Source: Candidatus Methylomirabilis oxygeniifera (GTDB lineage Bacteria > Methylomirabilota > Methylomirabilia > Methylomirabilales > Methylomirabilaceae). From it: a stretch of DNA of 32,000 bases. The stretch spans positions 690,001-722,000 of the forward strand of contig FP565575.1 in NCBI GenBank assembly GCA_000091165.1, written 5' to 3'. Position 1 is the first letter of the stretch, and each line of letters starts with the position of its first letter. A program made the translations under genes and the position numbers. This document shows positions 1 to 32,000 of the stretch, in pieces. The notes below the pieces were generated by a model, which saw nothing but the letters and a program-made list of their open reading frames with translations, was not told where the DNA came from and did not search any database.

Positions 1-2
1 CA

Positions 3-692
3 TGTCATGGTCCGGGAGGTCCGCACACCGATACGGAGGGCGGCGCCATCGGGACGTTGATGACCTTCAAGAAAGGCGCAGAGCCGGTCGAAGCGCAGAA
101 TGCCACGTGTGTGAACGGCTGCCACGAAAAGGGCGAGCACACCTTCTGGAGGGGAAGCACCCACGAATCACGGGGGGTGGCGTGCGTATCATGTCACAAG
201 GTGATGGGGTCGGTGTCCGACCGATACAATCTGACGAAGCCGACCGCGATCGAGGTCTGCTCGCAGTGCCACCAGACCCGACGAGCCCAGCTCCAACGCA
301 GCTCCCACATGCCGCTGCGCGAGGGAAAGATCAGTTGCAGCGACTGCCACAACCCTCACGGGACTGCGACACAGGCTATGCTTCGCGAAGACTCCGTCAA
401 TGAGAACTGCTACACGTGTCATGCCGAGAAACGGGGACCGTTTCTGTGGGAGCATGCGCCCGTCATTGAGAGCTGTACGAACTGCCATGAGCCGCACGGC
501 TCCACCAATGCAAGGCTCCTGAAGGTCAGGATTCCGCGCCTCTGTCAGCAGTGTCACGTCGAGACCCGACACCCGACCAATCCATACGATCCGACAACCG
601 GATCGAGGTTTGTCGTCAACCGAGGTTGTACCAACTGCCACCAGAAGATCCATGGATCTAACCATCCCTCAGGGTTCGCCTTCACGAACTGA
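3..692 (+). CDS. MtrA/DmsE/PioA-family periplasmic decahaem cytochrome c (5' end lies outside the window)
   Basis: Frame 3 is open from nt 3 (tgt cat ggt = CHG..., the tail of a haem motif), so the Met at 57 is internal. Visible haem sites are 7 CxxCH, one CxxxCH (CVNGCH, nt 108-125) and the truncated ..CH. The C-terminus CTNCHQKIHGSNHPSGFAF is the typical ending of DmsE/MtrA-family decahaems. A strong SD (GGAGGAGGTG) and an MtrB/PioB-like gene follow 35 nt downstream. Confidence 0.85.
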   Translation, partial: CHGPGGPHTDTEGGAIGTLMTFKKGAEPVEAQNATCVNGCHEKGEHTFWRGSTHESRGVACVSCHKVMGSVSDRYNLTKPTAIEVCSQCHQTRRAQLQRSSHMPLREGKISCSDCHNPHGTATQAMLREDSVNENCYTCHAEKRGPFLWEHAPVIESCTNCHEPHGSTNARLLKVRIPRLCQQCHVETRHPTNPYDPTTGSRFVVNRGCTNCHQKIHGSNHPSGFAFTN

Positions 693-727
693 GGTTTGCG
701 ATCTGCAGCACACGGAGGAGGTGGGCC

Positions 728-3127
728 ATGGGCGCATTGCTTGGAATAAGACGATTTGGTCGCACGCTGCTGCTCGCCTTCGCCCTGCTGTCGGCGGCCG
801 TCGCCTCAGGTTACGCCGAACAGCCCTCTCCGCAGGAGGCCATCCCTTCTTGGGTCAACTGGCTCAATACCGGGCTGCCCTTTGATTTTGAGCTGACCGG
901 ATTGGATGTTGAGGGTGGCTATCGCGACATCGACGGCCGTCGGAGTTCGGCCAAGTTCCAGGAGTACCGTGTCCTTGAAGAGAGTCCCTTTTTGGATCAC
1001 CTTCGTCTCTCCCTGGAGACCAAAGATAAAAGGCGCTACATCGACTTCACCGCCATTGACAGCTTTAAGCAGGATCAGAGCTACCTGTTTCGACTGGGGC
1101 AGTACGGCGACTATGATCTGGAGATCTTCTGGGATCAGGTTCCGCATTTGTTGAGTACGACGGGACGGACCCTGTTCTCGACGACGCATAAAGACAGTAC
1201 CTCGTTTTTGACTCTGCCCGCTGGTGTTGCCTCAACAGTCCAGGGCGCGACCCCCGCGACAAGAGCCTCCATGTTGGCCGGTTTTCTTGCGAATGCGGCG
1301 CCGGTCGATCTGTCGTTTCTCACAAGTAAGGCAGGGTTTCGATTCAAGTACGCCTTGAGCGAGTCGCTCGGTATGGGGGTCCGTTACACCTATACGGAGA
1401 AAGACGGGACGATTCCGTTCGGCGCAGGCTTCAGCAGCCCGGGTGGCAACATCGTAGAGCTTCCCGCGCCTCTCTTTCATCGAACCCACCAGGTCGAGGT
1501 GAAAACCGAGTATGCGAAGCCAGGCTGGAATATCGGCCTAGGCTATGCCGCCTCGATCTTCGACCAGGGGATCAAGAATATCGTGTTCGACAATCCGCTC
1601 TCGGCGACCAACAGTCCGACCGCCTCGGCGAGCGGGCGAACGACCATGGACCCGAGTAACCATGCCCATAATGTATTTCTGTCTGGCGGCGTCTCTCTTC
1701 CTTTGCGCACCCGGATCACCGGCAAGTTTTCCTACGGTTGGCGGTTTCAGGACGCGACATTCGTTTCGCACACCATCAATCCGGCCCTGGCCGCCGATCC
1801 TCAGTTGGCTCTCCCCAGACGTGATCTCGACGGCGATATCAGGACGGCTCTGGTAACCGTCAACGCGACGAGCCGCCCGCTTGCCGCTCTGCCGCTGACA
1901 CTCAATGGCGGCTACCGCTTCTATGACTTCGATAACCGATCGTCTGAGATCGAGTTTGCCGCGCATACAGTCCGGGATACGTCGCTCACAGCCGAGACCC
2001 GCGTCAACGCGCCCTACTCCTATACGAAGCACAACGCACATCTGGATGCGGGGTATGCTCTTCTCAGCGACCTTCATATCAAGTTGGGTTACGAGTGGGA
2101 GCGATGGGACCGCGACCCCACACTCCGCGAGGTGCCGACCAGCGATGAGCACTTCTTGAAGACCAGTGCGGATTACTCGCCGCTCGACTGGCTCCTGCTC
2201 CGCGCCGCCTACCGACGGAGTTGGCGCGACATCAGCAATTACAATACGCAGGCTCACCAGGCCCATGTGGTGCAGGACATTGAAGGAGAGGAATTTGCCC
2301 TGAATCTCCAGGGTCAGTCGCGCCTGCTTCGGAAGTTCGACGAAGCCGACCGGACCCGGGACAGGATCGAGGTTCTCGCGTCAATCACCCCGTTCGAGAC
2401 GCTGAACTTTACGACCACCTATAGTCTTCTTCGAGATGATTTTGACCAGTCTTCGCTCGGACTACAGGAATCGTGGGGATGGAGCCTGGGCGGTGATGTC
2501 ACCTATAGTCCCTTCTCATGGCTCTCGCTCTTCGTGAACTATATGAGGGAGGAGTTTAAGTACGATCAACTCTCCCGTTCCAGACCGGTCATCAGCAACG
2601 TCTCTACGGCGACCACACCGGCGGCAGGGTGTGCGTTCACGAATCCCACGGCTGCGGTCAGCAACGTGGTGTGCGACTTTGCCGATTTCAACTGGAGAAG
2701 TCTGAACAGAGACAAGGTTGATACCTATGGGGTCGGCGCCGACGTCAGCCTGATCCCCAAACGTCTCAATTTCCGGCTGACCTACACCTTCTCGGATGCC
2801 GACACGATCATTAATTCGTTCAATCCGGTGACGCCGACCAGTGGCACCGTGGCCCAGCAAGCGAGCGCAAAAGCCGTTCGCTATCCCCTGTCGAATACGA
2901 ACCTGCACACGCTGATTGCGGCGCTTCGCTATAACCTGACCAGCAACTGGAGTCTCAAAGGCGAATATCGATTTGAGCAGTTTCGGGAGAAGGACTGGTC
3001 GACCGACGCGATCGGGCAATCAGGCCTCACGAACTTGCCGCCAACGACCGATACCTTCTTAGGCGCTCGGTTTCTCCAGAATTACGACGCGCACATCGGC
3101 GCGTTTACGCTTCGCTACCAGTTCTGA
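728..3127 (+). CDS. MtrB/PioB-family outer-membrane beta-barrel, porin partner of the decahaem cytochrome
   Basis: 799 aa with an N-terminal signal peptide (RTLLLAFALLSAAVASGYA|EQ) and no later hydrophobic helices. The sequence has a Y/G/D/N/T/R-rich alternating pattern typical of long beta-strands and the OMP-type terminal aromatic ...FTLRYQF. Size and position directly after an MtrA-type gene match MtrB/PioB/MtoB. No haem motif. Confidence 0.8.
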   Translation: MGALLGIRRFGRTLLLAFALLSAAVASGYAEQPSPQEAIPSWVNWLNTGLPFDFELTGLDVEGGYRDIDGRRSSAKFQEYRVLEESPFLDHLRLSLETKDKRRYIDFTAIDSFKQDQSYLFRLGQYGDYDLEIFWDQVPHLLSTTGRTLFSTTHKDSTSFLTLPAGVASTVQGATPATRASMLAGFLANAAPVDLSFLTSKAGFRFKYALSESLGMGVRYTYTEKDGTIPFGAGFSSPGGNIVELPAPLFHRTHQVEVKTEYAKPGWNIGLGYAASIFDQGIKNIVFDNPLSATNSPTASASGRTTMDPSNHAHNVFLSGGVSLPLRTRITGKFSYGWRFQDATFVSHTINPALAADPQLALPRRDLDGDIRTALVTVNATSRPLAALPLTLNGGYRFYDFDNRSSEIEFAAHTVRDTSLTAETRVNAPYSYTKHNAHLDAGYALLSDLHIKLGYEWERWDRDPTLREVPTSDEHFLKTSADYSPLDWLLLRAAYRRSWRDISNYNTQAHQAHVVQDIEGEEFALNLQGQSRLLRKFDEADRTRDRIEVLASITPFETLNFTTTYSLLRDDFDQSSLGLQESWGWSLGGDVTYSPFSWLSLFVNYMREEFKYDQLSRSRPVISNVSTATTPAAGCAFTNPTAAVSNVVCDFADFNWRSLNRDKVDTYGVGADVSLIPKRLNFRLTYTFSDADTIINSFNPVTPTSGTVAQQASAKAVRYPLSNTNLHTLIAALRYNLTSNWSLKGEYRFEQFREKDWSTDAIGQSGLTNLPPTTDTFLGARFLQNYDAHIGAFTLRYQF

Positions 3128-3253
3128 GCGAGTCTCCGTATTCCAGGCGTCTCGCTGATGTGTTAGCATGTTGCCTGCGAACGGAGCAGGCAAGCCGGCC
3201 TGCCGGGCGTCGGTCTGGCGGCTGGCTTTTCATATTTAAGACTGAAGGAGGGA

Positions 3254-3709
3254 ATGGTGGTGTCACAGCAAGACGAACACGTCGATCGCGGGCGGCGAGC
3301 GGTGAATTGGCTGCTGGGGAGTTCCCTCGGTGTGCTCTTCGTATCCATTCTGTACCCGATTGCGAAATACTTGATCCCTCCAAAACTTGCCGAGCCGACT
3401 ACGTTCAGCGTGACCCTTCCCTGGAAGCTTGCGGAGTTAAAGGCGAACTCTGGACAGATCTTTCGCTTCAGGAGTCGCCCGGGTATCTTGGTGAAGACCC
3501 AGGCAGGCGAGTTGCGGGCCTTCTCTGCGGTCTGCACACATCTGGAATGCACGGTGCAATACAGGCAAGAGCGGCAGGATATCTGGTGCGCCTGTCATAA
3601 TGGCGTGTACGATCTGAACGGAAAAAATATCAGCGGCCCGCCGCCGCGACCATTGGAGTCCCTGAAGCTGAACGTCAGGGGAGATCAGATTATCGTCATG
3701 AAAGGATAA
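3254..3709 (+). CDS. Rieske [2Fe-2S] subunit of a cytochrome bc/b6f-type complex
   Basis: 151 aa. Both Rieske boxes are present: CTHLEC and CACHNG. The N-terminus has RGRRAV followed by one hydrophobic helix (Tat-type anchor). SD GAAGGAGGGA precedes the ATG. Confidence 0.9.
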
Positions 3710-3714
3710 GTGAG

Positions 3715-4803
3715 GTGGGGGGGATTCGAATCACGGCCTGGCTCGAAGAGCGAATCGATCTCTGGCCGCTCAGACATTTTATCGGGAAGAAGGTCATCCC
3801 CGTCCATCGTCATACCGTCTGGTATTATTTCGGCGGGATGACGCTCTTTCTCTTCATGATCCAGGTGGCAACAGGGATCCTGTTGACCCTCTACTACAGG
3901 CCCAGCGGCGAAGAGGCGTACGAGAGCGTGCAATTCATCATGACCGACGTCCAATTCGGGTGGCTTGTTCGGTCAATTCATAGCTGGTCGGCCAACCTGA
4001 TGGTGCTGATGATGATGATCCACGTGTTCAGTGTCTACCTGACCCAGGCCTACCGAAAGCCGCGAGAGCTGACGTGGGTCACCGGCATGATGCTGTTCGG
4101 CATTGTCCTGTTTTTCGGCTTCAGTGGGTATCTGCTGCCGTGGAACGTGCTGTCGTATTTCGCGACCAAAGTCGGAACTGAGATTGCCGGGCAGTTCCCA
4201 CTGATAGGTCCCGTGCTGATGCGCCTCCTCCGGGGTAGCGACGAGGTGACCGGCGCGACGGTCTCTCGCTTTTACGGCATTCATATTGCCATTCTGCCGG
4301 CGCTAATGACTGCCATCCTTAGCCTGCATCTGTTTCTGGTCCAGAAGCAGGGGATGAGTGTTCCCCCTGCTGTAGAGCGGGCACACAGAGGGCAGCCGCT
4401 TCCGACCATGCCGTTTGTCCCCAATTTTCTGCTACGAGATCTCTTCGGCTGGTTTGTTACGCTCGGACTCCTGGCCGCCCTGGCCGCGCTGTCGCCGTGG
4501 GAACTGGGGCAAAAGGCCGATCCGTTCGCACCGGCGCCAGCCGGCATCCGACCGGAATGGTACTTTGTCTTCATGTTTCAGAGCTTGAAGTATATCCCGG
4601 CCACGATTGGCCCATTTGAGGGCGAGGTCCTGGGGGTGTTGGGTTACAGCCTAGGCGGGCTTTTCCTCTTGCTGGTCCCATTTCTGGACAAGAAGTCGGC
4701 GTTGGGAGAGCCTAGTCCGCTCTTTCGATGGATCGGGATCGGGATTATTGCGTACATCGTGATCTTTACCGTACTTGGATATATTGCGCCAGGCGTCAAA
4801 TGA
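3715..4803 (+). CDS. Cytochrome b (fused b6 + subunit IV layout) of a bc-type quinol oxidoreductase
   Basis: 362-aa polytopic membrane protein. Paired haem-ligand histidines lie in helices (SIHSWSANL...MIHVFSVY; [10 protein letters not shown]...LSLHLF) and the quinol-site motif PEWYF is present. It starts 6 nt after the Rieske stop (GTG start per ORF track). Confidence 0.9.
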
Positions 4804-4810
4804 GGACGCC

Positions 4811-6079
4811 GTGAAGATCGCACTACGCGTTGTCTTGCTCGGCCTCTTCCTGATCGCAGCCGGTCTTATCTCCATTCCCTCGGAAGCGGCAGAGGATGCC
4901 TGCATTGACTGCCACATCGGATTACGAGAGGAGCGCCTCAGCCGTCCGGCCGTCAAGATTAAAGACGATTACCACCTGGCGCGAGGACTGGGCTGCCAAG
5001 GCTGTCACGGCGGCGATCAGACCGCAATCGACAATAAGGCACAGAGCCACAGTCCGGCCAAGGGGTTTCTGGGTAAACCGAAGCGGCACGCGATCCCTGA
5101 ATCCTGCGGGAGGTGCCACAGCGATCCAACCTATATGCGACAGTTCAACCCGTCGATTCGGACGGACCAGGTCAAGGAATACTATACCAGTGTCCATGGG
5201 AAAAGGCTGCGCGAGGGAGATCAGAAGGTCCCCGTCTGTATCGGGTGCCATGACGTCCATGCTATCCGTGCCATTAAGGACCAGATGGCCTGGACCTATC
5301 CGACCAATGTGGCTGAGACCTGCGGCAGATGCCACGGTAACGCCGACTACATGAAAGCGTACAAGATCCCCACGGATCAGCTTGAGAAGTACAAACAAAG
5401 CGTTCATCACGAGATGTTGACCAGGCGGGCGGATCTCGCCTCTCCGACATGCAGTAGTTGCCACGGCAGTCACGGTGCCACCCCTCCAGGTGTCGATTCG
5501 GTGGCGAATGTCTGTAGCCACTGTCATGTCGTGACGGCCGACCTCTTCGCCAAGAGTCCGCACAAGTCGGCATTCGACGAACTGGGGATGCCGGCGTGCG
5601 TGACATGCCATAGCAATCACGATATTACGCACCCGTCTGATGCGATGCTGGGCGGCGGAGAAGGCACCCCGTGCGCGACGTGCCATGAATCCGACTCTGC
5701 ACCGCTGAAGAAGGCTGCCGAATTACGAGCCAGGATTGAGGGGCTTTCGAGCCGGATCGATCAGGCGATGGCGATCCTGACCAGGGCCGAGCACGCAGGT
5801 ATGGAGATCGGCGCTCCTCGGTTCGAGCTGCTTGCGGCAAAAGAGTCCTTGATCAAGGCCAGGGCAGCCACTCATTCGATCGATGTGGAACAGATTAAGA
5901 CCGATACCGACTCCGGGTTGGTTGTAGCCCAGAAAAGTCTGGAGAGCGGCCAAGGCCTCCTGGCTGAGGTGCAGTTCCGTCGCAAAGGGCTGGCGGCCTC
6001 CATGCTGATCATTGTCGCGGTTCTGGTCGGCCTCTTCCTGAAGATCAGAGCGGTTGATCGGCAAAAAGGGTCCGGCTGA
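4811..6079 (+). CDS. Nonahaem c-type cytochrome with C-terminal membrane anchor, probable cytochrome c subunit of the bc complex
   Basis: Nine CxxCH motifs: CIDCH, CQGCH, CGRCH, CIGCH, CGRCH, CSSCH, CSHCH, CVTCH, CATCH. Signal peptide VKIALRVVLLGLFLIAAGLISIPSEA. The C-terminus has a helical region and a TM helix (ASMLIIVAVLVGLFLKI). The ORF track starts at 4775 inside cytochrome b. The GTG at 4811, 8 nt after the cyt b stop, precedes the signal peptide and is preferred. Confidence 0.8.
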   Translation: MKIALRVVLLGLFLIAAGLISIPSEAAEDACIDCHIGLREERLSRPAVKIKDDYHLARGLGCQGCHGGDQTAIDNKAQSHSPAKGFLGKPKRHAIPESCGRCHSDPTYMRQFNPSIRTDQVKEYYTSVHGKRLREGDQKVPVCIGCHDVHAIRAIKDQMAWTYPTNVAETCGRCHGNADYMKAYKIPTDQLEKYKQSVHHEMLTRRADLASPTCSSCHGSHGATPPGVDSVANVCSHCHVVTADLFAKSPHKSAFDELGMPACVTCHSNHDITHPSDAMLGGGEGTPCATCHESDSAPLKKAAELRARIEGLSSRIDQAMAILTRAEHAGMEIGAPRFELLAAKESLIKARAATHSIDVEQIKTDTDSGLVVAQKSLESGQGLLAEVQFRRKGLAASMLIIVAVLVGLFLKIRAVDRQKGSG

Positions 6080-6142
6080 GATGCTGCCGGTCTTGACATG
6101 GATAGGTGGAGTGGCTATAGTTCGCATGATAGCGAGCCGCTC

Positions 6143-6293
6143 AATGAACTACCTCGCAGCAAGCTGCAGGGTATCGTTTTCTGTTGTGGCCCGTCATTCC
6201 GTGCTTGACACGGAATCCAGTCGGGCCCTCTGGATACCGGCTTCAGCCGGTATGAGGCTCGATATAAGCCGCGGGGAATGAACCCCCGGTGGA
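6143..6293 (+). repeat. Multi-hairpin intergenic repeat, copy A (REP/MITE-like)
   Basis: nt 6189-6218 is an exact 30-nt reverse complement of 15701-15730. Homology extends to 6143-6218 versus 15701-15776 (66/76 by hand alignment). Hairpins: CCTCGCAG-caag-CTGCAGGG, ATTCCGTG-cttga-CACGGAAT and ATACCGGC-ttca-GCCGGTAT (copy A only). GAATGA(A)C motifs recur at 6143, 6277, 6311 and 6319. Confidence 0.8.
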
Positions 6294-6352
6294 TTCAATT
6301 CGATAGACGTAATGACGCAATGAACGCAATAGACCTTTCGTAAGGAGGAAGC

Positions 6353-6736
6353 ATGAGATCAATGATCGGAAGGAGCGCGGCGCTTACTCTGGCGTGCCTC
6401 CTCATCGTAAGCGTCACACCGACTCGCAGTCTGGCCCAGGCGAAGCCGAAGATCCCCCCTCCCTTCGCGTTCGAGCAGACGACCAAGGATGAGGCAGGGA
6501 ACCCCAGCCCAGGAAAGGTGACGTTCGATCACAATAAGCATATAGAAAAAGGTCAGAAGTGCCTGAACTGCCACGGCAAGGGTAAACCGTTCAAGACCAA
6601 GATTGGAACCTCTCCGAATCTTACCATGAAGGCCTACGATGAAGGGAAGGCGTGCGGTACCTGCCATGACGGGAAGGTTGCCTTCTCCACAAAGGAGATG
6701 GGTAACTGCCTGAAGTGCCATAAGGTGCCATCATAG
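6353..6736 (+). CDS. Trihaem cytochrome c7 / c3-family periplasmic cytochrome
   Basis: 127 aa with signal peptide (ALTLACLLIVSVTPTRSLA|QA) and three CxxCH motifs (CLNCH, CGTCH, CLKCH). The pattern VTFDHNKH...C..CH and a small Lys-rich mature domain are as in PpcA-type c7 cytochromes. SD TAAGGAGGAAGC precedes the ATG. Confidence 0.8.
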   Translation: MRSMIGRSAALTLACLLIVSVTPTRSLAQAKPKIPPPFAFEQTTKDEAGNPSPGKVTFDHNKHIEKGQKCLNCHGKGKPFKTKIGTSPNLTMKAYDEGKACGTCHDGKVAFSTKEMGNCLKCHKVPS

Positions 6737-6808
6737 TTCCGTATCTGTACGGCACCGAGACATAGCGGCGAGGTTGGGGCGGGTGATCGGCTTGTGGATC
6801 CGCCTATT

Positions 6809-6837
6809 CGCGATCGCCGCTATCGCGCGTTTTGTTT
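6809..6837 (+). terminator. Weak intrinsic-terminator-like hairpin after the c7 gene
   Basis: CGCGAT-cgccgct-ATCGCG (6-bp stem, 6809-6827) followed by cgTTTTgTTTg. It overlaps the TTG at 6832 that the ORF track uses as the next gene's start, which argues for a later start (GTG 6844 or 6868). Confidence 0.25.
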
Positions 6838-8991
6838 GAGAACGTGGGTGGCCATACCATTTCGCGCGTGATAACCGGGAGCGTACGCTTCGGGAAGGCG
6901 ACCGGAAGCCTTTACCTTGTCTGGCTGTGTCTGACGATCATTGTGAATCCCGTTGGGGCTGTCGCGGAGGCTGCTCCTGCCTCTGCGGAGTGCCTGACCT
7001 GCCACGACGATTCCGACGACCCCGTTCAATCCCCACACCAAACACTGGGCTGCGTCGGGTGCCATGCCGACATCTCAGACGGGCCTCACATTACCACGCC
7101 CAAGCCGGTCCGTTGCGGCGCATGCCATCGCAAGTCCCATGAGACGGTTCCGGAGAGCGCTCATGCCACACTGGGTGGCAGTGGGCCCAGCGCTGGTTGC
7201 ATCGCCTGTCATGGCAGCCATCGGATTCAGAAGATAGTTGCCGATTCCGATGTCATCTGCTCGTCGTGCCATGGCCGACAGGCCAAGCAAATGGCGGTCG
7301 GCATCCATGCTGCCGGCCGGGCAGATAAGACTCGGAACCTGCCCACCTGCGTGACGTGCCACACAGCGCACGCCTCTAAATCTCGCCGGGACGCTGTCTC
7401 TCCCACACATCGCTCTCAGATTCACGAAACCTGCGCCCGCTGCCATGCCGATCCGGAAATCATTGCCCAGGAACGGATCGCGAGGCCGCGGGTTGTGGCG
7501 CTGTTCGAGCAGAGTATCCACGGACAGGCTATCCTGCGGAAAGGTAATCTCGCGGCCGCAACCTGCACCGATTGTCACGGTGCGCATGAGATCCGGCGAG
7601 GCGTCGATCCGGCCTCGGCCATCTTCAAGGGAAACGTGGCCGCGACCTGCAGCCGTTGTCACGGCAACGAGGCGGCGCAGTTCCGGGATAGTGTGCACGG
7701 GGGGGCCGTCTCACGTGGGATTTCGGCGGCGCCGACATGTACCGATTGCCACGGAGAGCATGGGATTACCGCCACTCGTGCTCCAGGATCACGGGTCGCG
7801 CCGCTGACGGTCTCCAAGACCTGTGCTGCCTGCCATGAGGCGACGCCGGTGGTCGAGGAGTTTGGTCTCGCGCCGCGTCGAGCCGGAACGTTCTTTGAGA
7901 GCTTCCATGGTCTGGCGGTGAGGGGTGGGTCGCCCGTTGTGGCCAACTGTGCAAGCTGCCACGGAATCCACAACATCCATCCCTCCTCCGATCCTCGTTC
8001 TACCATCAACCCGATGAACCTCTCGCGGACCTGCGGACAGTGCCACCGGGGCGCCGGTGTACAATTGGCCGGCGTCCGGATTCACGTAGCTCCAGGATTC
8101 GGCGAACATCCATGGGTGACGCTGGTCCGACGGATCTACCTCGTGATGATCGTTGTCGTCATCGGCGGGATGGGCCTGCACAACGGACTTGACTTCCTGG
8201 CGCATCTGCGAGAGCGTTGGCGGGCAGAGGGCCGGCCGGACGGCGAACCCGCCGTACTCCCCGAGGTAGCGCACCGGCTCTTTGAACGCTGGACACTCAA
8301 TGAGCGAATTCAGCACGTCATGCTGTTGGCGACCTTCACGATCCTGGTGATCACGGGCTTTGCCCTGAAGTTTCCTGATTCGTGGTGGGCGCGGCCGCTA
8401 GTCTGGATCGAAAGAGGGTATACCGTTCGAGCGTGGCTCCATCGAATCTCCGGCGTGCTCATGGCGCTGGCGGCCATATACCATCTGGCGTATCTGTTCG
8501 GCACACAACGTGGTCGAACGCAGTTCCGATGCATGAAACCCGGGCGACGGGACTTGCATGAGGCGTGGGGAATGGTGGCCTTTAACCTGGGCCTGAGGTT
8601 GCACCGGCCGCGTTTCCATCGCTTTACATACGCGGAGAAACTGGAGTACTGGGCGGTCATATGGGGCACTGCCGTGATGACCGGCACCGGGTTTATGATG
8701 TGGTTTCAGGCCGGTGTGCTGACGCGCTGGTCCCTTCTCGTCATTGACCTGGCGACCGTCGTCCATTATTACGAGGCCTGGCTTGCCACGTCGGCCATTG
8801 TCGTCTGGCACTTCTACAGCGTCATCTTCCGGCCTGATATCTACCCGATGAGTCCGGTCTGGCTGAGGGGGACGATGACGGGGGAGCAGATGGCACGGGA
8901 TCACGCCGCCGAACTGGAGGAGATCCTTGCAGCAGAAACCGTATCCAGCTCATTGCCTGGCGATGAGATGACTTCACCGCAGGACAGCTAA
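6832..8991 (+). CDS. CbcL-like fusion: 13-haem periplasmic cytochrome c domain + FdnI/HydC-type membrane cytochrome b domain
   Basis: The N-terminal ~420 aa carry 13 CxxCH motifs (CLTCH ... CGQCH). The C-terminal ~290 aa have 5 hydrophobic helices with conserved His (HVMLLATFTILVITGF, WLHRISGVLMALAAIYHLAYL, VVHYYEAWLATSAIVVWHFY), as in Ni/Fe-hydrogenase / formate dehydrogenase b-type cytochromes. The start is uncertain (TTG 6832, GTG 6844 or GTG 6868); the signal-like segment is LYLVWLCLTIIVNPVGAVAEA. Confidence 0.85.
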   Translation: MFENVGGHTISRVITGSVRFGKATGSLYLVWLCLTIIVNPVGAVAEAAPASAECLTCHDDSDDPVQSPHQTLGCVGCHADISDGPHITTPKPVRCGACHRKSHETVPESAHATLGGSGPSAGCIACHGSHRIQKIVADSDVICSSCHGRQAKQMAVGIHAAGRADKTRNLPTCVTCHTAHASKSRRDAVSPTHRSQIHETCARCHADPEIIAQERIARPRVVALFEQSIHGQAILRKGNLAAATCTDCHGAHEIRRGVDPASAIFKGNVAATCSRCHGNEAAQFRDSVHGGAVSRGISAAPTCTDCHGEHGITATRAPGSRVAPLTVSKTCAACHEATPVVEEFGLAPRRAGTFFESFHGLAVRGGSPVVANCASCHGIHNIHPSSDPRSTINPMNLSRTCGQCHRGAGVQLAGVRIHVAPGFGEHPWVTLVRRIYLVMIVVVIGGMGLHNGLDFLAHLRERWRAEGRPDGEPAVLPEVAHRLFERWTLNERIQHVMLLATFTILVITGFALKFPDSWWARPLVWIERGYTVRAWLHRISGVLMALAAIYHLAYLFGTQRGRTQFRCMKPGRRDLHEAWGMVAFNLGLRLHRPRFHRFTYAEKLEYWAVIWGTAVMTGTGFMMWFQAGVLTRWSLLVIDLATVVHYYEAWLATSAIVVWHFYSVIFRPDIYPMSPVWLRGTMTGEQMARDHAAELEEILAAETVSSSLPGDEMTSPQDS

Positions 8992-9005
8992 GGTGAGACG
9001 ATCAG

Positions 9006-11204
9006 ATGGCTGAACAACCACCCGTCCGACGCCGCGGCTTGCGCATCCTCCTGATCGCCCTGGCGACCGGCATCGTCGTTGGAGGTCTCGCGGTGGGTGG
9101 GCTCTATCGCCTTAGTTCGAGCCCGCTCCTATGCAATTCCTGCCATATTATGAAACCGTATGTTGAGGCCTGGAGGAGTTCCAAACACAACAACGTCACG
9201 TGTATCGATTGCCATTACCCTCCGGAGCTTCGCGGCACCATATGGGTGAAGTACCAGGCACTTTCCCAGGTTGCGAAGTGGGCGACGCAAACCTACAGTT
9301 CGAAGCCGTTCGCCGAGGTTGAGGATGCGAGTTGCCTTCGCTCTGGGTGTCATACGAGCCGCCTGCTTGAGGGTAAAGTCACCTTCAAACGGGGGATTAT
9401 CTTTGACCACGGCCCGCACCTGAAAGAGGAACGCCGGGGGCGGCAGCTTCGGTGCACAAGCTGTCACTCCCAGATCGTGGTTGGGACGCACATCGAGGTG
9501 ACCACGACCACCTGTTACCTCTGTCACTTTAAGGGGATGAAGACATCTCGGGAATTTCACCCTCTTGGCGGCTGTACGGTCTGCCACACGGTGCCCAAGG
9601 AGGATATCAAGCTGGGGACCATTGCCTTCAACCACGAGTCGATGGTGAAGCGAAATGTCGGATGCGAGAAGTGCCATCTCAACGTGGTTGAGGGGAGTGG
9701 TCAGGCCCCACAAGAGCGCTGCTATACCTGTCACAACCAGCCAGAGAAGCTTCAGAAGTACGCCGACACACCATTCATGCATGAATTCCACGTGGCCGGT
9801 CATCATATCGAGTGTACCCGTTGCCACAGCGAGATCAGACACAAACTCCCGCCCCCCATCGGCTTATCCCTGAGCGGGTTATTGCAATGGTTATCGGAAC
9901 CCTCGAGTGCCGAGGCTGCCGAGAGCAGTGCCCAAGTCCTGCCGAAGCGGCTGTTCCAGTCGCCGGCGGTGAAGATGCCAGAGGCGCACCCTGCGACTCG
10001 GGATCGAGGGCTTGATTGCAAAGCCTGCCATCAGGCTACTCACCAGGGAGTCCTCGAGATGTACGTTGGTATGGGAGGGAAGGGGACGCCGATGATTCCC
10101 GGCCACATGTTTCAGGTCAGGGTAGAGTGCGTAGCCTGTCATGTGGAGCCCGGGAAGGACAAGGCCATGGCGACATTCGGTGGGCGGACATTCAGACCAT
10201 CAGAACGCGCATGTCTTGGTTGCCACGGCGAGCGGTACAAAGGGATGCTGGAACGCTGGACAAAGACTATCACCACTATGCTCACGACGGTCAATGCAAA
10301 GCTCTTGTTAGCGGAGCAGGCTCTGCAAACCACTCATCGGGCTCACCCGCAGTTTGCGAAGGCCTGGAAATTGGCAACCGATGCGCGACACAATGTGGAA
10401 TTCGTCACGAATGGGAAGGGCGTTCACAACGTCTTCTTTGCTGCCGACTTACTGAAGGTTGCGGACGGGTACCTGGATCAGTCGATGGCGGCAATCGGGC
10501 AGTTGCCTCTGAAGGTTGCAGAGGAGACCCTCGTCCGGGGAGGCTATTGCGCGGTGCTGTGTCACAATCAACTGGGAGTGAAGGCACCGGAGGAGGTAAA
10601 ATTTGGGGCTGAGACGATCCCGCATGTCCGCCACGTGACTGAGTTCGGTGTCACATGCACGGCATGTCACTCGGCCGAACGACACAAGGCGGTGACCGCC
10701 ACAAAGGCGACTTGCCTGAGCTGTCATCACCGCGCGGGGAATGATAACGAGCGGTGCATCGCCTGTCACACGCTCCAGAACGCCTTCTTTTCTGGTACGA
10801 TTAAGGTTGAGGCGGTTGTTGAGCCGACCCCCAGTGCCCACGTAGAGCTGATCGACTGTGTGGGATGCCACAACGTCCAGAAGCAGCATTCCAGGCAAGC
10901 GGTGGCAGCGCAGTGCCTGGGCTGCCATGACACGACGTCCGTCAAGGTGTTCACGCAGTGGCGGAAAGATATCGGTCAAGGTCTGGAAGAGGCCATGCGC
11001 CTCCTGAGGAAAGGGGAGTCCGGCCTGCGCCATGCTCCTCAAGACCCGAAGGCATCCGAGGTGCGCCTTCTCCTTCAGGCGGCGAAACGGGATCTCGATC
11101 TGGTCGTCAAGGCTGGGGGAATTCACAATCCAGAGCTGGCGAAGGCGATCTTGGTCAAGGCAAAGGAATCGGCCGAGCGGGCCATACGCTTCTTGAACCG
11201 GTAG
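9006..11204 (+). CDS. NapC/NirT/NrfH-type membrane-anchored multihaem cytochrome c (16 CxxCH + 2 atypical motifs)
   Basis: An N-terminal TM helix is followed by CNSCHIMKPYVEAWRSSKHNNVTCIDCH, the hallmark start of NapC/NirT/NrfH quinol dehydrogenases. 16 canonical CxxCH motifs were counted by hand, plus CLRSGCH (9333-9353) and CAVLCH (10548-10565). The C-terminal half has long helical segments with GVHN/GIHN motifs. Confidence 0.85.
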   Translation: MAEQPPVRRRGLRILLIALATGIVVGGLAVGGLYRLSSSPLLCNSCHIMKPYVEAWRSSKHNNVTCIDCHYPPELRGTIWVKYQALSQVAKWATQTYSSKPFAEVEDASCLRSGCHTSRLLEGKVTFKRGIIFDHGPHLKEERRGRQLRCTSCHSQIVVGTHIEVTTTTCYLCHFKGMKTSREFHPLGGCTVCHTVPKEDIKLGTIAFNHESMVKRNVGCEKCHLNVVEGSGQAPQERCYTCHNQPEKLQKYADTPFMHEFHVAGHHIECTRCHSEIRHKLPPPIGLSLSGLLQWLSEPSSAEAAESSAQVLPKRLFQSPAVKMPEAHPATRDRGLDCKACHQATHQGVLEMYVGMGGKGTPMIPGHMFQVRVECVACHVEPGKDKAMATFGGRTFRPSERACLGCHGERYKGMLERWTKTITTMLTTVNAKLLLAEQALQTTHRAHPQFAKAWKLATDARHNVEFVTNGKGVHNVFFAADLLKVADGYLDQSMAAIGQLPLKVAEETLVRGGYCAVLCHNQLGVKAPEEVKFGAETIPHVRHVTEFGVTCTACHSAERHKAVTATKATCLSCHHRAGNDNERCIACHTLQNAFFSGTIKVEAVVEPTPSAHVELIDCVGCHNVQKQHSRQAVAAQCLGCHDTTSVKVFTQWRKDIGQGLEEAMRLLRKGESGLRHAPQDPKASEVRLLLQAAKRDLDLVVKAGGIHNPELAKAILVKAKESAERAIRFLNR

Positions 11205-11269
11205 GTGTGTGGGCGATATAAGGTTGCGCAAATCGAGCTATGTCAAACAGAGTCAACCCAGAGAGGACA

Positions 11270-11815
11270 ATGGAAGAACAACGATCATCCGGTAAGATAC
11301 GCCTTATCATAATGCTGGGCAGTACGTTGGCCGTAGGATTTCTTCTTGGGTACCTGGCTTCAGCCTTCGTTCCTCTCGTCCAGTCGCCACAATCGCCCGC
11401 CGTGTCGCCGTCTGCCGCTCCTGGTCCTAAGCTTTCACCCTCCGAGATTGATTCGGCCTTGAAGGCGGCCCACGCCTCGCTCGATGCTGGCGACCTCCAA
11501 GCCGCCTGGGAGAAATATCATCAGATCCTGCTCACTGATAGGAATCATATTGAGGCGCTGACGCACCTCGGAGTAATCTTGACGCAGAGCAATCAGCCGG
11601 ATGAGGCCATCAAGCTGTACGATCGAGCGTTGAGCCTGAATCCCCAGTATGCCCATGCCCTGTTCGATAAGGGACAGGCCTTACAGGCGAAAGGGGATGC
11701 GAAGGGCGCCACTGAGGTGTTCCAGCGGTTTCTCGCTCTGGTACCGCCGGACTCGGACGATGCCAAACGAGTCAAGGGATGGATTGCGGAGCTGACCCAT
11801 TCCAAGAAGCCATAA
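11270..11815 (+). CDS. Membrane-anchored TPR protein, CcmI/NrfG-like (possible apocytochrome chaperone)
   Basis: One N-terminal TM helix (IRLIIMLGSTLAVGFLLGYLASAFV) is followed by about three TPR units (AWEKYHQILLTDRNHIEALTHLGVIL..., AIKLYDRALSLNPQYAHALFDKGQAL..., ATEVFQRFLALVPPDS). The ATG at 11270 has the SD GAGAGGA; the upstream ATG at 11240 has none. It sits directly after five multihaem genes. Confidence 0.7.
   Translation: MEEQRSSGKIRLIIMLGSTLAVGFLLGYLASAFVPLVQSPQSPAVSPSAAPGPKLSPSEIDSALKAAHASLDAGDLQAAWEKYHQILLTDRNHIEALTHLGVILTQSNQPDEAIKLYDRALSLNPQYAHALFDKGQALQAKGDAKGATEVFQRFLALVPPDSDDAKRVKGWIAELTHSKKP
11620..11794 (+). repeat. Segmental duplication, copy 1 (3' end of the TPR gene)
   Basis: Ungapped 175-nt alignment with 14958-15132 (offset 3338 nt). 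About 138/175 nt are identical by hand count, and 48/58 residues at protein level. Confidence 0.85.
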
Positions 11816-11912
11816 AGGCGAAAGTGCCTGGACAGGCAAGCGAGAAGGTCGTGAGATTCTGATGCGGGCGGTATGGTGACAACGCGTCAGTCAACATGAG
11901 GAGAGAGGGCTT

Positions 11913-12875
11913 ATGCGCGCAAAAGCGGTCATAGCGAGCCTGTTATTCACGTGGGGATATGGGTCAACGGCCTACGCGTTCGAAACGGCCGGCGGAGAGT
12001 TTCTCGCAAGGAAATCCTGCGCGGCCGTGCAGAGCATCAAGACGGGAAAGAATCCCGGCAGGATCAAGCTACGAGTTGACGATCGGTACCCCGTGACCGG
12101 CCTCAACGAACCGAATGGGACGTATGTACAGATTCAGGTGGCGGGCGCACGACCAGAACGTCGGTGGGTGAAGCGCACGTGCGGCACGCTGAATCCTGGG
12201 CCTGTTGAGCCTACCGCCGAACAATACGTGCTCGCTATAAGTTGGCAGCCTGCGTTTTGCGAAACCAAGCCCGACAAGACCGAATGCAAGACCCAGACGT
12301 CTGGTCGTTTCGACGCCGATCATTTCGCGCTGCACGGACTGTGGCCACAACCGAAAGGGAACATATTCTGCGGTGTCTCGACGGCTGATCGCGTACATTC
12401 GGAGCAGGGCAAGTGGGACAAGCTTCCCGAACCTGATCTGAGCGCGGAGACTCGGGCGCGTTTAAGCGAGGCCATGCCGGGAACGGCATCCAATTTACAG
12501 CGCCACGAATTCACCAAACATGGCACCTGTTTTCCCGGGAATGCGGATAGCTATTTCGGCGTCTCTCTGGCGTTGCTGCAGCAGATCAATGCCTCAAGGC
12601 TCCGAGACCTGATGGCGACGCATATCGGTGCGACCGTATCGTCGGCAGATATTACGCGCGAGTTTGAACAGAGCTTCGGAGCGGGTGCTGGCGCCGCGCT
12701 CGGCGTTCACTGTGTCGACGATCAGAATTCTCACCGCACGCTTATCGGCGAAATCCGTGTCAACCTGAAAGGAACGCTGAAGGAGACGACCAGGCTCCAG
12801 GATGTCTTGGATCGCTCGATGCGTGCAGTCAGCGATTGTTCCAAGGGTATCGTCGATCCGGTCGGGTTGAATTGA
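11913..12875 (+). CDS. Secreted ribonuclease T2 family protein (RNase I-like) with ~100-aa N-terminal extension
   Basis: Both RNase T2 catalytic boxes are present: FALHGLWPQ (CAS I) and LQRHEFTKHGTC (CAS II). Signal peptide AVIASLLFTWGYGSTAYA|FE. SD GAGGAGAGAGGG precedes the ATG. Confidence 0.85.
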   Translation: MRAKAVIASLLFTWGYGSTAYAFETAGGEFLARKSCAAVQSIKTGKNPGRIKLRVDDRYPVTGLNEPNGTYVQIQVAGARPERRWVKRTCGTLNPGPVEPTAEQYVLAISWQPAFCETKPDKTECKTQTSGRFDADHFALHGLWPQPKGNIFCGVSTADRVHSEQGKWDKLPEPDLSAETRARLSEAMPGTASNLQRHEFTKHGTCFPGNADSYFGVSLALLQQINASRLRDLMATHIGATVSSADITREFEQSFGAGAGAALGVHCVDDQNSHRTLIGEIRVNLKGTLKETTRLQDVLDRSMRAVSDCSKGIVDPVGLN

Positions 12876-12950
12876 GCAAAGTATCAATCGCTGAACGCCG
12901 GGCGCATGGGCGATGAATCATTATGGTGGTGAAAAAGCGTACGGTCTTGT

Positions 12951-13697
12951 ATGAGCCATAAGACCTCCGTCGTTGTTTTTGTTCCCGGACTGGGGAGTTT
13001 CAGTCCGATCAACCTGGGCATCCTGCGAATCGAGTATTTCAGGGGGGTAGAGCAAGCCCTGGAAGGACACGGGGCCTCGACATATTTTCCGACCCTTCCA
13101 CCATTCGCGGGGATCGCTCAGAGGGCGCGGGTACTTGCAGACGATTTATCGACATTGAAGGTAGATCGTATTCACCTTATCGCTCATAGCATGGGCGGGT
13201 TAGATAGCCGTTACTGTATACATCATTTCGATCCGGAACGTCGCATAGCGAGTCTGGTCACAATCGCCACACCGCATCGCGGTACCCCATTGGCCAACTG
13301 GGTGCTGGATGGGGATGGCCTGTTTCAACGGCTAATCCGGCCGTGCGTGAAGACGGCAGTTGTGGATCTGACACCTGAATCCTGTCGCCGTTTCAATGAC
13401 GTAATTCCAGATCGGGCAGATGTGCGATATCTGTCGTATGCCGGGGTACGGCCCGTCACAGAGATGCCGCCATGGTTCCGTCCCTGGACTCGTATGCTCG
13501 AGGAGAATGCCGGTGAGAACGATAGTCAGGTGCCACTTGGATCGGCGATGTGGGGGGAGTTCAAGAGGACATTGCGAGCCGACCACATCGAGCTGGCGGG
13601 TTGGAACCTGGGCGGATCGAACGCGCACGATCAGCGGCCATTTGATCATCTATCCTTTTATCAGGAAGTCCTGGCTGAGTTATTGGATGTGAAGTGA
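12951..13697 (+). CDS. Alpha/beta-hydrolase, lipase/esterase family
   Basis: 248 aa. It has the nucleophile elbow IAHSMGG (GxSxG), an oxyanion-type start VVFVPGLGSF, and later Asp/His candidates (ENDSQVPL, ADHIEL). Confidence 0.8.
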   Translation: MSHKTSVVVFVPGLGSFSPINLGILRIEYFRGVEQALEGHGASTYFPTLPPFAGIAQRARVLADDLSTLKVDRIHLIAHSMGGLDSRYCIHHFDPERRIASLVTIATPHRGTPLANWVLDGDGLFQRLIRPCVKTAVVDLTPESCRRFNDVIPDRADVRYLSYAGVRPVTEMPPWFRPWTRMLEENAGENDSQVPLGSAMWGEFKRTLRADHIELAGWNLGGSNAHDQRPFDHLSFYQEVLAELLDVK

Positions 13698-14287
13698 TGG
13701 TGCAGCCGACAGCTTGGCGCATACTGCTTGACGGCGTAGGGACGGGAGGATGTATGGGCACCAGCGGAGCGATTTCGACACTGATTCGAGTGACCGTATG
13801 TCTCGGTCTCGTGAGTCCGGTCTTGGTGCTCGCTCGAGTAGCGGCTGGCGATGTAGCAGCCGAGTGTACACCGCCTTCCCTCGTGTGGTTTGACCCTATC
13901 TTCTTCTCCTATAACGTGGCGCTCGCACTGTTCGCCGTACTTTCCATCCCAGGCATTACGTATTTTTATGTCGTCTCCAGGAAGGCCGAGAAGATCAGGC
14001 GGCTGCGAAACGATCTCAGCGAAGAACGCTGGAGCCTCAATGAAGAGGCGATTGTCAACATCGTTGAGCGCCAGTTCCGGATGCGTCATTACCTTGGCAG
14101 CATGCTGACCCTGACCATCGTCGTCCTGCTTGGGACATCCATCATTCTCTTGCTCAAACCTTTCTCCGGAGCGGGTTGTGGGGGGTCGATTACAGTAAGG
14201 GCGCCAACTTCCTACTGTTGGGGCCTTACATGCTGTTTGGGCCTGATGGCCGCCCCGACCATGACTATTACCAGCATATTGCGGTGA
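13697..14287 (+). CDS. Membrane protein, N-terminal part (probably the first half of a frameshifted gene)
   Basis: The ATG at 13697 overlaps the lipase stop (GTGATG). The translation has hydrophobic helices up to ...LLGTSIILLLKPFSGAG. After the G6 run at 14180-14185 it turns Cys/Trp-rich and unprotein-like before the stop at 14287. Confidence 0.5.
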   Translation: MVQPTAWRILLDGVGTGGCMGTSGAISTLIRVTVCLGLVSPVLVLARVAAGDVAAECTPPSLVWFDPIFFSYNVALALFAVLSIPGITYFYVVSRKAEKIRRLRNDLSEERWSLNEEAIVNIVERQFRMRHYLGSMLTLTIVVLLGTSIILLLKPFSGAGCGGSITVRAPTSYCWGLTCCLGLMAAPTMTITSILR

Positions 14288-15186
14288 GTCTGACGGCCTT
14301 CCAGTTCGGCTTTCTCGGCGCCTACGTCTATCTGATCGGAGACCTCGTCAGGGCCTACTTTATACTCGATCTGACCCCGCAAGTGTTTGTAGCCAGCACC
14401 ATCCGCGTCATCACCGGGAGCCTGCTAGCCTTGGTGACCTCATTTATGACGGGTTATATGTCGAAGGAAGTCAATATCAGCCTGCCATTGATTAGCTTTT
14501 TTTTCGGCTACTTTCCGGAAACAGCCCTGATTCTGATCCAAAAAAAGGTGGCCGGCTGGATTGGTCTGGGTGAGACGAAGTACCACGCTATACCGCTGTC
14601 AAGACTACCCGGCATGAGCTATGCGCACGAGACCCGCCTGATACGTGAAGGCTATGACAATGTAGAAAACCTGGCCACCGTTCGGCCGTTGGATTTGATG
14701 TTGCGGACAGGATTTACTCATCGTCAGGTGCGGCAGTGGATCGCGCAGGCATGGTTGTACAGCCATATGCGAGAGGATTACGAGGAGTTCGTCAAGCAGA
14801 CCGGTATTACCGGTGCAGATGAACTCGCAGAGCTTCTTGATAAGGGTAACGTCGGCTCTACGACGCCGGAGGAATACTTGAGCGCCGCTACCGGCGACAA
14901 GTATACGCACAAGATTGCAGCACTATGCCGTTTGGTTGGTAAGTGGAAAGAACGAGCCGATCGTCCGCTGAGCCTGAGCCCCCAGTACACTCGTGCCCTG
15001 TTTGATAAAGGGCAGGCGTTGAAAGCGAAGGGGGACACGAAGGGGGCGATTGAGGTGTTTCAGCGATTTCTCGCACTCGTGCCGCCAGACTCCGACGATG
15101 CCAAGCAGGTCAAAGAATGGATCGCGAAGCTCGGCAAATCAGGCCGTTCCACACCGAACACAGGTGACGAGCCTGGGAAGCCGTAG
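14176..15186 (+). CDS. Membrane protein, C-terminal part, ending in a duplicated TPR module
   Basis: Frame 1 is open from 14068 and its only start candidate is the TTG at 14176, inside the G-run region. The sequence is protein-like from WGVDYSKGANFLLLGPYML..., with several TM helices and a soluble domain (HAIPLSRLPGMSYAHETRLIREGYDNVENLA, helix-hairpin-helix-like). The last ~58 aa are homologous to the TPR protein's C-terminus. Confidence 0.6.
   Translation: MWGVDYSKGANFLLLGPYMLFGPDGRPDHDYYQHIAVSLTAFQFGFLGAYVYLIGDLVRAYFILDLTPQVFVASTIRVITGSLLALVTSFMTGYMSKEVNISLPLISFFFGYFPETALILIQKKVAGWIGLGETKYHAIPLSRLPGMSYAHETRLIREGYDNVENLATVRPLDLMLRTGFTHRQVRQWIAQAWLYSHMREDYEEFVKQTGITGADELAELLDKGNVGSTTPEEYLSAATGDKYTHKIAALCRLVGKWKERADRPLSLSPQYTRALFDKGQALKAKGDTKGAIEVFQRFLALVPPDSDDAKQVKEWIAKLGKSGRSTPNTGDEPGKP
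14958..15132 (+). repeat. Segmental duplication, copy 2 (TPR module fused to the membrane-protein ORF)
   Basis: See copy 1 (11620-11794). It translates in frame as DRPLSLSPQYTRALFDKGQALKAKGDTKGAIEVFQRFLALVPPDSDDAKQVKEWIAKL. Confidence 0.85.
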
Positions 15187-15236
15187 AGTCTCTGCCCTCT
15201 TACTGTAGCTTTCACGATCTTGCCTGCATCGAATCG

Positions 15237-15554
15237 TTAGAATACAAGTGCAATCGCACCAGCGACAACTCTAAAAGGAAAAGCTAATACATTGCCGATG
15301 AAATTTAAGGTTCTGCTTAAAATACCTCCCGATACGCCCTCAGTCTTCTTTTCCTCCACTTCAGTCCGCCCCTCTGCCTTTGTCGCGCTGGTGTTTTCTG
15401 ATTGTGGAGACGCTTCACTTGATTCCATTGAATCTCGTTTTGTCTCGTGTGTAGTAACTGGCTCTGTCTTCGTCGTTGAAGTAGCAGTGCATCCTTCAAA
15501 TCCAAACACAGCAAATACACTGAGCACCATCAGTAAGAATATTCTCTTCTTCAT
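15237..15554 (-). CDS. Small secreted / membrane-tethered protein of unknown function
   Basis: 105 aa with signal peptide MKKRIFLLMVLSVFAVFGFEG|C (lipobox-like but atypical). The middle is S/T/E-rich low complexity and the tail is hydrophobic (NVLAFPFRVVAGAIALVF). The gene is visibly more AT-rich than its neighbours. SD CCTGGAGGTG precedes the ATG. Confidence 0.55.
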   Translation of the reverse strand: MKKRIFLLMVLSVFAVFGFEGCTATSTTKTEPVTTHETKRDSMESSEASPQSENTSATKAEGRTEVEEKKTEGVSGGILSRTLNFIGNVLAFPFRVVAGAIALVF

Positions 15555-15654
15555 CGAACACCTCCAGGGTTAATCTGGGTTCTGCGCATCTCGATTCTTC
15601 CTTGGCAATGCTTCCTCTCTCATAATTCTGGAGTATATTGCGCCTAAGGCTTCT

Positions 15655-15792
15655 TTACATTCACCGTTCATTCTAAGCCTGTCGAAGAGTGAGACATTCC
15701 GGATTCCGTGTCAAGCACGGAATGACGGGCGAGAACAGAAGACGATGCCCCGCGGTTTGCCGCGGGGTAGGTCATTCTATTGGGGGTTCATT
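15655..15792 (-). repeat. Multi-hairpin intergenic repeat, copy B (inverted relative to copy A)
   Basis: 15701-15730 is an exact reverse complement of 6189-6218, with extended homology to 15776. Its first hairpin is CCCCGCGG-caaa-CCGCGGGG, with paired changes relative to copy A. GAATGAAC-type motifs lie at both ends. It lacks copy A's third hairpin. Confidence 0.8.
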
Positions 15793-15876
15793 CATGCGAG
15801 TATAATAGGCGGGTGTTAAGTCCCACCCCGGCTTGCGGAGTTGTTGGTGAAGGTATTTCAGACGCCTCGGTAAAAG

Positions 15877-15904
15877 TTGACTCCCTTGGAGATTTCACTA
15901 GAAT
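15877..15904 (+). promoter_or_regulatory. Candidate sigma70-type promoter for pcs
   Basis: TTGACT (15877-15882), a 16-nt spacer, then TAGAAT (15899-15904), about 90 nt upstream of the pcs ATG. Confidence 0.35.
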
Positions 15905-15996
15905 GCAAGATTGATTCACCGGGATCGAGAAGATTGAATACAACGTGAGGGTGGGAATCATTGGCGCAGTGATGGAGGCGTGATGGGAAGGTCGGC

Positions 15997-16734
15997 GTGA
16001 ACATGGGGGCGGACGTATGGCCGAAGATAACGGCGTGGGCGGTGCACCTGTTCACGGCCTTTGGCGCAGTTATCGGGGCCTGGTGTCTCGTCGCCATACA
16101 CAGGGGCGATTATCGGGAAGCGTTCTTCGGGATGCTGCTGGCCGTTGTGTTCGATGCTGTGGATGGACCGCTGGCCCGGAGGGCTCGTGTTAAAGAGGTT
16201 CTGCCCCAATTCGATGGAACGAAGCTGGACGATATCGTCGACTATCTGAATTATGTCGTGGTCCCGATCGTGTTCATTCATGATGCGAACCTGCTGCCGG
16301 CGTCGGGCTCTGGCTGGATTCTGTTCTTTCCACTGCTTGCCAGCGCCTACCGTTTCTGTCACGTCTCTGCCAAGACGCCCGACCATTTTTTCACCGGATT
16401 TCCTTCGTACTGGAACATTCTGGCTTTCTACTATTATGTCGGGAGGAGTCCACTCTGGTTCAATGCGGCCTTCACCGTCTTCGCGGCGATCATGGTGCTG
16501 GTACCGATCAGATATATCTATCCCAGCCGCACTCGAACCCTCCGTCCTCTAACCATCGGACTGGGTATTCTGTGGGTGGCGGTACTCCTGATGCTCCTCC
16601 GGCAGCTTCCCGATCCGTCGCCATCGCTGGTTGCCTGGTCTCTGGTCTACCCGATCTACTATACAGTCCTCTCGTTTGCGCTGCATTGGCGCTTCCTGTC
16701 TGAAGGCAGACACACGTCTTTCGAATCACGGTGA
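15997..16734 (+). CDS. pcs: Phosphatidylcholine synthase (CDP-alcohol phosphatidyltransferase family)
   Basis: 245-aa polytopic membrane protein. It has the CDP-alcohol transferase motif DAVDGPLARRARVKEVLPQFDGTKLDDIVDYLNYVVVP and the N-terminal AWAVHLFTAFGAV segment characteristic of bacterial Pcs (recognised from memory of rhizobial Pcs). Confidence 0.8.
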   Translation: MNMGADVWPKITAWAVHLFTAFGAVIGAWCLVAIHRGDYREAFFGMLLAVVFDAVDGPLARRARVKEVLPQFDGTKLDDIVDYLNYVVVPIVFIHDANLLPASGSGWILFFPLLASAYRFCHVSAKTPDHFFTGFPSYWNILAFYYYVGRSPLWFNAAFTVFAAIMVLVPIRYIYPSRTRTLRPLTIGLGILWVAVLLMLLRQLPDPSPSLVAWSLVYPIYYTVLSFALHWRFLSEGRHTSFESR

Positions 16735-17676
16735 GGTTGACGCAGGTGGGGTCGACTGTTTGAAGGCGTCCGGTCCGTTCGGTAAACTGTCCAGAAAGGC
16801 GGCATCGAGGGTCACCACATCTTCTCCAGGTTCGGCCATAGCGTAGACACCGACCTGCGGGTCGGCAGCCTTCTTGAGCAGGAGGCGCTTCACGCCGCCT
16901 GCGTCCTTCAGCTCCACGATCAGGTCGGGACGTTCCAGGCCGTACTTACGTTTGGCGTCTGGACCGGAGTCGACAAATGTGGTCACACGGGCATCCTTGA
17001 TCTTCCACAGCATCTGCCCAATCACGGCTGCATCTGCCCTGGCCTTGATCGGCTTGCTGATCTCCCATCCCTTTTCTTCAACCTGGCTGAGGCTGATCGG
17101 TTGTCCCTTGATGGTGATCTCGACCCTGGTGACCTGGTTCGGTTCCAGCGCCAGTAGCGCTTTGTTACGGAAGTCGTCCGACTTCTTGTCTGTGCGGAGC
17201 CGTATAACAACGGTCGCCAGGAAGACCGCGGGCTGATCGGGTCGTTTGGCGTAGACGGAGCGGCCGTTCGGATTCAGATCGCCCAGCAGGATGGTTGGTA
17301 AGGTCTTTCCACTCTTGAGCGTGAGACCAAGCTGAATCGAAGGACGCTCAAGCCCGTAGTCGGCGAGATTCGTGGGTGCGTCCTCGATGCGTCGTTCTTC
17401 CTTAGCTTCCAGAAGCGTATGGAGCAGTGATGTGACCTCTGTATCATCGGCCGTGGCCTGTACAGGTTCGATCAGGCGCCATGCATCGTCTTTACGCTTC
17501 AGCACGATCCGCCCTTCGCCCCGCGTGATGACGATCTCTTCGACATCCTTCTCCTCGGTGCGGAATAGGCGGTTGCCATCCGACCCGAATCCATTCCTTT
17601 TGGTCTCTATGGCGTAGTAGCCCACGGCCAGAGCCGCCAGAACCACTACGAGAAGGCTGAGCGATCGCCACCTCAT
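16726..17676 (-). CDS. DUF4340-type protein, accessory component of the GldG-like ABC system
   Basis: The preferred start is the ATG at 17676, which overlaps the GldG-like stop (ATGA) and precedes the signal anchor MRWRSLSLLVVVLAALAVGYYA. The longer ORF-track N-terminus (to 17850) overlaps the upstream gene. It is the last gene of the operon, as is usual for DUF4340. Confidence 0.7.
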   Translation of the reverse strand: MRWRSLSLLVVVLAALAVGYYAIETKRNGFGSDGNRLFRTEEKDVEEIVITRGEGRIVLKRKDDAWRLIEPVQATADDTEVTSLLHTLLEAKEERRIEDAPTNLADYGLERPSIQLGLTLKSGKTLPTILLGDLNPNGRSVYAKRPDQPAVFLATVVIRLRTDKKSDDFRNKALLALEPNQVTRVEITIKGQPISLSQVEEKGWEISKPIKARADAAVIGQMLWKIKDARVTTFVDSGPDAKRKYGLERPDLIVELKDAGGVKRLLLKKAADPQVGVYAMAEPGEDVVTLDAAFLDSLPNGPDAFKQSTPPASTSP

Positions 17677-19271
17677 CGTGACCGTTTTCGTCCGAGGACG
17701 ACGGATGTCCCGGAGACCAGGAATAGGGCCGGCACCACGACGACCAGGAACCAGAAGGCCATTCGCCCTTGCGTCGCGCTCAAGATAATGGGAGTGGTCT
17801 TTGCCTCCCTCGGCCGGATGGAGATCATCCCCTCCTCTTCGGCCAGCCAACTGATGCTGTTCAGGAACAGATCCCGGTTCCCCGAGAAGTTCAAAAAGCT
17901 ATTGCCGGCAAAGCTGGAGGTGCCGTACACCACTAACCGGGCTGCTGTCGGTTGTTCGTGAGCCTCCTGCTCTTTATCTCCCTTCCCTATAGTGTTCCTC
18001 TTCGCCTCTGCGGCTGCTGCTGTCTGCTGGGCCTGCACCGTGGCGATGGCCCCCACTGAGACCGGTCCCTGCCGATCCTGTCCTTTCTCAAAGCTGAGTT
18101 GACCCCGATTCAACTCGCCTTTATCGGACTCCGCCCAGCTTCCCGGACCCGTTTCCCCGAGCTTCTGGACGGTGACACCCTGCGGCGTCGGTTGCGCGAC
18201 GTCCACAGAGCGCGCAAAGGGAAAAAGAGAGGCAAGGGTGAAATTCTGGGTAATCGCATGCGGATAGTAATTGGAGACCACCGGCATCAGGTAATCACCG
18301 CCCATGGTACGGGCGTACTGATCTACAATCACATCGTCCCCGACCGTGATGCCGTATCGGCCCACAAATGCCTTGAGGCTCGGCGCCGCATATGGATCGA
18401 GCTGGATGAGCAGCTTGCCGCCGCGCTCGACAAACGCCTGCAGGGCCTGCAGCTCCGATTCAGCCGGGTCGCGCTTCGGCCCGCTGATCACGAGCATCGA
18501 AGCGTCCTGTGGAACCTCACGTTCGCGGACGAGCAACAGTTCCTTGACCTGGTAGTTAGCCTTCTCGATCGCCTCTTTTGCCTGTCGGTAGCCGTTCCGC
18601 GATCCGTCCTCCAACTCGTTTTCCCCATGTCCCTTCAGGAAATAGATCGTGCGCTTCCCTTCGCGGAGCAGCTTGACCAGCCCATTCGTCAGGTGCTCCT
18701 CATCCACCTCAGAGATCTTTTCTTCCTTATCCTTCGTCTCTAAGATCGTGGTCCCGTAGGTCGCGATGCCGTATCGCTTGGCCCTGCCGGGGTTCCTGTC
18801 GGGATCGACCACTTCGAAGCGGAACCGTTGCGAAAGGTCGGCATACTGGCGCAGGAGGTCTTCGGCGGGTCGGCGCTCCGCCTGGTCGGCTCGGAAGAAG
18901 GCCGTGACCTGGACATCCGCAGCGAGTCCTCCGACCACCTTCCTGGTCTGATCGGCGAGACTGTACCGCTTCCCTGCCGTCAGGTCGAACCGCGTGTTGT
19001 GCTTAGCCGAGATGACCTCCACCAGAACGATGATCCCCAGCACCAGCATCGTCATCAGGACGACGTTCAATCCGGTAATCGTAGAGCGCCGACTCAGCCA
19101 AGCCATGATTGCGCCAAAGGAACGGTACACACCGATAAGGATAAGGACCGCCCCGAGCAGGAGGATGCTTCCCATCCATGCCTTCAAGTCCGGGCTGATG
19201 TTGTAGGCAATCCCGCCGGCGACAAGGAGGATGAGGCCGGCCGGTACGGTAAGGCGAGCAAGTTTGTCCAT
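17673..19271 (-). CDS. GldG-like ABC-transporter auxiliary protein (ABC_transp_aux family)
   Basis: 532 aa with N-terminal TM helices, a large periplasmic domain and a C-terminal TM helix (FWFLVVVVPALFLVSG). The ATG at 19271 lies 2 nt after the permease stop and has the SD GGTGGAGGGG. Confidence 0.75.
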   Translation of the reverse strand: MDKLARLTVPAGLILLVAGGIAYNISPDLKAWMGSILLLGAVLILIGVYRSFGAIMAWLSRRSTITGLNVVLMTMLVLGIIVLVEVISAKHNTRFDLTAGKRYSLADQTRKVVGGLAADVQVTAFFRADQAERRPAEDLLRQYADLSQRFRFEVVDPDRNPGRAKRYGIATYGTTILETKDKEEKISEVDEEHLTNGLVKLLREGKRTIYFLKGHGENELEDGSRNGYRQAKEAIEKANYQVKELLLVREREVPQDASMLVISGPKRDPAESELQALQAFVERGGKLLIQLDPYAAPSLKAFVGRYGITVGDDVIVDQYARTMGGDYLMPVVSNYYPHAITQNFTLASLFPFARSVDVAQPTPQGVTVQKLGETGPGSWAESDKGELNRGQLSFEKGQDRQGPVSVGAIATVQAQQTAAAAEAKRNTIGKGDKEQEAHEQPTAARLVVYGTSSFAGNSFLNFSGNRDLFLNSISWLAEEEGMISIRPREAKTTPIILSATQGRMAFWFLVVVVPALFLVSGTSVVLGRKRSR

Positions 19272-19273
19272 GG

Positions 19274-20041
19274 CTAGCCCCTCCACCGTTTCGATTCGAG
19301 GGAACGGAGCGTCAGGAAGAGGCAGAGGAGTGTGAAGTTGAGGTAGAAGATCACGTCCCTGCTTTCAATGGTGCCCTTGGCGAAACTGTCGTAATGGTTG
19401 ATGATCGAGAGGTGTGAGAGGATGGGGCCCAGCGTCGGCCCGGCCGCCTCGGCGGTCCAACCGATGACCCACAGCAACAAGAGGACGCCGAAGGCCCCGA
19501 CGGCGGCGACCACCTGGTTTTCGGTCAGGGCGGAGGCGAGAATCCCGAGTGCCAGGAAAGCCATGCCGAGAAGCAGGAGGCCAAGGTAGCCGCTCAGGAT
19601 GAGCCCCCATTCCAACGTCGCAAAGGTCCCGAGCATTGCGATGTCAAGCAGGCTGATCCCGAGCATCGCTGCGTACAGCGCGAGCGCCGCCAGGAACTTA
19701 CCCAACAGCAGCTCCCAGTCCCTGATCGGGTACGAGAAAAGCAGCTCGATGGTTCCCGTCTTCTTCTCTTCGGAAAACAGGCGCATGGTGGCCGCGGGCA
19801 TCAGGAGCAGCATCGTAATGGCGATATCACGAAACAGCGGGCGAACGATCCACTCAGAGGCATTCAGACCTCGACCGAAGGCGGGGTTCATCGTGGCCTG
19901 CAGGCTGCTGAGCGAGAAAAAGGCGAGAAGACCATAGAAAAAGTAGCCTGAGATGAGCGCGAAGATGGTCAGGACCACGTAGGCGATCGGCGAGGCGAAG
20001 TAGGCGCGCCATTCTTTCTTGAAGATCGCCAGGACGTTCAT
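19274..20041 (-). CDS. ABC-2 type transporter permease (GldF-like)
   Basis: 255 aa with six hydrophobic helices and the N-terminus MNVLAIFKKEWRAYFASPIAYVVL typical of ABC-2 permeases. Its start overlaps the ATPase stop (ATGA). Confidence 0.85.
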   Translation of the reverse strand: MNVLAIFKKEWRAYFASPIAYVVLTIFALISGYFFYGLLAFFSLSSLQATMNPAFGRGLNASEWIVRPLFRDIAITMLLLMPAATMRLFSEEKKTGTIELLFSYPIRDWELLLGKFLAALALYAAMLGISLLDIAMLGTFATLEWGLILSGYLGLLLLGMAFLALGILASALTENQVVAAVGAFGVLLLLWVIGWTAEAAGPTLGPILSHLSIINHYDSFAKGTIESRDVIFYLNFTLLCLFLTLRSLESKRWRG

Positions 20042-21024
20042 GACTGCACCTCATGCGCTTCCTTGGTTACCAGGCGCACGAAGATCTCCTCCAAGCTCAT
20101 GTCGGCGGGACGGAGCTCCAGCAGTCCCCATCCGCGCTCAACGATCAGACGGGAGACCTCACGACGCAGGTCGCAATGTCGCTCCGACTCGACGACAAGG
20201 CTGTGGGTAGTCTCGCCTGTCTGTGCGTCGGCATGTCCGGCAGACAGGCGCGCCTCATCCTCCGCCATGACCCGCAGCACGCCTGGAAGCTGGGTTAGGG
20301 CCATCCCAACCTGGTTCACTGGTCCCTCGACCCTGATGCGCAGTTTGGTGGAACTCTGAAGCCCGGCCGTCAGGTTCTCCGGGGTATCGACTGCCACAAT
20401 CTGTCCGTTGTTGATGATAATCACCCGATGACAGAGCATGCTGACCTCTGGCAGGATGTGCGTGGACAGGATCACCGTGCTTTGGCCGGCCAGCTCTTTG
20501 ATGAGCTGTCTGATTTCGATAATTTGGCTCGGATCGAGCCCGATAGTCGGCTCATCCATGATGAGCACCTCAGGATCGTTGAGCAGCGCCTGAGCGATCC
20601 CGACCCGCTGCTTGTAACCGCGCGAGAGGGCGCCGATCAAGGTCCGCCGGACTTTGGCGACGCCGCACTTGTCCATGATCTCGTCGATCCTCTGTCGCCT
20701 CCGTCCACGATCTACGCCCTTCACCTCTGCCACGAACGCCAGGTAGTCGGTCACCTTCATGTCGGTATAGAGCGGTACGTTCTCCGGCAGGTAGCCGATA
20801 CGTCGCCGCACCTGGAGCGATTCGATCAGAATATCATAGCCCGCGACGCGCGCCGTCCCGCTGCTGGGCGGCAGACAACCGGTCAGGATCCGCATCGTGG
20901 TGGTCTTGCCGGCGCCGTTCGGCCCGAGAAACCCCACGATCTCCCCTTTATCGACCTTGAAGGAGACGTCCCGAATCGCCGTATGCTTGTCGTAAAATTT
21001 CGTGAGCTTGTCCGCTTCGATCAT
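20038..21024 (-). CDS. ABC transporter ATP-binding protein (GldA-like)
   Basis: Walker A GPNGAGKTT, signature LSRGYKQRV, Walker B VLIMDEPTIGLD and H-loop STHIL are all present. The real start is the ATG at 21024 (MIEADKLTKFYDK) with SD AGGAGAGAGA. The ORF-track extension to 21312 runs across the transposon end and is spurious. Confidence 0.9.
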   Translation of the reverse strand: MIEADKLTKFYDKHTAIRDVSFKVDKGEIVGFLGPNGAGKTTTMRILTGCLPPSSGTARVAGYDILIESLQVRRRIGYLPENVPLYTDMKVTDYLAFVAEVKGVDRGRRRQRIDEIMDKCGVAKVRRTLIGALSRGYKQRVGIAQALLNDPEVLIMDEPTIGLDPSQIIEIRQLIKELAGQSTVILSTHILPEVSMLCHRVIIINNGQIVAVDTPENLTAGLQSSTKLRIRVEGPVNQVGMALTQLPGVLRVMAEDEARLSAGHADAQTGETTHSLVVESERHCDLRREVSRLIVERGWGLLELRPADMSLEEIFVRLVTKEAHEVQS

Positions 21025-21085
21025 TCTCTCTCCTGTTGCGTCCCTGCCGCCGGTCGGCAGCCTGAATCTCGAAAGACCATCGGAC

Positions 21086-21115
21086 ATTGTACACGATCCT
21101 GCTTGCTTCGCGCAA
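21086..21115 (-). promoter_or_regulatory. Candidate promoter of the ABC operon
   Basis: On the minus strand: TTGCGC (21115-21110), an 18-nt spacer, then TACAAT (21091-21086). A CTGCCG-n5-CGGCAG hairpin lies in the leader. The -35 box is only 15 nt from the transposon's left end. Confidence 0.35.
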
Positions 21116-21122
21116 CGGCGGT

Positions 21123-21130
21123 GCGATACG
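21123..21130. repeat. Target-site duplication, left copy (GCGATACG)
   Basis: This 8-mer directly abuts the left TIR. An identical 8-mer directly abuts the right TIR at 26802-26809. Confidence 0.85.
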
Positions 21131-21149
21131 GGTAGTGGGTCAGTTTGAA
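21131..21149 (+). repeat. Left terminal inverted repeat
   Basis: GGTAGTGGGTCAGTTTGAA. It contains the transposase stop codon (tca at 21140-21142 = TGA on the minus strand). Confidence 0.9.
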
Positions 21150-21973
21150 TCCAGTAAGCCGACAATTTCTTCGAGCGACCATACATGATCGGTAACTCCC
21201 GCCTGCATCGCCGGGGTAACTCGAAGCGTCTGATGTACCCGCCCGAAGTTGTACCACATGAAATGTAGGGCAACAGCGGCCTCAAGGTTCTCAACTTTCT
21301 TCGAGAAGGCATTAGTCAGTCGAGTGAATCTCCTCATGCTCATGCGCATGGTAAGGTTCTGGCGTTCCACAAACGAGGTCGAGACGTGCCGAGGATCGGG
21401 GTTTCCTTCAATCCGGTTTTTCTGGCATCCCGTACACTGAGGCGGACTGTATCGCCTCTGCTGCTGCTCTGGCGCTTCCCCGAACAGCTTCACTAATTGC
21501 GCGTAGTCCACATCGGCTCCAAACGCACCCTCTATGGCAGTCAGATACATCTTCAACCCGTCCGTCGTGAGTTGTACGCGGGTAGCGAGCCGCGTTGCAA
21601 GATCGTTGATAAACTCAGCAGCATAGCCCGCGTCACGTTCGCCTACCAGCCAAGAGATCATCAGTTTGGAGTCGGCGTCCATAGCCGCCCAAGTCCACAC
21701 ATCGCCGACTCCTGGTTTTCCCTTCATGTGCTCAGGCACGTTCTTTTCCTTCGCATAGCAGAATGACCATATCTCATCGCACTGGATACGCTTGCAGCGG
21801 AGATTCACGAGGGTTCGCCGCTGGTACTCACTGCAAGCTGCTCCGAGATCGGCCAAGAGCTTGAGGACCGTGCCTTTGGCTACACCCGTCATGCGGACAG
21901 TGGAGCGAATCGAATTGCCTTCGACTAGGGCGGCTACGACTTGTGCCCGCTTGTCCTTGCTTAATCTGTTCAT
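21140..21973 (-). CDS. IS1-family-like DDE transposase (single-ORF type)
   Basis: 277 aa from the ATG at 21973 (MNRLSKDKRAQVVAALVEGNSIRST = N-terminal HTH). The core pattern is CDEIWSF...WTWAAMDADSKL...LTTDGLKMY...SFVERQNLTMRMSMRRFTRLTNAFSKKVENL. This parallels IS1 InsB (DExW...TDG...ERxNLxxRxxxxRLxRKxxxFSK), recalled from memory. Confidence 0.8.
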   Translation of the reverse strand: MNRLSKDKRAQVVAALVEGNSIRSTVRMTGVAKGTVLKLLADLGAACSEYQRRTLVNLRCKRIQCDEIWSFCYAKEKNVPEHMKGKPGVGDVWTWAAMDADSKLMISWLVGERDAGYAAEFINDLATRLATRVQLTTDGLKMYLTAIEGAFGADVDYAQLVKLFGEAPEQQQRRYSPPQCTGCQKNRIEGNPDPRHVSTSFVERQNLTMRMSMRRFTRLTNAFSKKVENLEAAVALHFMWYNFGRVHQTLRVTPAMQAGVTDHVWSLEEIVGLLDSN

Positions 21974-22064
21974 ACTCAGAATATAGCTTGAGCGGTCAAG
22001 CATGTCAAGAGGAAAATGATGTTGAAACATTGTGGCGGCGATAGATTATGAGAAGATTGGCGTC

Positions 22065-23123
22065 CTAGACGAGTCGCAATGAATTAGGTTGGCCCAAATA
22101 GATGGCTTTTACCTCTTTTTCACGTAAAGCGATAAGATGACTAAACTCGGCGATGCTGTACTGCAATCTGGTTCGATGGAGATCAATAAGCTTATTGAGC
22201 AATCGAGGTTGCTCTGCTGGAATATCAAGTTCCGGGGGTTCCCGAAGCCGATAGCCAGCCTTACTGAATTGCATCCAGATATACCGCTCCTGCCTTTCCG
22301 TAATCTTGCCAAGTTTGGCGGCCCGTTTTAGAAGTGCGCCCATAGATACTTTCCAGTACGGCTTCAATATAGCAAGCTTAGGTACAGTGATTTCGCTAAG
22401 AGAATGCCTGATATCATCGGCAGGCATAAGAAAACTGGCCGCGAATCTATTGGCTTGGTCTTCAAGGTCCGCGTTCACAGTGCGGTGCATAATCACATGA
22501 CCAAGCTCATGAGCTAGACTGAAGCGCATTCGGTCGCCTGGTACTCCCGCGTTCACAAAGAATAAAGGTGGAAGACCAGTAATCCACTGACTAATTGCAT
22601 CTATCTTGCGAGTGTCAAAATCACACTTAATAATGATCCCGCCAGCATCCTCAATGGCCTTTGTAACGTTCTGTATTGGCCCCTTGGGAAGGACCCAACT
22701 TGCTCGGACAGCCAGTGCGACGTTCTCGGCCTGGCCATCAAACTCGTCTATGTCGAATTTTGGAAAACTCTTAGCTGGCTCAATCTCTGCGGCCTTAAGC
22801 ATTTTGGCCACATGGAATCTTCGGATATTGACCATAGCGTGAATTTTGTTCAGAGTCTTAATGGAGATGGTTTCTTTCTTTCTGTGAAACAGAATACTTG
22901 TTCCTATTCCATAGAGATCCTCATCCTGAAAAAAGAAGTGCTCAGGATAGTCTAGGGCACTGGATAGGGTCTTCAGCATTTCATCAGAGAGAGGCAATAG
23001 TCCCGCCTCAATCTTTGAGATTCGCGCCTGGGAAGCACCTACCTTGGTCGCTAATTCGCTTTGCGTTAATCCGCGAGATTCGCGGCCAAGGACTACCATT
23101 TTTGGGTTAACCTGAGGCTTCAT
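22065..23123 (-). CDS. XRE-family HTH fused to ImmA/IrrE (M78, COG2856) zinc metallopeptidase domain
   Basis: N-terminal HTH: RGLTQSELATKVGASQARISKIEAG. The central domain has the HExxH motif SLAHELGHVIMH. The start is either the ATG at 23123 (17-nt overlap with the upstream gene) or the ATG at 23099. Confidence 0.85.
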   Translation of the reverse strand: MKPQVNPKMVVLGRESRGLTQSELATKVGASQARISKIEAGLLPLSDEMLKTLSSALDYPEHFFFQDEDLYGIGTSILFHRKKETISIKTLNKIHAMVNIRRFHVAKMLKAAEIEPAKSFPKFDIDEFDGQAENVALAVRASWVLPKGPIQNVTKAIEDAGGIIIKCDFDTRKIDAISQWITGLPPLFFVNAGVPGDRMRFSLAHELGHVIMHRTVNADLEDQANRFAASFLMPADDIRHSLSEITVPKLAILKPYWKVSMGALLKRAAKLGKITERQERYIWMQFSKAGYRLREPPELDIPAEQPRLLNKLIDLHRTRLQYSIAEFSHLIALREKEVKAIYLGQPNSLRLV

Positions 23124-23703
23124 TTTTCATCTTCTTTAGCTCGCCAACCTTTGGATGCACTTGTGTTTCTGCGTGCTGCGAAGGCGTGATCTCATGGACC
23201 AGTGGAATGCTAGATTGAAGCTCGACCTCCAGGTCAATAACGTATTCGGTACCTTGCCAGCGAGGGCAGCTTATTAGAACAGCGGCGATCATGGTCTGCA
23301 AATCGTTCAACTGGTATCCAACATCAAGTCTAGTGGATTCCGGGATTCCATCCAGTGGTAGATTGTCCATGAAGGCAATAGCTTGTTGTGTTGGGTAGTT
23401 TCTTGACCGTCGGTTCTTGCCGAGCTTCTTGAAGCGGAGAAGTGCCTTTCCCTCAACGTGCACTAGAAAATAGCCTCGCTGCATAAGCGACCGAACATTT
23501 GGGACATTTTCAAATGCTTGGCGAGCTAGTTCTACCATATGATCGCGTAGAATGTTGGCCCTGGTACGAGGCGTGTGAATCATCCTGACTTCAGGAGGAT
23601 ACTTACTGAGATAATCGTCCCAGGCGGGTCGTACACAGCTATGAATCCGCTCATAATGAGGTTTGAGGAGGTTTTCCGCTTCAACTCTTGTGAGTCGTGA
23701 CAT
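23107..23703 (-). CDS. Hypothetical protein (198 aa), first gene of the XRE-ImmA operon
   Basis: The ATG at 23703 is preceded by the SD AAGGAGA at 9 nt. There is no TM segment, no signal peptide and no motif I recognise. Its 3' end overlaps the XRE-ImmA start. Confidence 0.6.
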   Translation of the reverse strand: MSRLTRVEAENLLKPHYERIHSCVRPAWDDYLSKYPPEVRMIHTPRTRANILRDHMVELARQAFENVPNVRSLMQRGYFLVHVEGKALLRFKKLGKNRRSRNYPTQQAIAFMDNLPLDGIPESTRLDVGYQLNDLQTMIAAVLISCPRWQGTEYVIDLEVELQSSIPLVHEITPSQHAETQVHPKVGELKKMKNEASG

Positions 23704-23882
23704 ATTTCCCAATCTCCTTTCTCCAACAAGGTTCAAAAGGAGACTACAGAGGTAATTGTCAAAAGTCAAGATAATTATTCTTATTATTATTCCGCGTCAC
23801 AATCAAGGGTTCGGGACTCTTGTTTCTATGCTAATCCTAGTATGTAGAACTATCGTATTCATTCCGATAACCTACTGCGCAA

Positions 23883-24098
23883 ATGAACACAGACATCCTG
23901 TTACGTTTTGGACAAAAAGTACGGCAAAGACGGCTGTCTCTTGCGATATCCCAAGAGGAACTTGCAGAGCGTGCAGGCGTTCATCGCACATACGTCGGGA
24001 TGATCGAGCGAGGAGAAAAAAACATCACACTGCGCAACATTGTGAAGTTTGCCAAGGCGCTCGATATGCCAGTCCATAATCTAATGAAATTCAAATAG
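23883..24098 (+). CDS. Restriction-modification controller (C) protein, XRE-type HTH
   Basis: 71 aa. The HTH LSQEELAERAGVHRTYVGMIERGEKNITLRNIVKFAKAL, the size, and the position 5 nt upstream of an endonuclease gene are typical of C proteins. Confidence 0.75.
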   Translation: MNTDILLRFGQKVRQRRLSLAISQEELAERAGVHRTYVGMIERGEKNITLRNIVKFAKALDMPVHNLMKFK

Positions 24099-24103
24099 GT
24101 ATT

Positions 24104-24703
24104 ATGGGCAGTAAAGAACTAAAGGGCAGGGCCGTTTGGCAAGATCAAAGTGGAGCAAACGCGAAGGTTGCCGAAAAGGATTTCTACGCTGTTTTCGAAA
24201 CGGCATTTCAAAACACTTCGTTTCGGATAAGGTCAAAACCGAAGGAATTTAAGAACATATACACAAATGTGATCCTTGACCCGAGTGTTTCCGCTGAAAT
24301 ATACAATCCGAAAGAAGGGATCAAGAGGCACGGAATAAGCCCCGACTACGCGATCGACAATCTTGATACGAAGAAAACGCTGTATGTTGAAGTGAAAAGG
24401 CAAGACGGTTGGGTTGAGGGCGGCAAGCGTTCCGATGGTCGAGGGAATGCCCATGAAAGATCATGCAAGTTCTTTACTCCAGGACTACTGGAGGTGATGC
24501 GACATCAAGGAAGACTTGGCGATAAGGTTCTTCCCTTCTGGACTGTCTTTCTTGGTGATATCACTCGCGATCCATGCCGAGTTCGGGAAATAACTTTGTG
24601 GTATAAGGGCTATGAAGATCATTTTTTCTTTTGGCGAAACCCGAAGGATGAGAAATCTCTGTTGAAACACTTTCAAGAGAAGCTTAAACACTTACTGATC
24701 TGA
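24104..24703 (+). CDS. Type II restriction endonuclease, MunI/EcoRI-like (PD-(D/E)XK)
   Basis: Catalytic pattern SPDYAIDN...LYVEVKRQD (PD...ExK). The segment GRGNAHERSCKFFTPGLL resembles the EcoRI GNAIERSHK / MunI GNAHERSCK AATT-recognition segment. ...LPFWTVFLGDITRDPCRVREITLWY also matches my memory of R.MunI. Confidence 0.75.
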   Translation: MGSKELKGRAVWQDQSGANAKVAEKDFYAVFETAFQNTSFRIRSKPKEFKNIYTNVILDPSVSAEIYNPKEGIKRHGISPDYAIDNLDTKKTLYVEVKRQDGWVEGGKRSDGRGNAHERSCKFFTPGLLEVMRHQGRLGDKVLPFWTVFLGDITRDPCRVREITLWYKGYEDHFFFWRNPKDEKSLLKHFQEKLKHLLI

Positions 24704-25427
24704 AGTCCTCTCGCTCTTGATTGAGGACATCCAATCCCCATTGAGTCCAGCCTTTAGATTTCATTCTTGCGAATAGTTCAATTCGGTCTTGGGTTGGGAA
24801 CATCTTTTCTATTGCTTCTCTGATTTCGTCTGGTTTCATGCTGTGCACTCTTCGGGGACTTCTAATAAGTTGTTGAATATTTCTCGCACCCCTCGGTTGC
24901 GGAATTCGTCCTCGCTTGAAAACTAAGCAAAGCTCACAGTTTGATAGAGTGTATTTGCCGGGGTTGTGAATCATTTTATCCCATACAAATGCTACGGTTT
25001 TGTACCCAAAACCCCACTTCTGACCAAGAGAAATTGCTTGTGCGAGATGAGGGCTGGTTGCCCACATGAATAGTAAGCAATCATCCTTCGCTATTTCATG
25101 AACCGGCATTGTCATTAGCTCATCGAGCTTCAAAGTGGGATACTTAAATGAAGCCGAACTAATGAAAATGTTTTTTGAGAGATCTATTTCATCTGCATTC
25201 TTGCTGCTTCTATCGAACTGAAGCTTTCCATTATAATCCCATGGAGGGTCCGCGTAGATGATGTCAAATTTCTTCTTCGGAAAATCGGGATACAGGGTAG
25301 GCATTCCGTTTTGCTTGATCCTACTCTTCACTTCCTCATTATAAATGACGTATCCAGTAATCTTTTTCATGCTATCTATAGTGTGCATTTCGGAGGCGCT
25401 GTCAAGCGTTGTTTTAGATCGCTTCAC
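24684..25427 (-). CDS. MT-A70-family N6-adenine DNA methyltransferase
   Basis: Catalytic motif IIYADPPWDY (DPPW), then ...LLFMWATSPHL...WGFGYKTVAFVWDK...HSMKPDEIREAIEKMF...ELFARMKSKGWTQWG, as in MT-A70 enzymes. The start is uncertain (GTG 25427, ATG 25388 or ATG 25370). Its 3' end overlaps the endonuclease 3' end by 20 nt (convergent genes). Confidence 0.85.
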   Translation of the reverse strand: MKRSKTTLDSASEMHTIDSMKKITGYVIYNEEVKSRIKQNGMPTLYPDFPKKKFDIIYADPPWDYNGKLQFDRSSKNADEIDLSKNIFISSASFKYPTLKLDELMTMPVHEIAKDDCLLFMWATSPHLAQAISLGQKWGFGYKTVAFVWDKMIHNPGKYTLSNCELCLVFKRGRIPQPRGARNIQQLIRSPRRVHSMKPDEIREAIEKMFPTQDRIELFARMKSKGWTQWGLDVLNQEREDFRSVSV

Positions 25428-25662
25428 TTGCCCAACGAGTTAAAGCAGCTTTTTTGGCGATCCGCGATCTCGCCTTGGCAGAGAGCTTCTTCGCTCTAGC
25501 AGGGCCACCCTTAAGACCACCCAATCGACCCAAGGCTACAGCAGCAGGATTCTTTTGCGGGATGCTCTCACTGGCAGGCTTCTCGCCAGTCGCCGCCTGA
25601 ACAATCGAAGAGGCGAGAACGTTGATATCGGTAGGCAGCTTCTTGCTTGTGCGCTTAGGCAT
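25414..25662 (-). CDS. Small basic protein of unknown function (82 aa)
   Basis: The ATG at 25662 has the SD GGAGAT. The C-terminal half, NPAAVALGRLGGLKGGPARAKKLSAKARSRIAKKAALTRW, is a K/R/A/G-rich motif common in small proteins of mobile elements. It lies upstream of, and possibly overlaps, the methylase start. Confidence 0.5.
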   Translation of the reverse strand: MPKRTSKKLPTDINVLASSIVQAATGEKPASESIPQKNPAAVALGRLGGLKGGPARAKKLSAKARSRIAKKAALTRWASEAI

Positions 25663-25811
25663 ATCTCCAGTATAGAGTTGCCTCTGCCTTGCGTCAAGTG
25701 CTACATGTCGCAAAACGGGTTTTTTATTTTTGTACGGTCGAATAAAAGTTTCAATTTTCTACTGAGCCTGTTATACTTTTAAATCAATAAGAGCACACGT
25801 AAGCAGGAAGT

Positions 25812-26441
25812 ATGGGAAGCATCAATAGCGAGGTGTGTGCGATGAGAAAACATACTATGCAGAAAACAATCACAAAACGCTTACAAGGACGAAGATTGCA
25901 GGACGACAAGCTGCGAGAACTGATTCTCTATATCGCTAGGGAGTCCGAAGGCGATCCTTCATTCGGAGCTACAAAGCTCAACAAGCTGCTCTTCTATGCG
26001 GACTTCCTTGCTTATAAGCATCTTGGTGGGGCAATCACCAAACAGGAGTATCAAGCTCTCGATCAAGGGCCAGCACCTCGGAAGTTAGTGCCTTTACTGC
26101 AAAAGATGGAGAAGGTGTGTGAAGTTGCTACCCAGAAGACAGACTACCATAACTATACCCAAAATCGAACCATCGCTCTCAGAACAGCAAACCTAGACCG
26201 ATTCAAACCAGAAGAGGTTGTTTTAGTGAGCCGGATCATCCGTCAATGCTGGGGTAAGACTGCACGCCACATGAGCGATCTCTCGCACCAGTTCATAGGA
26301 TGGCGCCTGGCTAACATAGGAGACACGATTCCTTATCCTGTTGCACTAATAAGCGAGCGTGAGCCTACCAAAACAGAAATCAATTACGCTCGGTCTCTGC
26401 AATCGTTGGCGAAGAAATGCTTGTCTTCCAATGTTACCTAA
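25812..26441 (+). CDS. Panacea / SocA (DUF4065) domain antitoxin-like protein
   Basis: The segment GDPSFGATKLNKLLFYADFLAYKHLGGAITKQEYQALDQGPAP is the characteristic core of DUF4065 (Panacea). SD AGGAAG precedes the ATG at 25812. A candidate promoter lies upstream: TTCAAT (25750-25755), 16 nt, TATACT (25772-25777). Confidence 0.7.
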   Translation: MGSINSEVCAMRKHTMQKTITKRLQGRRLQDDKLRELILYIARESEGDPSFGATKLNKLLFYADFLAYKHLGGAITKQEYQALDQGPAPRKLVPLLQKMEKVCEVATQKTDYHNYTQNRTIALRTANLDRFKPEEVVLVSRIIRQCWGKTARHMSDLSHQFIGWRLANIGDTIPYPVALISEREPTKTEINYARSLQSLAKKCLSSNVT

Positions 26442-26697
26442 CCTGCGATGTGTAATTAAAGAGAAGCGATTTGAAAGCGAGCTTAAGCGGATCAAAACCA
26501 ATCCGCGCCGTGCGGATGATTTTGTTGAGGGTCCAGAGTGGGTATTGTCACGCGATCCTGAACAAGGAACGCAAGTAGAGGAAGATCCGCCGGTCTGGTT
26601 CTTGGGCATTGAGGATGACAGTTCGCACCTAACGGCGGCTATTTACTACACCTTCGACGAGAACCATGTTTGGCTTCTTTCAATCAGGACCATATAG
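26431..26697 (+). CDS. Putative toxin partner of the Panacea protein (88 aa, RelE/ParE-like C-terminus)
   Basis: The ATG at 26431 overlaps the upstream stop by 11 nt. The ending ...LTAAIYYTFDENHVWLLSIRTI resembles the terminal beta-strands of RelE/ParE-fold toxins. No stronger motif was found. Confidence 0.45.
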   Translation: MLPNLRCVIKEKRFESELKRIKTNPRRADDFVEGPEWVLSRDPEQGTQVEEDPPVWFLGIEDDSSHLTAAIYYTFDENHVWLLSIRTI

Positions 26698-26782
26698 TTG
26701 ATCAGATTATCCCGCCGATATTAATCCATCGCTTAGGACACTACCTGCCAGCACTATCTACTACCCGTCATTTACCACTCAC

Positions 26783-26801
26783 TTCAAACTGACCCACTAC
26801 C
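26783..26801 (-). repeat. Right terminal inverted repeat
   Basis: TTCAAACTGACCCACTACC is the exact reverse complement of 21131-21149. Confidence 0.9.
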
Positions 26802-26809
26802 GCGATACG
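26802..26809. repeat. Target-site duplication, right copy (GCGATACG)
   Basis: Identical to 21123-21130 and directly abutting the right TIR. Confidence 0.85.
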
Positions 26810-26903
26810 TAGCCTTAACCGGTTATGGTAAGTATGGGATATTACAGGTACAATCGTCACACGGTATCCGGAATTTGGGATGAGCTCTGGGATGGCGCAC
26901 GGC

Positions 26904-26934
26904 AAAAAAGAGGCGGCACCGCCGAGCCGTGCCT
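26904..26934 (-). terminator. Intrinsic terminator candidate for the TA-RNB operon
   Basis: Minus strand: AGGC-ac-GGC [tcggcggt] GCC-GCCT, followed immediately by CTTTTTTG. It lies about 160 nt downstream of the RNB stop and outside the transposon. Confidence 0.4.
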
Positions 26935-27092
26935 TCGAACGCTCAAGGAGGATTCGATGAGTAACCACGGGGCATTGGCGGAGTTAGACGCAGTGATCGA
27001 CAAGCACTTGCGATTCTAACATTGCGGTCGAGGGGGATGCGCTGTAGGCGGGTATTCGCCTGTCCGCCCTGCTTTCCTTCCTGTGCCCATCG

Positions 27093-28562
27093 TTACACCC
27101 GCGCGAAGTCGATGAACCCTTGCTCCACATTGGTGTCGAGGAGTTTGACGCGGACCCGATCGCCGACGTCCAGTCCCTCGAACCCCTGGATAACCTTACC
27201 CTCTGCGGAGGGATGGATGATACGCACCCAGGTCCCTTTCCTGGACGCGCCAGTGACGATGGCGTCGAAGTGCTGCCCGATCTTTGATTCGAGGAGCAGC
27301 GCGGCCGCCGATTTCCGGACCCGTCGCTCGACCTTGCTCGCATGGTCTTCCTGCTCGGTACAGTGCTGCGCGAGCGCGCCGAGCTCTTCAAAGCTGTACG
27401 GGACCCGGTGTTCAGCCAGCGCGGCTTTGAGCAGCCGCTGCGTCAGCAGGTCCGGGAAACGCCGGTTCGGGGCCGTGGAGTGCGTGTAGGCCGGGATCGC
27501 CAAGCCGAAGTGGCCCGGCGTCGTCCGGTCGGGACCCTCCACCACATACTCGCCTCGTCCGATCAGCTTGACGACGGTCAACGAGAGATCGGGAAACCGC
27601 ACCGGGTCCATCCGGCGCCGTATCGATAGAAACGTCTCCAGAGCGACGGCGTCCGGCTCTGGTGGAAGCCGTTCCCCCATGTGGGCTGCCAGATCTACAA
27701 TCCGCTGCCATCGGTCCGGTGAACGCAAGATCCGGCGCAGTGACGGCAGGCCCCGCGCCTCGAGGTACCGGACCGTCACACGATTCGCCGCAATCATAAG
27801 ATCCTCGATCAGCTCCTGGGCCCGGTTCTTGTCCTCTGCGCGCAGATCGGTCAGCACGTCGTCCTCAAACACGGCGCGCGGCTCGATCGTCTCCAGGCTG
27901 AGCGCGCCGTGCATGTGTCGCACGGTCCGCAGTGTCTGAGCCACCCGGTCCTGGACGCGGAGTTGCTCGTCGAGCCCGGTCACGGTGGCCACTCGTCCCG
28001 GGGCGGGCTCTCTGCCGTCGAGCCAGGCGGCCACGCTGTGATAGGTAAGCTTCGCGTGGTTGACGACCAATGCGCGATAGATATCCGAACTCCCGAGCGA
28101 GCCATCCTGGTTGACCACCATCTCGATCACGACGGCCAGCCGGTCCTCATCCTCGTTGAGCGACGTGAGATCGGTGGAGAGGGGCAGGGGGAGCATCGGG
28201 AAGATCTCGGCCTCTGTGTAGACGGACGTGGTGTTGTGCTGAGCGTGGGCATCGACGGCGGACCCCTTGCGCACCAGCGCGTCAACGTCCGCGACCGCTA
28301 CCAGGATCTTTACCGCTCCGCCGCCGAGGGGTTCTGCGACCGTAAGCTGATCGAGGTCGCGGGAGTCGTCATTATCGATTGAGCACCAGCACAGGCGTCG
28401 CAGATCCCGGATGGATGGGGTAGGCTTGGCCGCCGGACGTGTGAGTCCACTGATCTCCCGGACGACGGCGGGTGAAAAATCCGGGAGCAGCCCGCGCGCC
28501 AGCATCGCGCGGCGCGCAATTGCCTGGAGACCGTAGCGATGTCCTTGTCCGGTGTAATTCAT
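27093..28562 (-). CDS. RNB-domain 3'-5' exoribonuclease (short RNase II/R family, RNB + S1, no cold-shock domains)
   Basis: RNB motifs CWCSIDNDDSRDLDQL and YTHSTAPNRRFPDLLTQRLL are present. The C-terminal S1-like domain is HFDAIVTGASRKGTWVRIIHPSAEGKV...VRVKLLDTNVEQGFIDF. At 489 aa it is much shorter than RNase II or RNase R. Confidence 0.85.
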   Translation of the reverse strand: MNYTGQGHRYGLQAIARRAMLARGLLPDFSPAVVREISGLTRPAAKPTPSIRDLRRLCWCSIDNDDSRDLDQLTVAEPLGGGAVKILVAVADVDALVRKGSAVDAHAQHNTTSVYTEAEIFPMLPLPLSTDLTSLNEDEDRLAVVIEMVVNQDGSLGSSDIYRALVVNHAKLTYHSVAAWLDGREPAPGRVATVTGLDEQLRVQDRVAQTLRTVRHMHGALSLETIEPRAVFEDDVLTDLRAEDKNRAQELIEDLMIAANRVTVRYLEARGLPSLRRILRSPDRWQRIVDLAAHMGERLPPEPDAVALETFLSIRRRMDPVRFPDLSLTVVKLIGRGEYVVEGPDRTTPGHFGLAIPAYTHSTAPNRRFPDLLTQRLLKAALAEHRVPYSFEELGALAQHCTEQEDHASKVERRVRKSAAALLLESKIGQHFDAIVTGASRKGTWVRIIHPSAEGKVIQGFEGLDVGDRVRVKLLDTNVEQGFIDFARV

Positions 28563-28852
28563 CCCGCCGTAGTTCTCCGTTGGAGGTCACGGTAGAAATT
28601 TTCATGAGGGCCAACGGCCAGGAGTCGGATCAGTCGTTTTTGTATTTCCAGTCGGTAGGCTACCAGATATTCTAACTCTTGGTGGGTGAACTTGAAAACT
28701 CGCACTCCTTTTAACACACCGACCTTCGGCGTACCGATCAGGGGATCAGCGAGGATCATCCGGACTGCGGCATCGATAGCCTCCTGCAGGGACCTTGAGG
28801 CTTTTTTCTTCCGCCGGTGGAAGAGAGGCGTGACCACCGGCGCCCAAATCAC
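28559..28852 (-). CDS. RelE/ParE-family type II toxin
   Basis: 97 aa. The layout ...SLQEAIDAAVRMILADPLIGTPKVGVLKGVRVFKFTHQELEYLVAYRLEIQKRLIRLLAVGPHENFYRDL is typical of RelE/ParE toxins. Its start overlaps the antitoxin stop, and its stop overlaps the RNB ATG. Confidence 0.8.
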   Translation of the reverse strand: MIWAPVVTPLFHRRKKKASRSLQEAIDAAVRMILADPLIGTPKVGVLKGVRVFKFTHQELEYLVAYRLEIQKRLIRLLAVGPHENFYRDLQRRTTAG

Positions 28853-29082
28853 AGCACTCCCCAGGGATACGGCTCCAGGAGTCCTTGCTTTGCCTGTTCA
28901 TCCCCTTCCAGGATGTCCTGGATCATGGAGAGCGGCAGCTCCGGGTTTTCCTCTGCGATCATGGCCAGGAGGGCGTAGTAGCGGACCTGTTCCGATACAC
29001 TCCGCCCTTCAGCCTTGGCCTTGGCGGTGAGGCGTTTCTTCAGTACAGGGTCTAAGCGGATCGGAAGCACTGAGCCGGCCAT
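28849..29082 (-). CDS. Ribbon-helix-helix (CopG-like) antitoxin
   Basis: The ATG at 29082 has the SD AAGGAGGTG at 6 nt. N-terminal RHH pattern: VLPIRLDPVLKKRLTAKAKAEGRSVSEQVRYYALLAM. The longer ORF-track starts (29136, 29109) fall inside the predicted promoter. Confidence 0.75.
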   Translation of the reverse strand: MAGSVLPIRLDPVLKKRLTAKAKAEGRSVSEQVRYYALLAMIAEENPELPLSMIQDILEGDEQAKQGLLEPYPWGVL

Positions 29083-29107
29083 CGAGTCCACCTCCTTTGT
29101 GTTATAC

Positions 29108-29136
29108 ATTGTAGAGCGCAAGAGGAGGGGCGTCAA
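29108..29136 (-). promoter_or_regulatory. Near-consensus sigma70 promoter with overlapping palindrome (probable TA operator)
   Basis: Minus strand: TTGACG (29136-29131), a 17-nt spacer, then TACAAT (29113-29108). The palindrome TACA-A-TGTA spans the -10 box. Confidence 0.5.
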
Positions 29137-29188
29137 GTGTTGCTGAGGCAGAGCGTGTCGAGGCGCGCCACCGCACGATTGGCGATGA

Positions 29189-31888
29189 CTAGCCGAGTCG
29201 TTCGATGGCGACGGCGCAGACTTTGTATTCGGGGATTTTGGCGGAGGGGTCGTAGGCCGAGTTGGTCAGGATATTGGCTCCTGACTCGGCAAGCTTCACG
29301 AAGGGGATAAAGACCTCGCCTGTTCGGACGGCCTCGGTGATCTGGGTGTAGGCGGTCAGCTCGCCGCGACGGGAGGTGAGCCGAACGAGCGTCCCCTGAT
29401 CGAGGCCAAGTCGCCGGGCGTCTTCAGGATTGATGGCGACCTCGAGGCGTGGCGCCAGTTCGAGGAGCCCCTTGACCCGCCGGGTGAGTGTCCCGCCGTG
29501 CCAGTGGTACAAGACGCGGCCGGTGTTCAGGAGGAACGGAAAATTGCGGTCGGGTAGTTCTGCCGCCTCGGCTGTCTGAACTACAGGAATGAATTTGGCC
29601 TTCCCAATGGGGAACGACTCCGCATACAGGAAGCGGGTACCCGGATGGTCTGGTGTCGGACAGGGCCACTGAATCCCGCCCTCGCGGTCCAATCGCTCAT
29701 ACGAGATACCGGAGAGAAACGGGACCAGCCTCGCCATCTCATCGAAGACCTCAGCCGGGTGGGTATAGTGAAATCCCGAACCCGATAGACCGAGTTTATC
29801 GGCCACTCGTTTGGCCAACTCACTGGTAATCCACCAGTCCGGTCTGGCCTCTCCCGGGGGATCGATGGCCTTTCTGACACGCTGGACGCGTCGCTCAGAG
29901 TTGGTAAACGTTCCCTCTTTTTCGGCAAAGGCGGCCGTAGGTAGAAATACGTGAGCCAGCTCTGCCGTCTCGTGCAGGAACAGCTCCTGGACGACGAGAC
30001 AATCGAGACTGGAGATCGCGCGCTTGGCGTGGTTGAGATCGGGTTCTGTGAGGAGAGGATTTTCGCCGACCATGTACATGGCCCGGATCGATCCATCCAG
30101 ACACCCGTCGATCATTTCAGTGAGGGCCATTCCTGTGCTGTCGGAAAGTCGAACGCCCCAGGCCGCGTGGAACTTTTCCAACACCTCAGGAGTATAGGTC
30201 TGGTAACCGGGGAGGTGAGTAGGGAGGCAGCCGGCATCACAGCACCCCTGCACGTTGTTCTGGCCTCGGAGCGGCGAGATGCCGGAGCCGGCAAACCCCA
30301 TCTGGCCCGCGACAAGAGACAGGTTGACGAGGGCATGAACATTCGCCGTACCGTTGGTATGCTGGGTTATCCCCATCCCCCACATGAGGCAGGAGCCGGC
30401 GAAGGCGGGTTTCGCGTACCATCGCGCGGCCTGGGCGATCTGCTCCTGCGGGACACCGGTCATCTGCTCGGCGAACGACAGTGTGTACGGTTCCAGCGAT
30501 GCGCGCCATGCCTCGAACTCTTCGGTCCGGTTCCGCACGAACTCGATGTTGGTTAGTCTTTCGTCGATGATCACGCGAGCCATGGCGTTGAAGAGGGTCA
30601 CGTCTGTACCTGGTCGCTGCCGCAGCCAGAGGTCTGCCTGATCGCACAGCTCGATCCGCTTCGGGTTCACCACGATGAGCCGGGTGCCGCGGCTGACCGC
30701 CTGACGAAGGCGGACGGCGATCACCGGATGGTTCGACGACGGATCCGATCCGACGACCATGAGACAGCCTGCCTCCTCGTAATCGTCGTAGGAGTTGGAG
30801 GTAGCCCCGGAGCCCAGTGAGCGCAGCATTGCCACCACTGAGGGCGAATGGCAGAGGCGCGCACAGTGATCGACATTATTGGTGTCCGTCACCGCCCGGA
30901 CGAATTTCTGGACGACGTAGCCTTCCTCGTTGGTTGCCTTCGCCGAGGCCAGCGTGCCGAAGCGACCTTGGTTTCGAGCGATCCCTTCAGCTGCAGCATC
31001 CAACGCCTTGTCCCATGAGACCTCCTGCCATTGCCCACCATTCCGAATCATGGGACGCGTAATCCGGTCGGGAGCATGAACGAACCCTGCGCCGAATCGC
31101 CCTTTCACACAGAGCATCCCACGACTCGATCTATTGTTAGGGACATCGTCGGTCATCAGCGCGAGGCGCCCATCGGGGCGAACGCGAAGACGGATGCCGC
31201 AGCCGACGCCGCAGTAGGGACAGGTCGTCTCGACCTCGCGCATGACGGCCGAGGGCGCTTCCTTTGGGCGGATGGCTCCCGTCGGACAGGCAGCGACGCA
31301 CTGTCCGCACGAGGTGCAGACGGAGGATGCGAGGGAGCCGTCGCTGAAGACGCCCACCTTGGTCGCGCTGCTCCGCCCCAACAGGGCGATAGCGCCGATC
31401 TGTTGGACGTCATCGCAGGCGACGGTACAGCGGCCGCAGAGGATGCAGGCGTCCCGATCGAGGATGAAGAACGACTTGCTCTCGTCTACAGGCGTATGCC
31501 GCGATAGCGTAGGCATATGGCGGCGCTGGAAGAACCCGAGTCTGGCGCAGGCGTCGGAGAGCTGACCGAACCCCGGCCGATCGAATGAAGGGATCGCCAT
31601 GCCGCACGTGAGGTCGAAGACCCCGTTTCGGATCCGTGTGAGATCGGGATCATTGGTTGAGACCGCCATCCCCTCGCGGGCGGGGAGATGACAGGAAGCC
31701 GGGAAGCCGCGTATCCCTTCGACCTTGACCAGGCAGGTCCGGCAGGCACCGAGCGCCGGCCGATCCGGGTCCTTGCAAAGCTGCGAGAGCGGGATACCAA
31801 GCCGGTTCACGGCGTCGAGGACCGTGGCGCCGGGCTGGACGGTTACGACGGATCCATCGATAGTGAGGCTGATGACCGCATCGCCCAT
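29189..31888 (-). CDS. NAD-linked formate dehydrogenase alpha subunit (FdsA/FdhA type: 2Fe-2S + 4Fe-4S + Mo/W-bis-PGD domains), Cys variant
   Basis: N-terminal ferredoxin fold (GACRTCLVKVEG). Fe-S boxes CILCGRCTVAC, CTSCGQCVAACPTGA and CPYCGVGC. The molybdopterin-oxidoreductase core has the active-site segment DHCARLCHSPSV (Cys where FdhF has Sec). There is no in-frame TGA. Confidence 0.9.
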   Translation of the reverse strand: MGDAVISLTIDGSVVTVQPGATVLDAVNRLGIPLSQLCKDPDRPALGACRTCLVKVEGIRGFPASCHLPAREGMAVSTNDPDLTRIRNGVFDLTCGMAIPSFDRPGFGQLSDACARLGFFQRRHMPTLSRHTPVDESKSFFILDRDACILCGRCTVACDDVQQIGAIALLGRSSATKVGVFSDGSLASSVCTSCGQCVAACPTGAIRPKEAPSAVMREVETTCPYCGVGCGIRLRVRPDGRLALMTDDVPNNRSSRGMLCVKGRFGAGFVHAPDRITRPMIRNGGQWQEVSWDKALDAAAEGIARNQGRFGTLASAKATNEEGYVVQKFVRAVTDTNNVDHCARLCHSPSVVAMLRSLGSGATSNSYDDYEEAGCLMVVGSDPSSNHPVIAVRLRQAVSRGTRLIVVNPKRIELCDQADLWLRQRPGTDVTLFNAMARVIIDERLTNIEFVRNRTEEFEAWRASLEPYTLSFAEQMTGVPQEQIAQAARWYAKPAFAGSCLMWGMGITQHTNGTANVHALVNLSLVAGQMGFAGSGISPLRGQNNVQGCCDAGCLPTHLPGYQTYTPEVLEKFHAAWGVRLSDSTGMALTEMIDGCLDGSIRAMYMVGENPLLTEPDLNHAKRAISSLDCLVVQELFLHETAELAHVFLPTAAFAEKEGTFTNSERRVQRVRKAIDPPGEARPDWWITSELAKRVADKLGLSGSGFHYTHPAEVFDEMARLVPFLSGISYERLDREGGIQWPCPTPDHPGTRFLYAESFPIGKAKFIPVVQTAEAAELPDRNFPFLLNTGRVLYHWHGGTLTRRVKGLLELAPRLEVAINPEDARRLGLDQGTLVRLTSRRGELTAYTQITEAVRTGEVFIPFVKLAESGANILTNSAYDPSAKIPEYKVCAVAIERLG

Positions 31889-31890
31889 CT

Positions 31891-32000
31891 TTATCCCTTT
31901 CCGGAGATTTTAGGTGGGTTGGAGGCTATGTCTTCGGGAAACTGATCAAGCGCCGAGAGAAGTGACAGGGGCGCCGATTGACCGAGACCGCAGAGCGACG
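31891..32000 (-). CDS. NuoF-like NADH-binding/Fe-S subunit (FdsB-like), C-terminal 35 codons only
   Basis: The minus-strand frame reads ...SLCGLGQSAPLSLLSALDQFPEDIASNPPKISGKG*. The CGLGQ.AP..L..L..F motif is typical of the C-terminus of NuoF/HoxF/FdsB-type subunits. The stop lies 2 nt before the FDH alpha ATG. Confidence 0.5.
   Translation of the reverse strand, partial: SLCGLGQSAPLSLLSALDQFPEDIASNPPKISGKG

Follow-up and report, generated by a model that had tools for sequence, protein, structure and literature searches.

[quoted passage not shown]

Nine neighbouring genes of Candidatus Methylomirabilis oxyfera, a nitrite-dependent methane oxidiser, appear to encode a complete electron path from the quinone pool to the cell surface, a reading which we hold to be somewhat favoured and in which export is weakly preferred as the direction. 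Such a path between the quinone pool and an extracellular partner had been proposed in an earlier note on this DNA and is supported, as far as sequences can tell, by the family membership of the conduit, by the quinol-site hallmarks of the inner-membrane proteins and by the recurrent linkage of the two. If true, M. oxyfera may swap electrons with metals or partner cells. In the literature searched, neither a report on extracellular redox metabolism of M. oxyfera nor a paper describing the nine-gene locus was found.

The window, i.e. the whole stretch of 32,000 nucleotides that was analyzed, contains nine plus-strand ORFs between positions 1 and 11815 (Table 1), all at the coordinates given previously, which confirms the proposed co-oriented run of nine genes in 11.8 kb. 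The intergenic gaps are, in order, 35, 126, 5, 7, 273, 95, 14 and 35 nt and thus correspond to the sizes claimed (mostly below 130 nt, the largest about 270 nt), measuring 5–126 nt apart from the one of 273 nt. The sequence proved identical to that of Ca. Methylomirabilis oxyfera (accessions CBE67881-67887). For the nonahaem, 13-haem, Rieske and TPR genes, the start codon is uncertain within a few codons. All haem domains are placed in the periplasm by signal peptides or TM anchors, and the family membership scores of all parts exceed the curated cut-offs. The gene families assigned in the earlier note were upheld by Pfam/NCBIfam profile matches and motifs, and its haem counts made by hand (8 full plus 1 truncated, 9, 3, 13 and 16(+2)) match our recount.

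Table 1. Features of the cluster and of the remaining window, with positions in the window
Feature	Position	Strand	Basis or remark
mtrA-like decahaem cytochrome, 3' 229 codons	1..692 (ORF 3-692)	+	TIGR03508, DmsE/MtrA
mtrB/pioB-type outer-membrane barrel, 799 aa, signal peptide	728..3127	+	PF11854, TIGR03509
Rieske 2Fe-2S subunit	3254..3709	+	PF00355 42 bits, cut-off 20
Long cytochrome b, a fusion of b6 and subunit IV parts	3715..4803	+	PF00033 186 bits, PF00032
Nonahaem c-type cytochrome	4811..6079	+	9 CxxCH
Sigma-70-like site upstream of the c7 gene	6093..6121	+	TTGACA-17-TATAGT, 11/12, consensus match only
c7-type trihaem cytochrome, periplasmic, PpcA-like shuttle	6353..6736	+	TIGR04257, PF14522
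13-haem periplasmic domain with C-terminal FdnI/HydC-type membrane cytochrome b	6832..8991	+	13 CxxCH, PF01292
NrfH/NapC-type quinol dehydrogenase head with haem chain, 16-18 haems	9006..11204	+	PF03264
Membrane-anchored TPR protein	11240..11815	+	multiple TPR Pfam matches; TM segment 22-40
Sole molybdoenzyme in 41 kb	29189-31888	-	N-terminal 2Fe-2S and 4Fe-4S domains, cytoplasmic formate-dehydrogenase type

In the MtrAB/MtoAB/PioAB family, the barrel sheaths the cytochrome, the cytochrome spans the outer membrane and the direction of the electrons is reversible. On the evidence of profiles, haem motifs and fold, MtrA (ten haems) and MtrB (about 26 strands) genuinely belong to this family. The 5' end of mtrA lies outside the window, 310 nt upstream of it, and the full-length protein of 333 aa including a signal peptide was read at positions 8964-9965 of L002. 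It contains nine CxxCH motifs and one CxxxCH (CVNGCH), i.e. ten haem motifs, of which seven CxxCH, the CxxxCH and one motif cut by the edge fall within the window. MtrA reaches 242 bits with TIGR03508 (cut-off 192) and aligns over all ten haem sites with MtrA from S. baltica (6r2q_A, 1.1e-72). MtrB reaches 382 bits with MtrB_PioB PF11854 (cut-off 23) and 308 bits with TIGR03509 (cut-off 240), its sole phmmer match in the PDB is 6r2q_B (4.7e-19), and Foldseek with the AF2 model (about 26 long strands, pLDDT 63) has the same chain on top with 3.9e-30, followed by the next match at 1.5e-07. The barrel is therefore of the MtrB type, as had been claimed, and an unrelated family of outer-membrane proteins is ruled out by these scores and by the sequence and fold matches.

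No MtrC, OmcA or Cyc2 gene was found within about 41 kb, comprising 9.3 kb upstream and the 32-kb window with its 20 kb downstream of the locus. In this region, CxxCH is absent from the ORFs of both strands beyond the nine genes, and mtrA is the only ORF with CxxCH in the 9.3 kb upstream, where the earlier note had advised looking for an MtrC- or Cyc2-like gene. The lack of an MtrC/OmcA-type gene thus extends over about 41 kb, and because of it the two-component, PioAB/MtoAB-like layout described previously is correct. Contact with solid minerals is doubtful since an MtrC-type partner is missing.

The same layout is found in Fe(II) oxidisers, and because the conduit family is reversible uptake stays a serious alternative, even though we regard it as tentative. 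MtrAB would then oxidise an extracellular donor in the manner of MtoAB/PioAB, be it Fe(II) or Mn(II) in solution, humics in reduced form or the cells of a partner such as Ca. Methanoperedens. The electrons taken up would reach periplasmic nitrite, NO or O2 reductases by way of c7 and the multihaem proteins and, on a second route, would pass through the NrfH-like protein and a reversed Rieske/cytochrome b complex uphill into the quinone pool. Uptake is in line with the presence of a NapC/NrfH-type gene near mtrAB, as described for mtoAB-cymA of Sideroxydans [PMC10654088, PMC4412085], with rokubacterial MtrAB relatives having PioA and PioB as first neighbours, the identity being about 43% [PMC10654088], with the narrow tip of MtrA, which without MtrC fits soluble donors [structure described in PMC7198977], and with the situation in the Acidithiobacillus pet operon, where iron-oxidation genes have an adjacent dedicated bc complex [PMC10654088]. 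However, methane already supplies reductant so that a need for reverse electron flow is not obvious, three separate quinol modules resemble a potential-tuned export as in Geobacter, and physiological reports of uptake are absent.

It is also conceivable, though very improbable in our view, that MtrAB feeds an extracellular terminal reductase encoded elsewhere in the genome, which would act on a soluble substrate, either an oxyanion or an organic oxide (DMSO, iodate, selenite or similar). [quoted passage not shown] This score is however below the cut-off of 290, a DmsAB-like or other catalytic gene is absent from the 41 kb examined, and the only molybdoenzyme encoded there belongs to the cytoplasmic formate-dehydrogenase type.

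All three inner-membrane quinol modules recognized earlier carry the family hallmarks of quinol/quinone sites, namely the Rieske boxes, the four His and PEWY of cytochrome b, the FdnI/HydC-type b domain and the NrfH-type TM helix with CxxCHxM. In the first module, the Rieske protein has an N-terminal RR motif, a TM anchor similar to that of PetC and the cluster boxes CTHLEC and CACHNGVY; its box II, assigned to a type of ten residues, suggests a low-to-mid potential centre according to a published scheme [PMC4122944]. The cytochrome b retains the four haem-ligand His and PEWY, has the Cys of the haem ci motif CxGG replaced (YFGG) and aligns with spinach b6 (6rqf_I) at 3e-65. The nonahaem cytochrome shows TM-like segments at residues 3-21 (N-terminal signal or anchor) and 394-412 (C-terminal TM helix), its nine CxxCH motifs are invariant among nine orthologues, and its gene adjoins those of the Rieske protein and cytochrome b everywhere neighbouring DNA was recovered. 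It presumably replaces c1/f in this complex. The haem potentials of MtrA-type cytochromes are usually lower still than a low-to-mid Rieske centre, and forward flow along the bc route would therefore require a final acceptor of high potential.

The 13-haem fusion (candidate starts 6832, 6844 or 6868) has a CbcL-like architecture with predicted TM segments, and its residues 486-667 match Ni_hydr_CYTB PF01292 with 45 bits (cut-off 30). In the third module, the N-terminal region matches NapC/NirT PF03264 with 38 bits (cut-off 24) and contains a TM helix and CNSCHIM, CxxCHxM being kept in the alignment to NrfH 2j7a_C; the whole protein has 16 CxxCH, one CxxxCH and one CxxxxCH. The c7 cytochrome has a signal peptide and reaches 63 bits with TIGR04257 (cut-off 40) and 57 bits with PF14522. 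The TPR protein, which has a weak CcmH/CycH-TPR match and whose homologues come after MtrB in two distant loci (L094, L112), is presumed to be an assembly or chaperone factor.

Besides a repeat (copy A), the 273-nt gap between the nonahaem and c7 genes contains a sigma-70-like site which has the same hexamers as a site 5' of mtrA and is conserved in the relative L011. This strong promoter-like site before c7, together with weak terminator-like hairpins, suggests at least two transcripts. Of the claim of one contiguous locus, it stands that the nine genes lie together on one strand, but they probably form two transcription units. The division into two halves would suit an arrangement, unlikely in our opinion, in which the nonahaem/Rieske/cytochrome b trio, c7 and the 13-haem fusion constitute a general periplasmic respiratory hub (serving e.g. 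nitrite reductase, NO dismutase-linked oxidases or other reductases) and mtrAB, with a separate role and regulation, is merely adjacent in Methylomirabilis. On the other hand, mtrB and the Rieske gene are only 126 nt apart on one strand and share one upstream promoter-like site.

The distribution in relatives bears on this arrangement as well. At least 567 metagenome stretches contain the trio, which is widespread in metagenomes of soil and groundwater. Of the bc-type modules that could be evaluated (loci of at least 9 kb), about half have no MtrAB within 10 kb, and the NrfH-headed gene (NapC16) is dispensable in some Methylomirabilis lineages, being missing from L008 and L045; all this would fit a hub. 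In L096, the same gene is split. Against it, the nine genes stay together between species despite differing flanks: M. lanthanidiphila has them intact and in order with both flanks different, and the cluster is also kept in the Methylomirabilis assemblies L008, L009, L010/11, L044, L045, L047 and L049, save for the gene missing from two of them. Moreover, MtrAB or a divergent decahaem-plus-large-protein pair adjoins the trio in about half of the longer loci, far above chance and with the genes rearranged in several ways in different phyla. MtrAB is linked to the trio in at least three gene orders in Rokubacteria-type Methylomirabilota, Acidiferrales and a delta-proteobacterial MAG. Among 80 metagenome loci retrieved through the nonahaem protein, 12 show this linkage too, and in 7 further loci a divergent decahaem and a haemless protein of about 750 aa lie directly upstream of the Rieske gene. 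The linkage of conduit and quinol module thus recurs with shuffled order in Methylomirabilota, Acidobacteriota, delta-proteobacterial MAGs and many metagenome contigs. As about half of the bc modules have no MtrAB within reach and many MtrAB loci have no Rieske/cytochrome b nearby, the coupling is optional, and MtrAB is, judging from these loci, a frequent but not an obligatory partner.

In the preferred reading, three modules would serve as alternative entry points exchanging electrons with quinol, i.e. the Rieske/cytochrome b complex with the membrane-anchored nonahaem cytochrome as its c1/f subunit, the CbcL-like 13-haem/dihaem-b fusion and the NrfH-headed 16-18-haem protein. Electrons would cross the periplasm to or from MtrA along the long haem chains that these modules extend into it and by way of the soluble c7, with the TPR protein aiding assembly of the system. 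The Q-cycle route may lead to acceptors above the Rieske potential, such as Mn(IV), chelated Fe(III) or oxidised humics, and the NrfH-like and CbcL-like routes to acceptors of lower potential. Such a split would parallel Geobacter, in which the inner-membrane cytochromes ImcH, CbcL and CbcBA are tuned by potential.

Sideroxydans mtoAB-cymA and Geobacter extHIJKLMNOPQS are the closest precedents. Like MtoAB-CymA(-MtoD) of Sideroxydans lithotrophicus and PioAB(C) of Rhodopseudomonas palustris, the cluster combines a decahaem cytochrome and an MtrB-type barrel of the same families (TIGR03508, TIGR03509), has no MtrC and encodes a NapC/NrfH-type module alongside. In contrast to those systems, this head forms one protein with a wire of 16-18 haems, a Rieske/cytochrome b/nonahaem complex, c7 and a 13-haem/b fusion are added, MtoD monohaem and PioC HiPIP are missing, the third haem motif of MtrA is CX3CH, and the host is a nitrite-dependent methanotroph of the phylum NC10. 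With MtrCAB of Shewanella (PDB 6R2Q), the conduit shares the ten aligned haem sites, an MtrA of 333 aa and the fold of MtrB, whereas the cluster has no extracellular MtrC/OmcA-type decahaem within 41 kb, a quinol module other than the tetrahaem CymA, and a c7 trihaem in place of FccA or STC-type shuttles.

In the extHIJKLMNOPQS (Cbc6) region of Geobacter sulfurreducens, a porin-like protein and multihaem cytochromes are likewise clustered with a Rieske protein and b6-type cytochrome b [PMC5877670]. Geobacter also has the PpcA-like c7, the multihaem/FdnI-type b architecture in CbcL, which has 9 haems instead of 13, and several quinol modules for different potentials (CbcL, ImcH, CbcBA). The porin family differs however (ExtI versus MtrB), the cytochrome b of M. 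oxyfera is long through its fused subunit IV and stays below the ExtP cut-off, rhodanese and selenoprotein are missing, and all modules are located in one cluster with the MtrAB conduit. Multihaem cytochromes in place of c1 or f are also known from the Rieske/cytochrome b complexes of anammox bacteria (Kuenenia), which have several bc-type complexes per genome [PMC5600118, PMC8790184]. In M. oxyfera the accessory subunits are different, without an NAD(P)-binding oxidoreductase or HAO-like subunit, and the genes of an outer-membrane conduit accompany those of the complex.

The nine co-oriented genes, which the earlier note had described from the sequence alone, were all recovered as plus-strand ORFs, and each of these was placed by family searches above the curated cut-offs of Pfam and NCBIfam (see table). 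The haem counts and gap sizes of that description agree with our recount on the ORFs, the intergenic gaps measuring, in cluster order, 35 (between mtrA and mtrB), 126, 5, 7, 273, 95, 14 and 35 nt. The haem-motif densities of the cluster are not a product of chance, and all haem domains are predicted by topology to be periplasmic. The MtrB protein occurs unchanged in assembly GCA_009026205.1 and in an ENA contig named Methylomirabilis_oxyfera, and over the 13.1 kb shared the DNA does not differ. The proteins correspond to CBE67881-CBE67887 of the 2.75 Mb Ca. M. oxyfera genome, where their annotation goes no further than 'MtrB/PioB family', 'putative plastoquinol-plastocyanin reductase' or hypothetical.

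Genes of the porin-cytochrome cluster, with their positions in the window and the basis of their assignment
Gene product	Position	Strand	Basis
DmsE/MtrA-family decahaem cytochrome, 3' part	3-692	+	TIGR03508, 242 bits vs cut-off 192, from the C-terminal 229 aa alone
MtrB/PioB barrel	728-3127	+	PF11854, 382 bits vs 23; TIGR03509, 308 bits vs 240
Rieske protein	3254-3709	+	cluster boxes CTHLEC and CACHNGVY
Long cytochrome b (b6 part + subunit IV part)	3715-4803	+	Pfam/NCBIfam and b6 alignment
Nonahaem cytochrome	4811-6079	+	nine CxxCH, N-terminal signal/anchor, C-terminal TM helix
Trihaem c7	6353-6736	+	TIGR04257, 63 bits vs 40
13 CxxCH, then FdnI/HydC-type b domain	6832-8991	+	PF01292, 45 bits vs 30
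NapC/NirT/NrfH-headed protein, 16 CxxCH + one CxxxCH + one CxxxxCH	9006-11204	+	PF03264, 38 bits vs 24
Membrane-anchored TPR protein	11240-11815	+	

The cluster exists, its limits are clear and it is conserved, and the cautious interpretation given in the earlier note stands. Ca. M. lanthanidiphila carries the same nine genes in the same order with both flanks being different, and the unit is therefore taken to extend from mtrA through the TPR gene. In M. oxyfera the genes met upstream of mtrA are, in order, a 212-aa protein, a PIN toxin-antitoxin pair and then the divergently oriented uvrD and gatCAB, and the downstream genes (RNase T2, a hydrolase, ABC transporter genes, an IS fragment, RNase II and a formate-dehydrogenase-like molybdoenzyme) are unrelated. 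Recent horizontal acquisition of the cluster was ruled out, because its GC content (56-63%) fits the surroundings, unlike that of a 44-49% island at 22-27 kb.

Several features of the flanks were observed in addition. The low-GC stretch (21140-27000; 44-49% vs ~58% elsewhere) contains a weak match to IS1 transposase in the ORF at 21140-22030 and is probably foreign DNA. An Rfam search of the window at gathering thresholds gave no matches. In the M. oxyfera contig DNA reaching upstream of the window (L001/L002; L numbers denote fetched loci of relatives and metagenomes), the PIN-domain toxin with its small antitoxin-like ORF and the 212-aa protein, which is without known domains, lie between uvrD and mtrA at 7291-7952 and 8186-8824. 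The 212-aa ORF is kept in the close relatives L007 and L044; ahead of mtrA in M. lanthanidiphila the gene calls are different and do not show it. Downstream, the last ~63 codons of the TPR gene (11621-11815) are duplicated at 14960-15186 with 78% amino acid identity, the copy forming the C-terminus of a fused 336-aa membrane ORF (14176-15186). Since in M. lanthanidiphila (L123) and in L008 the TPR gene is followed almost directly by DUF4340 and ABC genes, the RNase T2/hydrolase/membrane-protein block at ~11.9-16 kb looks like a ~4 kb insertion in M. oxyfera.

Judged by family cut-offs, alignment and predicted fold, the conduit belongs to the MtrAB/MtoAB/PioAB family. The complete mtrA, read in the upstream contig DNA, encodes 333 aa with a signal peptide, nine CxxCH motifs and one CxxxCH, and matches MtrA of S. 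baltica (6r2q_A; 1.1e-72), each of the ten haem sites being in register. At the third site a one-residue insertion creates CX3CH (CVNGCH, window 96-113); among the relatives inspected this is confined to the Methylomirabilis clade (M. oxyfera, L008 and L009), the site being CxxCH in S. baltica MtrA and in the more distant relatives. CX3CH and CX4CH motifs also occur in the NrfH-like protein of the cluster, and the adjacent TPR protein gives a weak CcmH/CycH-TPR match, so that a specialised haem attachment is conceivable. A search for MtrA homologues returned 7967 matches, the best 120 of which were all metagenome or MAG proteins. Reportedly, an NC10 homologue of MtrAB was already listed by Hartshorne et al. 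in 2009. Within the ~41 kb a partner of the DmsAB type was ruled out, the only molybdoenzyme nearby having the look of a cytoplasmic formate-dehydrogenase type.

For MtrB the only sequence match in the PDB was the MtrB chain of the S. baltica complex (6r2q_B, 4.7e-19). Its AlphaFold2 model, which is of moderate confidence (pLDDT 63, pTM 0.53; lower in the loops than in the strands), shows ~26 long strands, and a Foldseek search with this model again placed 6r2q_B first (3.9e-30), the next match being a TonB-dependent receptor at 1.5e-07, 22 orders of magnitude behind. According to the earlier note, a barrel clustering with unrelated outer-membrane protein families would refute its interpretation; this objection fails because 6r2q_B ranks so far ahead of the TonB-dependent receptors and because the family cut-offs are passed. 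The layout is one of two components, a decahaem cytochrome plus barrel. No other CxxCH ORF was met on either strand across the window and the 9.3 kb preceding it, and thus there is no candidate for MtrC, OmcA or Cyc2 within ~41 kb.

The inner-membrane side starts with a Rieske protein that has an RR motif and a TM anchor in addition to its cluster boxes. The cytochrome b aligns with b6 at 3e-65 and keeps the four haem-b His ligands, with the pairs in helices B and D, and the PEWY Qo motif in the fused subunit-IV part, while the haem-ci motif CxGG reads YFGG, the Cys being replaced. No cytochrome c1 or f was found in the cluster as third subunit; the nonahaem cytochrome with its C-terminal anchor appears to take that place. 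Its gene follows cyt b directly here and directly precedes the Rieske gene in many relatives, and neither its nine motifs nor its C-terminal anchor vary among the orthologues aligned. We take it that this protein substitutes for c1/f, and because of this third subunit and of YFGG in place of CxGG the Rieske/cyt b complex is regarded as a variant rather than as bc1 or b6f proper. The second Rieske box is of the G-Y type, which in the scheme of Kao and Hunte (PMC4122944) denotes a low-to-mid potential centre and suggests such a potential here.

Two further modules could exchange electrons with quinones. In the 13-haem protein the haem motifs are followed by the PF01292 domain over residues 486-667. 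The NrfH-like protein (732 aa) has a TM segment at 12-30 and a CNSCHIM motif aligning to CTSCHIM (CxxCHxM) of NrfH (2j7a_C), and with its 16 CxxCH and two atypical motifs it is far beyond the size of tetrahaem or pentahaem members. Its gene is missing in two Methylomirabilis lineages (L008 and L045) and is represented by two octahaem ORFs in L096; the protein is therefore a fused and dispensable module.

The linkage of conduit and Rieske/cyt b module recurs in other genomes. An alignment of nine MtrB sequences, scanned against one genome per species, yielded 36 loci, which were then compared by tblastn with the proteins of the window. Methylomirabilis MAGs share the gene order of the cluster. 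Other Methylomirabilota (L016, L025, L041) have the order nonahaem-Rieske-cyt b-c7-NapC-like-MtrA-MtrB, and MtrA-MtrB followed by nonahaem-Rieske-cyt b was found in a delta-proteobacterial MAG (L030, contiguous), an Acidiferrales MAG (L023) and a Rokubacteria MAG (L022); some MtrAB loci have no bc module nearby. This recurrence in rearranged orders across phyla argues for a functional coupling of MtrAB with the Rieske/cyt b/nonahaem module.

A metagenome scan from the nonahaem side, with an alignment of that protein, gave at least 567 confirmed stretches, 80 of which were examined. The nonahaem/Rieske/cyt b trio lay together in nearly all of these 80 loci that were long enough, and c7-like and 13-haem/b-like genes often accompany it. 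In 12 of them canonical MtrAB was found at most 10 kb away, and seven more have, immediately before the Rieske gene, a divergent decahaem protein (30-36% identity to MtrA) together with a haemless protein of ~750 aa; of the seven large proteins one is barely above the MtrB_PioB threshold (L105; 24.1 bits vs 23). In two distant loci a TPR homologue comes after MtrB. As the frequent absence of MtrAB beside the trio shows, the conduit is optional, one output of a module that is more general. Three metagenome loci of a divergent lineage (L105 4766-8175, L106 4445-8007 and L116 4876-8163) have, before Rieske/cyt b/nonahaem, a 10-haem protein with 30-33% identity to MtrA and a haemless one of 740-810 aa; Pfam matches of these haemless proteins are absent or barely significant, and they may represent a remote MtrB-like barrel family. 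The 6.7-kb contig L007 (DATMXF010000174.1), labelled 'Patescibacteria group bacterium', has MtrA and MtrB that match their M. oxyfera counterparts at 90% and 95% identity and is almost certainly a mis-binned Methylomirabilis contig.

The earlier note had spoken of one contiguous locus. The nine genes are contiguous, but a single transcript is not favoured, since promoter-like sites and hairpins make two transcription units likely, one from mtrA to the nonahaem gene and one from c7 to the TPR gene. In detail, a sigma-70-like site matching the consensus in 11 of 12 positions (TTGACA-17-TATAGT) precedes mtrA and is kept in relatives, a second one with the same hexamers lies before c7 (6093-6121) and is conserved in L011, both being consensus matches only, and weak terminator-like hairpins follow mtrB and c7. 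By eye, nothing convincing as a Fur- or FNR-like operator was seen at the two sites. Between the -10 box and the start of mtrA (L002 8901-8963) a leader of ~45 nt (CGCTACTCGAATTCAGAGTTGCGTTTCCAGTCGTA) is more conserved among Methylomirabilis relatives than the DNA further upstream and may be a regulatory element.

A repeat of ~90 nt with two hairpins occurs as copy A (6128-6225, plus strand), between the promoter-like site and the start of c7, and as copy B (15695-15790, minus strand), which precedes a small lipoprotein-like ORF on the minus strand (15554..15237). Where the copies differ, compensatory changes preserve the pairing of the first hairpin (z-scores -2.3 and -4.9), and copy A is missing from the same gap in relatives. 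The repeat could be a REP/MITE-like insertion or a shared leader.

Ca. Methylomirabilis is a model for nitrite-driven methane oxidation and is regarded as having a purely soluble-substrate metabolism. Tentatively, and with considerable doubt as to the reading as a whole, the cluster might encode an energy-conserving chain for extracellular electron transfer, in which the Rieske/cyt b complex, with the nonahaem protein as a 'wire' in place of c1, would deliver electrons via c7 into the two-component MtrAB. The module itself is conserved in the genus Methylomirabilis and widespread in uncultured Methylomirabilota (Rokubacteria) and Acidobacteriota of soil and groundwater. The nitrite-dependent methanotroph could thus respire high-potential acceptors such as Mn(IV), Fe(III) chelates, humics or anodes with a Q-cycle, or it could take electrons from Fe(II) or from Methanoperedens, a frequent partner of Methylomirabilis. 

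In the mechanism preferred here, quinol or quinone would be exchanged at one of the three inner-membrane modules, electrons would reach MtrA, within MtrB, over the periplasmic haem chains of these modules and by way of the c7 shuttle, and exchange at the cell surface would take place with only the tip of MtrA exposed. Export by the Rieske route would make thermodynamic sense only if the final acceptor lay above the Rieske centre in potential, and the NrfH-like and CbcL-like modules could serve lower potentials, a division which echoes the use of ImcH, CbcL and CbcBA according to potential in Geobacter. Judged from the parts list, uptake in the manner of MtoAB/PioAB would fit equally well as export.

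A complete and conserved haem path from quinone to surface would be a genetic candidate for bacterial methane oxidation linked to metals, humics or electrodes, and also for nitrite reduction driven by Fe(II) or by a partner, processes which are disputed or unexplored. In addition, the cluster draws attention to Rieske/cyt b complexes with a nonahaem subunit as an uncharacterised class, members of which are common in metagenomes from soils and aquifers, in many cases beside MtrAB. If their Q-cycle feeds the outer-membrane conduit, extracellular respiration would conserve energy in a mode that is not known from Shewanella, nor demonstrated for Geobacter.

No paper describing the cluster was found in a search of the literature on Methylomirabilis/NC10 with porin-cytochrome, Rieske/bc1 or extracellular electron transfer, and a comparative-genomics paper on Methylomirabilis mentions neither bc1, complex III nor an outer-membrane conduit (PMC6094997). 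In the passages of Dibrova et al. concerned with them, long cyt b genes are placed 'in large conserved operons ... of an unknown function', and the M. oxyfera cyt b named there is DAMO_0768 (CBE67833) (PMC5600118), a different gene from the cyt b of the cluster (CBE67883).

Among known systems, the extHIJKLMNOPQS cluster of Geobacter (PMC5877670) is a precedent for a porin-like protein and cytochromes paired with Rieske and cyt b. Its porin, however, differs from the MtrB found here, the cyt b of our cluster reaches only 216 bits with the ExtP model NF040969 (cut-off 290), and the Rieske protein did not match ExtO in the NCBIfam search. The 13-haem protein resembles CbcL of Geobacter (GSU0274) in the fusion of a multihaem domain to an FdnI/HydC-type b domain, a likeness of architecture. 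Shewanella MtrCAB, in contrast to the conduit described here, has an adjacent extracellular decahaem lipoprotein (MtrC/OmcA). In a sequence-network study Rokubacteria appear as neighbours of PioAB, with ~43% identity (PMC10654088). The cluster contains neither a HiPIP (PioC) nor a monohaem MtoD; its companion carrier has a NapC/NrfH-type head, although in the form of a 16-18-haem fusion, and the layout resembles that of mtoAB-cymA.

Follow-up and report, generated by a model that had tools for sequence, protein, structure and literature searches.

The chromosome of Candidatus Methylomirabilis oxygeniifera carries, with a probability that we put at roughly 0.85, a transporter insertion sequence (tIS) belonging to a divergent IS1-family branch with a single-ORF transposase. 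Its predicted cargo comprises a putative RosmerTA pair, a C-controlled MunI-like R-M system and a Panacea pair. The element illustrates well an already known kind of mobile element rather than a new one, and its intact transposase gene predicts that it is autonomous. Positions are counted from the first letter of the window, the whole 32,000-nt stretch that was analysed (FP565575.1:690001-722000), and the features are collected in Table 1.

Table 1. Features of the element and its target duplication
Position	Strand	Feature	Basis
21123–21130	.	Target-site duplication, transposase-side copy, GCGATACG	Single copy at the empty site (contig L110)
21131–21149	+	Terminal inverted repeat, transposase-proximal (IRR by IS convention), GGTAGTGGGTCAGTTTGAA	Sequence, repeat search, family consensus
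21140–21973	-	Single-ORF DDE transposase, 277 aa from conserved Met20	Pfam, NCBIfam, hhalign
21980–22008	-	Promoter-like TTGACA-17-TATATT, 6 nt upstream of transposase ATG (leaderless layout)	
21986–22001		Palindrome in the transposase promoter-like spacer, GCTTGACCGCTCAAGC	
22065–23123	-	XRE-HTH and M78 (ImmA/IrrE) Zn-peptidase, RmrA-like RosmerTA-type antitoxin	Pfam, PADLOC, NCBIfam
23107–23703	-	198-aa protein, candidate RmrT toxin	Position only; overlaps RmrA start by 17 nt
23883–24098	+	R-M controller (C) protein, 71 aa	Pfam HTH_3; PADLOC Control_protein 69.8 bits
24104–24703	+	MunI-like type II restriction endonuclease, 199 aa	PF11407 232 bits; PADLOC REase_II 227 bits
24684–25427	-	MT-A70-family DNA methyltransferase, DPPW motif	PF05063 81 bits; PADLOC MTase_II 210.6 bits
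25414–25662	-	82-aa basic protein, MPKRTSKK...KNPAAVALGRLGGLKGG...RW, core gene of the IS clade	Homologue in 65/66 elements, alignment A2
25645–25660		Operator-like motif by the small ORF start, GCCTAAGCGCACAAGC	
25669–25697	-	Promoter-like TTGACG-17-TATACT, 6 nt upstream of small-ORF ATG	
25812–26441	+	SocA/Panacea-domain antitoxin, 209 aa	Pfam PF13274 51.4 bits
26431–26697	+	88-aa ORF, candidate toxin partner	Position only; overlaps Panacea gene by 11 nt
26783–26801	-	Terminal inverted repeat, transposase-distal (IRL by IS convention), TTCAAACTGACCCACTACC	Sequence, repeat search
26802–26809	.	Target-site duplication, second copy, abutting the distal repeat, GCGATACG	Identical 8 bp

A single insertion with defined ends

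Read directly, the sequences at 21131–21149 and 26783–26801 are complementary at 19 of 19 bases, giving an element of 5671 bp from outer end to outer end. An inverted-repeat search returned this pair as the sole perfect long inverted repeat within the region, and the 19-mer has only 2 sites in the 32 kb with up to 3 mismatches allowed. The transposase stop codon (TGA, 21140–21142) falls within the first repeat. Windowed GC content is 0.42–0.50 in the cargo, 0.54–0.56 in the transposase gene and 0.58–0.66 in the flanking chromosome. The insertion point has an RNase II-like gene on one side and an ABC-transporter operon on the other, and the corresponding empty site is found on a JGI contig from a related metagenome (L110), in which both flanks are contiguous around one CGTATCG, with no cargo. 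Because this contig joins both flanks with a single target copy, the insertion is a true one; together with the outer 8-bp duplication, it marks the whole unit as one insertion, as expected of a tIS.

These results bear out much of an earlier reading made from the sequence alone (the sequence-only reading), which had described a transposon with perfect 19-bp repeats, identical 8-bp direct repeats abutting them, a transposase stop codon inside the left repeat and passenger DNA more AT-rich than both the transposase gene and the chromosome, and which had proposed looking for an empty site in related genomes. That the repeats arose by chance or through faulty assembly is effectively excluded: nothing was found in favour of either, the 19-mer gave 0 matches in 100 shuffles, the junctions are identical in independent assemblies (NCBI, ENA and several Logan runs), and ends of identical type with 8-bp duplications recur at well over 80 other loci.

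A divergent IS1-family transposase

The open frame of the transposase extends to 22030 (296 aa) and encodes an N-terminal HTH and the catalytic residues D85, D157 and E222 (296-aa numbering), which are invariant in the family alignment (A4). IS1 was the top match in both the Pfam and NCBIfam libraries. The Pfam IS1 domain, PF03400, scored 25.3–25.5 bits against a cut-off of 24.1, and the NCBIfam IS1 model, NF033558, scored 53.8 bits and did not reach its curated equivalog cut-off of 100; a score below this cut-off, with IS1 nevertheless the best family, indicates a divergent branch. An hhalign comparison of the family profile with Escherichia coli InsB (probability 84.5%, E = 7e-6) placed D85, D157 and E222 on the IS1 triad, aligning family motifs DEIW, TTDG and VERQN with DEQW, MTDG and IERHN, and BLASTP against the same protein gave E = 1e-5 over the region of the catalytic E. 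IS1-family ends follow the GGnnnTG rule (ISfinder), and those of the element read GGTAGTG, within this pattern, as against GGTGATG and GGTAATG in IS1A; the likeness is also seen between GGTAATGACTCC of IS1A and the family variant GGTAGTGACTCA. The 8-bp target duplication lies within the 8–9 bp of the IS1 family. The IS1-like character claimed from the sequence alone is therefore upheld by the Pfam score, the aligned triad and the ends.

The insA/insB′ −1 frameshift arrangement is absent, the ORF being uninterrupted whether counted as 277 or 296 aa, so the element is not a classical IS1. This excludes the classical subgroup only; single-ORF IS1 subgroups exist in the ISfinder listing. We consider it improbable that the element instead belongs to another DDE family (IS1595, IS6 or IS481) and merely resembles IS1. 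The NCBIfam score under the cut-off, weak matches to IS6 and IS481 models, a spacing from the second D to the E some 40 residues longer than in IS1, and the 8-bp duplication, which IS1595 elements also produce, would fit such an origin, but IS1 tops both libraries, no IS1595 Pfam domain was found in searches up to E = 1, the DDE cores of InsB and the transposase align, the ends are like IS1 ends, and source databases name the transposases of relatives ‘IS1 family transposase’.

Cargo carriage across the clade

The set of relatives comprised 72 elements with both ends, 64 of them with a perfect 8-bp duplication and 2 with 7/8. These 66 range from 1997 to 5278 bp. With every one of them at 2.0–5.3 kb, none is a bare 1-kb IS, and cargo carriage is the rule in the clade, not a peculiarity of the Methylomirabilis copy. 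The sequence-only reading, which had presented a cargo-carrying IS departing from ordinary IS1, was right that the element carries cargo but not in treating this copy as an odd one. Related elements that carry such cargo number in the hundreds and come from many bacterial phyla. Among the relatives, the cargo includes RmrA-like proteins (7), Panacea proteins (3), MmeI-type R-M, PIN, RelA/SpoT, Gp49, NYN, HEC-09 and PD-Lambda-2. Cargo occupies up to three places: the interval from the distal end to the small gene, that from the small gene to the transposase gene, and the stretch downstream of the transposase. The first is occupied in 10 of the 66 elements, the Methylomirabilis one included. Further, MITE-like elements of 186–616 bp and transposase-less elements of 784–1958 bp, both with the same ends and 8-bp duplications, show movement in trans.

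The same genome contains a second copy of 5187 bp, with identical 19-bp ends and the duplication CGGAATCC. Inside it are the small ORF, genes for an SfiI-like R-M system, an uncharacterised protein plus XRE-ImmA, and a transposase whose protein sequence is 92% identical. At the DNA level, the two copies are homologous only in their ends, in the small-ORF segment (79%) and in the transposase gene (82.5%). The search for further repeat pairs enclosing the same cargo, suggested with the sequence-only reading, therefore returned a pair with a different R-M system.

These relatives also bear on whether the IS could be only ~0.9–1 kb long, holding the transposase alone, with the distal 19-mer a solo end and the cargo chromosomal DNA caught between. 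We found nothing in favour of this arrangement and judge it very improbable. First, no end-like sequence occurs upstream of the transposase gene with 3 mismatches allowed; a right end just upstream of this gene, which the sequence-only reading had named as evidence against a single unit, is absent in 66 of 66 relatives, where the nearest end lies at least 638 nt upstream and the small ORF always occupies that space. Second, the 8-bp repeats border the outer ends, and L110 joins the outer flanks without cargo; the cargo at this locus without the repeats, the other observation named in advance, was not found. Third, cargo GC lies 10–20 points under that of the chromosome.

A small backbone gene and paired promoter-like motifs

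The small basic protein had been counted as cargo in the sequence-only reading. Its presence in nearly all elements contradicts this: the gene is a conserved part of the backbone of the IS clade, not a passenger. The contents are therefore not ‘all defence’, as had also been stated, although the R-M, RmrA-like and Panacea genes are indeed of the immunity/addiction type. The small ORF starts 54–87 nt from an element end in 48 elements; its usual distance from the transposase-distal end is 66 nt. Searches returned at least 4220 homologues of the protein and nothing in Pfam or PDB, and it has no recognisable family or fold. We propose that it is a DNA-binding regulator. In 40 of the 66 elements the palindrome lies close to where the transposase gene starts, compared with 3 matches in 1.0 Mb of flanking DNA, and either the small basic protein or the transposase HTH might repress both promoters through it.

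Cargo genes

The RmrA-like protein matches Pfam HTH_3 and Peptidase_M78, PADLOC RmrA (206 bits, E = 1.8e-61) and the NCBIfam spr1629 repressor/antitoxin model, and has an HELGH motif. For the overlapping 198-aa protein, searches found only 5 homologues and no match in Pfam, NCBIfam or PADLOC, the RmrT model included; its AF2 model (pTM 0.71) gave no PDB fold match. The two form a putative RosmerTA pair. As in RosmerTA, an HTH and Zn-peptidase antitoxin adjoins an unrelated small protein, here the candidate toxin, and as in PanTA, the gene for a Panacea-domain protein is overlapped by that of a candidate partner (Millman et al. 2022, preprint 10.1101/2022.05.11.491447; Ernits et al. 2023, PMC10440598); unlike in these systems, both candidate toxins match no known toxin family. 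The 88-aa ORF is annotated as a gene in other assemblies and has no family match in profile searches and no recognisable fold.

A MunI-family endonuclease, an MT-A70 methyltransferase and a C protein are encoded together, as in a type II MunI-type R-M system. The methyltransferase, of 228–247 aa depending on the start codon, lies directly 3′ of the small ORF on the same strand. Sites for the specificity presumed from MunI, CAATTG, number 0 in the element, against 1.5 expected. The claim of immunity- or addiction-type cargo thus holds for the R-M system with its C protein, the RmrA-like XRE-ImmA protein and the Panacea antitoxin. These genes, unrelated to transposition, lie between IS ends, as the passengers of a tIS do.

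One unit or later change of cargo

We infer that the whole 5.7 kb moved as one unit. The sequence-only reading had likewise seen several modules moving together; here the duplication shows joint arrival of the two ends, not of the present cargo. All contigs with the same cargo proteins have the same flanks, so the exact 5.7-kb element is seen at one site only, and the same cargo-carrying unit was not found at more than one site in any assembly examined.

Alternatively, a smaller tIS inserted first, and recombination with other copies later brought in or exchanged part or all of the cargo at this site, for instance the Panacea cassette of ~1.07 kb or the R-M system, so that the 5.7 kb never moved as a unit. 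We regard this as unlikely, although several observations lend it weight besides the single known site. Two elements from two Nitrospira genomes (L045 and L076) share the same duplication and have flanks 84–87% identical but unrelated cargo; these insertions are apparently orthologous, and the same insertion with different cargo implies that cargo can change in place after insertion. The segments common to the two copies in the Methylomirabilis genome (ends, small ORF and transposase gene) are possible exchange arms, and the Panacea cassette fills precisely the interval from the end to the small-ORF promoter, a place that is empty in most relatives. Set against these, the elements with DNA in that same position (10 of 66) keep perfect duplications, one MAG holds two 100% identical, cargo-carrying 2233-bp copies of a relative (L007 and L008) at different sites with different duplications, and a repeat search found no marks of a later insertion, for instance internal repeats where the cassette begins and ends. 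Later acquisition of cargo would alter the history of the element, not its nature.

Relation to known elements and a model for movement

The element can be compared with several known systems. It shares with IS1 (E. coli IS1A, insA/insB) a homologous DDE core, GGnnnTG ends and a short duplication of 8–9 bp, with the transposase stop codon within the inverted repeat, as in IS1A, and a small basic protein gene transcribed from just within the opposite end. Unlike IS1, which is 768 bp long with an InsA–InsB′ frameshift fusion as transposase, it has one 277-aa ORF with its own HTH and ~40 additional residues from the second D to the E; the clade’s small protein has no InsA similarity and no zinc finger, and in the Methylomirabilis element the two genes are kilobases apart with cargo between.

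The tIS were defined by Siguier, Gagnevin and Chandler in 2009 among IS1595 and IS1 relatives (as cited in PMC3129680, PMC7986276 and PMC9330008). Like them, the element has an IS-type transposase and ends around non-transposition passenger genes, with one target duplication outside. Within IS1, elements of the ISMhu11 group extend to 4.6 kb, which would put the 5.67-kb Methylomirabilis copy at or above this range in length; the name ‘ISMhu11’ was not found in the searchable literature. In Tn7-like transposons, too, the backbone carries a load that varies greatly and is rich in defence genes, R-M and TA among them (Benler et al. 2021, PMC8649781), but these transposons use several transposition proteins and target selectors and span tens of kb, whereas the IS clade has one DDE protein and 2–6 kb. 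MITEs and mobile insertion cassettes (MICs) derive from IS elements (PMC3129680); the non-coding and transposase-less units described above resemble them in sharing the ends and 8-bp duplication of the clade, unlike the Methylomirabilis element with its intact transposase gene.

The backbone consists of the two 19-bp ends, the 277-aa DDE transposase with its stop codon within one end, the 82-aa basic protein gene ~66 nt inside the other end in most relatives, and the palindromic motif common to both gene promoters. From what is known of the IS1 family, the transposase would bind both ends, cut, and join them into a staggered 8-bp target, repair of which would produce the 8-bp duplication, and anything between the two ends would move along with them. 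In the Methylomirabilis element, this would include the Panacea antitoxin and its 88-aa partner in the place between distal end and small gene, and the C-controlled MunI-like R-M system and putative RosmerTA pair between the small gene and the transposase gene. Such addiction and defence modules would stabilise the inserted element and may protect the host from phages.

Ends, target duplication and empty site

The element is real and well delimited. Re-reading recovered what had been described from sequence alone: paired ends with a target duplication, a transposase stop codon inside the repeat and a cargo richer in AT. The 19-bp ends, each abutted by an 8-bp duplication, are the sole perfect long inverted repeat of the region and enclose 5,671 bp; with up to three mismatches allowed, the 19-mer occurs at only two sites in the 32 kb and at none in 100 shuffles. 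GC content is 0.42–0.50 in the cargo, 0.54–0.56 in the transposase gene and 0.58–0.66 in the flanks, which hold an RNase II-like gene on one side and an ABC-transporter operon on the other. An Rfam search of the element gave no match.

The sequence-only reading had proposed looking for the empty site in related genomes. Contigs encoding identical flanking or cargo proteins were all occupied at the same site and belong to the same strain, and an exact-match search of metagenome contigs for the reconstructed empty site returned no match; the site was located through relatives of the flanking ABC gene. In JGI contig Ga0209515_10000520 (L110), whose ABC protein is 88% identical, the flanks are contiguous around a single target, CGTATCG, without cargo. 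This locus is therefore an empty site and identifies the 5.7 kb as inserted DNA.

GGTAGT also occurs in two other motifs, GGGTAGTAGATAGTG and CAGGTAGTGTCC, located 36–66 nt inside the distal end; these may be extra transposase-binding sites or the vestige of an older end. Beyond that end, the RNase II-like gene (RNB and S1 domains, 489 aa) overlaps a ParE-like toxin gene by 4 nt, and a ParD-like gene precedes the latter; the three look like one operon directly beside the insertion site. At the opposite end, the transposase gene reads towards the ABC-transporter operon, which begins 106 nt past the element and could be affected by read-through.

Coordinates of features in the window and in related loci
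Feature	Location	Strand	Remarks
ABC-transporter operon, start	20038–21024		
Interval between operon and element	21025–21130		106 nt
Duplication, then 19-bp end	21123–21149		GCGATACG, then GGTAGTGGGTCAGTTTGAA
Transposase ORF	21140–22030	minus	
Transposase stop codon	21140–21142	minus	TGA, within the inverted repeat
Transposase start region	21973–22008	minus	conserved start Met20, ATG at 21973
Palindrome, transposase gene	21986–22001		in promoter spacer
Small ORF	25414–25662	minus	82 aa
Palindrome, small ORF	25645–25660		at or near ORF start
Small-ORF start region	25662–25697	minus	
GGTAGT-containing motifs	26735–26765		
19-bp end, then duplication	26783–26809		TTCAAACTGACCCACTACC, then GCGATACG
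RNase II-like, ParE-like and ParD-like genes	27093–29136	minus	
CAATTG outside the element	8062; 28517		
Second copy (L098; GCA_009026205.1, WBTX01000002.1)	5684–10870		duplication CGGAATCC
IMG/VR example L192	373–662		
IMG/VR example L270	6143–6476		
IMG/VR example L201	4011–5138		

A divergent transposase of the IS1 type

Pfam DDE_Tnp_IS1 matches the transposase at 25.3–25.5 bits, marginally over its curated cut-off of 24.1, and IS1 is the best NCBIfam model, yet its 53.8 bits fall below the cut-off of 100. Taking IS1A from E. coli K-12 as the reference, BLASTP gives a match to InsB around the catalytic E (E = 1e-5), and hhalign, run with a profile built from 31 family members, matches residues 85–253 to InsB 44–158 (Prob 84.5%, E = 7e-6), pairing DEIW with DEQW, TTDG with MTDG and VERQN with IERHN (family and InsB, respectively); D85, D157 and E222 are invariant across the family. 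A transposase (insB) stop codon inside the end is common to IS1A and the element. The ends resemble each other (GGTGATG... and GGTAATGACTCC... in IS1A; GGTAGTGGGTCA..., with the variant GGTAGTGACTCA, in the family). The family transposase has about 40 more residues than InsB between the second D and the E. Unlike classical IS1, the element lacks the insA/insB frameshift and has one transposase ORF with an N-terminal helix–turn–helix (HTH). From these sequence comparisons, we place the element in the IS1 family, as a divergent branch with a single ORF. The papers searched do not mention ISMhu11, the name of a group within IS1.

Relatives and their shared backbone

A protein search returned at least 8,000 transposase homologues, many of them named 'IS1 family transposase', and genomes yielded at least 381 hits. 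We sampled 80 genome loci with transposases 63–78% identical, from Methylomirabilota, Nitrospirota, Acidobacteriota, Planctomycetota, Desulfobacterota and other phyla. Both ends were located in 72 of these loci, with an 8-bp duplication that is perfect in 64 and matches at 7 of 8 positions in 2; positions 1–7, 14 and 16 of the ends are 94–100% conserved. The relatives measure 1,997–5,278 bp, and elements with this architecture are also carried by plasmids of the cultured bacteria Mesorhizobium loti (3,370 bp, perfect ends) and Acidiphilium multivorum (2,634 bp). No bare, cargo-free copy was found among relatives with both ends, and the gap between distal end and transposase gene is never below 638 nt, which removes the alternative of an IS of about 0.9 kb ending just upstream of the transposase gene; this arrangement, named in the sequence-only reading as what would overturn it, was looked for and not found.

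The same reading had counted the small basic protein as cargo. It is instead a core gene, with a homologue in 65 of the 66 elements that have both ends and a duplication, and because DNA similarity among the three closest elements is confined to the ends, the small gene (70–79%) and the transposase gene (82–91%), we assign it to the backbone. In 48 elements, its start lies 54–87 nt (mode 66) inside the transposase-distal end, and it is encoded on the same strand as the transposase. The protein follows the pattern MPKRSSK..DxNxLAxxIV..ATGE...KNPAAVALGRLGGLKGGKARAxKLSxxxRxEIAKKAAxARW and has more than 4,200 homologues, the best name on any of which is 'histone H1'. It had no match in Pfam (E up to 1), PADLOC or PDB sequences (E up to 10), and its weak AF2 model (pLDDT 73, pTM 0.29) had none in Foldseek. 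The 'histone H1' label that several records give the small ORF is an annotation error, as is the name 'pyridoxamine 5′-phosphate oxidase family protein' that one source gives the second copy's transposase (92% identical; P0007).

The two backbone genes also resemble each other in their promoters. In 40 of the 66 elements, a 16-bp palindrome, GCTTGAGCGCTCAAGC (up to three mismatches allowed), is found close to the transposase start, within the promoter spacer wherever the upstream sequence was inspected. In 22 elements, it recurs towards the distal end, either within the spacer of the small-ORF promoter or across the opening codons of that ORF; part of this second signal may be the conserved MPKRSSK coding sequence; flanking DNA has only 3 occurrences per 1.0 Mb. 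The small protein or the transposase HTH would bind the palindrome and repress both genes jointly. The conserved transposase start lies 6 nt past a TTGACA-17-TATATT promoter-like site, and the small ORF is preceded by TTGAC...TATAcT; since the −10 box is only 6 nt from the ATG in both, leaderless mRNAs are suggested. Some relatives have a GGAGG Shine–Dalgarno sequence instead, with the promoter further upstream.

Cargo

Taken from the transposase side, the cargo begins with an RmrA-like protein (XRE-HTH and M78 peptidase with an HELGH motif; PADLOC RmrA, E = 1.8e-61). Upstream of its gene and overlapping it is the gene for a 198-aa protein with only 5 homologues (AF2 pTM 0.71) and no family or fold match, a candidate RmrT toxin. 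RosmerTA systems combine a Zn-peptidase antitoxin with diverse toxins; published descriptions cover them and Panacea systems (10.1101/2022.05.11.491447, PMC10440598). Restriction–modification (R-M) genes follow: those for a C protein and for a MunI-family endonuclease (232 bits) and, in convergent orientation, one for an MT-A70 methyltransferase with DPPW. Past the small ORF come a Panacea-domain antitoxin and an overlapping 88-aa partner of no known family. This cassette of about 1.07 kb exactly fills the interval from the end to the small-ORF promoter and pushes the small gene 1,140 nt inwards, farther than in any other element examined; nine others also carry DNA at this position. Repeats at the cassette borders and a relic end beside the small ORF were looked for and not found. 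CAATTG, the presumed MunI-type site, occurs 0 times in the element against 1.5 expected and 2 times in the other 26 kb against 4.1 expected, too few to interpret.

The sequence-only reading had asked whether other pairs of ends in this genome enclose the same cargo. A second copy (5,187 bp) in the same genome has identical 19-bp ends, a transposase 92% identical at the protein level and a parallel gene order, and carries a different R-M system and a different protein/XRE-ImmA pair: it comprises the small ORF, an SfiI-like endonuclease with an N6/N4 methyltransferase, a 207-aa protein of no known family with a 410-aa XRE-ImmA protein, and the transposase. Between the two copies, the ImmA proteins share only 27% identity, and the proteins upstream of them are unrelated.

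Across the 66 elements, 287 non-transposase ORFs fall into 192 clusters, with the small protein as the only large one. Pfam, run on the 150 ORFs of at least 85 aa, found HTH_3 (13), Peptidase_M78 (7), Proteasome-like (5), SDH/ClpP-like protease (4), DUF3467 (4), NYN (3), Panacea (3), Gp49 (2) and one each of MmeI-type R-M, RelA/SpoT, PIN and MT-A70. PADLOC found RmrA (7), HEC-09 (4), PD-Lambda-2 (2), one type IIG R-M system and others. These raw counts describe a highly variable load that includes many toxin–antitoxin (TA) and defence-type genes. Recurrent non-classical cargo comprises the proteasome-subunit-like proteins, SDH/ClpP-like proteases and DUF3467 proteins counted above, as well as NfeD1b_N (3) and retroviral-type aspartyl proteases (3).

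Movement and proposed exchange of cargo

Two kinds of observation bear on movement. First, one Acidobacteriota metagenome-assembled genome holds two 100% identical 2,233-bp cargo-carrying copies at different sites with different duplications. Second, IMG/VR contigs contain the exact 19-mer in 109 stretches (L192–L300), among which are 22 end pairs with 8-bp duplications: 7 MITE-like (186–616 bp), 6 without a transposase (784–1,958 bp, 5 with the small ORF) and 9 with one. In cis, then, the ends suffice, and the DNA between them moves. The element of the window is probably functional.

In two Nitrospira genomes (L045 and L076), apparently orthologous elements share the duplication CAAGTCAG, flanks that are 84–87% identical and transposase genes that are 86% identical, and hold unrelated DNA in both cargo positions. 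Either the same site was hit twice or the cargo was replaced in place; because the divergence of the transposase genes matches that of the flanks, replacement in place is favoured over a second hit. It follows from this pair that the duplication in the window proves one insertion of two ends, not of today's full cargo.

Short-read assemblies of M. oxyfera samples (Logan contigs) are interrupted at the element: L087 and L088 terminate shortly past the ImmA gene, L092 begins at the transposase 5′ end and includes the transposase-proximal inverted repeat, and L093, L094 and L096 begin within the neighbouring ABC gene. A repeated transposase gene, or cargo that varies in the population, would be expected to cause such breaks.

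Discussion

Large islands, phages, plasmids and Tn7-like transposons are established carriers of defence and addiction genes. For Tn7-like elements, defence cargo is well documented (PMC8649781). The present element has the defining properties of a transporter IS; this class was introduced for IS1595 and IS1 relatives (cited in PMC3129680, PMC7986276 and PMC9330008). In the papers searched, we found no description of the conserved small gene, the shared palindrome, the three cargo positions or the absence of cargo-free copies.

We propose tentatively, with a probability of about 0.4, that the clade is an undescribed, very large IS1 subgroup of many phyla that serves as a minimal cassette platform, shuffling and spreading TA, R-M and other defence genes, with conserved arms that allow in-place cargo exchange by recombination. 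The genes for the conserved basic protein of about 80 aa and the transposase, each behind a palindrome promoter, would bracket hypervariable cargo positions. Occurrences of the subgroup include plasmids and (pro)viral contigs.

Annotation pipelines recognise the transposase alone: the ends go unmarked and the small gene is named 'histone H1' or 'hypothetical', so the cargo passes for chromosomal genes. The units are small and easy to clone, which makes phage protection by the cargo, element stabilisation and the route of cargo exchange testable. The family would show that a one-protein IS-type vehicle of 2–6 kb carries out defence-gene transport in Methylomirabilota, Nitrospirota, Acidobacteriota and Planctomycetota, on plasmids of Proteobacteria and on (pro)viral contigs.
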